Source of the DNA: Eledone cirrhosa
Taxonomy: Eukaryota
Direction: 5' to 3'
DNA length: 64,000 nucleotides
Assembly (NCBI GenBank): GCA_964016885.1
Contig: OZ024744.1
Coordinates: 49,352,001-49,416,000 of the forward strand
Positions 1-64,000 of this stretch are shown here, in pieces. How positions within the stretch are numbered: the first letter of the stretch is position 1; each line of letters opens with the position of its first letter. A program made the position numbers and the translations under genes. The notes under the pieces are model-generated. The model made no database searches. It was not told the origin of the DNA and saw nothing but the letters and a program-made list of their open reading frames with translations.

Positions 1-100
1 AACATTAATCCTAATCCTAACTCTAACATTAACTCTAATTTTAATTCTAACATTTACTCTTACACATTTCTCTTCCTAAACTTCTACCTTCACCTAAACG
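1..100. repeat. Degenerate (TAACCC)n-like hexamer repeat
   Basis: taatcc taatcc taactc taacat taactc hexamer periodicity. Confidence 0.6.
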
Positions 101-500
101 AATAATAAAACGAAACCTATACCATTATTAAACAATTTTTATCTCATTTATATTATTTTATTATATTCTAGCTTCTCTCTTTTAGTTCCCTATAGCTCAC
201 CTTTCTTCCCTTGCTCTGAACTGCATACACTACAAAAAAGAACAACAACTGCACAACCCACTACACACACACATATATATATATGTATATGTGTGTGTGT
301 GTGTGTGTATTCTACTGTCAGTAAAACAATGTATCTAGATTCTTATTCAATACAATAAAGTTAATGATAACAATATCATTTCTTTATTTGATGCAATAAA
401 ACTATAAAATACACAACATCATAAAAACAACTTTATCTGTGAGGATAAGTTTTTGTTTAATACAATAAATTAAATGCTTTAAATAGTATATATAAACATG

Positions 501-820
501 TGAAGATGTGTGGCTTAGTGGTTACAGTGCTGGATTTACAACCATGAGGTTGTCAGTTCAATTCCCTGACTGAGTGATGCGTTGTATTCTTGAGCAAAGC
601 ACTCAACTGTAGAAATGAGTTGCAATGTCACTGGTGCCAAGCTATATTGACCTTAGTCTTTACCTTGGACAACTCCAGTTGTATGAAGAAAGGTGACTGG
701 CATGCATGGGCGACTGATGGTCTTCCACAAAAACACCTTGCCTAGACTTGTGCCTCAGAGAGGAACTTTCTTGGTGTAAATCCAAAGGTCATTCATGACT
801 GAAAGGGGTCTTTACCCTTT
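501..820 (+). mobile_element. tRNA-derived SINE
   Basis: A box tggcttagtgg, B box agttcaattcc, central cttgagcaaagcact motif shared with other SINE copies in the window. Confidence 0.75.
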
Positions 821-851
821 ATATATAAAGATATGATAAAAATTAACTTAC

Positions 852-1001
852 CCATATGTACTAATTGTAGATAATTAATTAGTGCTTGTTTGTTTTTGTT
901 CCAGAAATCAGGGAGGGTTGAAGCAGATGGGTACTTGCAGCATGACAATTCTACAGTTATTTCCATAACACCATGATAGTAGTTATAATCTTGCATACCT
1001 C
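852..1001 (-). CDS. CPM: CPM-like exon with catalytic Glu ([12 protein letters not shown]); gene continues beyond window start
   Basis: [51 protein letters not shown]. Acceptor ctattcag, donor gtaagt; 150 bp, phase 1 to 1. Confidence 0.95.
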
Positions 1002-1613
1002 CTGAATAGTAGGGAGAAATATATATATATGTATATATATATAAAATGATGTGTGTTTAAAATACTGTAGTATTTAAGACATTCAAACACTAACTGATTA
1101 CTTACTGAAATCAGTACTGGTGTGTAGAGTGCAAAAATATATTTTCTATGTAGAAAAATGGCAATGACTTGAAAGTCTTAGCCAGATGAAATGGCTAAGC
1201 TAAAACTTCAAAGTCACTGCCACTTATAAATATAAATACATACCATCACTGTTTAATGACTACTTTCAATACTTGGATGGATTAGATAAGTTGTCATGGT
1301 GTGTGACCAGACAGGTCACATGATCATGTCATGCTTCTGTGGATGATGTATGTGTGTGTGTGTTTGTGTATCATCATCAATGTCTAACATCTATTTTCAA
1401 TGCTTGCATGGGTTAGATGGGTTGTCATGTTCTCCAACTTGACAGATCATATTACTATTGGCATGGCCTCCACTGCTGGATACCCTTCCTAACACCAACC
1501 ATTTCATGGTACGTACAGGTGACGTATGTTCTATTATGACCACATCACTATGATCCAACAGGTTGGATTGGGTGCTTTGTATCGTGGCACCAACACTACC
1601 ACATTGTTAGCTT

Positions 1614-1870
1614 GCCAAGGAAGGGGTGAGAGAGGGGGAAGTGGCTTTAAAAACTGATATTGAAGTTATGATGTCCTTGGCAAGGCTAGGAAGGTGTTGG
1701 TGGGAGAGGATGCTACATTAGTCATGTCAAGGAAGGGGTATGAGGGGGAAGTGACTTTAAAGAGTGTCATTGAAGTTATGATATCCTTGGCAAGGTTAGG
1801 AAAGTGTTGGTGGGAGAGGGTGTTATATGTGTCATGCCAAGTAAGGGGTATAAGAAAGGGAAGTGGCCTT
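1614..1870. repeat. About 110-bp tandem repeat, ~2.3 copies
   Basis: aaggaagggg...gggggaagtg.ctttaaa...attgaagttatgat.tccttggcaagg.tagga..gtgttggtgggagagg is repeated. Confidence 0.7.
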
Positions 1871-2257
1871 AGTGTAACTTCTAGAGGTATATTTGGGGGG
1901 GTGGGGGTACACCATACTTTCCATGTTGGTATGGTTGACTGAGGAAAGGAAAATCCAGGGCTCTGAGTGAAGGTAGTGAATGATGGGCTATGGTGGTAGT
2001 CTTAAAGTAAGGTAGTGAGCAGCTAACATGTAGCAGTGCCCTGCAGAAAATGCATTGGTATTTCTATGTTGGCATTGGTTGAGTGAAGTAGGAGGAATCA
2101 GGGATGTGAATGGGTGGTAAGAGAATGAGTTGCATTTCATCCTGTTTGAGAGAGAGAAGACAAGTCTTCTGTAGTACAACATATTACCAATTGACTTGAT
2201 CTTGTGTAATTTCCTTCATGTGTGTATGCGAGCATGTGTGTGTCTATCTGTCTATGC

Positions 2258-2289
<32 letters not shown>

Positions 2290-2509
2290 TTCAAGGAGAC
2301 AACAGAGGTACAAAAAGTCTCATTAGTTTCATGCTTTATAGTGGAAAGAAAAAAGAAAGTTCAACATATCAGGCTTAAGCTCTTCTTCAGGAGTACAAAA
2401 TAGAGACAGGATCACAATGAAGAAACAGAAAAATGATCATTATAACGACACAAAAAAAAATCGAAAATGAAGATGGAAAACAAGATACCCATTAGGTAGT
2501 CTTCATATC

Positions 2510-3639
2510 TGTTAGACACGCAGTGACTAACAACAGAATGTTTTAAGTCTCCGTGTCTGACATATATGCGTAGCTTGTGAATAAAAAATTCAAGGTGTGT
2601 CGCTGGCTGTGGTGATGATCGCTGCCAAACATGTTTTGTAATGTATCGTCTTATTGGCTAATTTCATCGTCTTATTGGCTAATCAACCAACGAGAGTAAT
2701 TGTTGCTCAAAAGCATCCGCCATTTTGTTTGCACATTTATTTATCGTTTCGCTTTCGAATCTTCCTGTATTTCGTCGTTTATCATCAAAATATTTTTCTC
2801 ATTTTGGTAAGTTATATTGTTAATTTATATATGATTTTTAAAATTTATATTAACTATTTTTTTTCAGTTCATTATAACATGCTTATAATATTGGTTCTAT
2901 CATATTTACTTGTATATTTGTCCATATTATTGTTCGTTTTATGTTAGATTATTTTTTATTAATTCAACAATAACAATTATTATGTAAAATATATTTATTT
3001 AATATTGATTGTTTTTTGTAGTTGTTTATATTAAAAGTCTTAAAATATTTTTATACATCTTGCAATAATATTTATAAGATCATTTATAAAATAACAATTA
3101 TATAATCTAATTACATTACAACGACAATTTATTATTAATATATATCATGTTTAACTAGAGTTATTACAAGCGTTGCCTTAAAAAAATATTAAACTAGACC
3201 TGAAAACTGCGCAAGCTCAAAAGAGCCACAGAATGTTATAATAAACCTTCAAAATTGTGGGACTAGAGTTGTTGCTCAAAAAATATTGTAATCATTATCT
3301 ATCGTACACTCTGTGGGATCCTTTTATAAAAAAGAGACTCATAACGAACTCAAGATGACACGATAATTATTTAAGTGATTTTATAATATAGAATTCGGTT
3401 TAAGTGTATTTCGTATTAATCATTACTAAACATCTAATATGAGATATTGAACATTAGCTTAAATAATTATTGTGTCGTCTTGAGTTCGTTATGAGTCTCT
3501 TTTTTATAAAAGGATGCCACACAGTGTATGATAGATAATGATTACAATATTTTTGAGCAAAAACTCTAGTCCCACACTTTTGAAGGTTTATTATAACATT
3601 CTGTGGCTCTTTTGAGCTTGTGTTTTTTTCAGGTCTAGT
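2510..3639. mobile_element. Unclassified non-autonomous element ending in a ~185-bp-arm inverted repeat (3193-3639)
   Basis: Highly similar copy at 55181-56204. Starts tgttagacacgcagtgac; contains tandem ATTGG 20-mers; inverted arms ctagacctgaaaa...ttttcaggtctag. Confidence 0.75.
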
Positions 3640-3722
3640 ATATATATATATATGTATAACTTCTTGAATAGTTTACAGAGTGTACTGGGCATATTTTATT
3701 GATAGCTAGACAGGCATCTCAC

Positions 3723-3890
3723 CTTTTACAGGGTACCATGCGGCTCCATTTGTAATCCCATCTTTGAAATACTCCTGATGTGAACAATTTATCGACTTGT
3801 GCATATCTGCATGACTTCGAGAATAATTTAGTGCTAGGTAGACAAATACATCATCGTCTGGCGAGTGTGAATAAGCAATCCTGTTTATAT
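3723..3890 (-). CDS. CPM: CPM-like exon (SPDDDVF...GITNGAAWY)
   Basis: NINRIAYSHSPDDDVFVYLALNYSRSHADMH...FKDGITNGAAWYPVKG. Acceptor attttcag, donor gtgaga; 168 bp, phase 1 to 1. Not in the ORF track. Confidence 0.93.
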
Positions 3891-4169
3891 CTGAAAATAT
3901 TTAAATAACCACATTATATATATGTACACACACATACATATATCTTCACATATATATTAGCATTAATACCTATAAAAGAGATGTATAGTAACAAAAGATA
4001 TTAAATTTGATAATTTCTTGATTAAAACATTCCATGGGGAAACATCAATCTCCAATTTATTCAACTAATATTCTACAGAAATCAACTATTATTATAGTTA
4101 TTTGCATTGTGGTGAATATATTTTCAAAATTTCAAATCTCCAAATGCCTTGTAAGTCAACCAGCATCAT

Positions 4170-5405
4170 CATCTTCATCATCATCATCATTTTACATCTG
4201 TTGTTGCGTGCCAGTATGGGTCAAACAGGTCTTTTTCAGTACTGTATCTCTCCACTCATTACAGTTTTTCACCATCTGCTCTGTAAGTTTCAGCAATTTT
4301 AGATCTGCTCTCACTGGGATTTCTTGACACTTCTTCACCCAGTGATCATCATCCTTCTGCATTGCATGTCCATTTCATGCACGCTATATCTGATTCCCCT
4401 GATACCTAATTTCTCCCTCAGTTCATCAATGCTTTGTGGATCACTCACATTAACAGCACACACCCATTGAAGCATGCTTACTTCATTTCTCTCCAGCCTC
4501 CACATATCCTCTTCATTGACTGCTCATGTTTCACATCCATGCAACATCACACTTTGCACACAGGTATTATACACAGAGTCTTTTGTTCATAGAGAAAAGT
4601 CCTTTGTTGTCAACAGAGGTAATAGCTCCCTAAACTCTTTCCATCCTGTTCCACTAATAATCCCCTAGGTAACAGAAACTACAAACTACTTTTATGGATC
4701 CTTCCTGGGATTGGCAAACGTTTATTTCACTTATGCTCTTACTACCAACTATCCCTGTACATCTACATAAAAGTCTACCTTTCCTCTTAGCCTGCCTGCT
4801 ATTCCACCACACCTTCTGTGTACTCGTGATTTAGATTATGTACATCATATATTTTCTGCTTAATCCTTTTCTACATATCAAGCAAGGCCACTTCCCTGAT
4901 GAGATTAGGGAGATGTTTTTTTTCCTACTTAATAACATTGGCTTTTTGCCAAGTTTAGTTTAAGCACTTCTGATTGTAAATTCTGCGTTGGAACTTGTTC
5001 TATAGTTCCAATGAATTCTGCTATAAGGACCAGATAATCAGTATAAATAAGTTCCCATGGACAGTTTGTGTTAAATTCATCCATTAAGGCTTAGAGGACT
5101 ATAATAAACAGAAGTGGACTGATGACTGAACTCTGGTTCACTCCTACCTGTACTTTGAATTCTTCAATAAACTCCTTTCATACTCCCACCTTTCTGACAG
5201 ATTCTCTCTGTACATGGTTTATATTGTTCCCACAAGCCATTATCCTACACCTAATTTCTTTAAAGACCATCAAATGACAGAGTGAGGTACTTTGTCAAAG
5301 TCTTTTTCTACATTAACAAAAGTTAGATACAGGCTTACTCATATCTAAGAACTTCTCTTGTAGTTGTCTCACTAAAAAAAGTGCATCTGTAGCACTCCTC
5401 CCTGG
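4170..5405 (-). mobile_element. Decayed RTE-clade LINE
   Basis: MPGRSATDALFLVRQLQEKFL RT motif; (GAT)n tail at ~4165-4190; many stops. Confidence 0.85.
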
Positions 5406-5446
5406 CATATATATGTATGTATAAGAAAGAAATTTAATCAACTTAC

Positions 5447-5628
5447 TTTCTCTGGTATAATCAAATGGATAGTTCGCTACGACTGCTCCACCATGGAAAC
5501 TGGCTGACAACACAAAAGTGTTTGTCCTTATCCAGGCCATGATAGCACGAGTTTCAGGCTCGATTTTCTTGGAAGTTCCTGGATTATCGTGAAAGTTTCG
5601 GTTCAAATCAGAAAATCGCCTATTATAT
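5447..5628 (-). CDS. CPM: CPM-like exon with DLNRNF, third zinc ligand (HGG) and NYPFD
   Basis: RYNRRFSDLNRNFHDN...EPETRAIMAWI...FVLSASFHGGAVVANYPFDYTRE. Acceptor tttttcag, donor gtaagt; 182 bp, phase 2 to 1. Confidence 0.95.
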
Positions 5629-5684
5629 CTGAAAAATAAAATGGAAGCAATTAAATGTACAGCTCACACATATGTAGGTGTAGC

Positions 5685-6235
5685 TGACCTTTTATGAGGT
5701 TATATTTTATAAAAGGTTTCCTGGATGTTTTAATGACAGGGACCGCCAGTCCTATCATGTTCTATACACACAGGGATGTATCTTATAGCCCCCTACAAGG
5801 ATGTATCTCATAAAAGGTTTCTCAGCTGTTTTAATGATAGGGATTTCAGTCTTATGTTGCTGCTGTTACAGCTCATTCTTATGAAGGTTTAGCTGGTCAC
5901 CTATGAGGTTTGTGGGGGTATTTTAAAGATAGTGACTCCATCCTTTCATGTGGTTATTACAGCTCACACTAATGTAGGTTTAGTTGGTCTCCTATGAGAT
6001 GGCATCTCATGAGTTTTCATGGGTGTTTTAACGATAGGGTTAGGGGCTAGATTTAGGGTTAGTGTTAGGTTTAGGATTACGCTTAGGACTTAGTACTTGG
6101 TTTATGGTAGGTGTAGGGTTAGGATTTAGGATTTTGGTTTTGAGTTTAGGGTTAGTGTTAGGGTAAGTGTCAGGGTTAGGCTTAGGGTTATGGCTAGGAT
6201 TAAAGTTGGGAATTGGGATATGGGTTAGAGTTTTG
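5685..6235. repeat. Degenerate tandem repeat followed by degenerate (TTAGGG)n tract
   Basis: Repeated acagctcaca...gtaggt.tagctg and ttttaatgataggg units; 6035-6235 consists of ttaggg variants. Confidence 0.65.
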
Positions 6236-6320
6236 TGATTTAATGAATGCCTCATGATCTCATGTGGCAGTGAGAAAAAAAAATGACAAAATAAAAATAA
6301 ACTATATTTTCAAAACATAC

Positions 6321-6541
6321 CTTCCCACCACACTGTTGCAGTCGCCCAGGGTCGCTGTGGTGTAACCATCTGGGTTTATGGTCGGTAAGATATGTACAAC
6401 GGTCGTCTGCAGAATCCGGGTCACTGTGTTGGTATCGGTGTTATTATTGTGGTGGTGGTTTTTGTTGTTGTGGTTGTGGTCACTCCGGTAGTTGGTTACT
6501 AAATAATCTATGAGGTGTAGTAAAAGTTCTCGACCAACAAC
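6321..6541 (-). CDS. CPM: CPM-like exon (GRELLL...NPDG) with His/Asn-rich insertion
   Basis: VVGRELLLHLIDYLVTNYRSDHNHNNKNHHHNNNTDTNTVTRILQTTVVHILPTINPDGYTTATLGDCNSVVGR. Acceptor ttcccacag, donor gtatgt; 221 bp, phase 0 to 2. Not in the ORF track. Confidence 0.93.
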
Positions 6542-6832
6542 CTGTGGGAAGAAAGGAAAATGATAGTTTCAAGTTACAAAAAGTGTTTTAATTATTATTA
6601 TTATTATTATTATCATTGTATCTTTTATTCAAGTGATAAACATTGGTTTTATTACTTTGAACCAAGTGCCTAGCTGGTTTCTGGGAGATACAAGGTTTGA
6701 TTCCTTGAAGCAGCTGATGGTAACTTCTTTTTTTTATCTCTAAGTGTTTTCACCTTATTTTATAGGCTATTTTATTGCATCTCCATGCATGAGCACACCA
6801 CTCTTTATATTACACACACGCAATTATATATC

Positions 6833-7100
6833 ATCATCATCATCATCACCGTTTTACATCCCTTCTTCCATGCTAGCATGGGTTAGACAGGTTGTCCTGC
6901 TCTGGGCAGTGTCCGGTCAGCTGACCTTGTCTTGCTCATACGGGAACTGATTCTGGCTTGATTTCTGGCTTGATGCCCTTCCTAACACCAACCTCATTTA
7001 CAGTGAGTGCTGAGTGCTTTTTTTCCGTGGTGCCTACACGTCCACTTTACAGTGTGGGCTGGGTCCTTTTTTGCCGTGGCACCTCCACGACCACTTTTCA
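6833..7100 (-). mobile_element. SINE 3' part with RTE-like (GAT)n tail
   Basis: Aligns with 48084-48350. Confidence 0.75.
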
Positions 7101-7174
7101 GTGGGAGGGGATGGGGGCATATTGTCTATATGCTTCAGCTTCGGCTTGTACCCATGGATGTTTATATATATATA

Positions 7175-7286
7175 TATAAAGAGTTGGGACCTGACAGCTG
7201 AGCTCTTGCCATTTCAACAGCTAGTTCCAGTCTGGAATTAGCTCTTGAAATGGCAAGAGTTCAACCATTGGGTCCTGACTCTTTAT
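7175..7286. mobile_element. Small palindromic MITE-like element
   Basis: tataaagagttgggacc...ctcttgccatttcaa / ttgaaatggcaagag...ggtcctgactctttata; imperfect full-length hairpin flanked by TA. Confidence 0.65.
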
Positions 7287-7373
7287 AATATAATCATACC
7301 CCAAGTATTGAGTACACTGTTGAGTAATGATCTAACCAGTTTCAAACTGAATCCATTCTGATTTATATATATA

Positions 7374-7925
7374 TGTAGTGACCTACATTCCACGGGCTCA
7401 CATACATTCTCTGTGCGTGATTTGGCTCAGTTCAGCCAATCAGCGTCAGTAGAAGAGGATGTATCCCTACGCGCCCGGAGGAAGAAATTCCCCACGAAGA
7501 TTTGAAGAATCTCTCTCTTGTACCAGAAACTTCGAACCAGCAACACGCATAATGTAACGGTGAGATATTGCACCCTAGCCTCGCCGGCTTTTCGGCGCAA
7601 TGGCACATTCCCTTTTGTAACCTCTTTTTATCTGTAACTTCAACCATATAAGTTAACAAACATTGTTTGTGCTACATCAAAAATAAACATACATTTCATC
7701 TCTAATTTCTGCTGTTGAAATCATTATTATGTTACTCGTGTCTCAATAACATCTGTAATCCATGCTGCCGGAATTGGCGACCTGACGAAAGGAATATTGT
7801 AAATACTAAGATGGTAAATAGATCGAGGGACCTTCCCTCACGTCTATGTCGACAAGATAATCCAACGAGGATACTATCACTTACCACACAGGCAACTAAC
7901 GACCCTTCATTCTACTACCCTGCTA
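7374..7925 (+). mobile_element. Possible LTR-retrotransposon 5' fragment (LTR, PBS-like site, leader)
   Basis: Starts TGTAG, AATAAA at ~7682, PBS-like TGGCGACC at ~7776; CpG-rich compared with flanks. No canonical CA end directly before the PBS. Confidence 0.4.
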
Positions 7926-8111
7926 AATATATATATATTTATATTTATTATTCAATTGATGAAAGTTGGTTGATCATATAATCCGCTGACACGTTTGTAA
8001 ATAAACGTAAAGCACTCTACGATTTGTATTCGTTAGGATTTTCTCGGTAAAGTATCAAATATTATGAATAAGAGAGATGGTTTTATTTGTACATCTTTTT
8101 ATTACATAATT

Positions 8112-8172
8112 CTGTTATATATATTTCGAAGATGTCAGAGTTGTTACCTTCTGAAATGTTCTCATCAGACAG
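8112..8172 (-). ncRNA. Type I hammerhead ribozyme motif (PLE-type)
   Basis: Minus strand: ctgt CTGATGA gaacatttcaga-aggtaacaac-tctgacatcttc GAAA tatata TA acag. Stems I, II and palindromic stem III are identifiable. Confidence 0.75.
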
Positions 8173-8274
8173 TTTAAGATGTGTGGTTTTAGTTTTTTGA
8201 TATGCTACAGATTTATTGTAGTGTTTAAATCACTGTCCCATAGACATATCTATGGGACAGTGATGTAAACAATA

Positions 8275-8670
8275 TCTTCCGCACCTCCCACAGGCATCAT
8301 ACAGCTTACCTTTCGTTCATAAGAAGAAACCCTTTGTTGTCAACAGTGGAAGCAGCTCCCTAAACTTCTTCCATCCTGTCCTTATTCTAGATACTATGGC
8401 CTCGGAACACCCTCCTCCCTTGCTAATCTGATCACCTAGGTATCGGAAGCTTCTACTATCACTTCTACTATCAATTTTCTCTGAACAACTACTACATACA
8501 AAGTTTTTCTTTCCTGTTAGTTTACCTGCTATCCCACTACACCTCTTGTGTACCCAAAATTTGCATTGTGTACATTTTATAGAATTTATGCCAACTCCTT
8601 TTCTACATATCCAACATGGCCAGTTCCCTGATGGAATCAGGGTCTTGTCCTCTTTCCTACTTATCAATAT
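8275..8670 (-). mobile_element. RTE LINE fragment
   Basis: WPCWICRKGVGINSIKCTQCKFWVHKRCSGI...FRYLGD matches other RTE copies here. Confidence 0.85.
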
Positions 8671-8802
8671 TTTAGTACTACTTAATGCCAATCACATTTA
8701 CAGCACATTAAGCAAGTATCTTCTACTATGGCTTTAAGTTAACAAATACCTTGTAAGTAGAATTTGGTAGATGGAAACTGTACAGAAGTCAATCACATAT
8801 AT

Positions 8803-9059
8803 ATATCACATAAGAAACGGAGAATCAGTGGTGCGACGAATGAGATTTATTAGACATATTACAATCGTTTCTCTGGCGACCAGTTCCAGGCATGCCTGGA
8901 ACTGGTCGCCAGAGAAACGATTGTAATATGTCTAATAAATCTCATTCGTCGCACCACTGATTCTCCGTTTCTTATGTGATATTATACTCTGCTCTGTAAG
9001 AGCATCGAGTGCTCAAATGGCATACCACTTACGGATGCTTTAAGCATCCCACACTAATT
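8803..9059 (+). repeat. Perfect 180-bp palindrome (8803-8982) plus ~75-bp tail in a TA tract; PLE-type foldback
   Basis: Centre cagg CATG cctg at 8892/8893 with no spacer; the right arm carries an HHR 3' half, GAAAcgattgTA. Confidence 0.9.
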
Positions 9060-9122
9060 ATATATATATATATATATATAGACATTAGTGTATATGTGTG
9101 TGTGTGTGTATCAGTAACTTAC

Positions 9123-9220
9123 CTCATTTCCATGGATATTCCCAATATATTTGACGTGAGGCTTAAGGGTTATGTGTTTATGCACTGATTCCGAGATAAT
9201 TAGAACCAAAAGAGGGTTAT
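9123..9220 (-). CDS. CPM: CPM-like exon with HGNE zinc-binding motif
   Basis: DNPLLVLIISESVHKHITLKPHVKYIGNIHGNE. Acceptor tgtctttcag, donor gtaagt; 98 bp, phase 1 to 0, in frame with both neighbours. Confidence 0.93.
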
Positions 9221-9499
9221 CTGAAAGACAAATTATGAAAATGAAAGGATTAATGGTATTTCTAAAATGCATGTGTGTATGCATGCATATGTGTATGTAT
9301 GTATATATGTATACACTCTTTCTTTCTCTTAATCTCGAGTTTATATTTGACTGGCCACCTTCCTTGTGGCAAAGTTGTAAAGAAAAGGAAATTTTTGTCA
9401 TCTGTTGTGCAATTTTTCATTTTTTAAATCGTAAGGATGTTTTGAAGGTCCCAGATATCACAGTCATTTGTAGCTTATGAATTAAGGAGCTGTGATCTT

Positions 9500-9800
9500 C
9501 TAAGAATCCAAGTTCAGTTATACTTTCATCCTGTAGCTCTGATAATAATAGATATGTAATTAAACATGTCTTAGATACTGGATCAGCAAAATCAATGGTC
9601 TGTAGATATCCTCCTTCTCTGGAATTTTTTTTACCATATTGACATCAAACAATGTGGTAAACTGATTTCTACAACAGCGCATGTTTTTAATGTGTGACCC
9701 CACGCAACAATATCAGACTGGTTGTGATTCAATTTTGCAACAATTTATATTTCTAGGTTCCACCAGTATTCATTTGAGCCATTAGTCTCAAAATATTCCT
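9500..9800 (-). mobile_element. R4/Dong-like LINE remnant, restriction-like endonuclease region
   Basis: EYWWNLEI*IVAKLNHNQSDIVAWG...CAVVEIS...DVNMVKK..EKEDIY resembles the PD..D/E-K RLE motif. Confidence 0.65.
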
Positions 9801-9829
9801 AGCTCTTTATTGTTATTTTCATCTTCCCT

Positions 9830-10841
9830 AATATGCCAAATCAGGAGAATAGGGAGAATGGTCAACCAGTTCAAAACCAGTCACGTACAGCAGTCATTGA
9901 AACGAAGGACTTGTGTGCTGGAGCATTGTCCTGGTGAAACAAGACCTCTTTGTCAGTTGTCCTGGGTGTTTGGTCTTGATAGCCTTTCATAACTGCCTCA
10001 GCAAATTGGCATTTATGGTGTGGTCCTTTTGAAGATACTTAATAAACACAATGCCTTTTGCATCCAAAAACTCTGAAGCCATCACCTCCCTTGCAGATTA
10101 AACAACCTTGGACTTCTTTGGAGCAGGTAAGGAGGGGTATTTCTACTTCATGGATTGTCTCTTTATCTTTGACTTAAAGTGATGAACCCAACAGTCATCC
10201 TGGGTTAGGAAACATTCAAGGAAACCAGCTGGATCTGCCTCGAACATTGTTAGATTTTCCTGTGATGTGATTAGCTTAGTGCCCTTTTTATCAGGTGTCA
10301 GAAGACGTAGCACCCTCCTTTGTCATGCCAAGTTCATTGTGTAGAATATTCTCAACTCTTTCATGGGATATGCTAATAGCATTGGTTATTAGATTTATAG
10401 TCAATTGCCTGTCATCCATCACCATGTGGTGAACACAATCAATGTTTTCCTCAGGTGGCAGTTGCCGGATGTCCAGACCTAGAGTCATCATCTTCAAGAT
10501 TTTCCCTTCCCCTCCTAAATTCAGCTTCCCACTTTTGCACTGTTGTTAAAGCTGGAGCATCATCCCCCAATGGAATAACCATGTCTGCATGAATGTCCTA
10601 GAAGGCTAAACCCTTTTCTGCAGGTACTTGGTAACACCACAATGCCAATTTTTGTCCATTTCTAAGAGAAATTGCTACTAGTTACTTTTGAAGTCTTCTT
10701 TGAACAGTCAGATGCCAGTTTACCTAAAAAGAAACAATGCAGTTATTAATAAGAAGAGTTGAAATCAATGCAAGCAAGATTTCACAGCTCTAGCATCACT
10801 CCTTCATAGACACCCTATGAAATTTTCAGCCCACCCTCATA
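9830..10841 (-). mobile_element. mariner transposon remnant
   Basis: TIR-like TA-TGAGGGTGGGCTGAAAA at the right end; IDCVHHMVMDDRQLTINLITNAISISHERVENILHNELGMTK HTH; HSPYSPDLA motif near 9840. Confidence 0.88.
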
Positions 10842-10842
10842 T

Positions 10843-11055
10843 TATAAAAAGCCTTCTGCTAGTCCAGCCACAGTACAGCCAAGTTTGTGTAATTTTTCAG
10901 TTTTCTTTCTGGGTCATTTTGTTAATTAGCAACTGCCCTACACAGCTTCACACCTTCTTCTTTCCCTAGCTTGCTCAGATGTTATAATGTTGTTGGGGTC
11001 ACAATAATCCTACAAGAACAGATTGAGGTAGCCAGTGTATAATTTGTACATGATA
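10843..11055 (-). mobile_element. R4/Dong-like LINE remnant, RT region
   Basis: MYKLYT..LN...NNIITSEQA...QLLINK...NLAVLWLD*QKAF. Confidence 0.7.
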
Positions 11056-14000
11056 TGTTTCTTTTATTTGCCACTAGGGCATCAAAAGTGGGACAAGTAC
11101 AAAGGGGGGAGTTTACACAAAAAGGCGTCCTCAATAAGGAGGAGGCAATAACAAAATATAAAAATAAAATAAGATATAACAAAAAATAAAATTTATAACA
11201 AAATCCTCAATAGAGAGGAGGCGCCTTGGGGGGTCGCACACACCCCCGAAAAAAGTGTGCAACCCTTCTCCTCAGGAGCACAGAGAAGGGGTGCTCCCTT
11301 GGTCTTTCATCTTCCTCACCTATAGTCTGATGTAGAGTGAAGGCCCATTCACACGGGCCATTCTCGCCACTTTCACCCATCTTTCATAGAAACGGCTGGG
11401 GTGCAGCACCTCTCTCTCCATCCTGATCCTTCTTCCGAAATGATATCGGAAGAAACGGACCAGTTGTTGGCCAGAGAGAAAGGTGCCTGACCTCAGTCCT
11501 TTCAGACGCGTCCACCATACAACCTCTTTCGCCATGGCTATTACGCACAGAAACACCGCCTCTGCTTCATCTTTGAAGGGGGGAGGCGGCTTGATCATTA
11601 CAATAGACTCGGTGGTCAACCGGATCGGTCCCACCCTTGACAGCAGTTGTTCGACATAGCCCCACAGATTGGCTAGGCCCGAGCAGTGTACCAATGCGTG
11701 TGCAACGGTTTCCTCGTCGCACACGCATCTGGGACAGATCTTTTTGGCGGGGTCCCTACCCGGGCGCCCGTGTCTGTAGAGCCTTTCTCGAACGGGTAAA
11801 GCCCCTCGGTAGCACTGCCAGGCCAGGGACTTCTGGAAGTTGTCCATAGGTCCCGGGCTGAATGTCCTACCGAACAGGCTGGCCAGTTCGTCCTCCTCCA
11901 TGTCTAGGGCTTCTCCGAGGGCGTCGTCGCACCTGCTGCATACCAGCCCTCTATAGAATGTTGCGGTGGAGTCTCCACTGATAACCGGATCCGCCTGCCA
12001 GAGGGCGGTGAGCGCCTGGGCACACTCAGTGTGCCAGGCGCCCAGTTTTCTCGGTCTTTGCTTGACCCAGGATTGCAGCTCGGTGAGTGAGACGAGTCTG
12101 GGAAAGGTTCGTCTCACAAACGAGGCCCACACCGGTTGTCCGGTGAGGAATACGTAGAGGTGCCGTAGCCTTAATGCGTGTTTACGCATCATTAGCCACG
12201 GCATCCCCAGCCCTCCTTTCGAAGGGTGTTGACAGCAGATGGATCTCCTCACCATAGGAGCCCGCCTCTTCCAAAGGAATTGGAAGAGCGCGCGCTCCAT
12301 CTTGGTGAGGGTTTCCCTTGGGCAGGGCACTACGGTCAGGCGGTAGTAGATGACGGACGCTATGTAGGTGTTCGCCACCTCCGCCCGACCTTTCAGGGAT
12401 AGTTTGCAACTGGCCCACTTCTGGGTCAGTGCAAACACCCTGTTCGTAACCTCCGCCCAGTTTTTCTCCACCTGGAGGTCCAGTCCGAACCAGACCCCGA
12501 GCAACTTCACCGGGCCCTCCGTCCAGCGTCCGACGCCGCCATCGGAGGGCATCGGTCTGCCCCTCCACGTGCCGAGTTGCAAACCGATCGACTTGTCCCG
12601 GTTCAGCTTAGCCCCTGTGAACTTTTCGTACTCCTCCAGTAAGGTGCCGACCGCCTCGATTTCGGAGGCCGTCGACACCATTACTGTCACGTCATCGGCG
12701 TAGGCCGACACCGCTTTCCGCAGTCCCGGTTCCAAAGGGATGCCCTGCAACAACTCCAACTTCCGTAGTAGTGGCTCGAGAGTCAACACATACAGAAGGG
12801 AGGAGAGAGGGCACCCTTGTCGGATGGACCGCGCGATTTTGAACGGCTCCGAGAGGTAGCCGTTCACCTTGACCCTAGAGCAGATGCGGCTGCTGTGCAT
12901 AGCAGTGATCCAGCCCCTGAAAACGGGTCCGAAGCCTGCCGCCGCTAGCACCGCATCCAGGTAACCATGGTCGACCCTATCGAATGCCTTAGATTGATCC
13001 AAGTTGATCAGAGCCCCACCAAAGCCGGGTTTGTTCCCAACCCTCTCTATGATGTATCGCATGAGGTGGAGGTTGTCATGGATGGACCTGGACGGGATAG
13101 CGCATGTCTGCGCATCTCCCACCAGGTTGCCCACGACAAGCGCCAACCTCTTTGCTAGCACCTTGGCCAAAATCTGTAACTCTGTATTTAGCAGAGTTAT
13201 GGGCCTGAAGTTACTTATTTCGTCCCCCTTGTTCTCGTCCTTCCTCACTAGCGTGACTACGCCCTTGGTCACAGTACAGGGAATTCTCCCGTTCTGTTGC
13301 CAGTTGCAGTAGACCGCCTCGAGGAGATCGGGGAACAAGTCCGGCATAGCTAGATATAATTCGTAAGGAAGACCATCGAGACCCGGGGATTTGCGTTTGC
13401 CGCATTGGCTCAGCACGTCCTCTATCTCAGCGGCCGAAATCGGCTCCTCGCAGGACTTCGCCTCCCTGTCTGAGAGGCGCGGCAGGCCGTCGAGGTATGG
13501 ACCGAAGTCCACGTTCCCAACCGGCTCCCCGCCCCTCCCGAACAGTCGGGCAAAGTGCCTTTGAAAGGCCTCACACATCTGCTTAGGCTCAAGAATCGCC
13601 CGTCCATCCAGGTCTCGCAAAGACCGGATGGTGGATTTAGTTCCACTGTTGGCCTCTGTCACGCGGGCCCAGCCAACAGCTTTGGTCCCCTCGTTCCCTA
13701 GAGCACGTATTTTACTTCGGACAACGCAGCCTTCGTGCTTCGCGTCGAAAAACTGGCTCAAAGCCATTCTCGACGCTAGCACTCTGGCCACGTCGCCGCT
13801 TCTAATTGCCTCTTCTACTCTATCTATTAGCTCCCTTTCCTTCCTATTCCTATCCGCAGCTAGAACCTTACTAAATTCTATCGAGACTACTCTAATATCT
13901 CTCTTTAGAGATACCCACCACCTGCTGTTGACGATCGCTCCAGTCAACCGTTCCTTAACTAACGTACTAATCCGATTCCTGTAGGCTCTACTTGCCGGCA

Positions 14001-14696
14001 AGGACAAGTTGAGCTTCCAGTAACCGGGGCCCTGTCTATGAGTTCTGTCAAGGTTGACCATGCAGGTCACTAATTTGTGGTCTGAATAGCCAACCATGCG
14101 CATTTTTGGACAACTTAAAAAGTCCTTATCCTTAATTCTAACTAAGAACCTATCTAGGTACGACCCAGATGATCCGCTACGATTTGCCCAAGTCCAGGTT
14201 GGCGCAGTCGGAAAATCTAGTCGATATCTATCGGCCAGGTCAAATCGACCGATTAACCCTTTGAGGCTATTACACCCCTCTCTATCGGGGCAGGCCCCTA
14301 CGTAGTCCCAGCGTGCATCTAGGATACCATTCCAGTCCCCCACTAATAGCAAGGAGCGGGACGTCCCTAGAAAAGTCTCCAGACGATGGAAGAAGTCCGG
14401 CTACCAACCTAAACGCTCCGCCTTTACCACTGCCAAGGTCCAGAACCACTAGTCGACCCTCCGGGTCCAAATGTACCATCTGTGTTGCGAGACCCAGATG
14501 TTTTTGCAGCAGAACGACAACTCCACCCCCACCTCCGGGCTGACAGAGATGCGTGCATCTCAAAGTCATCAAAGGTGGGGGCCAGCTGTCGCACGTTGCT
14601 GATCCGGGCCTCGCAAATAACCATCACATCTATACGTTGTGACCTGAGGTCATTTAGAAGCATTGCTTGCTTCCAAGTTGAGCCCAGGCCACGCGC
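11056..14696 (-). mobile_element. 5'-truncated L1/Tx1-clade non-LTR retrotransposon with 12-bp TSD
   Basis: APE, RT and CCHC ORF2; TTGTACATGATA at 11044-11055 and 14697-14708. Confidence 0.92.
11320..14352 (-). CDS. Tx1/L1 ORF2 (endonuclease C-terminal part, RT, zinc knuckle); endonuclease N-terminus frameshifted upstream
   Basis: 1010-aa ORF: GDWN, SDH, PGLDGL, FRPITLLN, DQSKAFD, QGCPLS, YADD, CPRC..E.VAHALVHC. Confidence 0.9.
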   Translation of the reverse strand: MLLVGDWNGILDARWDYVGACPDREGCNSLKGLIGRFDLADRYRLDFPTAPTWTWANRSGSSGSYLDRFLVRIKDKDFLSCPKMRMVGYSDHKLVTCMVNLDRTHRQGPGYWKLNLSLPASRAYRNRISTLVKERLTGAIVNSRWWVSLKRDIRVVSIEFSKVLAADRNRKERELIDRVEEAIRSGDVARVLASRMALSQFFDAKHEGCVVRSKIRALGNEGTKAVGWARVTEANSGTKSTIRSLRDLDGRAILEPKQMCEAFQRHFARLFGRGGEPVGNVDFGPYLDGLPRLSDREAKSCEEPISAAEIEDVLSQCGKRKSPGLDGLPYELYLAMPDLFPDLLEAVYCNWQQNGRIPCTVTKGVVTLVRKDENKGDEISNFRPITLLNTELQILAKVLAKRLALVVGNLVGDAQTCAIPSRSIHDNLHLMRYIIERVGNKPGFGGALINLDQSKAFDRVDHGYLDAVLAAAGFGPVFRGWITAMHSSRICSRVKVNGYLSEPFKIARSIRQGCPLSSLLYVLTLEPLLRKLELLQGIPLEPGLRKAVSAYADDVTVMVSTASEIEAVGTLLEEYEKFTGAKLNRDKSIGLQLGTWRGRPMPSDGGVGRWTEGPVKLLGVWFGLDLQVEKNWAEVTNRVFALTQKWASCKLSLKGRAEVANTYIASVIYYRLTVVPCPRETLTKMERALFQFLWKRRAPMVRRSICCQHPSKGGLGMPWLMMRKHALRLRHLYVFLTGQPVWASFVRRTFPRLVSLTELQSWVKQRPRKLGAWHTECAQALTALWQADPVISGDSTATFYRGLVCSRCDDALGEALDMEEDELASLFGRTFSPGPMDNFQKSLAWQCYRGALPVRERLYRHGRPGRDPAKKICPRCVCDEETVAHALVHCSGLANLWGYVEQLLSRVGPIRLTTESIVMIKPPPPFKDEAEAVFLCVIAMAKEVVWWTRLKGLRSGTFLSGQQLVRFFRYHFGRRIRMEREVLHPSRFYERWVKVARMARVNGPSLYIRL

Positions 14697-14708
14697 TTGT
14701 ACATGATA

Positions 14709-15280
14709 ATCTGGTAACCTATTGGGTAGTAATTTATAGCAAGGGTGGAAGATGAGGGATGTAGTAGCAATTGTTAGCCTTTGGAGTAGTTCTTTCTTCA
14801 TACAACCATATCAGATCTTGTTATGAGGTCTGGGCATGAGGATTTCTTGTTTGACATCATCTGTAGAGTTGTTTCCAGTATTGCATAATCTATTTCATAT
14901 TGTTTTAAGCTGGACATGCTGGCAGTAATCCAGCTCCAGTTCTTTTAGCCATACAGCTTGTTTGTTGAATTCATAATATGTTTCCCATACAGAACACCAG
15001 TAACAACCTGATCTTTTGTGAGAGTCTTTTACAGAGATTGAGCCTTTTACATGGAAGCCACGACAACCTGATTCAGGATCCCTGGCAAATAACCTCAACA
15101 TTTGTCATTTATATGCTGTAGATTTATTTTTTTAGTTTTCCAGCTGTGGCTGTGAATTGTTGTTTGGAGTTTAGGGTTTTAAATCCTGTATCTTCAAATC
15201 ACCTCTCAAGTCTTTCTGACGTTGTGTGAAATTGTTTTCTGCATTATATTTCATAATGACAAAAATCTGTGAGATACTTC
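14709..15280 (-). mobile_element. R4/Dong-like LINE remnant, pre-RT region
   Basis: YWCSVWETYYEFNKQAVWLKEL; joins 10843-11055 across the Tx1 TSD. Confidence 0.6.
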
Positions 15281-15535
15281 TTCACAGCCGTGTGTGTGTG
15301 TATGTGTGTGTGTGTGCATGTGTATTATGTATGTGTGTTATGTGTATGTGTGTGTATAAAAGTTAGTGATTTTACAAAAACAGATTAATAAAATAAGTGT
15401 CAGACTTGAAAATAAATAAAAAAAAAAACAAACAAGTACAAGGAGTCAATATGATTGACTAAATCAAGACAGTGCCCCAGTATGGCAACGTTCTAATGAT
15501 TGAAAACATTAAAAGAATGTGTAAGCATATATATA

Positions 15536-16250
15536 TATAATCAAATATATAGATGGAAAAATTAGTTTTTGAATCATTTTTAATTCCTTACATATGTTTC
15601 AAGAGAATAATAGATTAAATTATTGGAAGAACGTTACATGTAATTTGTATAATCAATATCTATACATACAAAATGATATACAGATTTAATTTGTACATCT
15701 TCATCTTCAGAGGATTTTAAAAGAAAACATATTAAATTGAAGAAGACTATAACTGAAATTCAATTCCCACCTTAAACAGGATGGGGGACATCTCAAGTCT
15801 ACCCACTGACATAATGAATGACTAAAAAAAAAATAGTCATTTGCCATGAGTGGGTAGACTTGAGATGTCCCCCATCCTGTTTAAGGTGGGAATTGAATTT
15901 CAGTTATAGTCTTCTTCAATTTAATATGTTTTCTTTTAAAATCCTCTGAAGATGAAGATGTACAAATTAAATCTGTATATCATTTTGTATGTATAGATAT
16001 TGATTATACAAATTACATGTAACGTTCTTCCAATAATTTAATCTATAACTCTCTTGAAACATATGTAAGGAATTAAAAATGATTCAAAAACTACTTTTTC
16101 CATCTATATATTTGATTATATTTGCTCTGTGTTTATGTCTACCTTTGCAACTTTTTCTCCCTAAAATATTTCCTTTCTCTTCAGCCTAATAATATATAAA
16201 CACATTGAGCTAATTCTGAAACTACTTGGCAATTATGTACTATCATGTCA
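15536..16250 (+). repeat. 272-bp-arm inverted repeat (15536-15807 / 15849-16120) plus tail; HHR-bearing foldback
   Basis: Near-identical arms, 41-bp spacer; tcct CTGAAGA...GAAA catatg TA agga at 15942-16071. Confidence 0.9.
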
Positions 16251-16362
16251 TTCTCTACATACATATGAGCTTTGTATATATATCTTTATCTTATATATAT
16301 ACATATATATATATGTATATATATATATAGATAGATAGAGAGCGAAGAGAGAGAGAAATAAA

Positions 16363-16369
<7 letters not shown>

Positions 16370-16450
<81 letters not shown>
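16370..16450. repeat. (GA)n microsatellite
   Basis: Seen directly. Confidence 0.98.
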
Positions 16451-16455
<5 letters not shown>

Positions 16456-17669
16456 TGCACCCCTACAAATGCAAAATGAAAGGCAGGAAGATTATGAACA
16501 CTTAGGGAACGGCATCTATCACCCCATCCCCGGTAATTATCCATCATCCCACCCACCCACCCACTTAGTCTTCCTTGTATTCACATCACTGACTCTGCGA
16601 ACATGGCTAGGATGGCTGTAAAAGGCACAAAGCTGTAGCAACACTTAATCTGCCCCATCCATCACCTCCTCCTCCACCCCTCCTCCTTCTCACTAGCTAT
16701 TTCCTCTCCTAACATTTTTCCCCTTGCACACTTGATCTCTCCCACCATAGTACTTCTTCCCCCCACCTAATCTCACCTCCACTCCACTTACACCCTGACA
16801 CCTACCCAAAGGCGGATGTGTCTTCACTGCTCATTATCTCTCCCTCAACTATGCTCTATCACTTGTTCTCCCCCACAACTTGGACTGTGAAATACATCCC
16901 TGAATTCCCTTCTTCTGTTCCCAAGCCATACCAGCATGGGAAGCCATGCTCGCCCCACACTGCCAAATGTCACTTACCCTTAGCTCACCCGACTCCTCCC
17001 TCTAGTAATAGGCAGCCTAAACCTCGCTCTCTTGCCTTACCCCCACCAAGCCATCCTCTAACACTGTTCCTTCAGCCCAGCGAAAGACACAAGTTCATTA
17101 CAGCTGAAATATGGTAGGGTTGGTACCATAATTTAAATGAAATCAGTGCTCAGCTCACACTGGAAGATGCAAGGGGTGGTGCTATAATAAAATACACCCA
17201 GTACACTCTGTCAATTGGTAGTGCTAATGTCATGAAAAAAGCCATCCAGTCAACTCTGTCAGGTTGTAGTGGTGGTACCAAGAGAAAATATATGCTATGT
17301 TCGTGCTACTTTTAATTATGATTAGCAGTAACACTAATATAGTATTTATTTGTTCACACTATATGCAAATGAGCATCACCAGTTGATATTTCATTTAGAA
17401 AAAAAAGCATATAAGGTATAGTTTATTTTGTTGCCGTACTGGGTGAGTAAATATCAACAATGATGGATAAGAATCCAGGAACATGTGTCTGACACTCCCG
17501 CATTGATAATGAGATAGCTGTGACATGATCACAACTTAAAATAATCATAGCAAGCCTATTGTATGTTAATTATACATAAACATATCATATATACCTTCTT
17601 ACACACCTCTATTATCAACCACACTGTTAGTGCTACTGCTAATATATAAAGATATATATAAATATATAA

Positions 17670-17718
<49 letters not shown>

Positions 17719-18559
17719 ACATACATTCATACATGTATACATAAATATGAACATACACAGACACACATACACACACGCATACACACATACATACTTACAT
17801 ATGTACATACATATATACATATATACATATATAGATAGATAGATAGATACATACATACATATACACAAACACATGCATCTATGTATATATTGATTTTTCA
17901 CTAATGGTCTAAAAAGTTTTCTATTATGTATGAAAAAAATTCAACACGCATCAATTTCTATTACTATACACTCATCATGGGGTCCTTTTTGAAGCAACAA
18001 TGGCTAGGCTCTTAGAGTGTATGTGTGTATGTATATATATATGTATACACTGACATACACACAAACACGCATATACATTCATTTATGCTCTTGCATACAT
18101 GCACATACACACATACATTATCATCATTTTATGTCCGCTTTCCAAGCTGGCATGGGCTGGACAATATATATGTACGCATAGATATATATATAATTATATA
18201 TATATATGTCAGTGTGTATGCATATATACATACATATACACCCATGCTCATGTACATCACATATATATGCATATAGAATTTTTCTAGAAGTAAACAACCC
18301 AGGCTATTTTAAATATTGGATTAATATAAACTGTGTGTTGTGTATATATATATATGGTAAATTTCTTTAAGTCGTTTGAAGCCTCGACAATGCAGATGGG
18401 TAAATCTCCGGGTAACAAGATCCGGTGGTGGAGAGAGAGATGTAAGTGGGTGTACGTTGAGAAATAAGACTGTAGAGGAATGAAGGAATGAGCGTAAAGG
18501 ATAAAAATAAAAATAACAACACGAGAGCGAGAATACCACCAACGCTATCCACAAGGCTA

Positions 18560-18958
18560 TACAGAGAGAGGGCCTCGACATCCACCTGGTTCACTCGGGC
18601 CCCCTCCCTGCGAAGATGCCTCTTCAGGAAACCCGGGAAATCAACTGACGCGGGCTCCCTCAGAGACTGCCTGATGCGCCATGTGAACTGTTGCCTACGC
18701 ACATACGTCGTGTATAAGATAGAATGTAACAAGTGCAACCAATACTATATAGGTAGCACAATCCGGCTGTTGCACATCCGGATGAAGGAACACACTAAAA
18801 CCAGGGCCTCGTCTTTCTGGAAACACATAGCCAAATACGGAAATAAAGACGGAAAGCCCATTGTCACAATTCTAGCGACAGAAACGTTACGTATCAAGGA
18901 AGCACTTTGGATCAAACGCCTAGGTCCACAATTAAACAACCGATGCTTGCGTGGGTAG
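18560..18958 (+). mobile_element. Penelope-like element fragment (GIY-YIG endonuclease)
   Basis: VVYKIECNKCNQYYIGSTIRLLHIRMKEH...LRIKEALWIKRLGPQLN. Confidence 0.85.
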
Positions 18959-19567
18959 ATGGGAAGTCACGTTATTAGGCTAGAAAGATCAGGTGACTAT
19001 ATCTTGCTCATACATTCTGTTTTGTACTTCATGTTCTATAGATGGACGCCTTTGCTAATACAAACCAATTTACAATATGTACTGAGAGCTTTTTTTGTGG
19101 TACCAACACTACCAATTTACAGAGTACACTCAGTACTTTTTGCCATGGCATCATCACTACCACTTTGCTTGTTGTGCCTTTGGCTCAGCTGAAGAGGGAG
19201 AGATAGCAGGCAATGACAAGAATGGCGTTGTAAGATTAGAGAGCAAGCGTTGTGTTACATGCTTTGGTAAAGGAGGGGAGTCATCCCTTAGTGGGAAAAC
19301 AAGTGATATGCCATGAGGGTGGCCTTGAAGAGAGTGAGATGTGTTTGGCAGTATATTATAGAGCATCTCTGGTTTTCCATGCATGCTTTGTTTGGATAGG
19401 TAAGGTGAATTGGGGATGTGACAGGTGGTATGGGCGAGTTCATCATCAGGGTTAAACATCTATTTCTATGCCTGCATAATCCAGAGACAGGCTGTAAAAC
19501 ACTGGGGCTAGGACAGACAAATGACCACTTCTAGTTCATATGTTTTGTTTTATCATTGCAGGCACAT

Positions 19568-19912
19568 GGAGGCACATGGCTTAGTGGTTAGAGCATTGGC
19601 CTTGCAATCGAAAGGTTGTGAGTTCAATTCTCAGACCGGGTGATGTGTTGTTTCCTTGAGCAAGCCACTTTATTTCACATTGCTCCAGTTTACTCAGCTG
19701 TAGAAATGAGATGATAGGGACTGGGGTCCATATCATTCCACTGCAAAGTGGTCGTGTAGGTGCCACGGCAAAAAAAAAGCACCCAGCACTCACTGTAAAT
19801 GAGGTTGGTGTTAGGAAGGGCATCCAACTGTAGAAATCAAGCCAGAATCAGTTCCCGTCCCACCCTTGCAAGCAGGGAAAAATCGGACGTAAAATGAAAT
19901 GAAAAATGATGA
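19568..19912 (+). mobile_element. tRNA-derived SINE with CORE/Meta-like centre and RTE-like 3' tail
   Basis: tggcttagtgg / gagttcaattc boxes; ccttgagcaag.cactt; 3' end ccacccttgcaagcagggaaaa..ggacgtaaaatga matches RTE 3' ends at ~25435 and ~27756. Confidence 0.88.
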
Positions 19913-20299
19913 TTGCCTCCAACTCCATATGAATATTTTACCATGGTACAGGTGGAGCATGCACAGCTTTCCATGTTGGCATGAGTTAGATGTGGAAGGG
20001 GTTGGTGTATTTGTTTTTGTGTGATGGGCTATGCTGGGCTAGGAGGAGGGAAAAAGGAGTGTTAGCTGTCTTTCTATGCTTGGAGGGAATTGGATGAGCA
20101 AGGCATGGATGGATGAAGTAAGTTTGGATGGCTAATGTGGAGACTTAGATGGTAAAGGAGGTGTGGATAGGGAAATATTATGATGGCTGTAGGTATATGA
20201 AGGAGATTGGTGCAAACTGGCATGTGAAAACTTAAGTGACATCTCACTTCTCCACTTCTTCCTTGTACAAACTTATTTCATTCTCTACATGGTAACATG

Positions 20300-21930
20300 G
20301 CATGTTGCCAGACATCTTGATCAGGTGTCATCTTCTTTATGAGGTTTAATTACATATGGCCAGCTCTTACCACATCACCCCAAGTTTTCTTAAGTCTTCC
20401 CCTTCCATAGTTTCCATCAATTAATTTTGAGCTCCCTGCATTTCTTTATGTAGCTGTCATTCTTTACATGTATTACATGCCCACACCAAGGAAGTCCCCT
20501 CTCCTACACACTGCATCTGATTACTTTTATGCATAGCTTTTCTCCCAGTTCACTAACATTTTGTTGTTCATGCACAGTGACATTACACAATCATCAGAGC
20601 ATGCTAGCCTCATTTCTCTGCAAATCCTCTGCCTTCAAGTCCCAAGTCTCACTTCCACGAAGTATCACAGTTTGCACACAGGAATCTTACAATCTGTCTT
20701 TCATTCTGAGGAAAAACTCCTTTGTAGCCAGCAGTGGTAGAATCTCCCTGAACTTATTCCACTGTTTTCATCCACTTCCACTGCTAATTTGGTCACCCAA
20801 GTAACGGAAACTGCTAGTTACCAGAAACTGTCAGTTACTTCTATGAACCCTCTGAGCATTTAATGAAGATTGTTTCATATGATCTGTTGCTGCTAACTGC
20901 ATCAGCCACATAGTACATTCTTTGCTAGACTGTCTGATATCTGACATCTCCTGTGTAACCATAATTTACATTCTGTACATAAAACGCAATTTCTATCTTC
21001 CCCTTTACTCCATATTGAGCAAGGTCATTTCCCTGATGGGATTTGGGTCCTATTTTCCTTTCTACTAACTAGGAATTTAGTTTTTGTCAAGTTGACTTTA
21101 AGATCTTTCAATTCCAGATTTTGCTTCCATATCTGTGTTTTCTCTAATTCTGTTTCAGATTTAGCTACGTCAGCTAGACCATAGACATTTAGTAGTTCCT
21201 TATAAACAGCCACTTATAAACTCCTCTATTATGGCCTTTAAGACAATTATTAACAGGAGAGAGCCAAGAACATAGCATTGTTGAACCTCATCTGCACACT
21301 AAATTACTCACTATACTTATTGTTCACTCAAAACTTGCTGACTGCACCTCCCTCACAAACAACTCATCTATTCTAGTTTCCTAAGAGCCCACCAAGGGGA
21401 TTCTGTCAAATGGTTTCTCCAGGTGAAAAAATGTTAGCTAGATACCTCTCCTGCTGTTGCCTCACAAAGAGAGGGCATAGTGGTACCTTTACCAGACACA
21501 AAGCCAAACTATGTTAATTCTATCCCTAATCAGTTGTGTAATAACTCTTTCAGAATATTTCGTGACCTGATCCATTAACTCGAAACCTCCTTAGTTTTCC
21601 CTGTCCAGTACATTCCTTTTGACCTTGTAGCAGTTGACAATGTGCTGTTATGCCAGTCATTAGGTATGATGCCATCCTGTATTACCTGGTTTACTATATG
21701 TTCAGTTAGCCTGTAACCCACTTCCAGACTTCTTTTCAACATCAGTGAAGGCAAGTGTGCCATTGTCATTATAAAAGCACTTCTCACCCACATTTTGATG
21801 TTCTCTCCCACACAGTCTTGCAGTCCTGAACATCTCATGCCTTTCATTATCAAGATGTAAAACATGCACAAACTTCTTAATTTCTGCTTCCTTGCTAAGT
21901 GAAGTTTAGCTTCTCTTCTGGCTTCTTGGT
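20300..21930 (-). mobile_element. Decayed RTE LINE
   Basis: LKVNLTKTKFLVSRKENR and IVNQVIQDGIIPNDW fragments. Confidence 0.8.
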
Positions 21931-21974
21931 ACTGCTTCACACACTCACACACGCACACACATATATATATATAT

Positions 21975-22408
21975 ATTGTTATACTTTGGGAGGGTCATGT
22001 AGCCAATAAGAAACACAAGCACCAGTTGCTTCCACTTCAATTTATTATAAATTTCCGGTTGGTTGGTTGGTTCCACAACCGGATGGTTGTTCATATATTG
22101 TCAAAGTTCTTTTGTCCCACAAAAACAAGATGGCATAGGACAGAACAAAGGAGAGGCACAAAACAAAGAAAAAATCCCCAGTTACTGAAGAGGTCACAGA
22201 ATGTGTGACAAAAGAACTTTGACAATATATGAACAACCATCCGGTTGTGGAACCAACCAACCAACTGGAAATTTATAATAAATTGAAGTGAAAGCAACTG
22301 GTGTGTGTGTTTCTTATTGGCAACATGACCCTCTCAAAGTACAACAATATCGGTTTCAACACACGTTTTCAGATAAAGAATCTTGCTTAACAAATTCAGA
22401 AACGAAAT
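21975..22408 (+). mobile_element. PLE-derived foldback: inverted arm, 3' end and tail of the 50200-51540 element family
   Basis: 21975-22112 is the reverse complement of ~22210-22350; 22120-22408 aligns with 51268-51538; the HHR GAAA is mutated to AAAA. Confidence 0.88.
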
Positions 22409-22561
22409 ATATATATATATACATACATACATACATACACACACACATACATATAGTTCGTAAAATCCCTTCATCAAGGCAGAGTCCAGCATGACCAAGT
22501 GCAACCATTGAAACCAGTCGCAACCAACAAAACACTATCCCTCTCTCTCTCATATATATAT

Positions 22562-22628
<67 letters not shown>

Positions 22629-22747
22629 TCCGTGCACACACACACACATATATTTATATATATACTCACATAAATACATACATATATACATATGAGAGCG
22701 AGAGAGAGAGAGAGAGTAAGAGAGAAAGAGAGGGAGAAAGGGCTTAC

Positions 22748-22973
22748 CATCAATCGAATTTCCTATAGAATGTAACTTTGTAATATTTGGATATTTTTGA
22801 TTCACACTAATCAAATATTTTTGCAGCTCTGCATTTGTGTGATGCCTAAAGCCCAACCGTGCCATTGTGGGTTCAAATCGCAGTAAAACCATGATTAGGA
22901 AGTAGAATAGAGATACTACCATTAATGGTAGTAAGTTTGGTAGAGGGTTTAGCTTCGGTCCTCTGCTTTGCAT
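22748..22973 (-). CDS. CPM: M14B carboxypeptidase (CPM-like), first coding exon: signal peptide and start of catalytic domain
   Basis: MQSRG...[37 protein letters not shown]...[16 protein letters not shown]. Acceptor ttctcttctgcag puts the exon start at 22987; donor G|gtaagc, phase 1. A second in-frame ATG at 22922 directly precedes the hydrophobic stretch. Orthology to CPM rather than a CPD-type gene is inferred. Confidence 0.88.
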
Positions 22974-23459
22974 TCTGAAATCAGGGCCTGCAGAAGAGAA
23001 AAATGGAAAAAAAAATAGTTATTTAATAGTTTTAGAGGTGTTTTAACCATTTTGTTACCGATATTTCTCATGAAATAACAGAGTTCACTTATAAGAAATT
23101 TTAGAACTATACAAATCTTTGAAGCAGGTGCTATGATCCAAACTTCAATAATTTCTGAGTGTGAGAAGCTTTTATAATGGCTACTTTAAATATTTGATGA
23201 GTGCTTTAAGTGTTTTAACCATCATTTATCTTGTAAGTCCATGTAGCATTTGACACAAAAATGTAAACTTACTGCACACAATTAGATATAGAAATCACAA
23301 GCAGAGGTCAACTGGATGTTAAATATTCACTTTGAAGTCACAGCTAAAATAGTCTATTACCATATTTCCAATGAAAGGTACTGCATATGGTTTTCAAATA
23401 ATTTTTAAAATAATAAAAAATTTGTAGGGTTTTAAAATTTATACATCAGGACAAAGAAG

Positions 23460-25480
23460 GGGACGTCACATCTCAGAGTTACCACACTTAATGTTGGCAC
23501 TCTAACAGGTAGATCTGGTGAGATTGCGGAGATGCTGGAGAGAAAGCATGTGGATGTATGTTGTGTGCAAAAGGTGAGATGGAGAGGTGCCTCTGTAAGA
23601 CTAATCACAGGCAAACATCGTATTTATAAGCTTTTCTGGGTGGGTAATGATGATGGGTTAGGTGGAGTGGGCATATTACTGGCTGAGAGATGGATCAATA
23701 AGACAATAGAGGTAGTTAGAGTTAGTAATAGAATAATTAAGCTTAGGTTAGTTGTAGGCAATCATCTCTGACAATCATCTCTGCCTATGCTCCCCAGGCA
23801 GGCCTAGGTAAAGAAAAGAAAGACTGCTTTTACGAGCAACTTTTACAGACAGCCTCAATGACAAAGGACAGAAACATCGTTATGTTAGCAGGGGACTTCA
23901 ATGGACATGTTGGACAGCTCCAGGATGGATACACTGGGGTACATGGTGGGCACGGTTACGGCTCAAGAAATGAAGAAGGAGTGAGGCTTCTTGAGTTTTG
24001 TGATGCAAATGCACTAACCATTTGCAACACTAACATCCAGAAGCCTTGCAACCACCTAATAACCTACAAATCAGGTGAGCACATAAGCCAGATTGACTTC
24101 CTGCTAGTTAGACAGCGAGACAGACAGATGGTGTCAAATACTAAGGCTTACCCTAGGGAAGAATGTACCCCACAGTGTTGGTTAGTCATTAGTGACAACT
24201 CAGTAAGCAAGAGAAAGAATGAGACATACAGGAAGGTGTGGAAAAGAAAGATCTGGAAGCTAAAAGACCTTTCATTAAAATATAAATTTAGCAAAGCCCT
24301 TCAAGATGTGTACAACAAAAAAGAAGACGATTTAGAGTTGTATGACATAGATGATTACTGGAATTTCTTGCATGACAACTTACTGCAGGCTACTGAAGAA
24401 ACTTGTGGTTGGGGCAGATCTTCAACCAGAGAGTGACCTGGTGGTGGAACAGCATGGTAGATAGGGCCATTAGAGACAAAAGACTGGCATGGAATGCTTG
24501 GAAAAATGGTGGGAATAGAGACAGATACACAGGCTCTAAGAGAGAAGCTAGACGTCAAGTGTACTTAGCACGCAGGAAGGCTGAGAGTAGGAGGTTTGCC
24601 AATGAGACGTAGGAGGTTTGAACAGAGACGTGCAGTGTTCCGCAATGCAAGGCAGTGCGTCAGTGCAAATCAGGATGTTGTTGGAGATAAGTGTATCCGG
24701 AATGATGCCGGTGTACTTAGTGTAGAGAATGAATGGGACAGAGAGGAATTATCCCCAGTAGACCCAACAGAGGGATCAGCTATTGAGACTAACGAATATA
24801 GGGTCCAAGAGGCAATTAACGAAATGAAGAATGGTAAGGCTGCTTGGCCATCGGGAATAGTTGCTGAGATGCTGAAGGCTTCAGGAGAAGTAGGCACTAA
24901 ACTAGTTGCATGCATCATTAATCAAGTTATATATGGTGGTGTCATACCCAAAGACTGGTGCAACAGTATTCTCATTGACAAAGAAGGGTTTCTCTCTGCA
25001 TACGAAAGGACGGTTATATGATGCCTGTGTGAGATGCGCGATGATGCATGGTAGTGAGACATGGTTGGCAACTGCAGAGGATATGCGACGGCTGGAGAAA
25101 AATGAAACAAGTATGCTCCATTGGATGTGCAATGTCAATGTGCATGAACAACCAAGCATAGACGAGTTGAGAAAAAAACTGGGTATAAGAGGGATAAGTT
25201 GTGGTGTGCAGGAGAAAAGGCTGAGATGGTATGGACATGTGATGCGCATGAAGGATGACCGTTGGGTAAAGAAGTGCCAAGAAATCCCAGTAGAACGAAG
25301 ACGCTGTAGAGGTAGACCACGTAAAACATGGGCGGAGGTGGTGAGAGCAGACCTCAGATCGCTGAAACTCACCGAGGAGATGACGAAGGACTGTGACAAG
25401 TAGAGAGATGCTGTGCTGAATAGGACCCGTCCAACCCTTGCAAGCAGGGAAAAGCGGATGTAAAATGATGATGATGATGA
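23460..25480 (+). mobile_element. RTE LINE with internal deletion (APE plus partial RT)
   Basis: TLNVGTL, GDFNGHVG, SQIDF, RLRWYGHVMR; (GAT)n tail. Confidence 0.9.
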
Positions 25481-25792
25481 TATATATATATACATATATT
25501 CAGGGAGTGTAACTTGGAGTTACTGTAGGTTCACTCGGGTGAGCACTCGATGTTTAGGTTCACTTCAGTGTCGAGGTTACAAGGGGTCTGAGAGCTGTGG
25601 ATTACAGTGTCAGGTCAGATCGATACAGATTGAACCTTGAGCTGGTCAGTGGTGAAACGCGCATCACCAACCAATAAATGTAATGAAGGAGTAACCAATC
25701 GTCCTTGTATATCTTATTTAACTATATACACATACATATATATAAGAAGAACAAAGTGAAGGTGTTACAATTATGAAATTCATTGATCAGTC

Positions 25793-25880
25793 CTGGTTAC
25801 AATTGTTTCACAAACAGTCAGCTCATGATCCTGGTTAATGTTCCAGACCAGATTCCAGATCTGCCTGATCCTCAGACCAG
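25793..25880 (-). ncRNA. Type I hammerhead motif with extended stem II
   Basis: Minus strand: ctggt CTGAGGA t caggcag...ctgtttg t GAAA caattg TA accag. Confidence 0.72.
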
Positions 25881-26077
25881 TGCTTTCACAACACAAAATC
25901 CAAACTGGATCTGTTGACAAACCAGCGAGTCACAAATAAGTATAAAGAGATTGTCCAATCAGGAGCCCAGAATTTACCAGATGCACATACACCATACAGG
26001 ACAAGTAAACAACCGATATATAGAAACAAATACATATGACTACATACACACATACACACTCACATACCTACACACAC

Positions 26078-26108
<31 letters not shown>

Positions 26109-26115
<7 letters not shown>

Positions 26116-26680
26116 GAATATAAAAGAGAGATAAACACAGATATATACATATATGTGCTCAAATCGTAAGGGACCAGATTTGCATGGGTGAAAAACTACT
26201 AACTATGAACAATAAGGTTTGCCAAACTCAATTTAAAATAATAAATCAAGAAAATAAATACAAACCGATATTGGGGCAACTGCCAGACACCCAGAAAGCT
26301 TTTGGTAATGCTGTTTCCCAATTATAGTGAAGGGTTAGGGTTAAGGTTTTTACACCCACTGATGAGAAAAAGAATTGGTAATTCCGTTCTCTATAATTGC
26401 GAAACAGCATTACCAAAAGCTGTCTGGGTGTCTGGAAGTTGCCCCAATATTCGTTTATATTTATTTTCTTGATTTATTCTTTTAAATTGAGTCTGGTAAA
26501 CCCTATTGTTCATAGTTAGTAGTTTTTTCACCCTAGCGAATCTGGACTTTTACGATTTGAGCACATATATGTATATATCTACGTTTATCTCTCTTTTATA
26601 TTCAATTATATTATACGGCCCGAAAAATCTCTTTCCTTGTAAGAGACTATTTTGAGTTTCTAACTCAATATATAACTTTG
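26109..26680 (+). repeat. About 220-bp-arm diverged inverted repeat plus tail in a TA tract, containing an HHR
   Basis: 26109-26331 versus 26387-26610; tail 26611-26680. Confidence 0.88.
26352..26431 (+). ncRNA. Type I hammerhead ribozyme motif with GUC cleavage triplet
   Basis: acaccca CTGATGA g...c GAAA cagc attaccaaaa gctg TC tgggtgt: 7-bp stem I, 5-bp stem III, G-C closing pair of stem II. Confidence 0.8.
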
Positions 26681-26831
26681 ATATATATATATATATATAC
26701 ATAGAGTGCTGACTTTGGTACCCTCATCAGTTTTCTATGGATTTACTGAACCTTCTGCCCCTATATACATATATATACAACATAGATCTATATATATATA
26801 TACATACATACACATATATATATATATATGT

Positions 26832-26973
26832 AGTGGTAAAAAACTAGGAGGTTATATCCATAGTAAGTAAAGCACACAGAGGACGAGTTCAGTATAGAGT
26901 TAGTTCCACAACAAATTAGCAAACCAAATGCTTGTCCTCAAGTATAGTTTGCTAATAATTTGTTGTGGAACTA

Positions 26974-26978
<5 letters not shown>
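26832..26978 (-). repeat. Small foldback plus tail between TA/CT tracts
   Basis: tagttccacaacaaattagcaaac / gtttgctaataatttgttgtggaacta. Confidence 0.75.
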
Positions 26979-27029
<51 letters not shown>

Positions 27030-27803
27030 AAATGTGCATTTTGGTACACTAGAGATGTAGTGGGATAGCAGGCAAGCTAACAGGTAGGGAAAACTATATA
27101 TGCAGTAGATGTACAGGGAAATTTGACAGTAGAAGTCGCAGTAATAGACGCATTTTTCAAATGCGGGTATGACCTATAGAGGTGGTTGATAGCTTCCGAT
27201 ACCTAGGTGATCAGATTAGTAAGGGAAGAGGGTGTTCCAAGGCCATAGTATCCAGAATAAGGACAGGTTGGAAGAAGTTTAGGGAGCTGCTTCCTTTGTT
27301 GACAAAGAAGGGTTTCTCCCTATGAATGAAAGGATGGTTATATGATGCCTATGTGAGATGCGTGATGCTGCATGGTAGTGAGAAATGGGCAACAACTGGG
27401 GAAGATATGCTACGGCTGGAGAGAAATGAAGCAAGCATGCTCCATTGGATGTGCAATGTCAATGTGTGTGAACGACCAAGCATAGAGGAGTTGAGAGAGA
27501 AACTGTATATAAGAGGGATAGGCTGTAATGTGCGGGAGAGAAGACTGTGCTGGTATGGACATGTGATGCACATGGAGGATGACTGCTGGGTAAAGAAGTG
27601 CCAAGAAATCGCGGTAGAAGGAAGATGCAGTCGAGGAAGACGACAAAAACATAGGCGGAGGAGGTGAGAGCAGACCTCAGATTGATGAAGCTCATGGAAG
27701 AGATGACAAAGGACCATGACAAATGGAAAGATGCCGTGCTTAATAAGACCTATCCCACCCTTGCAAGCAGGGAAAAGCAGACGTAAAATGATGATGATGA
27801 TGA

Positions 27804-27805
<2 letters not shown>
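27030..27805 (+). mobile_element. RTE LINE 3' fragment
   Basis: MLHGSEKWA...RRLCWYGHVM; (GAT)n tail. Confidence 0.88.
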
Positions 27806-27877
<72 letters not shown>

Positions 27878-27881
<4 letters not shown>

Positions 27882-28188
27882 ATACTTTAGGAGGGTCATG
27901 TTGTCAATACAAACACACGTGCCTGTTGGTTTTCACTTTAATTTATTACAAATTTCTGGTTGGTTGGTTGGTTGGTTCGATAACTAGATGGTTGTTTATT
28001 TATTGTCAAAATTCTTTCGTCACACATTCTGTGACCTTGTCAGTAAATGATTTGTTATTTTGTGACTCTCCTTTGTTTCGTCCTACACCATCTTGTTTTT
28101 GTGTGCTGTGTACTTGGTTTGTGCATGTGTTATATCTGAGCGTGTGTGTGTTTTTATTTATTTATTCATGTTTATTTTCTTGTCATTA
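27878..28188 (-). mobile_element. Diverged PLE 3'-end copy (51170-51480 family)
   Basis: Reverse-complement alignment to 51180-51478. Confidence 0.8.
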
Positions 28189-28912
28189 CAAAGGTTCTCA
28201 ACCCATTTCGGCCCTCAAAATCACGAAACGCCCCCTACCCTATTTTTCCATTTTTCAATATACTACGGATTTTAATATCAGTAGATTACTGGGCCAAAGC
28301 AAGTTATGTTAGAATCTTTAAAAAGATCTTTAAAAAATACTCGTACGAATTAAATACAAAAAAGTTTCAGTCCAAAACAAATTATATATTTAAAAAAAAA
28401 AGACGTGAATGTTCTCAAAGATTTGATCTCAGTCGGAAAAGCTTTTTTTTAAAATTCTATATCTCACTGTTAGCTGTAATATTTTGAGTGGATAGACTAT
28501 TCTATAATTCAAACTGTAGAGTTAAAATACAAAAGATGCAAAATATGAAGAAATTCTTACCTTTCTCTTGAATCATAAACTTAAGGGAAAAATAGTACCT
28601 TGCAAAACAAAGAAAGTGCCCCAATCACAAACTAAGTTGCAATGAATGAATTGAGATGCTTGGTGACAGTGAACAAACAATATCTGTATTCCTTATACAT
28701 AGATAAATACACACACACACACACACACAAACAAACTTGTGTGTGTGTCTGTATGTGCCTTGTTTTTGGTACAGAAAGAATTTTGTCTCCAGTTTTTATT
28801 GCTGGGTCAAAGGCCACTGCTCTTCAACAACATCAAATAACAATGCAATATATATATATAACCCATGCTAATGTGGAAGATGGACGTTAAACGAAGATGA
28901 TGATGAAGATGA

Positions 28913-28991
<79 letters not shown>

Positions 28992-29139
28992 GCAGAGACA
29001 GAGAGAGTAAGAACTGTGTGTGTGTGTGCACGTCTATCTATCTCTCCAACAGGGGGCTCAAACATGTGGCCCGCGAACTACTTTTCTATGGCCCGTGGTA
29101 GAACCAATATTTCAGATTCCATTATAACTGGTGAAAATA

Positions 29140-29358
29140 AGGCAGTGGGCTAGTGGAATTGTTAGCACATTTGGCGAAATGCTCAGCGGTACTTCTTCCG
29201 TTTTTACGTTCCGAGTTCAAATTCCGCCGATCTCAACTTTGCCTTTTATCCTTTTGGGGTCGATACATTAAGCACCAGTTGTGAACTGGGATTGATGTAA
29301 TCGACGGGACGCTAAACCCTAAATTTCATGCCTTGTGCCTATAGTAGAAATGATTATA
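29140..29358 (+). mobile_element. SINE with Deu/Nin-like domain
   Basis: B box gagttcaaattc, then caactttgccttttatccttttggggtcgata... Confidence 0.7.
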
Positions 29359-29539
29359 ACTGGTGAAAATCATCACCCACCACCACGTTTGGCCCACTGT
29401 GCCTCTCCTCCAGGACGTAGTGGCCCTTTTATGTCCTTCAGTTTGAGACCCCTCTTCTACACACACGCACACACACATATATATATATATATATATACAC
29501 TTTACTTTTTCCTGTCTCTGGACTACGCCCATGCTGGAG

Positions 29540-29752
29540 CATCACCTTGGTAAGTTATGGGGATGTCAACAAACCAACAAGCATTGGTGGGAGGGCAAAC
29601 ACAAACGCAAAGACACACACAGACATATATACATATATACGACAGGCTTCTTTTAGTTTCGGTCTATCAAATCCACTCACAGGGCTTTGGTCGGCCCGAG
29701 CAGTGGGACTGAACCCGGAAACATGTGGTTGGGAAGCAAGCTTCTTGCCACA
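29540..29752 (-). mobile_element. tRNA-derived SINE
   Basis: Minus strand: gtggcaagaagcttgcttcccaaccacatg.ttccgggttcagtccca. Confidence 0.65.
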
Positions 29753-29756
29753 CTGC

Positions 29757-29959
<203 letters not shown>

Positions 29960-30682
29960 CAAATTAACAATGAAAATAAAAAGAACAAAGTCAAGTTACT
30001 TTATAACTTTGGTTTTTTTTTGTTGTTTTTATTTTTATTGTTAATTTAATACCTAATATCTGACTCTATCTAAAGAATTAATTCAGCGAAACACAGAACT
30101 TCTTTATGGATTTTACAAGATTACATTGAGTTCTATCCAGAGGTAGACCAGATTGAAAAAATAAAATATATATATATATATGTGTAATATATATATATAT
30201 ATATATATGTGTAATATATATATATATATATATATGTGTGTCTGTGTGTATAATATATATATATATTACTCTAAGATTTTATACCTTATCGAGTGCTTGG
30301 CTGCACTTCTGAATGCATTCGTCTGCTTAGCTGCAGCTCGAACTTCGAATATACTGTACTTCCATTTATATATATATATATATAAATCTACATACATATA
30401 TACATACGTACATTTACCTACGTATATGGCTATGCATTTATACATTTGTATATATACATGCATTTATATTTAAGTGTGTAAGGATGTTGACATGATTTAT
30501 GTTTTTTTTTGGTAAGGAGAAAATTTTGACTCCAGATTTTATTACCTAGGGAGATTAAATACCACACCTCTGGCTGAAAGCTGACCAGGTTCTCAACCTC
30601 ATCAAACACCAACACTGGCCTGTGTGTGTATATATGTGTATGTATGTATTTATGTATGTATGTATCTATGTATGCAAAGGGC

Positions 30683-31131
30683 AAAGGAGCTCTTAAGAGT
30701 CAATGGCCATCCAAAATCACCGGGAGAGATGACCCCTTAACCTTTGTCAAGGCAGAATTCTAGGAGAAGGAAAACTCTGATATAACACCTGCAACCCTGA
30801 TCGTATCCAATGATGTTGACTTGTTCTTCTTTTTGGTAAATATCATCTTGGTTAAGAGAGTGGGACTGGCTTTGTGCAGTGCCTTTGCTCACTATAAAAG
30901 CTTCACGGCACAGGCATTGCTTTATATCTGGAGATCTCTCAGCACTTGTCATCACATGGTACCATGGGCCCAGCACTATGTGTCAATAATTGTCACAAGT
31001 GTAGTGTTTGTACCAGAGTTTTCAAGTCGCTGGCTGGACTAAAAAGTCACACTCGTTCAGCGCATCGATAGGGGTTCTCCTACATGGATATAAAGTAGTG
31101 ACCATACTCAAAAACGAGTTGGCAGCCACCA
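30683..31131. repeat. Unclassified interspersed repeat (inverted relative to 36223-36632 and 37815-38400)
   Basis: Three highly similar copies; a related 3' part at ~47780-48015. Confidence 0.85.
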
Positions 31132-32099
31132 TCTATGTATGTATGTATGTACGTATGCATTTGTGTGTATGATTGTATGTATGTATATGTATACACCCAA
31201 TCACCATTGCTTCTTTTTCTTGTCGTTTCTGTTGTTCTTGTAACTGTTGTCAAGGTTGAAGTTGTCCTTATTTTCATTTTCTTTGATTTCTTTCGTTTTT
31301 CTTTTATCTCCCTAGGGAATTCGTTGACAAGCTTCTTTTATTTATTTTCTTCATTCAAATGCATTCACACTGGCTGTCTCAGAGACGTACAAATATGGCT
31401 TATAAAACTTACCTTCTAGCGCCCCCAAAGCTTCAAACGCCCCTTGCTCTAAAACGACCCCCTGAAGCCTCGAAACCCCCCCTCCCCCCGTTGAGAACCT
31501 TTGTTTAGAAAATTTGCCAAATATGGGGTTAGGAGACCCTTCAGTTTGTATCAAAAGACATCACAATGCCTCCTTTGCACTCAATATGACCACATGTAAG
31601 TGGGATACAGATCCCTTGGATATCTGGGAAGTCAGTAGTCCCGCTTGAGTACTAACTTGATCTATGTAGCCCCATCCAACCCTTGCTAAAGTTATATCTG
31701 TATAAATACAGAGTGTGTAACTGAGAATGCACCAACATTTATAAATAGATGAAAACAGAAATTTTATTCAAATTAAATTCACAAAGCTGGCCTAAAAACC
31801 ATTGATAATTACATTAATATGAAAAAAAAGGATAAAAACAAATGAAAAAAGAGGGAAGAGGTAGAGAAGGGCAGATTTGGCTGTATGGGGAAGTAGAGGA
31901 AAGGACTATAAATGCTATAAATGAGAAGAAAGGGAAGAAAGAAGCAAGGACTCTTTAGCCACAGGAGAAAGGAAGGGGGGAAGGGATCTGGGCCTAGGGC
32001 AAGGTGGTGTTTGGGCTGCACCCCGTGGACAAAACTGCAAAGGCATTTCCAGAGACAATGGCCAGTGACACCTGTTGCAAGAGCCATCCCACCTTGCAG

Positions 32100-32325
32100 G
32101 GATCCTTCCTCGATATAGGGTTCAAGGATACTTGAAGTCTCGACAGCGACTAGTACGAAGAGGAAGTGGCTGGACAAGCCTAGGTATTTGTTTGTCTTCC
32201 TGTCCTCTGCATTGAAAGCCACAGTACCGAGGTTTGTGGCCGAAGCAAGTAAGTTGGAGATGAAGAACATGTCACAACATTTGGCATCCCAGATGGGGGA
32301 TTTACCTCCTTCAAATGGGACACGT
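32100..32325 (-). mobile_element. CRE-clade LINE C-terminal (RLE) fragment
   Basis: PFEGGKSPIWDAKCCD...AFNAEDRKTNKYLGL...FVLVAVETS. Confidence 0.7.
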
Positions 32326-33469
32326 ATCTAGTATGCTGTCATGTAAACATGCCAGAAAACATGAATTTTCCTGTAAATTGAAAAAATGATAAACATCTTT
32401 AAATGGCAGACATGTATATGATTCAATCAACCATGAGAAAACAGGTATTTGAAGGGTATATATACCCATTAATATGAAACGGACATACTAATTTGCATAT
32501 AATTAGTGTTCGTGTTGATAATTAATTAGCATATATAGTAAGAAGTGCACTAGCAGCCAAAGTATATGATAAAGTCATATCTGTATAAATACAGAGTGTG
32601 TAACTGAGACTGCATCAGTGAGTATATTTTTATAGATATGTCTAACATGCAGACATGTAAACATGCCAGAAAACATGTATTTCCATGTAAACTGAAAAAA
32701 ATAAACATCAATTTTCAGATTTTACTGGACCCTCATCAAATGTGTATATTGTCCTATCAACCACAAGGAAACATGAAAAAGTGAGATGTGATGTTCAATT
32801 CTACACTAGCCACCTTTTTCCTTCCATAGGGGTATTTTACCCAATTTCTAAGCTATTATTTATAGCAACTGACTGTGTTTACAGTTATTTTCAATGTCTG
32901 AGATTCCTACACATTCTATGAATGCATAAATATAGTTACCCTTTCACACAAACACAAGCACACACACAGACACAATATAAACACTTTAACCATTTTGATG
33001 TTCTATTTCTAATAAAAGACACTTTCCCTTCAAATCATTTTGAAAATAATCAAGAATATGAACAGACAGATATATATTTGTCTAGCCGTCCAAAATATTA
33101 ATACATCTTTCAATCAAATAGCTGAAAGTATTTAGTGTTGTGGTTATATTCAATCTAATATTTTATATATTTATTTTATTTCATGTACTATTTAGTCTTT
33201 AAAAGCTTTAGTACAAAAACATCGACTTATATTTGTCTGCCAAATTTTGGATTAAAACTAAATCTACACCTGGCCTTTCTAAAGCTCTCTGTCTATGTAA
33301 AGACATATGTATATGTATATACATCTGTGTATAAATATGAGTGCATGTATATATGCTAGCATGGAAAAATGGACGGTGATGATGAGGATGATATATATAT
33401 ATACGTGTGTGTGAGGTTTATAAATATGATATATATATATATATGCATAAATATATGCATACGTATCTG

Positions 33470-33501
<32 letters not shown>

Positions 33502-33660
33502 CATATACTTATATATATGTATATATACATATTTATTTTATATGGAAATGATTTCTACAGGATTAGAAGAGTTTCATTTGTATGAAATCAACAGGAAAGT
33601 GAGATTTCTTTAGAGTGTGTGTGTGTATATATATATATGTGTGTGCCTGTGTGTATATAT

Positions 33661-33699
<39 letters not shown>

Positions 33700-33749
33700 C
33701 ACACACACACACATGCAAACGTGTATATACATATATCTATATCATAATC

Positions 33750-35690
33750 ATTATCATCGTTTTTTATGTTTGTTTTCCTACACTTGGGTTGTATGTGTCC
33801 TTTTCAGTTCAGCATCTCTTCACTTGCTGCGTTCCTTCATCATTTCCTCTGTGAGTCTTAGTGATCTGAGATCAGCTCTCACCACCTCTGCCCAGGACTT
33901 CCTTGATCTATATCAAGTGCAGCTCCCCCTACTGGGATTTTTTGGCACTTCTTCACCCAGCAATCATTATTCATGTGTATCACATGTCTGTACCAATGCA
34001 GTCTTCTCTCTTGTACACCACTTCAGATTCCTTTTAAACCCACTTTCTCCTTTAGTTCATCTAAGCTCTGCTTTTCTCTCATACTTACATTACACATCCA
34101 ACAAAGCATGGTTGCTTCATTTCTCTCAAGTCTACACGTGTCCTCTGCAGTCACAACCCATGTTTCATTACCATGCAGCAGTGCACATCACACACAGATA
34201 TCATACAGCCATCCTTTTGTACATAGGGATAAACCTTTTGTTGTCAACAGTGGGAGTAGCTTTCTAAACTTCTTCCATCCTATCCTTATTTTAGCTATTA
34301 TGCTTTCAGAGCACCCTCCTTCCTTTCTACTTAAGTCACTTAGATAACTGAAACTATCAACCACTTCTATGGACCCTTATTGTGATTGGAATAGGCTTAT
34401 ATCACTGACACTCTTCCCCCTGATTACTCCTGTACATATTCTACATACAAAGTCTTCCCTTCCTGTTAGTCTACCTGTTATCCAACTATATCTCTTGTGT
34501 ACCCAAGATTTACATTGTGTACACTGTATAGAGTTTAAGCCTCTCCTTTTCTACATATTGAGCAGGGCCACTTCCCTGGGGGAATCAGAGTTCAATCTTT
34601 TTGTCTACTCACTAGCACTTTAGTTTTGATTAAGTTTACTCTCAGACCTTTTGATTCCAAATTCAGTTTCCATAGTTGGAACTTATTCTCTAGTTCTTTT
34701 ATAGAATCAGCTAAAATGACCAAATCATCCACATAAAGAAGCTCCCATGGACATCCAATCTTAAACTCCTCTATTGTGGCCTGGAGAACTATGACAAATA
34801 GTAGAAGGCTAAGAACTGAACCTTGATGAACTCCTACCTGTACCTTGAATTACTCACTAAACTCACTTCCTACTCTCACTTTACTGACAGCTCCTCTGTA
34901 TATGGCTTGTGCTGCTCTCACCAACCATTCTTCTACACTTAATATCCTTAAGGACCACCAGATATTAGATTGTGGCACTCTGATAAAGGCCTTTTCTAGA
35001 TCAACAAAAGCTAAATATAGTGGTTTATTCTTGGCTAGGAATTTCTCTTGCAGTTGGCTTACTAAAATGAAGGCATCTGTAGTACTTTTCCGATACATGA
35101 AACCAAATTTTATTCGTCTAATTTGACTCTTTCTCTAATTAGTTGCACTATAACTCTTTCAAACACTTTCATAACATGGTCCATTAGTTTTATTCCTCTA
35201 TAGTTGCTCCTCTCTAGGGCATTACCTTTACCCTTGTAGTAATTTATGTTTGTACTGCTGCGCCAAGCATTGGGTATGACTCAGTCCTGTATTACTTGAT
35301 TGATTACGTGGGCTACTAGTTTGATACCTATTTCTCCTGATGTTTTTAACCTCTTAGCAGTTATATCTGATGGTCTGCAGCTTTACCATTTTTCATCTCT
35401 TTATTTGCTTCTTTAACCCTATAACTGTCAACTTCAATGCCTGGCCCTTCAGTTGGGTGGGTTGTGGGTAGTCTCTTTTCTTCCCATTTATTCCCTACAT
35501 TCATCAGTCTCTCATAGAATATTTCCAGGCCTCTTTCTTTTGAGCCTCACTTGTGTTAAATACACTTGTGCCGTTTATAACACACTTTTCCCCAACAACA
35601 TCCTGATTCACACAGATGCACTGCCTTGCAATGTAGAACACCACATGTCTCTGATCCTGAAGTCTCAAAACACTGGCAAATTTTCTTTGT
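33750..35690 (-). mobile_element. Decayed RTE LINE
   Basis: KSTTDAFILVSQLQEKFLAKNKPLYLAFVDLEKAF. Confidence 0.88.
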
Positions 35691-36125
35691 ATATATAGCA
35701 TGGGTTAGTCAAGTTGTACTGTTGTGCGCAATGCCAGGTTAGGAGACCATGTCATGCTCCTAAAGGTTGGTTTCTACAGCTGAATACCCTTCCTAATGCT
35801 AACCACATATACAGTCAGTACTGGATGCTTTTTATCATGAAACCTACATGACCACTTTACAGTGTGGGCTGGATGCTTTTTGTTGTGACACCTACATGAC
35901 CACTTTACAGTGTGGGCTGGGCACTTCTCTAGATCTATGCTTCAAGACTGAATCATACATCTAGTAAAGCCTCCAGCTCACACTGTAAAGTGGTCATGAT
36001 GGTGACATGACAAAAAGCATCCAGCCCACACTGTAAAGTGGTCGTGTATATTTATATATTTACATACATATATATACACACACATATATACATACATATA
36101 CACACACACACATATATACATACAT

Positions 36126-36178
<53 letters not shown>

Positions 36179-36222
36179 TTTGTATATATATATACATATA
36201 TATATACATACATATATATATA

Positions 36223-36632
36223 GTGGCTGCCAACTCGTTTTCGAGTACGGCCACTACTTTATATCCATGTAGGAGAACTCCTACCGATGCGCTGAACGAG
36301 TGTGACATTTTAGTCCAGCTAGCTACTTGAAAACTCTGGTACAAACACTACACCTGTGACAATTATTGACACATAGTGCTGGGCCCATGGTTCCATGTGA
36401 CGACAAGTGCAGAGAGATCTCCAGATATAAAGCAATGCCTGTGCCGTGAAGCTTTTATAGTGAGCAAAGGCACTGCACAAAGCCAGTCCCACTCTCTTAA
36501 CCAAGATGATATTTACCAAAAAGAAGAACAAGTCAACATCATTGGATACCATCAGGGTTGCAGGTGTTATATCAGAGTTTTCCTTCTCCTAGAATTCTGC
36601 CTTTACAAAGGCTAAGGGGTCATCTCTCCCGG
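36223..36632. repeat. Unclassified interspersed repeat copy
   Basis: Matches 37815-38202 and, inverted, 30720-31131. Confidence 0.85.
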
Positions 36633-36682
36633 GCATATATATATATACATATATATACATACACACATATATATACATATAT

Positions 36683-36898
36683 ATATTTATTAAAATAACA
36701 GATTAAAGTTTAACCAAAGAATTGCTGCTTTCACCCTTAATGGAAGATCCCGTTAAGGGTGAAAGCAGCGATTCTGTGCTTAAACTTTAATCTGTTATTT
36801 CAATAAATATTTGCTCTATGGTTCTTATATAGTTGATATATATTTATCCTTATCGAGCCCTCTTTGGATTTTAGTCTTCACATTTATTATTATTACTA
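36683..36898 (+). mobile_element. Minimal foldback derived from the Naiad 3' terminus
   Basis: 36744-36898 aligns with 61196-61349; 36683-36743 is its inverted arm; flanked by TA tracts. Confidence 0.9.
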
Positions 36899-36912
36899 TA
36901 TATATATATATA

Positions 36913-37248
36913 TCATCATCATCATTTTACGTCCACTTTTCCCTGCTTGCAAGGGTGGGACGGGAACTGATACTGGCTTGATTTCTATAGCTTCCTAACA
37001 CCAACCTCATTTACAGTGAGTGCTGGGTGCTTTTTTGCCGTGGCACCTCCATGACCACTTTGCAGTGGAATGATAGGGACCACAGTCCCTATCATCTCAT
37101 TTCTACAGCTGAGTAAACTGGAGCAATGTGAAATAAAGTCTCTTGCGCAAGGAAACAACACATCAACAGGTCCGAGAATTGAACTCACAACCCTCACAAC
37201 CTTTCGATTCCAAGGCCAATGTTCTAACCACTAAGCTATATGCCTCCA
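36913..37248 (-). mobile_element. tRNA-SINE (19568 family)
   Basis: Reverse-complement match to 19568-19912. Confidence 0.85.
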
Positions 37249-37270
37249 TCGTTATATATATATATATATA

Positions 37271-37785
37271 TAGGCAGACCTAGAAAAACCTGGGACGAGC
37301 TGATAAACTCCGACATCACACACTTACACTTCTCCAAGACAATGTCACTGGACCGAGACCTTTGGCGGTACTCAGTAACAGAGAAGACCCGCCTTACCTA
37401 AATATATAGTAAAACCTACTCCAGCCAGTAGGCATCTCTAACAAAATACACCCCCCCCCCACCCCATCCACACCACCCCGTTCTATGTAAAGTTATGTTG
37501 GTGCCACACCATCCAGGCCGAAACAAATGAGATCGTGTAGGTGTCACGACAAAAAAACACACAGTCCACGCTGTAATGTGGCCGTGTAGGCAACACGGTA
37601 ATAACCTCCCAGACCCACACTGTAAATGTGGTTGGTGTTAGGAAGGGCATCCAACTGTAGAAAACCTGCCAGACAGTCCTATGCGAGCAAGACAATCACT
37701 CTTGCCTCAAGTGGGACTACCCCCGTCCAAACCCATGCAAGCGTGGAACACGGACGTTAAACGCTGATGATGATGATGATGATGA
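37271..37785 (+). mobile_element. RTE LINE 3' end
   Basis: Near-identical to 45913-46435. Confidence 0.9.
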
Positions 37786-37814
37786 TATATATATATATAT
37801 ATATATATATACAT

Positions 37815-38400
37815 GGTGGCTGCTAACTCGTTTTATAACCATGTAGGAGAACCCCTACCGATGCGCTGAACGAGTGTGACTTTTTAGTCCAGTCAGCGAC
37901 TTGAAAACTCTGGTACAAACACTACACTTGTGACAATTATTGACACATAGTGCTGGGCCCATGGTACCATGTGACGACAAGTGCAGAGAGATCTCCAGAT
38001 ATAAAGGAATGCCTGTGCCGTGAAGCTTTTATAGTGAGCAAAGGCACTGCACAAAGCCAGTCCCACTCTCTTAACCAAGATGATATTTACCAAAAAGAAG
38101 AACAAGTCAACATCATTGGATACCATCAGGGTTGCAGGTGTTATATCAGAGTTTTCCTTCTAGAATTCTGCCTTGACAAAGGGTAAGGGGTCATCTCTCC
38201 CGGTGATTTTGGATGGCCATTGACTCTGAAGAACTCCTTTGCCCTTTGACAGGTTTTGTTTTTAGTCCTGCAGGATGTCCAAAGTGACCCTCCTCCCCAA
38301 GAAACCTTGGTGGGGTTGCCAGTTTAGTCGCCAATGACCCGACCATGGGACAGATTGTACTGGAATACATGTTACCAGTAGCACCACCTGGTGACCTGAC
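37815..38400. repeat. Unclassified interspersed repeat, longest copy
   Basis: See the 30683 and 36223 copies. Confidence 0.85.
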
Positions 38401-38421
38401 ATACATACATACATACATACA

Positions 38422-38457
<36 letters not shown>

Positions 38458-38461
38458 TATA

Positions 38462-41400
38462 CATCACCGTCCTTGCTGTCACTAACACACATTCACAAAA
38501 CAAGCCCCCTGCAACAGTCAAAGCCAGCCACCACACTAGCCTCCACATTCTTACTCAATACACAAGGTATCAGCCCATCCATCAATGCACAGAAATGGAA
38601 GATCCAATTCATTGAGGATTGGGTTGGTAACCATCCATTTCACATCTCGTTCTTCATTCTTACTGAGACCCACCTTAACAACTCCCACTTGGAGGCCGAA
38701 GTAAGAGTGAGAAATTTCACAACTATCCGTGCGGATCGTGTTGGCAGAAGGTAGGGTGGAACTGCCATTTTCCTGCATGATTCCTTTACAGCAGATGGCA
38801 ACACAACATTCTCTAATGGATACTGTGAATCAGTCACCTTGCACAATAAAACCAATGAACTGAAATTAGTTGGGCTCTATAGGCCTCCACAAACACCCAT
38901 AATCTGTTTCAAAGAATGCCTCAACAGTATTAAATGCTTTATCAAACAGTGCCACTCTAGCAACATACTTTTGATGGGAGACTTTAATCTACCCTGTGTC
39001 GATTGGTCTACATGTAGTTTGAAACCAGGCTCCACAGCCTCAACCACTGACAAAGAGGCTGTCGAGTCACTTCTTAACTTCACGAATGAGTTTTTCTTGT
39101 CACAACTTGTCCTTGCACCAACGAGGCATCAGAAGAACATTCTGGATCTAGTGTTTAGTAACCACACTAACACTATACATAATATTACAGTGGAAAAAAC
39201 CCTTCTCTCAGACCATGACATGATTCTTTGTAACCTGAGATTCCACCAGCCGAAAGCTAATCCTAGGGACCTCTTTCTAGCCCACCCATTTGATAACATG
39301 GATCTCCACAATGCCAACTGGGATGCAGTTATAAACGAACTATCACATGTCGACTGGTCTTTTACACACTCACACACTTCCACCAACATCAAAACATCTT
39401 GGCAGATCTTTATAGACACTGTCACAAATATATGTACAAAACACACCCCACCAAAACCTGTGAACAAAACCAAGTGCAGTATCCCCCAAAACAGAAAAAC
39501 AATTATCAGAAAAATAAAAAGAACAAACAAAAAAATTAACACACTAAAATACTGCCAACAGCAACACACACATTCAATGGCTATCACCCTGCTTGAGTAA
39601 AAAAAATATAACCTCCAACAATGCATGATGACCATCATCAATAACCAGAGAATAGCTGAAGAGAGGTGGGCCATTGAGAAAATCAAACTCAACCCCAAAG
39701 TGTTCTTCTCATTCGCTAAAAAATACAAGGTCACCGTTTCCACTGTTGGCCCCCTAGTTGATGAAAATGGCACACTCCAGGACAATGCCAAAACCATGGG
39801 CGAGATACTGCAGAAACAATACTGCTCTGTTTTCAGCAATCCTGATATGGCTGATCTGGGCCGTATCAGTGATGTTAACCCCCAACACACTATATCAGAC
39901 ATAATGTCTGGCGCCCCTGATGCCTTAGTGGAAATAAACGAAATTAAACACAATTCAGCAGTAGGCCCCGACAGGTTCCCTGCTTGTGTCCTGAAGGTGT
40001 GTCGACACCAACTTGCATCTGCTGTTGCTAATCTGTGAAGGAACTCACTGGATACTGGCTATATTCCTGAAAACTTTCTGTCCCAGTCTTCAAAAGGGGA
40101 AATAAGTCCCTTGCAGTGAACTACCGTCCGATCACACTCACCTCTCATATCACCAAGGCATTTGAGAGGGTGGTGAGATCACGAATAACCCACTTTCTTG
40201 AAAGCAACGGCCTGCTGAACTCCAACCAACATGGGTTCCGTAATGGAAGGGACTGCCTAACACAGCTCCTGCATCACTTTGACGATGTTTTGAGAGCCTT
40301 GGGAGAGGGCTCCAACACTGATGTCATCTACCTTGATTTCAGCAAGGCCTTTGACAGGGTTGAGCATAAGATTCTACTGAAAAAACTATCCAATGTTGGT
40401 GTCTCTGGAAGGTTACTACAGTGGATCAAATGTTTCCTGACAGGCAGAACCCAACATGTTTTAGTCGAAGGAGTAGAATCAAGCCCTGCCAAAGTCCGCA
40501 GTGGCATCCCACAAGGCACTGTGTTGGGCCCACTTCTTTTCATCATCTACATTAATGACATTACTGACATCATCAAACACAGTAACATCAGACTCTTCGC
40601 AGATGATTCCAAGCTCCAAAGGGTCATCAATGAGGTGGGTGACCGGACTTGCCTTCAATCAGACCTATTGGCTTTTATCCAATGGGCAGAGATGAATAAT
40701 ATGCTGTTGGATGAGGATAAATTTGAACTAATCCACTTTGGAAAAAAGGATGCTCTGAAACTACCATACTCCCTTCCTTCGGGTGAAACTCTGGTGGCTT
40801 CCAATAACATTAGAGACCTGGGAGTAATTGTGGACAACAATATAAGCTGGGCCACTCATATAAACAGCAAAGTTGATATGGCCTGCAGAATGTGTTCCTG
40901 GATTCTCAGAACTTTCCAGTCGAGAGATATCCACACTGTTGTCCTTCTCTTCTCCACTTTTGCCCGACCCCACCTTGAATACTGTTGTCCACTGTGGTCA
41001 CCCCACACGAAACAAAGTATCATGAAAGTTGAAGCACCCCAAAGGTCAATTACAAAAAAGATAGTTGGCATGACAGGCCTTGACTATTGGGGTCGATTAG
41101 AAAAGCTCAAACTTTATTCTCTCCAGCGTCGCTGTGAGCGCTACATTATCTGTATGATGTGGTAAATATTCCATCAGCTTAGCCCAAAAGTTGGCATCAT
41201 CTTTAGTGTACACGCAAGGCTTGGGCCCCGTGCTATCCACCCACGACAAAAATCTCACTCGCATCTCATAACAACAATACGGCACAATTATTTCACGTCA
41301 ATTGGCCCTGCACTTTTTAACATTACACCAAAACACATCAAAGCAGAGACAGACCCCATCAAGTTCAAGAAGTCTTTGGACAAATTCCTTCAAGAAATCC

Positions 41401-41575
41401 CGGATAAGCCGGATATGCCTCCGTAAACACCCGGATATGCCTCCGTAAACAATAACTCTCTGCTCGAGTGGGCCAAGGTACCCAAACACTGATTTGTAAG
41501 ACTTCACCAGGTGGTGCTATTAAGTTAGACATGGCCTGGGCCAATACTGGCCGAAACCTATCAAAGTATCAAAGT
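38462..41575 (+). mobile_element. CR1-clade LINE ORF2 region, disrupted
   Basis: APE (LTETHL, YRPP, GDFN, LDL, SDH); RT (YRPITLTS, QHGF, DFSKAFD, PQGTVLGP, FADD, RPHLEYC); (TATCAAAG)2 tail. Confidence 0.92.
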
Positions 41576-41577
41576 AT

Positions 41578-41649
<72 letters not shown>

Positions 41650-41711
41650 GAAAATAGTTAGACATGGCCTGGGCCAATACTGGCCGAAACCTATCAAAGT
41701 ATCAAAGTATA

Positions 41712-43423
41712 TCATCATCATCATCATCAACGTTTAACGTCCGTGTTCCACGCTTGCATGGGCTTGGACGAGGGTAGTCCCACTTGAGGCAAGAGTGATT
41801 TTCTTGCTCGCATTGGACTGTCTGGCAGGTTTTCTACAGTTGGATGCCCTTCCTAACACCAACCACATTTACAGTGTGGGTCTGGGAGGTTTTTACCGTG
41901 TTGCCTACACGGCCACATTACAGCGTGGACTGTGTGTTTTTTTGTCGTGACACCTACACGATCTCATTTGTTTCGGCCTGGATGGCGCGGCACCAACATA
42001 ACTTTACATAGAACGGGGTGGTGTGGATGGGGTGGGGGTTGTGGTGGTGGGACGTGGTGTATTTTGTTAGAGATGCCTACTGGCAAGGCGGGTCTTCTCT
42101 ATTACTGAGTACCGCCAAAGGTCTCGGTCCAGTGACATTGTCTTGGTGAGGTGTAAGTGTGTGAGGTCGGTGTTTATCAGCTCGTCCCAGGTTTTTCTGC
42201 GTCTGCCTATTCCGTGGCTACCGTCTATCTTTATTGCCCTGCACTTTGTTATACAGCTATCATCCTTCATGCGCATCATGTGACCATACCAACGTAGCCT
42301 TCTCTCTAGTAAACAACATCTGATCCCTCTTATTTCTAATTTTTTCCTTAGTTCGTTTATGCTTTGTCGTTCACGTATATTACTATTACACATCCAGCGG
42401 AGCATGCAAGCTTCGTTTCTCTCTAGTCTGCGTATATCCTCTGCACACAATGCCCAGGTCTCACTGCCATGCAACATTGCTGTTCGTATGCAGGCATCGT
42501 ACAGCCTGCCTTTCATTTTTAGGGAGAACCCTTTAGCGGCTAATAGTGGTATAAGCTCTCTGAACTTTTTCCACCCAGTTCTGACTCTAGCTACTGTACT
42601 TTCAGAGCACCCTCCCCCACTGCTGATTTTGTCACCCAGGTAACGGAAGCTGTCCACTATTTCTATAGAACCCTCTGCGCAGTTGAAAGAGCTAGTATTT
42701 TGTGGGCACTTGCTGCTACTTATATCCCCAGAACACCGGCCACATGTAAAATCTATGTTCTTAGTTAGCTTACCTGTGATCCCACTACATCTTTTATGCA
42801 CCCAAACTTTGCATTTGGGACACAAAATGGAATTTCTACCTACGCCTTTCCTACACTCTGCGCATGGCCACTTCCCGGAGGGGACCGCCGCCTTATTTTC
42901 TTTCTTACAAACTAGAACTTTAGTCTTAGCTAGGTTAATTTTAAGGCCTTTTGATTCTAGGCCGTGCTTCCATGTTTGGAATTTCTTCTCTAGCTCGGCC
43001 ATTGATTCAGCTATGAGCGTTAGATCATCTGCGTATAGGAGTTCCCATGGGCAGCCGGTCTTGAACTCCACTGTTATAGCCTGGAGGGCAATAATAAATA
43101 GTAGGGGGCTAAGAACAGAGCCCTGATGAACACCAACTTTTACACTAAACTCTTCACTATATTCGTTGTTAATTCTAACCTTGCTAACTGTTTCTTTATA
43201 CATGGCTTGTATAGCTCTCACAAGCCATTCATCAACACCTAGTTTTCTGAGAGCCCACCAGATAATGGAACGGGGGACTCTGTCGAAGGCCTTCTCCAAG
43301 TCAACGAAAGCTAAGTATAGGGGTTTACTTTTAGCTAGGTACTTCTCCTGTAGTTGTCGTACAATGAAAAGAGCGTCTGTGGTACTTTTTCCTGACACAA
43401 ACCCGAACTGCATTTCATCTAGA
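41712..43423 (-). mobile_element. 5'-truncated RTE LINE with open 448-aa RT frame
   Basis: ORF 42067-43413: DLEKAFD, HQGSVLSP, YADD; (GAT)n tail. Confidence 0.93.
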
Positions 43424-43424
43424 T

Positions 43425-43494
<70 letters not shown>

Positions 43495-43569
43495 ATATAT
43501 ATATATATATATAATATATATATATATATATAGAAATAGAAAATAGAATAGCTTTCACCGTATTTTTGA

Positions 43570-46434
43570 CTAACTTCAGAAAACGTGACAATCACCTGAT
43601 CACCTATAGATCCGGGGAACACACAAGCCAGGTAGATTATATCCTTACCAGAAGACGTGACAGAGTGTCTGTTGTAAACACTAAATCCCTCCCCCATGAA
43701 GAATGCACCTCCCAACATAGACTGATAATTAACGACCTCATAGTCAGGACGAGACGTACTCGACAGCAGAAGAGGACTATCCTCAGGAGAAAAATATGGA
43801 AGCTAAAGGACCCCACAGCCAGAAATAAATTTCAATGCATATTACTTGATGCTTTCGACAGTAAGGAAGAGCATTTAGAGTCGGACAATATAGAGGGACA
43901 GTGGGAATTTCTGAAAGCAAACCTGCTGATGGCGACAGACGAAGTCTGTGGCTGGAGCAGGCCTGTAGGCAGGAGGAGAGTAACATGGTGGTGGAACAGT
44001 AAGGTGGAGGGGTCAATTAAGGCCAAAAAGCAGGCTTGGAAAGTATGGCGGGATGGGGGAAGTAGAGAAGACTATCAAGTGGCCAGGAGGGTAGCTAGCA
44101 TACAAGTGTACTTCGCAAGAAGGGAAGCAGAGGAAAGAAAGTTCAAGCATGTTCTACAACGCGAGGACCAAAAACGGGAGGTGTTCAGGATTGCGAGGCA
44201 ATGCGTCAAGGAAAACCGTGATATTGTCGAGGAGAAGTGTGTACTTAATGATGACGGCGTACTTGCCATCACCGACGCTGATAAGAAGGTAGCTTGGAAG
44301 TGTCACTATGAAAGGCTACTAAATGAGGAGAATAAATGGGAGAAAGACAGTCTCCCCCACATCGACCCAATAGAGGGACCAGCAGTGTTAGTCAAGGGGA
44401 GTATAATAAGTAAGGCAATCAAGGATATGAAGACGGGTAAGGCGGCTGGGCCTTCGGAAATAGTTGCTGAGATGCTGAAGGCATCTGGCACGGTGGGACA
44501 CACCATGGTCACCCGCATAGTTAACCAAGTCGTACAGAATGGGGTTGTTCCGAAGGACTGGCATAGCAGCATCATCGTTAACTGTTATAAAGGTAAAGGA
44601 GATGCCCTAGATAGGAGTAACTATAGAGGCATTAAATTAATCGACCAGGTCATGAAGGTCACGGAAAAAGTAATAGCGCAACTAATCAGAGAGAGAATTG
44701 ACCTAGATGAAATGCAGTTCGGGTTTGTGTCAGGCAAAAGTACCACAGACGCTCTTTTCATTGTATGACAACTACAGGAGAAGTACCTAGCTAAAGGTAA
44801 ACCCTTCTACTTAGCTTTTGTCGACTTGGAGAAAGCCTTCGACAGAGTCCCCCGTTCTATTATCTGGTGGGCTCTTAGAAAACTAGGGGTTGACGAATGG
44901 CTTGTGAGAGCTATACAAGCCATGTATAAAGAAACAGTCAGCAAGGTTAGAATTAACAACGAATATAGTGAAGAGTTTAGCGTAAAAGTTGGCATCCATC
45001 AGGGCTCGGTTCTCAGCCCCTACTATTTATTATTGCCCTTCAGGCTATAACAGAGGAGTTCAAGACCGGCTGCCCATGGGAACTCCTATACGCAGACGAC
45101 CTGACACTCATAGCTGAATCAATGGCCGAGCTAGAGAAGAAATTCCAAACATGGAAGCACGGCCTAGAATCAAAAGGACTTAAAATTAACCTGGCTAAGA
45201 CTAAAGTTCTAGTTTGTAGGAAAGAAAATAAGGCAGCGGTCCCTTCTGGGAAATGGCCATGCTCAGTGTGTAGGAAAGGCATAGGTAGAAACTCCATTTT
45301 ATGTCCCAAATGCAAAGTATGGGTGCATAAAAGATGTAGTGGGATCACAGGTAAGCTAACTAAGAACATAGATTTTACATGTGGCCGGTGCTCTGGTGCA
45401 ATAAGTAGCAGCAAGTGCCCACAAATACTAGCTCTTTCAATTGCGCAGAGGGTTCTATAGAAATAGTGGACAGATTCCGTTACCTGGGCGATAAAATCAG
45501 CAGTGGGGGAGGGTGCTCTGAAAGTACAGTAGCTAGAGTCAGAACTGGTTGGAAAAAGTTCAGAGAGCTTATACCACTATTAGCTGCTAAAGGGTTCTCC
45601 CTAAAAATGAAAGCAGGTTGTATGATGCCTGCATACGAACAGAAATGTTGCATGGCAGTGAGACCTGGGCATTGTGTGCAGAGGATATACGCAGACTAGA
45701 GAGGAACGAAGCTTGCATGCTCCGCTGGATGTGTAACAGTAATATACGTGAACGGCAAAGCATAAACGAACTAAGGAAAAAATTAGAAATAAGAGGGATC
45801 AGATGTTGTTTACTCGAGAGAAGGCTACGTTGGTATGGACATGTGATGCGCATGAAAGTCGATAGCTGTATAACAAAGTGCAGGGTAATAAAGATAGACG
45901 GTAGCCACGGAATAGGCAGACCTAGAAAAACCTGGGACGAGCTGATAAACTCCGACCTCACACACTTACACCTCTCCAAGACAATGTCACTGGACCGAGA
46001 CCTTTGGCGGTACTCAGTAATAGAGAAGACCCGCCTTACCTAAATACATAGTAAAACCTACTACAGCCAGTAGGCATCTCTAACAAAATACACCCTGTCC
46101 CACCACCCCCACCCCATCCACACCACCCCGTTCTATGTAAAGTTATGTTGGTGCCGCGCCATCCAGGCCGAAACAAATGAGATCGTGTAGGTGTCACGAC
46201 AAAAAAACACACACTCCACGCTGTAATGTGGCCGTGTAGGTAACACGGTAAAAACCTCCCAGACCCACACTGTAAATGTGGTTGGTGTTAGGAAGGGCAT
46301 CCAACTGTAGAAAACCTGCCAGACAGTCCTATGCGAGCAAGACAATCACTCTTGCCTCAAGTGGGACTACCCCCGTCCAAACCCATGCAAGCGTGGAACA
46401 CGGACGTTAAACGTTGATGATGATGATGATGATG

Positions 46435-46435
<1 letters not shown>
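43570..46435 (+). mobile_element. 5'-truncated RTE LINE with stops and frameshifts
   Basis: ORF pieces from 43566 to 46043; (GAT)n tail. Confidence 0.93.
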
Positions 46436-46468
<33 letters not shown>

Positions 46469-46549
46469 AATATATATATAATATATATATATATATTTAT
46501 AATATATATATATATATAATATATATATATATATATAATATTTATATAT

Positions 46550-46593
<44 letters not shown>

Positions 46594-46595
<2 letters not shown>

Positions 46596-46975
46596 AAGTA
46601 AGTATGTTTTGAAACAGTGAGCAGGTTTGAAATTAGAAAATAGAATAGCTTTCACCGTATTTTTTACTAAAGGAATTTTAGCCTGATAATGGGGTTTAGA
46701 ACCCTCAGATAAATGGAAAAAGATGAGTATTGACGTACATGGGAGTCGAACCCACATCTGTGGTTATCGCGACCACTGTGCTACCATTACACCAACACAA
46801 CACATCATCACATGGGTGATGTGTTGGTGTAATGGTAGCACCGTGGTTGCGATAACCACAGATGTGGGTTCGACTCCCATGTACGTCAATACTCATCTTT
46901 TTCCATTTATCTGAGGGTTCTAAACCCCATTATCAGGCTAAAATTCCTTTAGTCAAAAATACGGTGAAAGCTATT
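46594..46975 (-). repeat. About 160-bp-arm foldback (46644-46975) plus 50-bp tail in TA tracts
   Basis: aatagctttcaccg...cggtgaaagctatt arms. Confidence 0.9.
46818..46888 (+). tRNA. tRNA-like cloverleaf (pseudo-tRNA or SINE-head-like); mirror copy at 46731-46806 on minus
   Basis: gatgtgt/gtacgtc acceptor (with G-U pairs), gtgt/gcac D stem, gtggt/accac anticodon stem, gtggg TTCGACT cccat T arm; T5 run just downstream. The anticodon loop lacks U33. Confidence 0.6.
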
Positions 46976-47017
46976 ATATATATATATATATATGTATGTA
47001 TGTAAATATATATATAT

Positions 47018-47371
47018 CATCATTTCATCATCATTTCATTTTACGTCCGCTTTTCCCTGCTTGCAAGGGTGGGACGGGAACTGATTCTGGCTTGATTTCT
47101 ACAGCTGGATGCCCTTCCTAACACCAACCTCATTTACAGTGAGTGCTGGGTGCTTTTTTTCCGTGGCACCTCCACGACCACTTTGCAGTGGAATGGGATG
47201 AGATGATAGGGACTGGGGTCCCTATCATCTCATTTCTACAGCTGAGTAAACTGGAGCAATGTGAAATAAAGTGTCTTGCTCAAGGAAACAACACATCACC
47301 CGGTCTGAGAATTGAACTCACAACCTTTCGATTGCAAGCCCAATGCTCTAACCACTAAGCCATGTGCCTCC
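47018..47371 (-). mobile_element. tRNA-SINE (19568 family)
   Basis: Reverse-complement match to 19568-19912. Confidence 0.88.
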
Positions 47372-47374
47372 TAT

Positions 47375-47549
<175 letters not shown>

Positions 47550-48083
47550 TATATATACATACATTTATGATGGCTGTAAACTCTGCTAAGCGTATTGCAA
47601 TTGCTTGTCAGATTACAGAAAATGGTGCACTTTTAGGCTATGGCCAGTCACACGAACCTGTAACATATCCTGAACAAGCAATCCCAATCCTTGACCATCG
47701 AAAACACTACCGGAAAAGGAGAACTGGTCAACATCATCGGATGCTTCCGAAACCGCAGGGCTTTTTTTCAGAGTGACAACAACTGGGGGCCTTTCACTCC
47801 AAGGTGGGGAAAAAAAGTGTTATTTGGATGGCCGTTGACTCTGCTGAGTTCCTCCACCTTCCGCTGGGTCTTGTATTTCATCCTGTAGGGTGTCCAAATA
47901 TCTCCCTCCCCACCAAGCCAGCTTGGTGGGGTTGCCGGTTTAGTCATTGATGACCTGACCATGACACATGTTGTATTGGGTTACATGTTACCAGTAGCAC
48001 TCGAGTGCAACCTGACACACACATACACACACACATATATATATATACACATATATATATATATATACACATACATATATATA

Positions 48084-48527
48084 TCATCATCATCATCACC
48101 GTTTTACGTCCGTTCTTCCACGCTAGCATGGGTTAAACGGGTTGTCCTGTTGTGGGCAGTGTCCAGTCGGCTGACCTTGTCATTCTCATACAGGAACTGA
48201 TTCTGGCTTGATTTCTACAGCTGGATGCCCTTCCTAACACCAACCTCATTTACAGTGAGTGCTGGGTGCTTTTTTTCCCCGTGGCGACTACACGTCCACT
48301 TTACAGTGTGGGCTGGGTGCTTTTTTGCCGTGGCACCTCCACGACCACTTTGCAGAGGAATGATAGGGATCCTAGTCCTATCATCTCATTTCTACAGCTG
48401 AGTAAACTTGAGCAATGTGAAATAAAGTGTCTTGCTCAAGGAAACAACACATCACCCGGTCTGAGTATTGAATTCACAACCTTTCGATTGCAAGCCCAAT
48501 TCTCTAACCACTAAGCCATGTGGCTTC
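48084..48527 (-). mobile_element. tRNA-SINE, longer variant
   Basis: Same head and centre as the 19568 family, with (GAT)n tail. Confidence 0.85.
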
Positions 48528-48954
48528 ATATATACATATATATATATATATACACACACATATATATATGGCGAAGACATTACAATACAATACAATAGGA
48601 GGGAACATAATAATAGTACCACTGACGATGTTGCAGATGTGCAACGAAAGAACTTCGATAGACTATCTATACATATATATAAAATTGAAATTGTCTGTGT
48701 GTGTGCAAAGTCTATACAAATCCACATTTCTACTCCGATTGACTTCAAACTTGCATTTATATATTCCTTGCGGTCTAAAGATATTAACTGCAACTTTTAT
48801 TTTTCAATTTTCTGTTATTAAAGGGGTATTAGGTGCTGGTTATTGATCTCTCTCTTTTTCTTAGTCTGTCTTTTTAGATAGATACATAGCTATAAGGTTG
48901 AGCCCTTATAATATCTGTCTGTATGTCTGGTTGTCTGCATTACAACATTATGAC

Positions 48955-49138
48955 AAACACGGTTCTCATTGCTGATGTATTATCTTCGCTATTTTCTGTT
49001 CATTGCCAGAGAACGTCTTCATGAAGCAAAGTATCATCTTTCTGTTTTCCTTTGGTTGCAACGTTTTTCGAAATATTTACTTCTGCGTTCACAGATTGAT
49101 TTTTTTAGTTTCAGAAGATCCCGTTACGGGTGAAAGCA
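48955..49138 (+). mobile_element. Diverged Naiad 3'UTR fragment ending inside the HHR-like motif
   Basis: Reverse-complement match to ~52595-52790; ends at cagaagatcccgttacgggtgaaagca. Confidence 0.75.
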
Positions 49139-50199
49139 CATGTAAGCAATGTTAATGTTACTGCTACTACATAGGACTCCCATTACCACCGAACTTTCAC
49201 CTTTTCGTTCTGCATTTCCATCCGCAGGCCAACATGGAATAGTCTTCATAGTAGTCAGTTTATTGAGGGAGAAACAGAAGGGTCTCGAATTTGCCTTCCA
49301 AAAAAACCCATTGATAATAACGAAAACCGCTAACATCAACGCAGAATGATACATTGTGGGTCACTTTAACCCGTCTTTTAGTAATCAAAAAACTTCTTGC
49401 CAATAAACATTAACCCCTTGTGCACCATTAATCTAACTGTAGACCAACAAATACCAACTAAACAGAGCATTGACAAGAACGATGGCGAATGAATCTTTGA
49501 GGTATGCAGTTTCCTCCCGAGCTGTTAGTTCACGCGGGATTCTCTGCTACACCTTTTCGTAATAATACCAAACAACGTACTGCTGGTCACTCCTTCCTCC
49601 AAAAGCCGTACAAAGCGGATATGTGCATCGGGCAGATGAATCGGGTGCAAATCTACACCAAGCCTACGCGAGAAATTCGCAAGGGACTGCACCGAGAGGG
49701 ATAGAGAGAAAGAGTAACTTAGTGTAAAGAGCGAATGAACTTTTGAGGTAAGTTGTCTACACCTTACTGCTATGACACTGGAACCTTCTGCCAACTTAAC
49801 CTGTGTCTTTCTCTTTCACATTTACCCCAATAGGCCAAAACAGAGGAGTATGAAAAGAAGGGACTCAACAATATTTCTATGAACAATGCACGTAGACAGC
49901 TAAACTGTACTTTCAACTTCTTAATTTTCTCCAAATAAAACATGTTTCCTGTCGGTATATTTTTGTGAGTTTTTAACAGGCACTCACAAATAAACGTTTC
50001 TCATTGAAGGTGCTATTACCAATGTTCTTACCCATGCAATGCCGGGATACACTGCTAGTATATATATATTTATATCTGTATTTTTAACGGTTGGTCAATC
50101 AATGATAAACATTGATTGCCAAATAAATTAACTATGGAGATATAAAAGATACAGAAGCGAAAACCAACCAAACAGTGAGTGTGTTCTGTTATCATCTTG

Positions 50200-51540
50200 T
50201 TTTTAACAAAAAACAAATCCTCCATTCCCATTATGCCAAACCCATGACTTCCAAATACCTGATCCACCAAAACTCAGCTGTTTCAGATCACACCAAAATC
50301 AACATACTGATTGCGGATTTAGTAAGGTTGATGAGGAACGTGTCCCACATGTGCAACCCCAAAGAAGTAGAGAGACACATATAACACTTCATCCACCGTA
50401 TGCAGTTCTCTGGTTACAATCAGAGAGATAAAATCAGAGTGTATAGAGGAGCCAGAACCAAATGGGAAAAAAATGATAAATAATGATACAAATGGGACCT
50501 GCCCCTTGTATAGGAGCAAATTTTGGAATAGAATAGAAAGAACTACGAATAAGGTTAATAAAATAAACTCATGGTATGATAGCAATAAATACCAGAGTGT
50601 AATGTTCATCAATACAACCCCTAGAGATGAACTAGCTTACAAATTTAGACGGGCCCTAGATAAACTTAAACTAAATATTGAGATAGTGGAAAGACCAGGT
50701 AGCTCCATAAAAACACTTATTAGTAATACGTACCCTTTTCAAAGACCTCCTTGTATAGATAAGAAATGCATAATCTGTAAACTAAGGCCCCATATTAACT
50801 GTAAAACTAGAAACATAGTATATAGCATAAGATGTACTGAGGGACAATGTAAAGATAAGAATATAATGTACATAGGTGAGACAGCTCGTAGCATAGGAGA
50901 ACAATTAAATGAACACTGGCGAGAACTCCAAGATAGAAAAGACTCATCAGTAGTCCACCGAAATGCTAAAATAGAACATAAGGGAAAATTAGAGAACATA
51001 GAAATAAAAATAAAATCTACACACAGAAAAGATGCAATGTTTAGACAAATCACAGAGGCAATAAACATAAATGAACTCCAACCAAAATTAAATAGAAAAT
51101 ATGAATGGAATAGCAACATCACAACTTACAATTAAGGACAAAATGAAAACACACACACATAGAACAAACAACTAACTAGTAACATGTAAATAAACAAATA
51201 AATAAACAAATAAAAACACACACAGAGACCCGGATGTAACACATGCGCAAACTAAGCACACAACAGACACAAAAACAAGATGGCGTAGGACAGAACAAAG
51301 GAGAGGCACAAAAAACAAAGAAAAGAATCCCCAGTCACTGAAGAGGTCACATAATGTGTGACGAAAGAACTTTGACAATATATGAACAACCAACCGGAAA
51401 TTTATAATAAATTGAAGTGAAAGCAACTGGTGCGTGTGTTTCTTATTGGCAACATGACCCTCCCAAAGTATAACAATATCGGTTTCAACACACGTTTTCA
51501 GATAAGGAATCTTGGTAAACAAAATCAGAAACGAAATATG
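50200..51540 (+). mobile_element. Penelope-like element 3' portion (RT thumb, Cys linker, GIY-YIG, HHR, tail)
   Basis: CIDKKCIIC...NCKTRNIVYSIRC...YIGETARS...EH...RQITEAINI...PKLNRK; disrupted upstream. Confidence 0.88.
51334..51376 (+). ncRNA. Minimal hammerhead motif in PLE 3'UTR
   Basis: gtca CTGAAGA g gtcaca taatg tgtgac GAAA gaac TT tgac. Confidence 0.72.
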
Positions 51541-51781
51541 TATACATATATATACATAGATATATACACACACACACACATATAGATATATATATACACA
51601 CACATATAGATATATATATACACACACACACATATAGATATATATATACACACACACACATATAGATATATATATATACACACACACACACATAGATATA
51701 TATATATACACACACACACACATAGATATATATACACACACACACACATATATATACACACACACACACATATATATATAT

Positions 51782-51812
<31 letters not shown>

Positions 51813-51867
51813 CACACACACACATACACACACACACACATATATACACACACACACACACATATAT

Positions 51868-51918
<51 letters not shown>

Positions 51919-51920
51919 TA

Positions 51921-51951
<31 letters not shown>

Positions 51952-51999
51952 CATACATATATATAGAAAGGATCGACTTTCGTCAAATCGGACCGAAGA

Positions 52000-52182
52000 A
52001 ACAATGTTTCCATTGGTCTTTCCAATTGCTAATACTATCTATCGGTCGCAACTGCAGGTAGAAGGAGCAACGTAAAATAAAGTCTCTTGCTCAAGGACAT
52101 AACACATCGCTCGGCCCGGGAATCGAACTCACAGTCTCACGATTGTGAATCCAATTCTCTAACAACTCAGCCACATGCCTTC
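52000..52182 (-). mobile_element. tRNA-SINE
   Basis: Minus strand: tggctgagttg / gagttcgattccc boxes, gtccttgagcaagagactt. Confidence 0.75.
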
Positions 52183-52408
52183 ATATATATACATACACAC
52201 ATACATACATAACTACATACATACATATGACTGAACTTGGATTTGCGAACAAAGAGCGCAGCTCCCTAATTCATAGTCTACAAATGGCTGCGATAGCTGG
52301 TACTTTTCAATTGCGATTCAAGGGATGACAATTTCTTTTCTTTTACAACCTTGCCACCAGGAAGGTGGTCGGTCAAAAGAATATTCTCGAAATTAAGAGA
52401 AAGAGATA

Positions 52409-52465
<57 letters not shown>

Positions 52466-52468
<3 letters not shown>

Positions 52469-55110
52469 ATAATAATAAATTTGAAGACTAAAATCCAAAG
52501 AGGGCTCGATAAGGATAAATATATATCAAATATATAAGAACCGTAGAGCAAATATTTATTAAAATAACAGATTAAAGTTTAAGCAAAGAATCGCTGCTTT
52601 CACCCTTAACGGGATCTTCTGAAACTAACAAAGTCAATCTGTAAACGCAGAACTGGATATTTCTAAAAACGTTGCAACCGGAGGAAGACAGGAAGACGAT
52701 ACTTTGGTTCGTGGGAACGTTCGCTGGCAAAGAACGGGAAAAAACGAATAATACGTCATTAATAGGAGCGGTGAAAAACAATTACGCACAAAGACAGAAC
52801 CACGTTTATGGTATAAAAGAGGTCGTAGACTAATGTTCTCTTAGGTGGTGCTTAGAGACGTTCTCTGGCAATGAACGAAAAAAACGAAGATAATACGTCA
52901 TATGTGGATCGTAGAGAACAATAGCACGCAAAGACAAAACCACGTAAATGGTATAGCAGAAGTCGTAGACCAAATGAATCTCCGCTACAGAGTTAAGAAC
53001 AAAGTAAATAAATACAATACAGAAGTAATAGAAATAAATAAATACATACACGCAAACAAATACGTACATACATAAGCATACGCAAAACCTTACCATAGGT
53101 ATACAAAACGACGCACATATAAATATGTGTGTGTGTGTATGTGTGTATACAAATAAATAAATAATTATATAAACGTATATAAATAAATACTTACATAACA
53201 AGCGCACACACACACCCACATATAAATACACGAATGTTCGGAGACGTAAGTCAACTAAAACAAGAAGTACACAAATACACACACCCACCATACGTACGAA
53301 CCTGCATACTCACACAGACGCAAAACTCCCGTATACACATAGCCAAACCCTATGTACCAGAATATAAAATTATACGCCATAACAATCAAATATACGTACG
53401 AAAAGGTATACGTACCTTCACAAAACATACGGGTAATATATACTTACCTATGCAAATAAGTAAAGGAATAAACAAAACATATACTTAGCTCCCACATCAA
53501 GACGTAAAATATCCACGTATAGATCGTACTATCCGTTAGGGTATAACGTGGGGCTGTAATACAGGAAAGTTTTGTGCAATTTATGTTTGCAAGCCGAAAT
53601 TGCCTCAGATTTTTTGTTTAAGATGTGGTCTGTGGCGAAAAGAATGGGTATGCATGTAAAGACGCTGCTTGAAACTATTGGCGGTTAACCCTATGTAGGC
53701 CCTACGGGACGTGGGTGTTACAACCTTACATTTGTAGACAATGTTATTAGAGAGGCAATTCCCGGATAGGGGGCAATTACAATTAGTACTAACTACATGG
53801 TTGCACGTGTTCCTACGGCTAGGTAGTTTAGCTAAATTTGAAGCTGTGATGTTATGTGCAAGGTTAGGAGTCGTAGAGTAAGACATTTTAATAGTATTTC
53901 TATTAAAAATTTTACTATATTTATGAGTAGAGGGGAAATGCTTCGTAATAAGGGAAAGAAAGATCTTAGCTAATGGTGTGGCCACCTCCATATTATATGG
54001 TGGGTTATACCAACAAATGCGACCGGATCTATTTCTTCTAGGTCTATTTTCGTACTCTGTATATGCTACCTTATCGACAAATCCACTTTGAGCAAGAGCT
54101 TCATTGTAATAAGTGGAATGGTCGTTGAAAATACGCTCGTTGGTGGAAAGACGGGAAAGCCTCAACGAAACGTTTCTTACCAGGTTCTTGGTTATGCTGG
54201 CAGGATGGTTGGAATGCTTACTTATGTAATTAAGCGTATCATTCGGCTTTCTATACGGGTAATACAACCCATTCAATAAATTGAGGGCAACGTCGAGGTA
54301 ATTAACGACTGAGAGATTGGCCTCAACCTGTATAGAGAGGTTGAAGCCTTTAAAGAAGGCTGTGAGTTCTTTTCTGAACCTGTCGCAAGCACGAGGTCCG
54401 CACTTAGTCATGGTCAAAAGACCATCGTCACGGTACAAACCACCGCCCGCGTTGGGGAATTCGTCCTTGATAGAGAAAAGAAGGAAAAGGCCAATAAGAT
54501 CAGTAACCTCCGCAGAGTCACTGGCGCCCAAACTCACGTCGAATGAGGTACTATTGGATTTTTTAATCCAAATAGAGTCGTCGAAATTAATCACCGACTT
54601 ACGGGCATTGAGGATGACATCAACTTCGAAATCCTTAACCACTGTGAGTGTTTTAGCGAAATTGATAGCTCTAAGGAGAAGTGGTAAAGTGATGGAGGAG
54701 TAGTAATTGTTGATGTCGAATTGGATAAAACGGCAATGTTCCTTGTTACCTATGCCGTTGAACCAATCAATCACCGCGAAAGAATTGTTCCACAGTGCGA
54801 GAGGGGCCAAACTACTAATTTCAGGTATAATTCTATCAAGAATCGTTTTACTAAGTCTACCTAAATCGGACTTCGTAGGGTTAATAAGCCGAATAGAGGG
54901 GTTGTTCGGAAAATTGGATTTGTGATCCTTCAGGGTAAAGTGAGGGAGAAATAGGGTCCAGAGGTTCGGTCCAGTCCAGGATGTTGAGATCAGATGTGAT
55001 TTTAAACCCAGCATCGTTGATTTCATTGATGACGCACCGATTAGTTTTACGGTAATCCTTAGTTACAGCATTATGTAGTAGTTTTGCTTAAACTTTAATC
55101 TGTTATTTTA

Positions 55111-55115
<5 letters not shown>
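52466..55115 (-). mobile_element. Naiad-type Penelope-like element, 5'-truncated, in a TA tract
   Basis: ORF 53605-55026: LKDHKSNFPNNPSIRLINPTKS, FDI, YRDD, IVYKC..YIG. GIY-YIG C-terminus deleted relative to copy 2; short inverted terminal arm at 55083-55115. Confidence 0.9.
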
Positions 55116-55180
<65 letters not shown>

Positions 55181-55182
<2 letters not shown>

Positions 55183-56204
55183 TAGACACGCAGTGACTAA
55201 CAACAGAATGTTGTCTGACAATATATGCGTAGCTTGTGAATACAAGATTCAAGGGGTATCGCTGGGCGTGGCGATTCCTTCCAAACATGTTTTGTAATGT
55301 ATCATCTTATTGGCTAATTTCATCGTCTTATTGGCTAATCAACCAACGAGAGTAATTGTTGCCCAAAAGCGTTTTGTTTGCACGTTTATTTATCGTTTCG
55401 CTTTCGAATCTCTCTCCTGTATTTTGTCGTTTTATCATCAAAATATTTTTCTCGTTTTGGTAAGTTATATTGTTAATTTATATATGATTTTTTAAATTTA
55501 TATTAACTATTTTTTTTCAGTTCGTTATAACATGCTTAGAATATTGGTTGTATCATATTTACTTGCATATATGTCCATATTATTGTTGTTTTATGTTAGA
55601 TTATTTTATTATTATTATGTTAGATTATTTTTTTAATTATTATGTTAGACTATTTGTATGTAATATTTAATTTTTATTAATTCAACTATAACAATTATTA
55701 TGTAAAATCTATTTATTTAATATTGATTATTTTTTGTAGTTGTTTATATTAAAAGTCTTAAAATATTTTTATACATCTTGCAATAATATTTATAAGATCA
55801 TTTATAAAATAACAATTATATAATCTAATTACATTACAACGATAATTTATTATTAATATATATCATGTTTAACTAGAGTTATTACAAGCGTTGCCTTAAA
55901 AAAATATTAAACTAGACCTAAAAAATGCGCAAGCTCAAAAGAGCCACAGAATGTTATAATAAACCTTCAAAATTGTGGGACTAGAGTTGTTGCTCAAAAA
56001 ATATTGTAATCATTATCTATCGTACACTCTGTGGGATCCTTTTATAAAAAAGAGACTCATAACGAACTCAAGATGACACGATAATTATTTAAGTGATTTT
56101 ATAATATAGAATTCGGTGTAAGTGCATTTCGTATTAATCATTACTAAACATCTAATATGAGATATTGAACATTAGCTTAAATAATTATTGTGTCGTCCTG
56201 AGTT
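55181..56204. mobile_element. Second copy of the 2510-3639 element, right arm truncated
   Basis: Direct alignment. Confidence 0.85.
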
Positions 56205-56594
56205 CTAGTACAGCGTTCCTTTGTCAGTGTTGAACAAACGAGCAACGATGGTTGCTAGACACTATGGCTTAATACGGGATGTTTGTTTACAAACACACCG
56301 AGCATTATAATAAATGTTCGGTGAATCCATACGTACATATATATATATGTGTGCATGTATGTATATATATATACATACTACTACGTCTGTATACATATAT
56401 GTATGTACGTGTACATACTTATATTTAAGTAACAGCGGTACTAAAAATGGGAAATGAAATTTCGTTTCATTTTTTCCCTTTTTCGTTTTCGGTGCACCCG
56501 GCCGATTAACCCACTCGATATGCAAATTGGGCTACTCAGCCGTTAATATGCATAAGGTAAGTATATACGTTCAACAAACTGGCAGGAAGGTATA

Positions 56595-56635
56595 CGTTGC
56601 TGACGATAGCTAATAAGCTTGAAACTAGTACAGCG
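56595..56635 (+). ncRNA. Minimal type I hammerhead ribozyme
   Basis: cgttg CTGACGA t agct aata agct t GAAA ctag TA cagcg. Confidence 0.82.
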
Positions 56636-57020
56636 TTCCTTTGTCAGTGTTGAACAAACGAGCAACGATGGTTGCTAGACACTATGGCTTAATACGGGAT
56701 GTTTGTTTACAAACACACCGAGCATTACAATAAATGTTCGGTGAATCCATACGTACATATATATATATGTGTGCCTGTATGTATATATATATATATATAT
56801 TAATACTACTGTACGTCTGTATGCATATATGTACGTGTACATACTTATATTTAAGTAACAGCCGTAGTAAGAGTGGGAAATGAAATTTCGTTTCATTTTT
56901 TCCGTTTATCGTTTTCGGTGCACCCGGCCGATTAACCCACTCGATATGCAAATTGGGCTACTCAGCCGTTAATATGCATAAGGTAAGTATATACGTTCAA
57001 CAATCTGGCAGGAAGGTATA

Positions 57021-57061
57021 CGTTGCTGACGATAGCTAATAAGCTTGAAACTAGTACAGCG
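57021..57061 (+). ncRNA. Minimal type I hammerhead ribozyme (identical copy)
   Basis: Same sequence as 56595-56635. Confidence 0.82.
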
Positions 57062-57606
57062 TTCCTTTGTCAGTGTTGAACAAACGAGCAACGATGGTTG
57101 CTAGACACTATGGCTTAATACGGGATGTTTGTTTACAAACACACCGAGCATTACAATAAATGTTCGGTGAATCCATACGTACATATATATATGTGTGCAT
57201 GTATGTCTGTATATATATACATACTACTGTACGTCTGTATGCATGTATGTATGTACGTGTACATACTTATATTTAAGTAACAGCCGTACTAAGAGTGGGA
57301 AATGAAATTTCGTTTCAATTTTTCCGTTTATATATCCTAAACGGACGGTAGTCCGTTTAGTAATATTGTTGTGGTCGTGTTTTCGTTGGCAATCGTCTGT
57401 TTACGACAGTACAGTGCGGCTCTCCTTTATTTAACTGAGATAAAACTTATATGAGCATGAACATTAGATCATTACGCATCTTTTGGCTTAAAAATCTAGA
57501 AATTTGGTCCAGCGGGAAAAAGTTTATAATCAAAGTTTGCTGATAAATCTTGTGTTCAAGTGAGTGAGTAGTAAGCGTGACGCTAGGGGAGGTAATCCAG
57601 AAATGA

Positions 57607-57792
57607 CGACGTTTGGAAAATTTTAATTACTGCATGAAAGAAATGATTAAAAAATTGAACTTGCCCAATCTTCACAACGTTGAAAATTGGTCAAAATTTG
57701 ACAAATCTGACTTCAAACCAGATATGATTCATTTGAACAATGTTGGAAATCTTAAATTGACACAAATTTTTGCCAATGTTTTTGCCACCTGA
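57607..57792 (+). pseudogene. SGNH/GDSL-hydrolase-like C-terminal fragment
   Basis: RLENFNYCMKEMIKKLNLPNLHNVENWSKFDKSDFKPDMIHLNNVGNLKLTQIF: DxxH-N-x-x-G block V pattern; stops upstream. Confidence 0.55.
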
Positions 57793-57972
57793 TCCTTGTT
57801 CTATGGCTGACTGACTAATTTTGTGACTTAATAAAATGTCATCATACTAGTAATGCACAATGGTCATTTTTAAATTTAAATTTTATTAAATAGTTGTTGC
57901 TTGCATTGCCTTAAAATAGTAACAAGAATGTACACATACTTTTTAAAAATACATACTTATCAGTCAAATCAG

Positions 57973-58332
57973 TCAAATGTCACTGAAAGCCAGGTGGTCG
58001 ATAACAACTTCTATAAGATTAGTTACATGCTCACACATTGGATCACCTCTCATCAATGGCATTGGGTGTCTGAAATAATCGTGGAGATAACTGATGAAGT
58101 CACAAAATAAGTGATGGTCTTCCAGTGTGAACAACTCCCTATATCCATTGATATATGTGATGGCTTCCGATTCATAGGTGCATTTTATGAGGAATTCCAT
58201 GCATCCGATTTTCAGTGATTCAATGGGCATTTTATCAGGGATGATAAGGTATTTGACCACGTTTTGCTTTGTAAGTAAATTGGAGAGAATCACTGCAGTC
58301 AAAGTCATTTCTTTGCATGGGTTTTTGTCCAT
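57973..58332 (-). CDS. Hypothetical 119-aa protein
   Basis: Complex-composition ORF; acceptor-like ttttaactttttag immediately before the ATG; AATAAA on minus at ~57885. Confidence 0.4.
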   Translation of the reverse strand: MDKNPCKEMTLTAVILSNLLTKQNVVKYLIIPDKMPIESLKIGCMEFLIKCTYESEAITYINGYRELFTLEDHHLFCDFISYLHDYFRHPMPLMRGDPMCEHVTNLIEVVIDHLAFSDI

Positions 58333-58655
58333 TCTAAAAAGTTAAAATGATAAAGTATTACTACTATATAACTTACATCTATTGTTGTAACACCATTGAA
58401 ATGCACAAGTTTCACCAATTCACTATTATGCACTAATCATCTCAAATGCATTCATGATTTACTAGCTTTGTCATTAAGCCAGTTGCCTCAACTAGATTGC
58501 AATTATACTCAAAAGAACTTTAAAATGTCAATCACTTGTCAGTAATTCACTATGATCATTTAATTATTAGATAGTTGTTGCTTGCATTACCTTAACAAAT
58601 AGTAGACCAGATAGAAAAATACGTACAGCAAAAAAAAGTAATATTGTTGGAATAT

Positions 58656-58790
58656 AAACCTTTAAAAATACAGGACAAGAAACTAAAATAAAACTTTTAA
58701 AATACAGGACAAGAAACTAAAATAAAACTTTAAAAGAATAGGACAAGAAACTAAGATAAAACTTTAAAGAATTGGACAAGAAATAAAAAA
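58656..58790. repeat. About 33-bp tandem repeat, 4 copies
   Basis: aaactttaaaa.tacaggacaagaaactaaaata units. Confidence 0.85.
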
Positions 58791-59229
58791 ATTTACAATA
58801 ATATTAGTGGCAACATTTTTTTATTCGTTTCCTGTGCTATGCCCCAGTATCTTCTTGATTAGTGCATAATAATTGTCATGCTCTCATTGTGCGTTGCCCC
58901 TGAGCGGTTGGTTCTGGTTGGGGTTGGTTGGCTGAGCGGTTCTGCTCCGTCAGAATGACCATTGCAAGAAGAATTGGCCGATGCAGCTGCAGGTCTCCTC
59001 CAATAATGCACTTCTGGTCCCGCAACACCAGACGAAGATGGAGAAGACGACCGGGACAAGATGTCGACTCTGACCACCGACTACGGCACCTCCCTCAACC
59101 ACCGGTCCTCCCTCCCTCTGTCCCGTCATCCCTCCAGTCCTCCTGCCCCCCCTTCCTGTACCAGAAAGCTGTGGCACGCATTTATCTGGTACATATATAT
59201 ATATATACATATATATACATACATATATG

Positions 59230-61349
59230 TTCTCTTAGGTGGTTCATAGAGACGTTCTCTGGCAATGAACGAAAAAAAACGAAGAAAATACGTCATATGT
59301 GGAGCGTGGAGAACAATTACACTCAAAGACAAAACCACGTAAATGGTATAGCAGAAGTCGTAGACTAAAATTCTAACTAGGAGACCGAATGAATCTCCGC
59401 TCCAGAGTTAAGAACAAAGTAAATAAATACAATACAGAAGTAATAGAAATTAAATAAATACATACACGCATACAAATACGTACATACACAAGCATACGCG
59501 AAAACACTACCATAGGTATACAAAACCACGCATATATAAATATGTGTGTGTGTGTGTATGCGTGTATACAAATAAATAAATAATTAAATAAACGTATATA
59601 AACAAATAAATACGTATATAACAAGCGCACACACATACCTACATGTAAATACACAAATATTCGTAGACGTACACATATACACACACCCTACATACGTACG
59701 AACCTGCATACTTACACAGACGCAAACGCCCATATACACATAACCAAACCATATGTACCAGAATATATTAAATTATACGCCATAACATATACAATCAAAT
59801 ATACGTACGAGAAGGTATACGTACCTTCACAGAACATACAGGTAATATATACTTACCTAAGCAAATAAGTAATGGTATAAAGAAAACATATACTTAGCTA
59901 CCATATCAAGACGTAAAATATCCACGTATAGATCGTTCTATCCGTTCGGGTATAACGTGGGGCTGTAATACAGGAAAGTTTTGTGCAATTTATGTTTACA
60001 AGCCGAAATTGCCTCAGATTTTTTGTTTAAGATGTGGTCTGTGGCGTAGAGTATTTTCAGGGCCTCAGCGGCGCAGAGGTCACATGGTCTTTTATTTCCG
60101 TTATACGATCTAGCCCTAGCTAGGATCTCCCAGTGTAACTTATATTGGGTGTGGTTGTCTTTTAGACTCCAGATATAAGCTGAAAGTGACGTCATATTCC
60201 TTCTTAGAGGGTAACGAAATGAATGGGCATGCATGTAAAGACGCTGCTTGAATCTATTGGCGGTTAACCCTATGTAGGCCCTACGGGACGTGGGTGTTTC
60301 AACCTTACATTTGTAGACAATGTTACTAGAGAGGCATTTCCCGGATAGGGGGCAATCAACCCGATTCCTACAATTACAGTTAGTACTAACTACAGGGTTG
60401 CACGTGTTCCTACGGCTAGGTAGTTTAGCTAAATTGGAAGCTATGATGTTATGTGCAAGGTTAGGAGTCGTAGAGTAAGAAATTTTAATAGTATTTCTAT
60501 TAAAAATTTTACTATATTTATGTGTAGGGGGAAAATGCTTCGTAATAAGGGAAAGAAAGATCTTAGCTAATGGTGTGGCCACCTCCATATTAAATGGTGG
60601 GTTATACCAACAAATGCGACGGGATCTATTTCTTCTAGGTCTATTTTCGTACTCTGTATATGCTACTTTATCGACAAATCCACTCCGAGCAAGAGCTTCA
60701 TTGTAATAAGTGGAATGGTCGTTGAAAATATGCTCGTTAGTAGATAGACGGGAAAGCCTCAACGAAACGTTTCTTACCAGGTTCTTGGTTATGCTGGCAG
60801 GAGGGTTGGAATGCTTACTTATGTAATTAAGCGAATCATTCGGCTTTCTATACGGGTAATAAATTGAGGGTAACGTCGAGGTAATTAACGACCGAGAGAT
60901 TGGCCTCAACCTGTATAGAGAGGTTGAAGCCTTTAAAGAAGGCTGTGAGTTCTTTTCTCAACCTGTTGCAAGCACGAGGTCCGCACATAGTCATGGTCAA
61001 AAGACCATCATCACGGTACAAACCATCGCCCGAGTTGGGGAATTCGTCCTTGATAGAGAAAAGAAGGAAAAAACCGATAAGATCAGTAAACTCCGCAGAA
61101 TCGCTGGCGCCCATACTCACGTCGAATGGGGTACTATTGGAACGTTTTTTGAAATATCCACTTCTGCGTTTACAGATTGACTTTGTTAGTTTCAGAAGAT
61201 CCCGTTAAGGGTGAAATCAGCGATTCTTTGCTTAAACTTTAATCTGTTATTTTAATAAATATTTGCTCTACGGTTCTTATATATTTGATATATATTTATC
61301 CTTATCGAACCCTCTTTGGTTTTTAGTCTTCAAATTTATTATTATTACT
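59230..61349. mobile_element. Naiad-type PLE copy 2: ORF part on minus, 3' terminus on plus
   Basis: ORFs 59938-60909 and 60848-61120 (YRDD, CNCRNRVDCPL, GIY-YIG, CDLC...CKH); 61141-61349 is the reverse complement of 52466-52675. Confidence 0.9.
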
Positions 61350-61361
61350 ATATACATATAT

Positions 61362-61419
<58 letters not shown>

Positions 61420-61554
61420 GCCCCGGAATATAGCTAAACTGGAATATACACCTTTTTTCTGCATTTCGTTGAGCACCACTCTGTTGTAAGCTGACATTCC
61501 ACTACACGGTACATAACACAGTGTGCTGGAAAACATTAATGCACTCGTGCATAT

Positions 61555-62421
<867 letters not shown>

Positions 62422-62785
62422 TTTCGTTTCTGAATTTGTTTAGCAAGATTCTTTGTCTGAAAACGTGTGTTGAAACCGATGTTGTTATACTTTGGGAGGG
62501 TCATGTTGCCAATAAGAAACACATGCACCAGTTGCTTTCACTTCAATTTATTATAATAAATTTATAAATTTAGAAATTTAGACATTTCCGGTTGGTTGGA
62601 TGGTTCCACAACCAGATGGTTGTATATATATTGTCAAAGTTCTTTCGTCACACATTCTGTTAGCTCTTCAGTGACTGGGGCTTCTTTTCTTTGTTTTTGT
62701 GCCTCTCCTTTGTTCTGTCCTACGCCATCTTGTTTCTGTGTGTGTGTTTCTTATTGGCAACATGACCCTCCCAAAGTATAACAAT
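62422..62785 (-). mobile_element. PLE-derived foldback (51170-51540 family)
   Basis: Tail 62422-62480, long arm with HHR ~62633-62675, short inverted arm 62740-62785. Confidence 0.87.
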
Positions 62786-62788
62786 ATA

Positions 62789-62820
<32 letters not shown>

Positions 62821-62822
62821 CC

Positions 62823-62859
<37 letters not shown>

Positions 62860-62871
62860 CTATATATATAC

Positions 62872-62936
<65 letters not shown>

Positions 62937-62941
62937 ATACC

Positions 62942-63005
<64 letters not shown>

Positions 63006-63079
63006 CATAATACCTATATATATACCTATATATATATATATGAGGTATAAGAATCAAAGAACTGTTCAAAACATTATTG

Positions 63080-63126
63080 TGCTTACAGCTGTTTCCTCCA
63101 AACCGAGGTTTGGATTCTTCGGAGCA
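63080..63126 (-). ncRNA. Hammerhead motif with CCGAAGA core variant
   Basis: Minus strand: tgct CCGAAGA a tccaaacc tc ggtttgga g GAAA cagctg TA agca. Confidence 0.65.
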
Positions 63127-63506
63127 ATTTATTAATGCATGGACAGTTATATGACCTCCTTTTCAGCCGAGAGACATACCAATACATATTAAAACATTGA
63201 TACATATTCAAACATTGTGGGTCAACATTCATTACAGAATTTAGAGTGGCAGTACACACTTCGAGATTACATTTATATTAATAGGTACAATCAAAAATCA
63301 AAAATATAGGTTAAAATACAACATGGAGATAAGCGGTTATATAGTGCAAATGCTCTGTAAATCATCTGATGTTTTTACATTGAGCTACTTAACTTACTGG
63401 TAATAAGGTAGTAATACATTACTGCCTACCACTATTTAGGGTGTGTGTAAAATACTTATAACTGCTTAAGGTTTTGTATTTACATAACCATAAATAGTAT
63501 AACTAA

Positions 63507-63579
<73 letters not shown>

Positions 63580-63584
63580 ATACC

Positions 63585-63634
<50 letters not shown>

Positions 63635-63701
63635 GAAGGAAATGTGGTAAGGAACCAGGTGGGCCATAACGCACCAAAGTACTTGGGGTCTTACTTGTTC
63701 C

Positions 63702-63733
<32 letters not shown>

Positions 63734-63823
63734 TATATGTACATATATATATACATATATATATATTTATATATATACATATATATATGTACATATATAT
63801 ATACATATATATATATTTATACA

Positions 63824-63892
<69 letters not shown>

Positions 63893-63917
63893 TTATATAT
63901 ATATTTATATATCTATA

Positions 63918-64000
63918 TTGTTATACTTTGGGAGGGTCATGTTGCCAATAAGAAACACACGCACCAGTTGCTTTCACTTCAATTTATTATATATTTATAA
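63918..64000 (-). mobile_element. Start of another copy of the PLE 3'-end family
   Basis: ttgttatactttgggagggtcatgttgccaataag..., as at 21977. Confidence 0.85.

Follow-up and report, generated by a model that had tools for sequence, protein, structure and literature searches.

A tRNA-bearing, non-coding 260-nt repeat with PLE-type insertion architecture and a likely A58 footprint in its 5' ends

According to Craig et al., PLE insertions in (TA)n targets form partial tandems, include a 5'-truncated copy in inverted orientation and have a tail of 30-40 bp on one side (PMC8557442), and Frangieh et al. reported a PLE protein that extends both DNA strands, with two internal RNA start sites defining the tail (PMC11167929). 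Naiads and most Chlamys are presented in the cited portions of these two papers as lacking canonical hammerheads. Animal non-LTR retrozymes (PMC7229834; 10.64898/2026.07.22.740005) are non-coding elements with monomers of 150-450 bp, found both in tandem and dispersed, for which PLE dependence was proposed; they carry a type I hammerhead and form circular monomer RNA (PMC7229834), and a circle model for retrozyme-type elements has been set out (PMC4209133). Additional points of comparison are the Schistosoma repeats Sm-alpha and Sj-alpha, which are high-copy and SINE-like with a tRNA-derived part (PMC2770079), and the retroviral plus-strand strong stop, where reverse transcription ends just 3' of A58 in a tRNA fold (PMC11251516). 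These statements, and the comparisons below, refer to the portions of the cited papers that were drawn on here.

The element analysed in this study shares its small non-coding monomer, tandem and dispersed, with the non-LTR retrozymes, and its partial tandems, inverted 5'-truncated arm, one-sided tail and (TA)n targets with EN+ PLEs and non-autonomous Chlamys such as MRC1 (PMC8557442, PMC11167929). Unlike the retrozymes of PMC7229834, it has no type I hammerhead and carries a tRNA-like cloverleaf on a predicted 19-bp stem, and for this element, which is known from DNA, circles are inferred. It also differs from EN+ PLEs and MRC1 in having no ORF and no autonomous partner found by sequence matching, in its tRNA module, and in its tail of 45-60 nt, longer than that published for PLEs. 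Sm-alpha carries a hammerhead (PMC2770079), whereas this element has none. In retroviruses, the tRNA is a separate primer (PMC11251516), whereas here the fold lies in the element's own template and the stop would truncate the inserts. In searches of the open literature, no account came up of a PLE passenger that bears a tRNA and lacks a hammerhead, or of insertion ends that carry an m1A58 footprint; the family may be listed in Repbase, Dfam, subscription journals or supplementary files. Judged by its insertion architecture, the element is probably a variant of the non-autonomous PLE derivatives, retrozyme-like but lacking the hammerhead that defines retrozymes.

The window (the whole stretch of 64,000 nucleotides that was analysed) contains one foldback copy of this element, which is a single insertion of the non-coding 260-nt monomer with long and short ends of the types seen across the family. 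Monomer positions are numbered m1 to m260, with m2 as tRNA base 1 and m57 as A58. The features of the window copy and its surroundings are as follows.

46437..46593, no strand: left (TA)n target tract, behind the 3' tail of an RTE-type LINE copy
46595..46811, minus: long arm, monomer m260 and m1-m208, 99% identical to the family majority sequence, long-end class (m203-215)
46595..46639, minus: 45-nt "tail", in the long arm alone
46731..46801, minus: mirror tRNA-like cloverleaf, loop CGCGATA, Rfam RF00005 at 37.8 bits, also ARAGORN
46794-46803, minus: 5-bp duplication in the acceptor 5' strand of the mirror cloverleaf
46804-46809, minus: 3-bp duplication beside the 5-bp one
46811..46814, no strand: head-to-head arm joint with a CATG palindrome, read from the sequence; locus L028 has a comparable joint
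46812..46979, plus: short arm, m256-m163, 97.6% identical to the family majority sequence, short-end class (m125-175)
46818..46888, plus: tRNA-like cloverleaf, Rfam RF00005 at 40.7 bits (E 3.6e-5), also ARAGORN
46825-46835, plus: A box
46848-46854, plus: anticodon loop
46867-46877, plus: B box, with A58 at 46873
46891..46909, plus: trailer with T5 (46898-46902), pairing with leader m243-m1 of the tandem or circular unit
46911..46954, plus: two predicted hairpins (m95-120 and m120-138), both also predicted in the sister family
46980..47017, no strand: right (TA)n target tract, ahead of a minus-strand SINE tail
43537..43573, minus: second family fragment of 37 nt (m133-169), with a short end, beside a (TA)n tract

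The arms (46640-46803 and 46816-46979) are 97% complementary across 164 nt, and the left arm extends 45 nt further to 46595. The initial annotation had bounded the element at 46594 and 46975; the 3' end of the long arm is at 46595 and that of the short arm at 46975-46979, both adjoining (TA)n. The 71-nt cloverleaf with A and B boxes that it had noticed, and the mirror copy on the other arm, were recovered by both ARAGORN and Rfam RF00005. The TTTTT that it had placed about 8 nt past the cloverleaf is present, 9 nt after the discriminator, and its assignment as a terminator needs qualifying in that the T5 also forms one strand of the leader-trailer stem described below. The 5-bp duplication was likewise observed; it lies in the left acceptor stem and is no target-site duplication. 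Only 6 nt of leader (46812-46817) are present in this copy.

Other structures were noted in the same region. The 37-nt family fragment is joined head-to-head to an RTE-type LINE at 43573/43574, and 41575-46575 holds a large inverted duplication of an RTE-type LINE (41575-43428 versus 44697-46575, 92%). Foldbacks unrelated to the element are found at 3186-3647, 7169-7292, 8798-8986, 15535-16121, 26103-26615 and 36683-36913, most of them by (TA)n and some with one arm longer.

An initial DNA search returned 1,027 candidates, of which the best 40 that were scored were 96-100% identical. Exact matches in the genome to three lineage-specific patterns numbered 1,105 (a 26-mer of the monomer body), 255 and 296, the last for a sister family, and reversed controls gave 0. 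Upstream of the tRNA, many copies have a fixed 52-nt linker that connects them to the 3' end of another unit before it, which defines the repeat as a monomer of 260 nt. The tandem junction has 120 exact matches, with a largest cluster of at most 3 among the 100 listed, and dispersed tandems reach 614 nt. The sister family, with a monomer of about 287 nt and a median identity of 92.6%, is by its divergence the older of the two; both monomer lengths lie within the 150-450 bp retrozyme range. The longest ATG-initiated ORF in the circularised monomers has 56 codons, or 60 in the sister family, and neither offers coding capacity. Related sequences were also observed in contigs of organisms B-E, and the 260-nt junction was found in one contig of organism D. 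In two sister-family loci (L295 and L320), a short TA tract belonging to the unit itself immediately follows the long end, resembling a remnant of the target that became fixed in the linker.

Units belonging to one insertion tend to share their variants (75% versus 10% for common variants and 6% versus 0.5% for rare ones), an observation that fits a circle and a homogeneous linear multimer equally. Two satellite-like arrays were also identified. The array L091 (contig C1, 131.46 Mb; 1415-8330) has 25 units and is bordered by (TA)n at each side, terminating in an inverted short arm at one of them and in a long end at the other; L207 (contig C3, 271.5 Mb) has more than 11 units. The units of L091 are about 15% apart, a heterogeneity too great for this array to have given rise to the young copies. 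Shared variants recur in its non-adjacent units, which suggests block duplications.

The anticodon loop of the cloverleaf differs between lineages, being CGCGATA in young copies, CTGGATA with U33 in subfamily C (whose cloverleaf scores 44-51 bits) and CCGGCAA in the sister family. The anticodon is therefore CGA, GGA or GGC by lineage, and decoding is not conserved. Translating tRNAs have a conserved anticodon and U33, and tRNA-Ser has a long variable arm; the variable region here is 4 nt. These features agree with the earlier view that this is not a translating tRNA. Its reading of the loop at 46848-46854 as TGCGATA lacking U33 was confirmed, position 33 being G, with G33 and the CGA anticodon confined to the young subfamily. 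The D arm bears a possible likeness to that of tRNA-Gln or tRNA-Trp. Changes in the stems between the two families mostly preserve pairing, the exception being a mismatched G-A at the top of the anticodon stem in the majority of family-1 copies, and 91.8% of cloverleaf cells are paired as compared with 22-57% in slid controls. Covariation within the cloverleaf did not rise above shuffles, 141-458 of 500 of which reached the observed values.

A leader of 19 nt before the tRNA pairs at 19 of 19 positions with the trailer that holds the T5, and the resulting 19-bp stem is predicted to close the cloverleaf. Its folding energy is -24.2 kcal/mol on the plus strand and -15.0 on the minus strand. In the sister family, leader and trailer are each 2 nt longer and, by inspection, 20 of 21 positions pair. 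The greater strength of this stem on the tRNA strand, and its retention in the sister family, support the tRNA strand as the RNA strand.

To describe the family independently of the tRNA, sites were taken from the first 100 listed of the 1,105 matches to the body 26-mer, all of them on contig C1, omitting six duplicate loci, the L091 array, six junction-bearing sites and the last two sites. Amongst the resulting 63 insertions, 22 were single and 41 were head-to-head pairs with their 3' ends outward, making inversion the commonest form. The 3' ends fall into two fixed classes about 45 nt apart, and 39 of the 41 pairs combine one long end (m203-215) with one short end (m125-175; P 4e-10), as do 31 of 37 inverted insertions in the sister family. 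(AT)n directly follows 84 of 104 3' ends, indicating a bias of insertion toward (TA)n, and partial tandems and inverted 5'-truncated arms were seen across the family. The long and short ends, tandems, inversions and (TA)n targets match the hallmarks of PLEs as given in the cited parts of PMC8557442 and PMC11167929.

This family-wide architecture agrees with the suggestion of the initial annotation that a non-autonomous, tRNA-bearing element was moved by PLE machinery. The outcome that it had named as contrary, ordinary LINE-tailed copies with an inversion unique to this locus, is not what was observed, given the inverted pairs above and copies that are not LINE-tailed. "tRNA-headed" describes the element in part, as the tRNA is present; the unit is the tandem monomer, and most copies are without most of the tRNA, with a whole cloverleaf retained in 15 of the 63 insertions. 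A foldback centred on the tRNA is seen at the window locus, and pairs whose two arms each begin close to the 5' end of the tRNA number only 2 of 41; thus, the layout of the window copy is a minority form. Among the 30 best-scoring copies, a set ranked by similarity to the window copy, 13 had 5' ends within m256-m4, and once the window copy itself and query-favoured copies were removed, 6 of 23 had 5' ends near tRNA base 1 (P 0.014). Copies do not always begin at the tRNA 5' end, as had been considered; most 5' ends lie elsewhere and pile up 3' of A58.

In the unselected sample, the range m37-102 contained 79 5' ends, 60 of them in m57-69 (mode m62-63) and none in m37-56, in a bin that was set after the first histogram and with the two arms of one insertion not being independent. 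Single-arm copies alone gave 14 of 18 in m57-69, and the six omitted junction-bearing sites would add three 5' ends, at m66, m78 and m79. With the same bins, the older subfamily C (28 insertions, 30 loci) had 30 of 37 ends in m57-69 and 3 in m37-56, and the sister family (64 insertions, 70 loci) had 8 of 33 and 10, respectively. A58 is kept in 183 of 187 units of the family, and base 58 of the sister family is T in 67, C in 2 and A in 1 of 70 units. The pile-up contrast between the A58-bearing lineages and the U58 sister family gave Fisher P values of 5e-7 and 3e-6, read against a control that differs at two T-loop bases (58 and 59), is older and may have used another enzyme. Since m59-81, including the palindromes at the joints, is identical in the sister family, microhomology alone does not explain the peak. 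Additionally, in independent DNA contigs the depth declines roughly fourfold over the T arm, and four runs contain the common inversion joint.

In cellular tRNAs, reverse transcription is arrested one base before m1A58, and the arrest is removed by AlkB (PMC11251516). The accumulation of 5' ends just 3' of A58, without such a pile-up in the U58 sister family, makes it likely that host methylation of the RNA has left its trace in the DNA, and the RNA of the element was likely folded and m1A58-methylated as a tRNA when it was copied. The mode at m62-63 lies 4-5 nt short of the predicted stop, and trimming must therefore be assumed. Two further candidates were set aside during this analysis: an "altered T-arm subfamily" proved to be an alignment artefact of inversion joints, and A58-changed copies inside family 1 were scattered single changes unsuited as a control, for which the sister family serves. 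Another, smaller group of 5' ends, at m34-36 within the anticodon loop (L017/L048, L035, L071, L092, L108 and L125), may mark either a further modification stop or a site of cleavage.

The same PLE passenger could also have been broken in the T arm without methylation, by the folded T-loop or elbow or by nuclease cleavage of the T-loop, an explanation that we regard as unlikely. A58 forms the T54-A58 pair that shapes the T-loop, and the modal ends at m62-63 rather than m58, together with a sister family altered at both 58 and 59, sit comfortably with it. The boundary at m57-58, however, is sharp, since none of the 79 ends falls within the 20 nt beyond it, and an enzyme arriving there would by then have traversed the 19-bp stem and the 3' strands of both helices, so that structure alone should have stopped it earlier.

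We return to methylation as part of the mechanism that we consider probable, in which a PLE reverse transcriptase/endonuclease copies the non-coding 260-nt repeat from a tRNA-mimic RNA methylated at A58 by the host. The PLE enzyme would nick both strands of a TA tract, and cDNA would be primed at two RNA sites, giving the long and short ends. Synthesis would mostly stall at m1A58, the cDNA would lose a few bases by trimming, and the trimmed cDNA would join the other arm or the target through microhomology. Read-through cDNA would extend to tRNA base 1, the 5' end of the RNA, and stop there, as in the window copy, or continue into the preceding unit, and such continuation implies a template that is partly multimeric or circular. 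The 5' end at tRNA base 1 may come from Pol III initiation or from RNase P cleavage. The leader-trailer stem may hold the ends of a unit-length RNA together or shield them from end processing, as a putative counterpart to the job of the hammerhead in retrozymes. Two further observations speak against this mechanism. With a T5 directly behind the tRNA, Pol III would be expected to terminate ahead of the 3' ends that are copied, and the sister family has spread despite a broken B box, both boxes being present in family 1. These two features speak for more than a simple role as a Pol III promoter.

A bolder version, possible but doubtful in our estimation, makes the element a ribozyme-free retrozyme. 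The host tRNA pathway would cut tandem transcripts at base 1, the stem would act as a nicked helix, and 260-nt circles would be formed and copied by the PLE in a rolling-circle manner. The failure of the initial annotation to find a hammerhead was upheld within the searches made. No CUGANGA/UUGANAA...GAAA hammerhead core was found on either strand of either circularised monomer, and no Rfam ribozyme was found at E <=5 across three tandem loci, where the matches at that threshold were to tRNA, to microsatellite-driven miRNA/snoRNA and, in one weak case, to mascRNA. A split hammerhead (CTGAGGG ... GAAAGCTA), with short ends near its would-be cut, was considered and rejected as its lone GAAA is lost in the sister family.

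If the monomer were the pseudo-LTR of an autonomous PLE whose ORF-bearing copies went unsampled, the short copies would be its truncated ends. Retrozymes derive from PLE pLTRs according to the cited part of 10.64898/2026.07.22.740005, truncated PLE ends look similar, and the searches score best candidates only. Against this stands the sequence upstream of the tRNA, which is the monomer itself, and the lack of any shared non-monomer or coding continuation, other than in pairs that are duplicates or belong to one family, when the non-microsatellite flanks of 277 insertions (46 on the 5' side, 72 on the 3' side) were compared. No monomer match was found in 30 of 150 GIY-YIG loci, and within the window there was no similarity to an autonomous PLE 3' end. 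We thus judge this explanation improbable. The earlier proposal that the element is the terminus of an autonomous PLE gained no support from the 277 insertions or the 30 GIY-YIG loci, and the flanks of those insertions showed no shared extension into coding sequence.

A PLE group in the window (50371-51560, 21961-22455, 62280-62857 and 27806-28183) carries a C-terminal GIY-YIG-like ORF remnant, a hammerhead-like CTGAAGA...GAAA motif and long and short ends about 58 nt apart. Head-to-head junctions with the 3' ends of this group account for 4 of the 46 non-microsatellite 5' junctions (L035, L076, L082 and L310), amongst which L310 alone is a clean long and short pairing and L035 is short with short. 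The group is weakly suggested as a candidate helper, a lead close to chance. Also present in the window is a 426-nt tandem repeat (56205-57331, 2.7 copies) whose arms join the tRNA element in L200 and L284 and in which no Rfam ribozyme was found. Two PLE-like RT/GIY-YIG ORF remnants (53605-55062 and 59938-60957, minus strand) were recognized by motif and not by Pfam, which named 1 of the 4 PLE-like ORFs of the window. An open frame of 1,026 codons with RT and zf-RVT domains (11320-14400, minus strand) presumably belongs to an L1/Tx1-type LINE, given its domain layout.

An ordinary tRNA-derived SINE moved by an RTE LINE, with inversions arising from twin priming or local foldback, is highly implausible in spite of the A and B boxes and the RTE LINEs and RTE-tailed SINEs abundant nearby. 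The monomer has no sequence match to the RTE LINE 3' end or, as the initial annotation had held, to the SINEs of the window, and it has no simple-repeat or poly(A) tail; the two arms are copies of one segment that begin at distinct 3' positions, tandem junctions run through the fixed linker, and the long/short pairing of the 41 inverted insertions largely refutes this explanation. Equally implausible is a host array (satellite) of tRNA or tRNA-like genes with occasionally retroposed transcripts, for which the long arrays L091 and L207 and the U33 and high cloverleaf scores of subfamily C could be cited, since the anticodon changes by lineage, the array units have diverged and are thus decaying, and L091 itself terminates, within (TA)n, in the long and short ends typical of PLEs.

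As a probable PLE passenger that has a tRNA mimic and spreads in the absence of a hammerhead, the element bears on the role played by the RNA module at PLE ends. For two-site priming by PLEs on a non-autonomous RNA, the fixed long and short 3' ends of the family provide ready predictions. The contrast between A58 and U58 lineages is a natural experiment which suggests that RNA modification can be read from the breakpoints of DNA insertions, and that host tRNA methylation limits the full-length copying of a transposon. If the element were indeed a ribozyme-free retrozyme, its thousands of copies would amount to a base-resolution fossil record of tRNA modification on transposon RNA.
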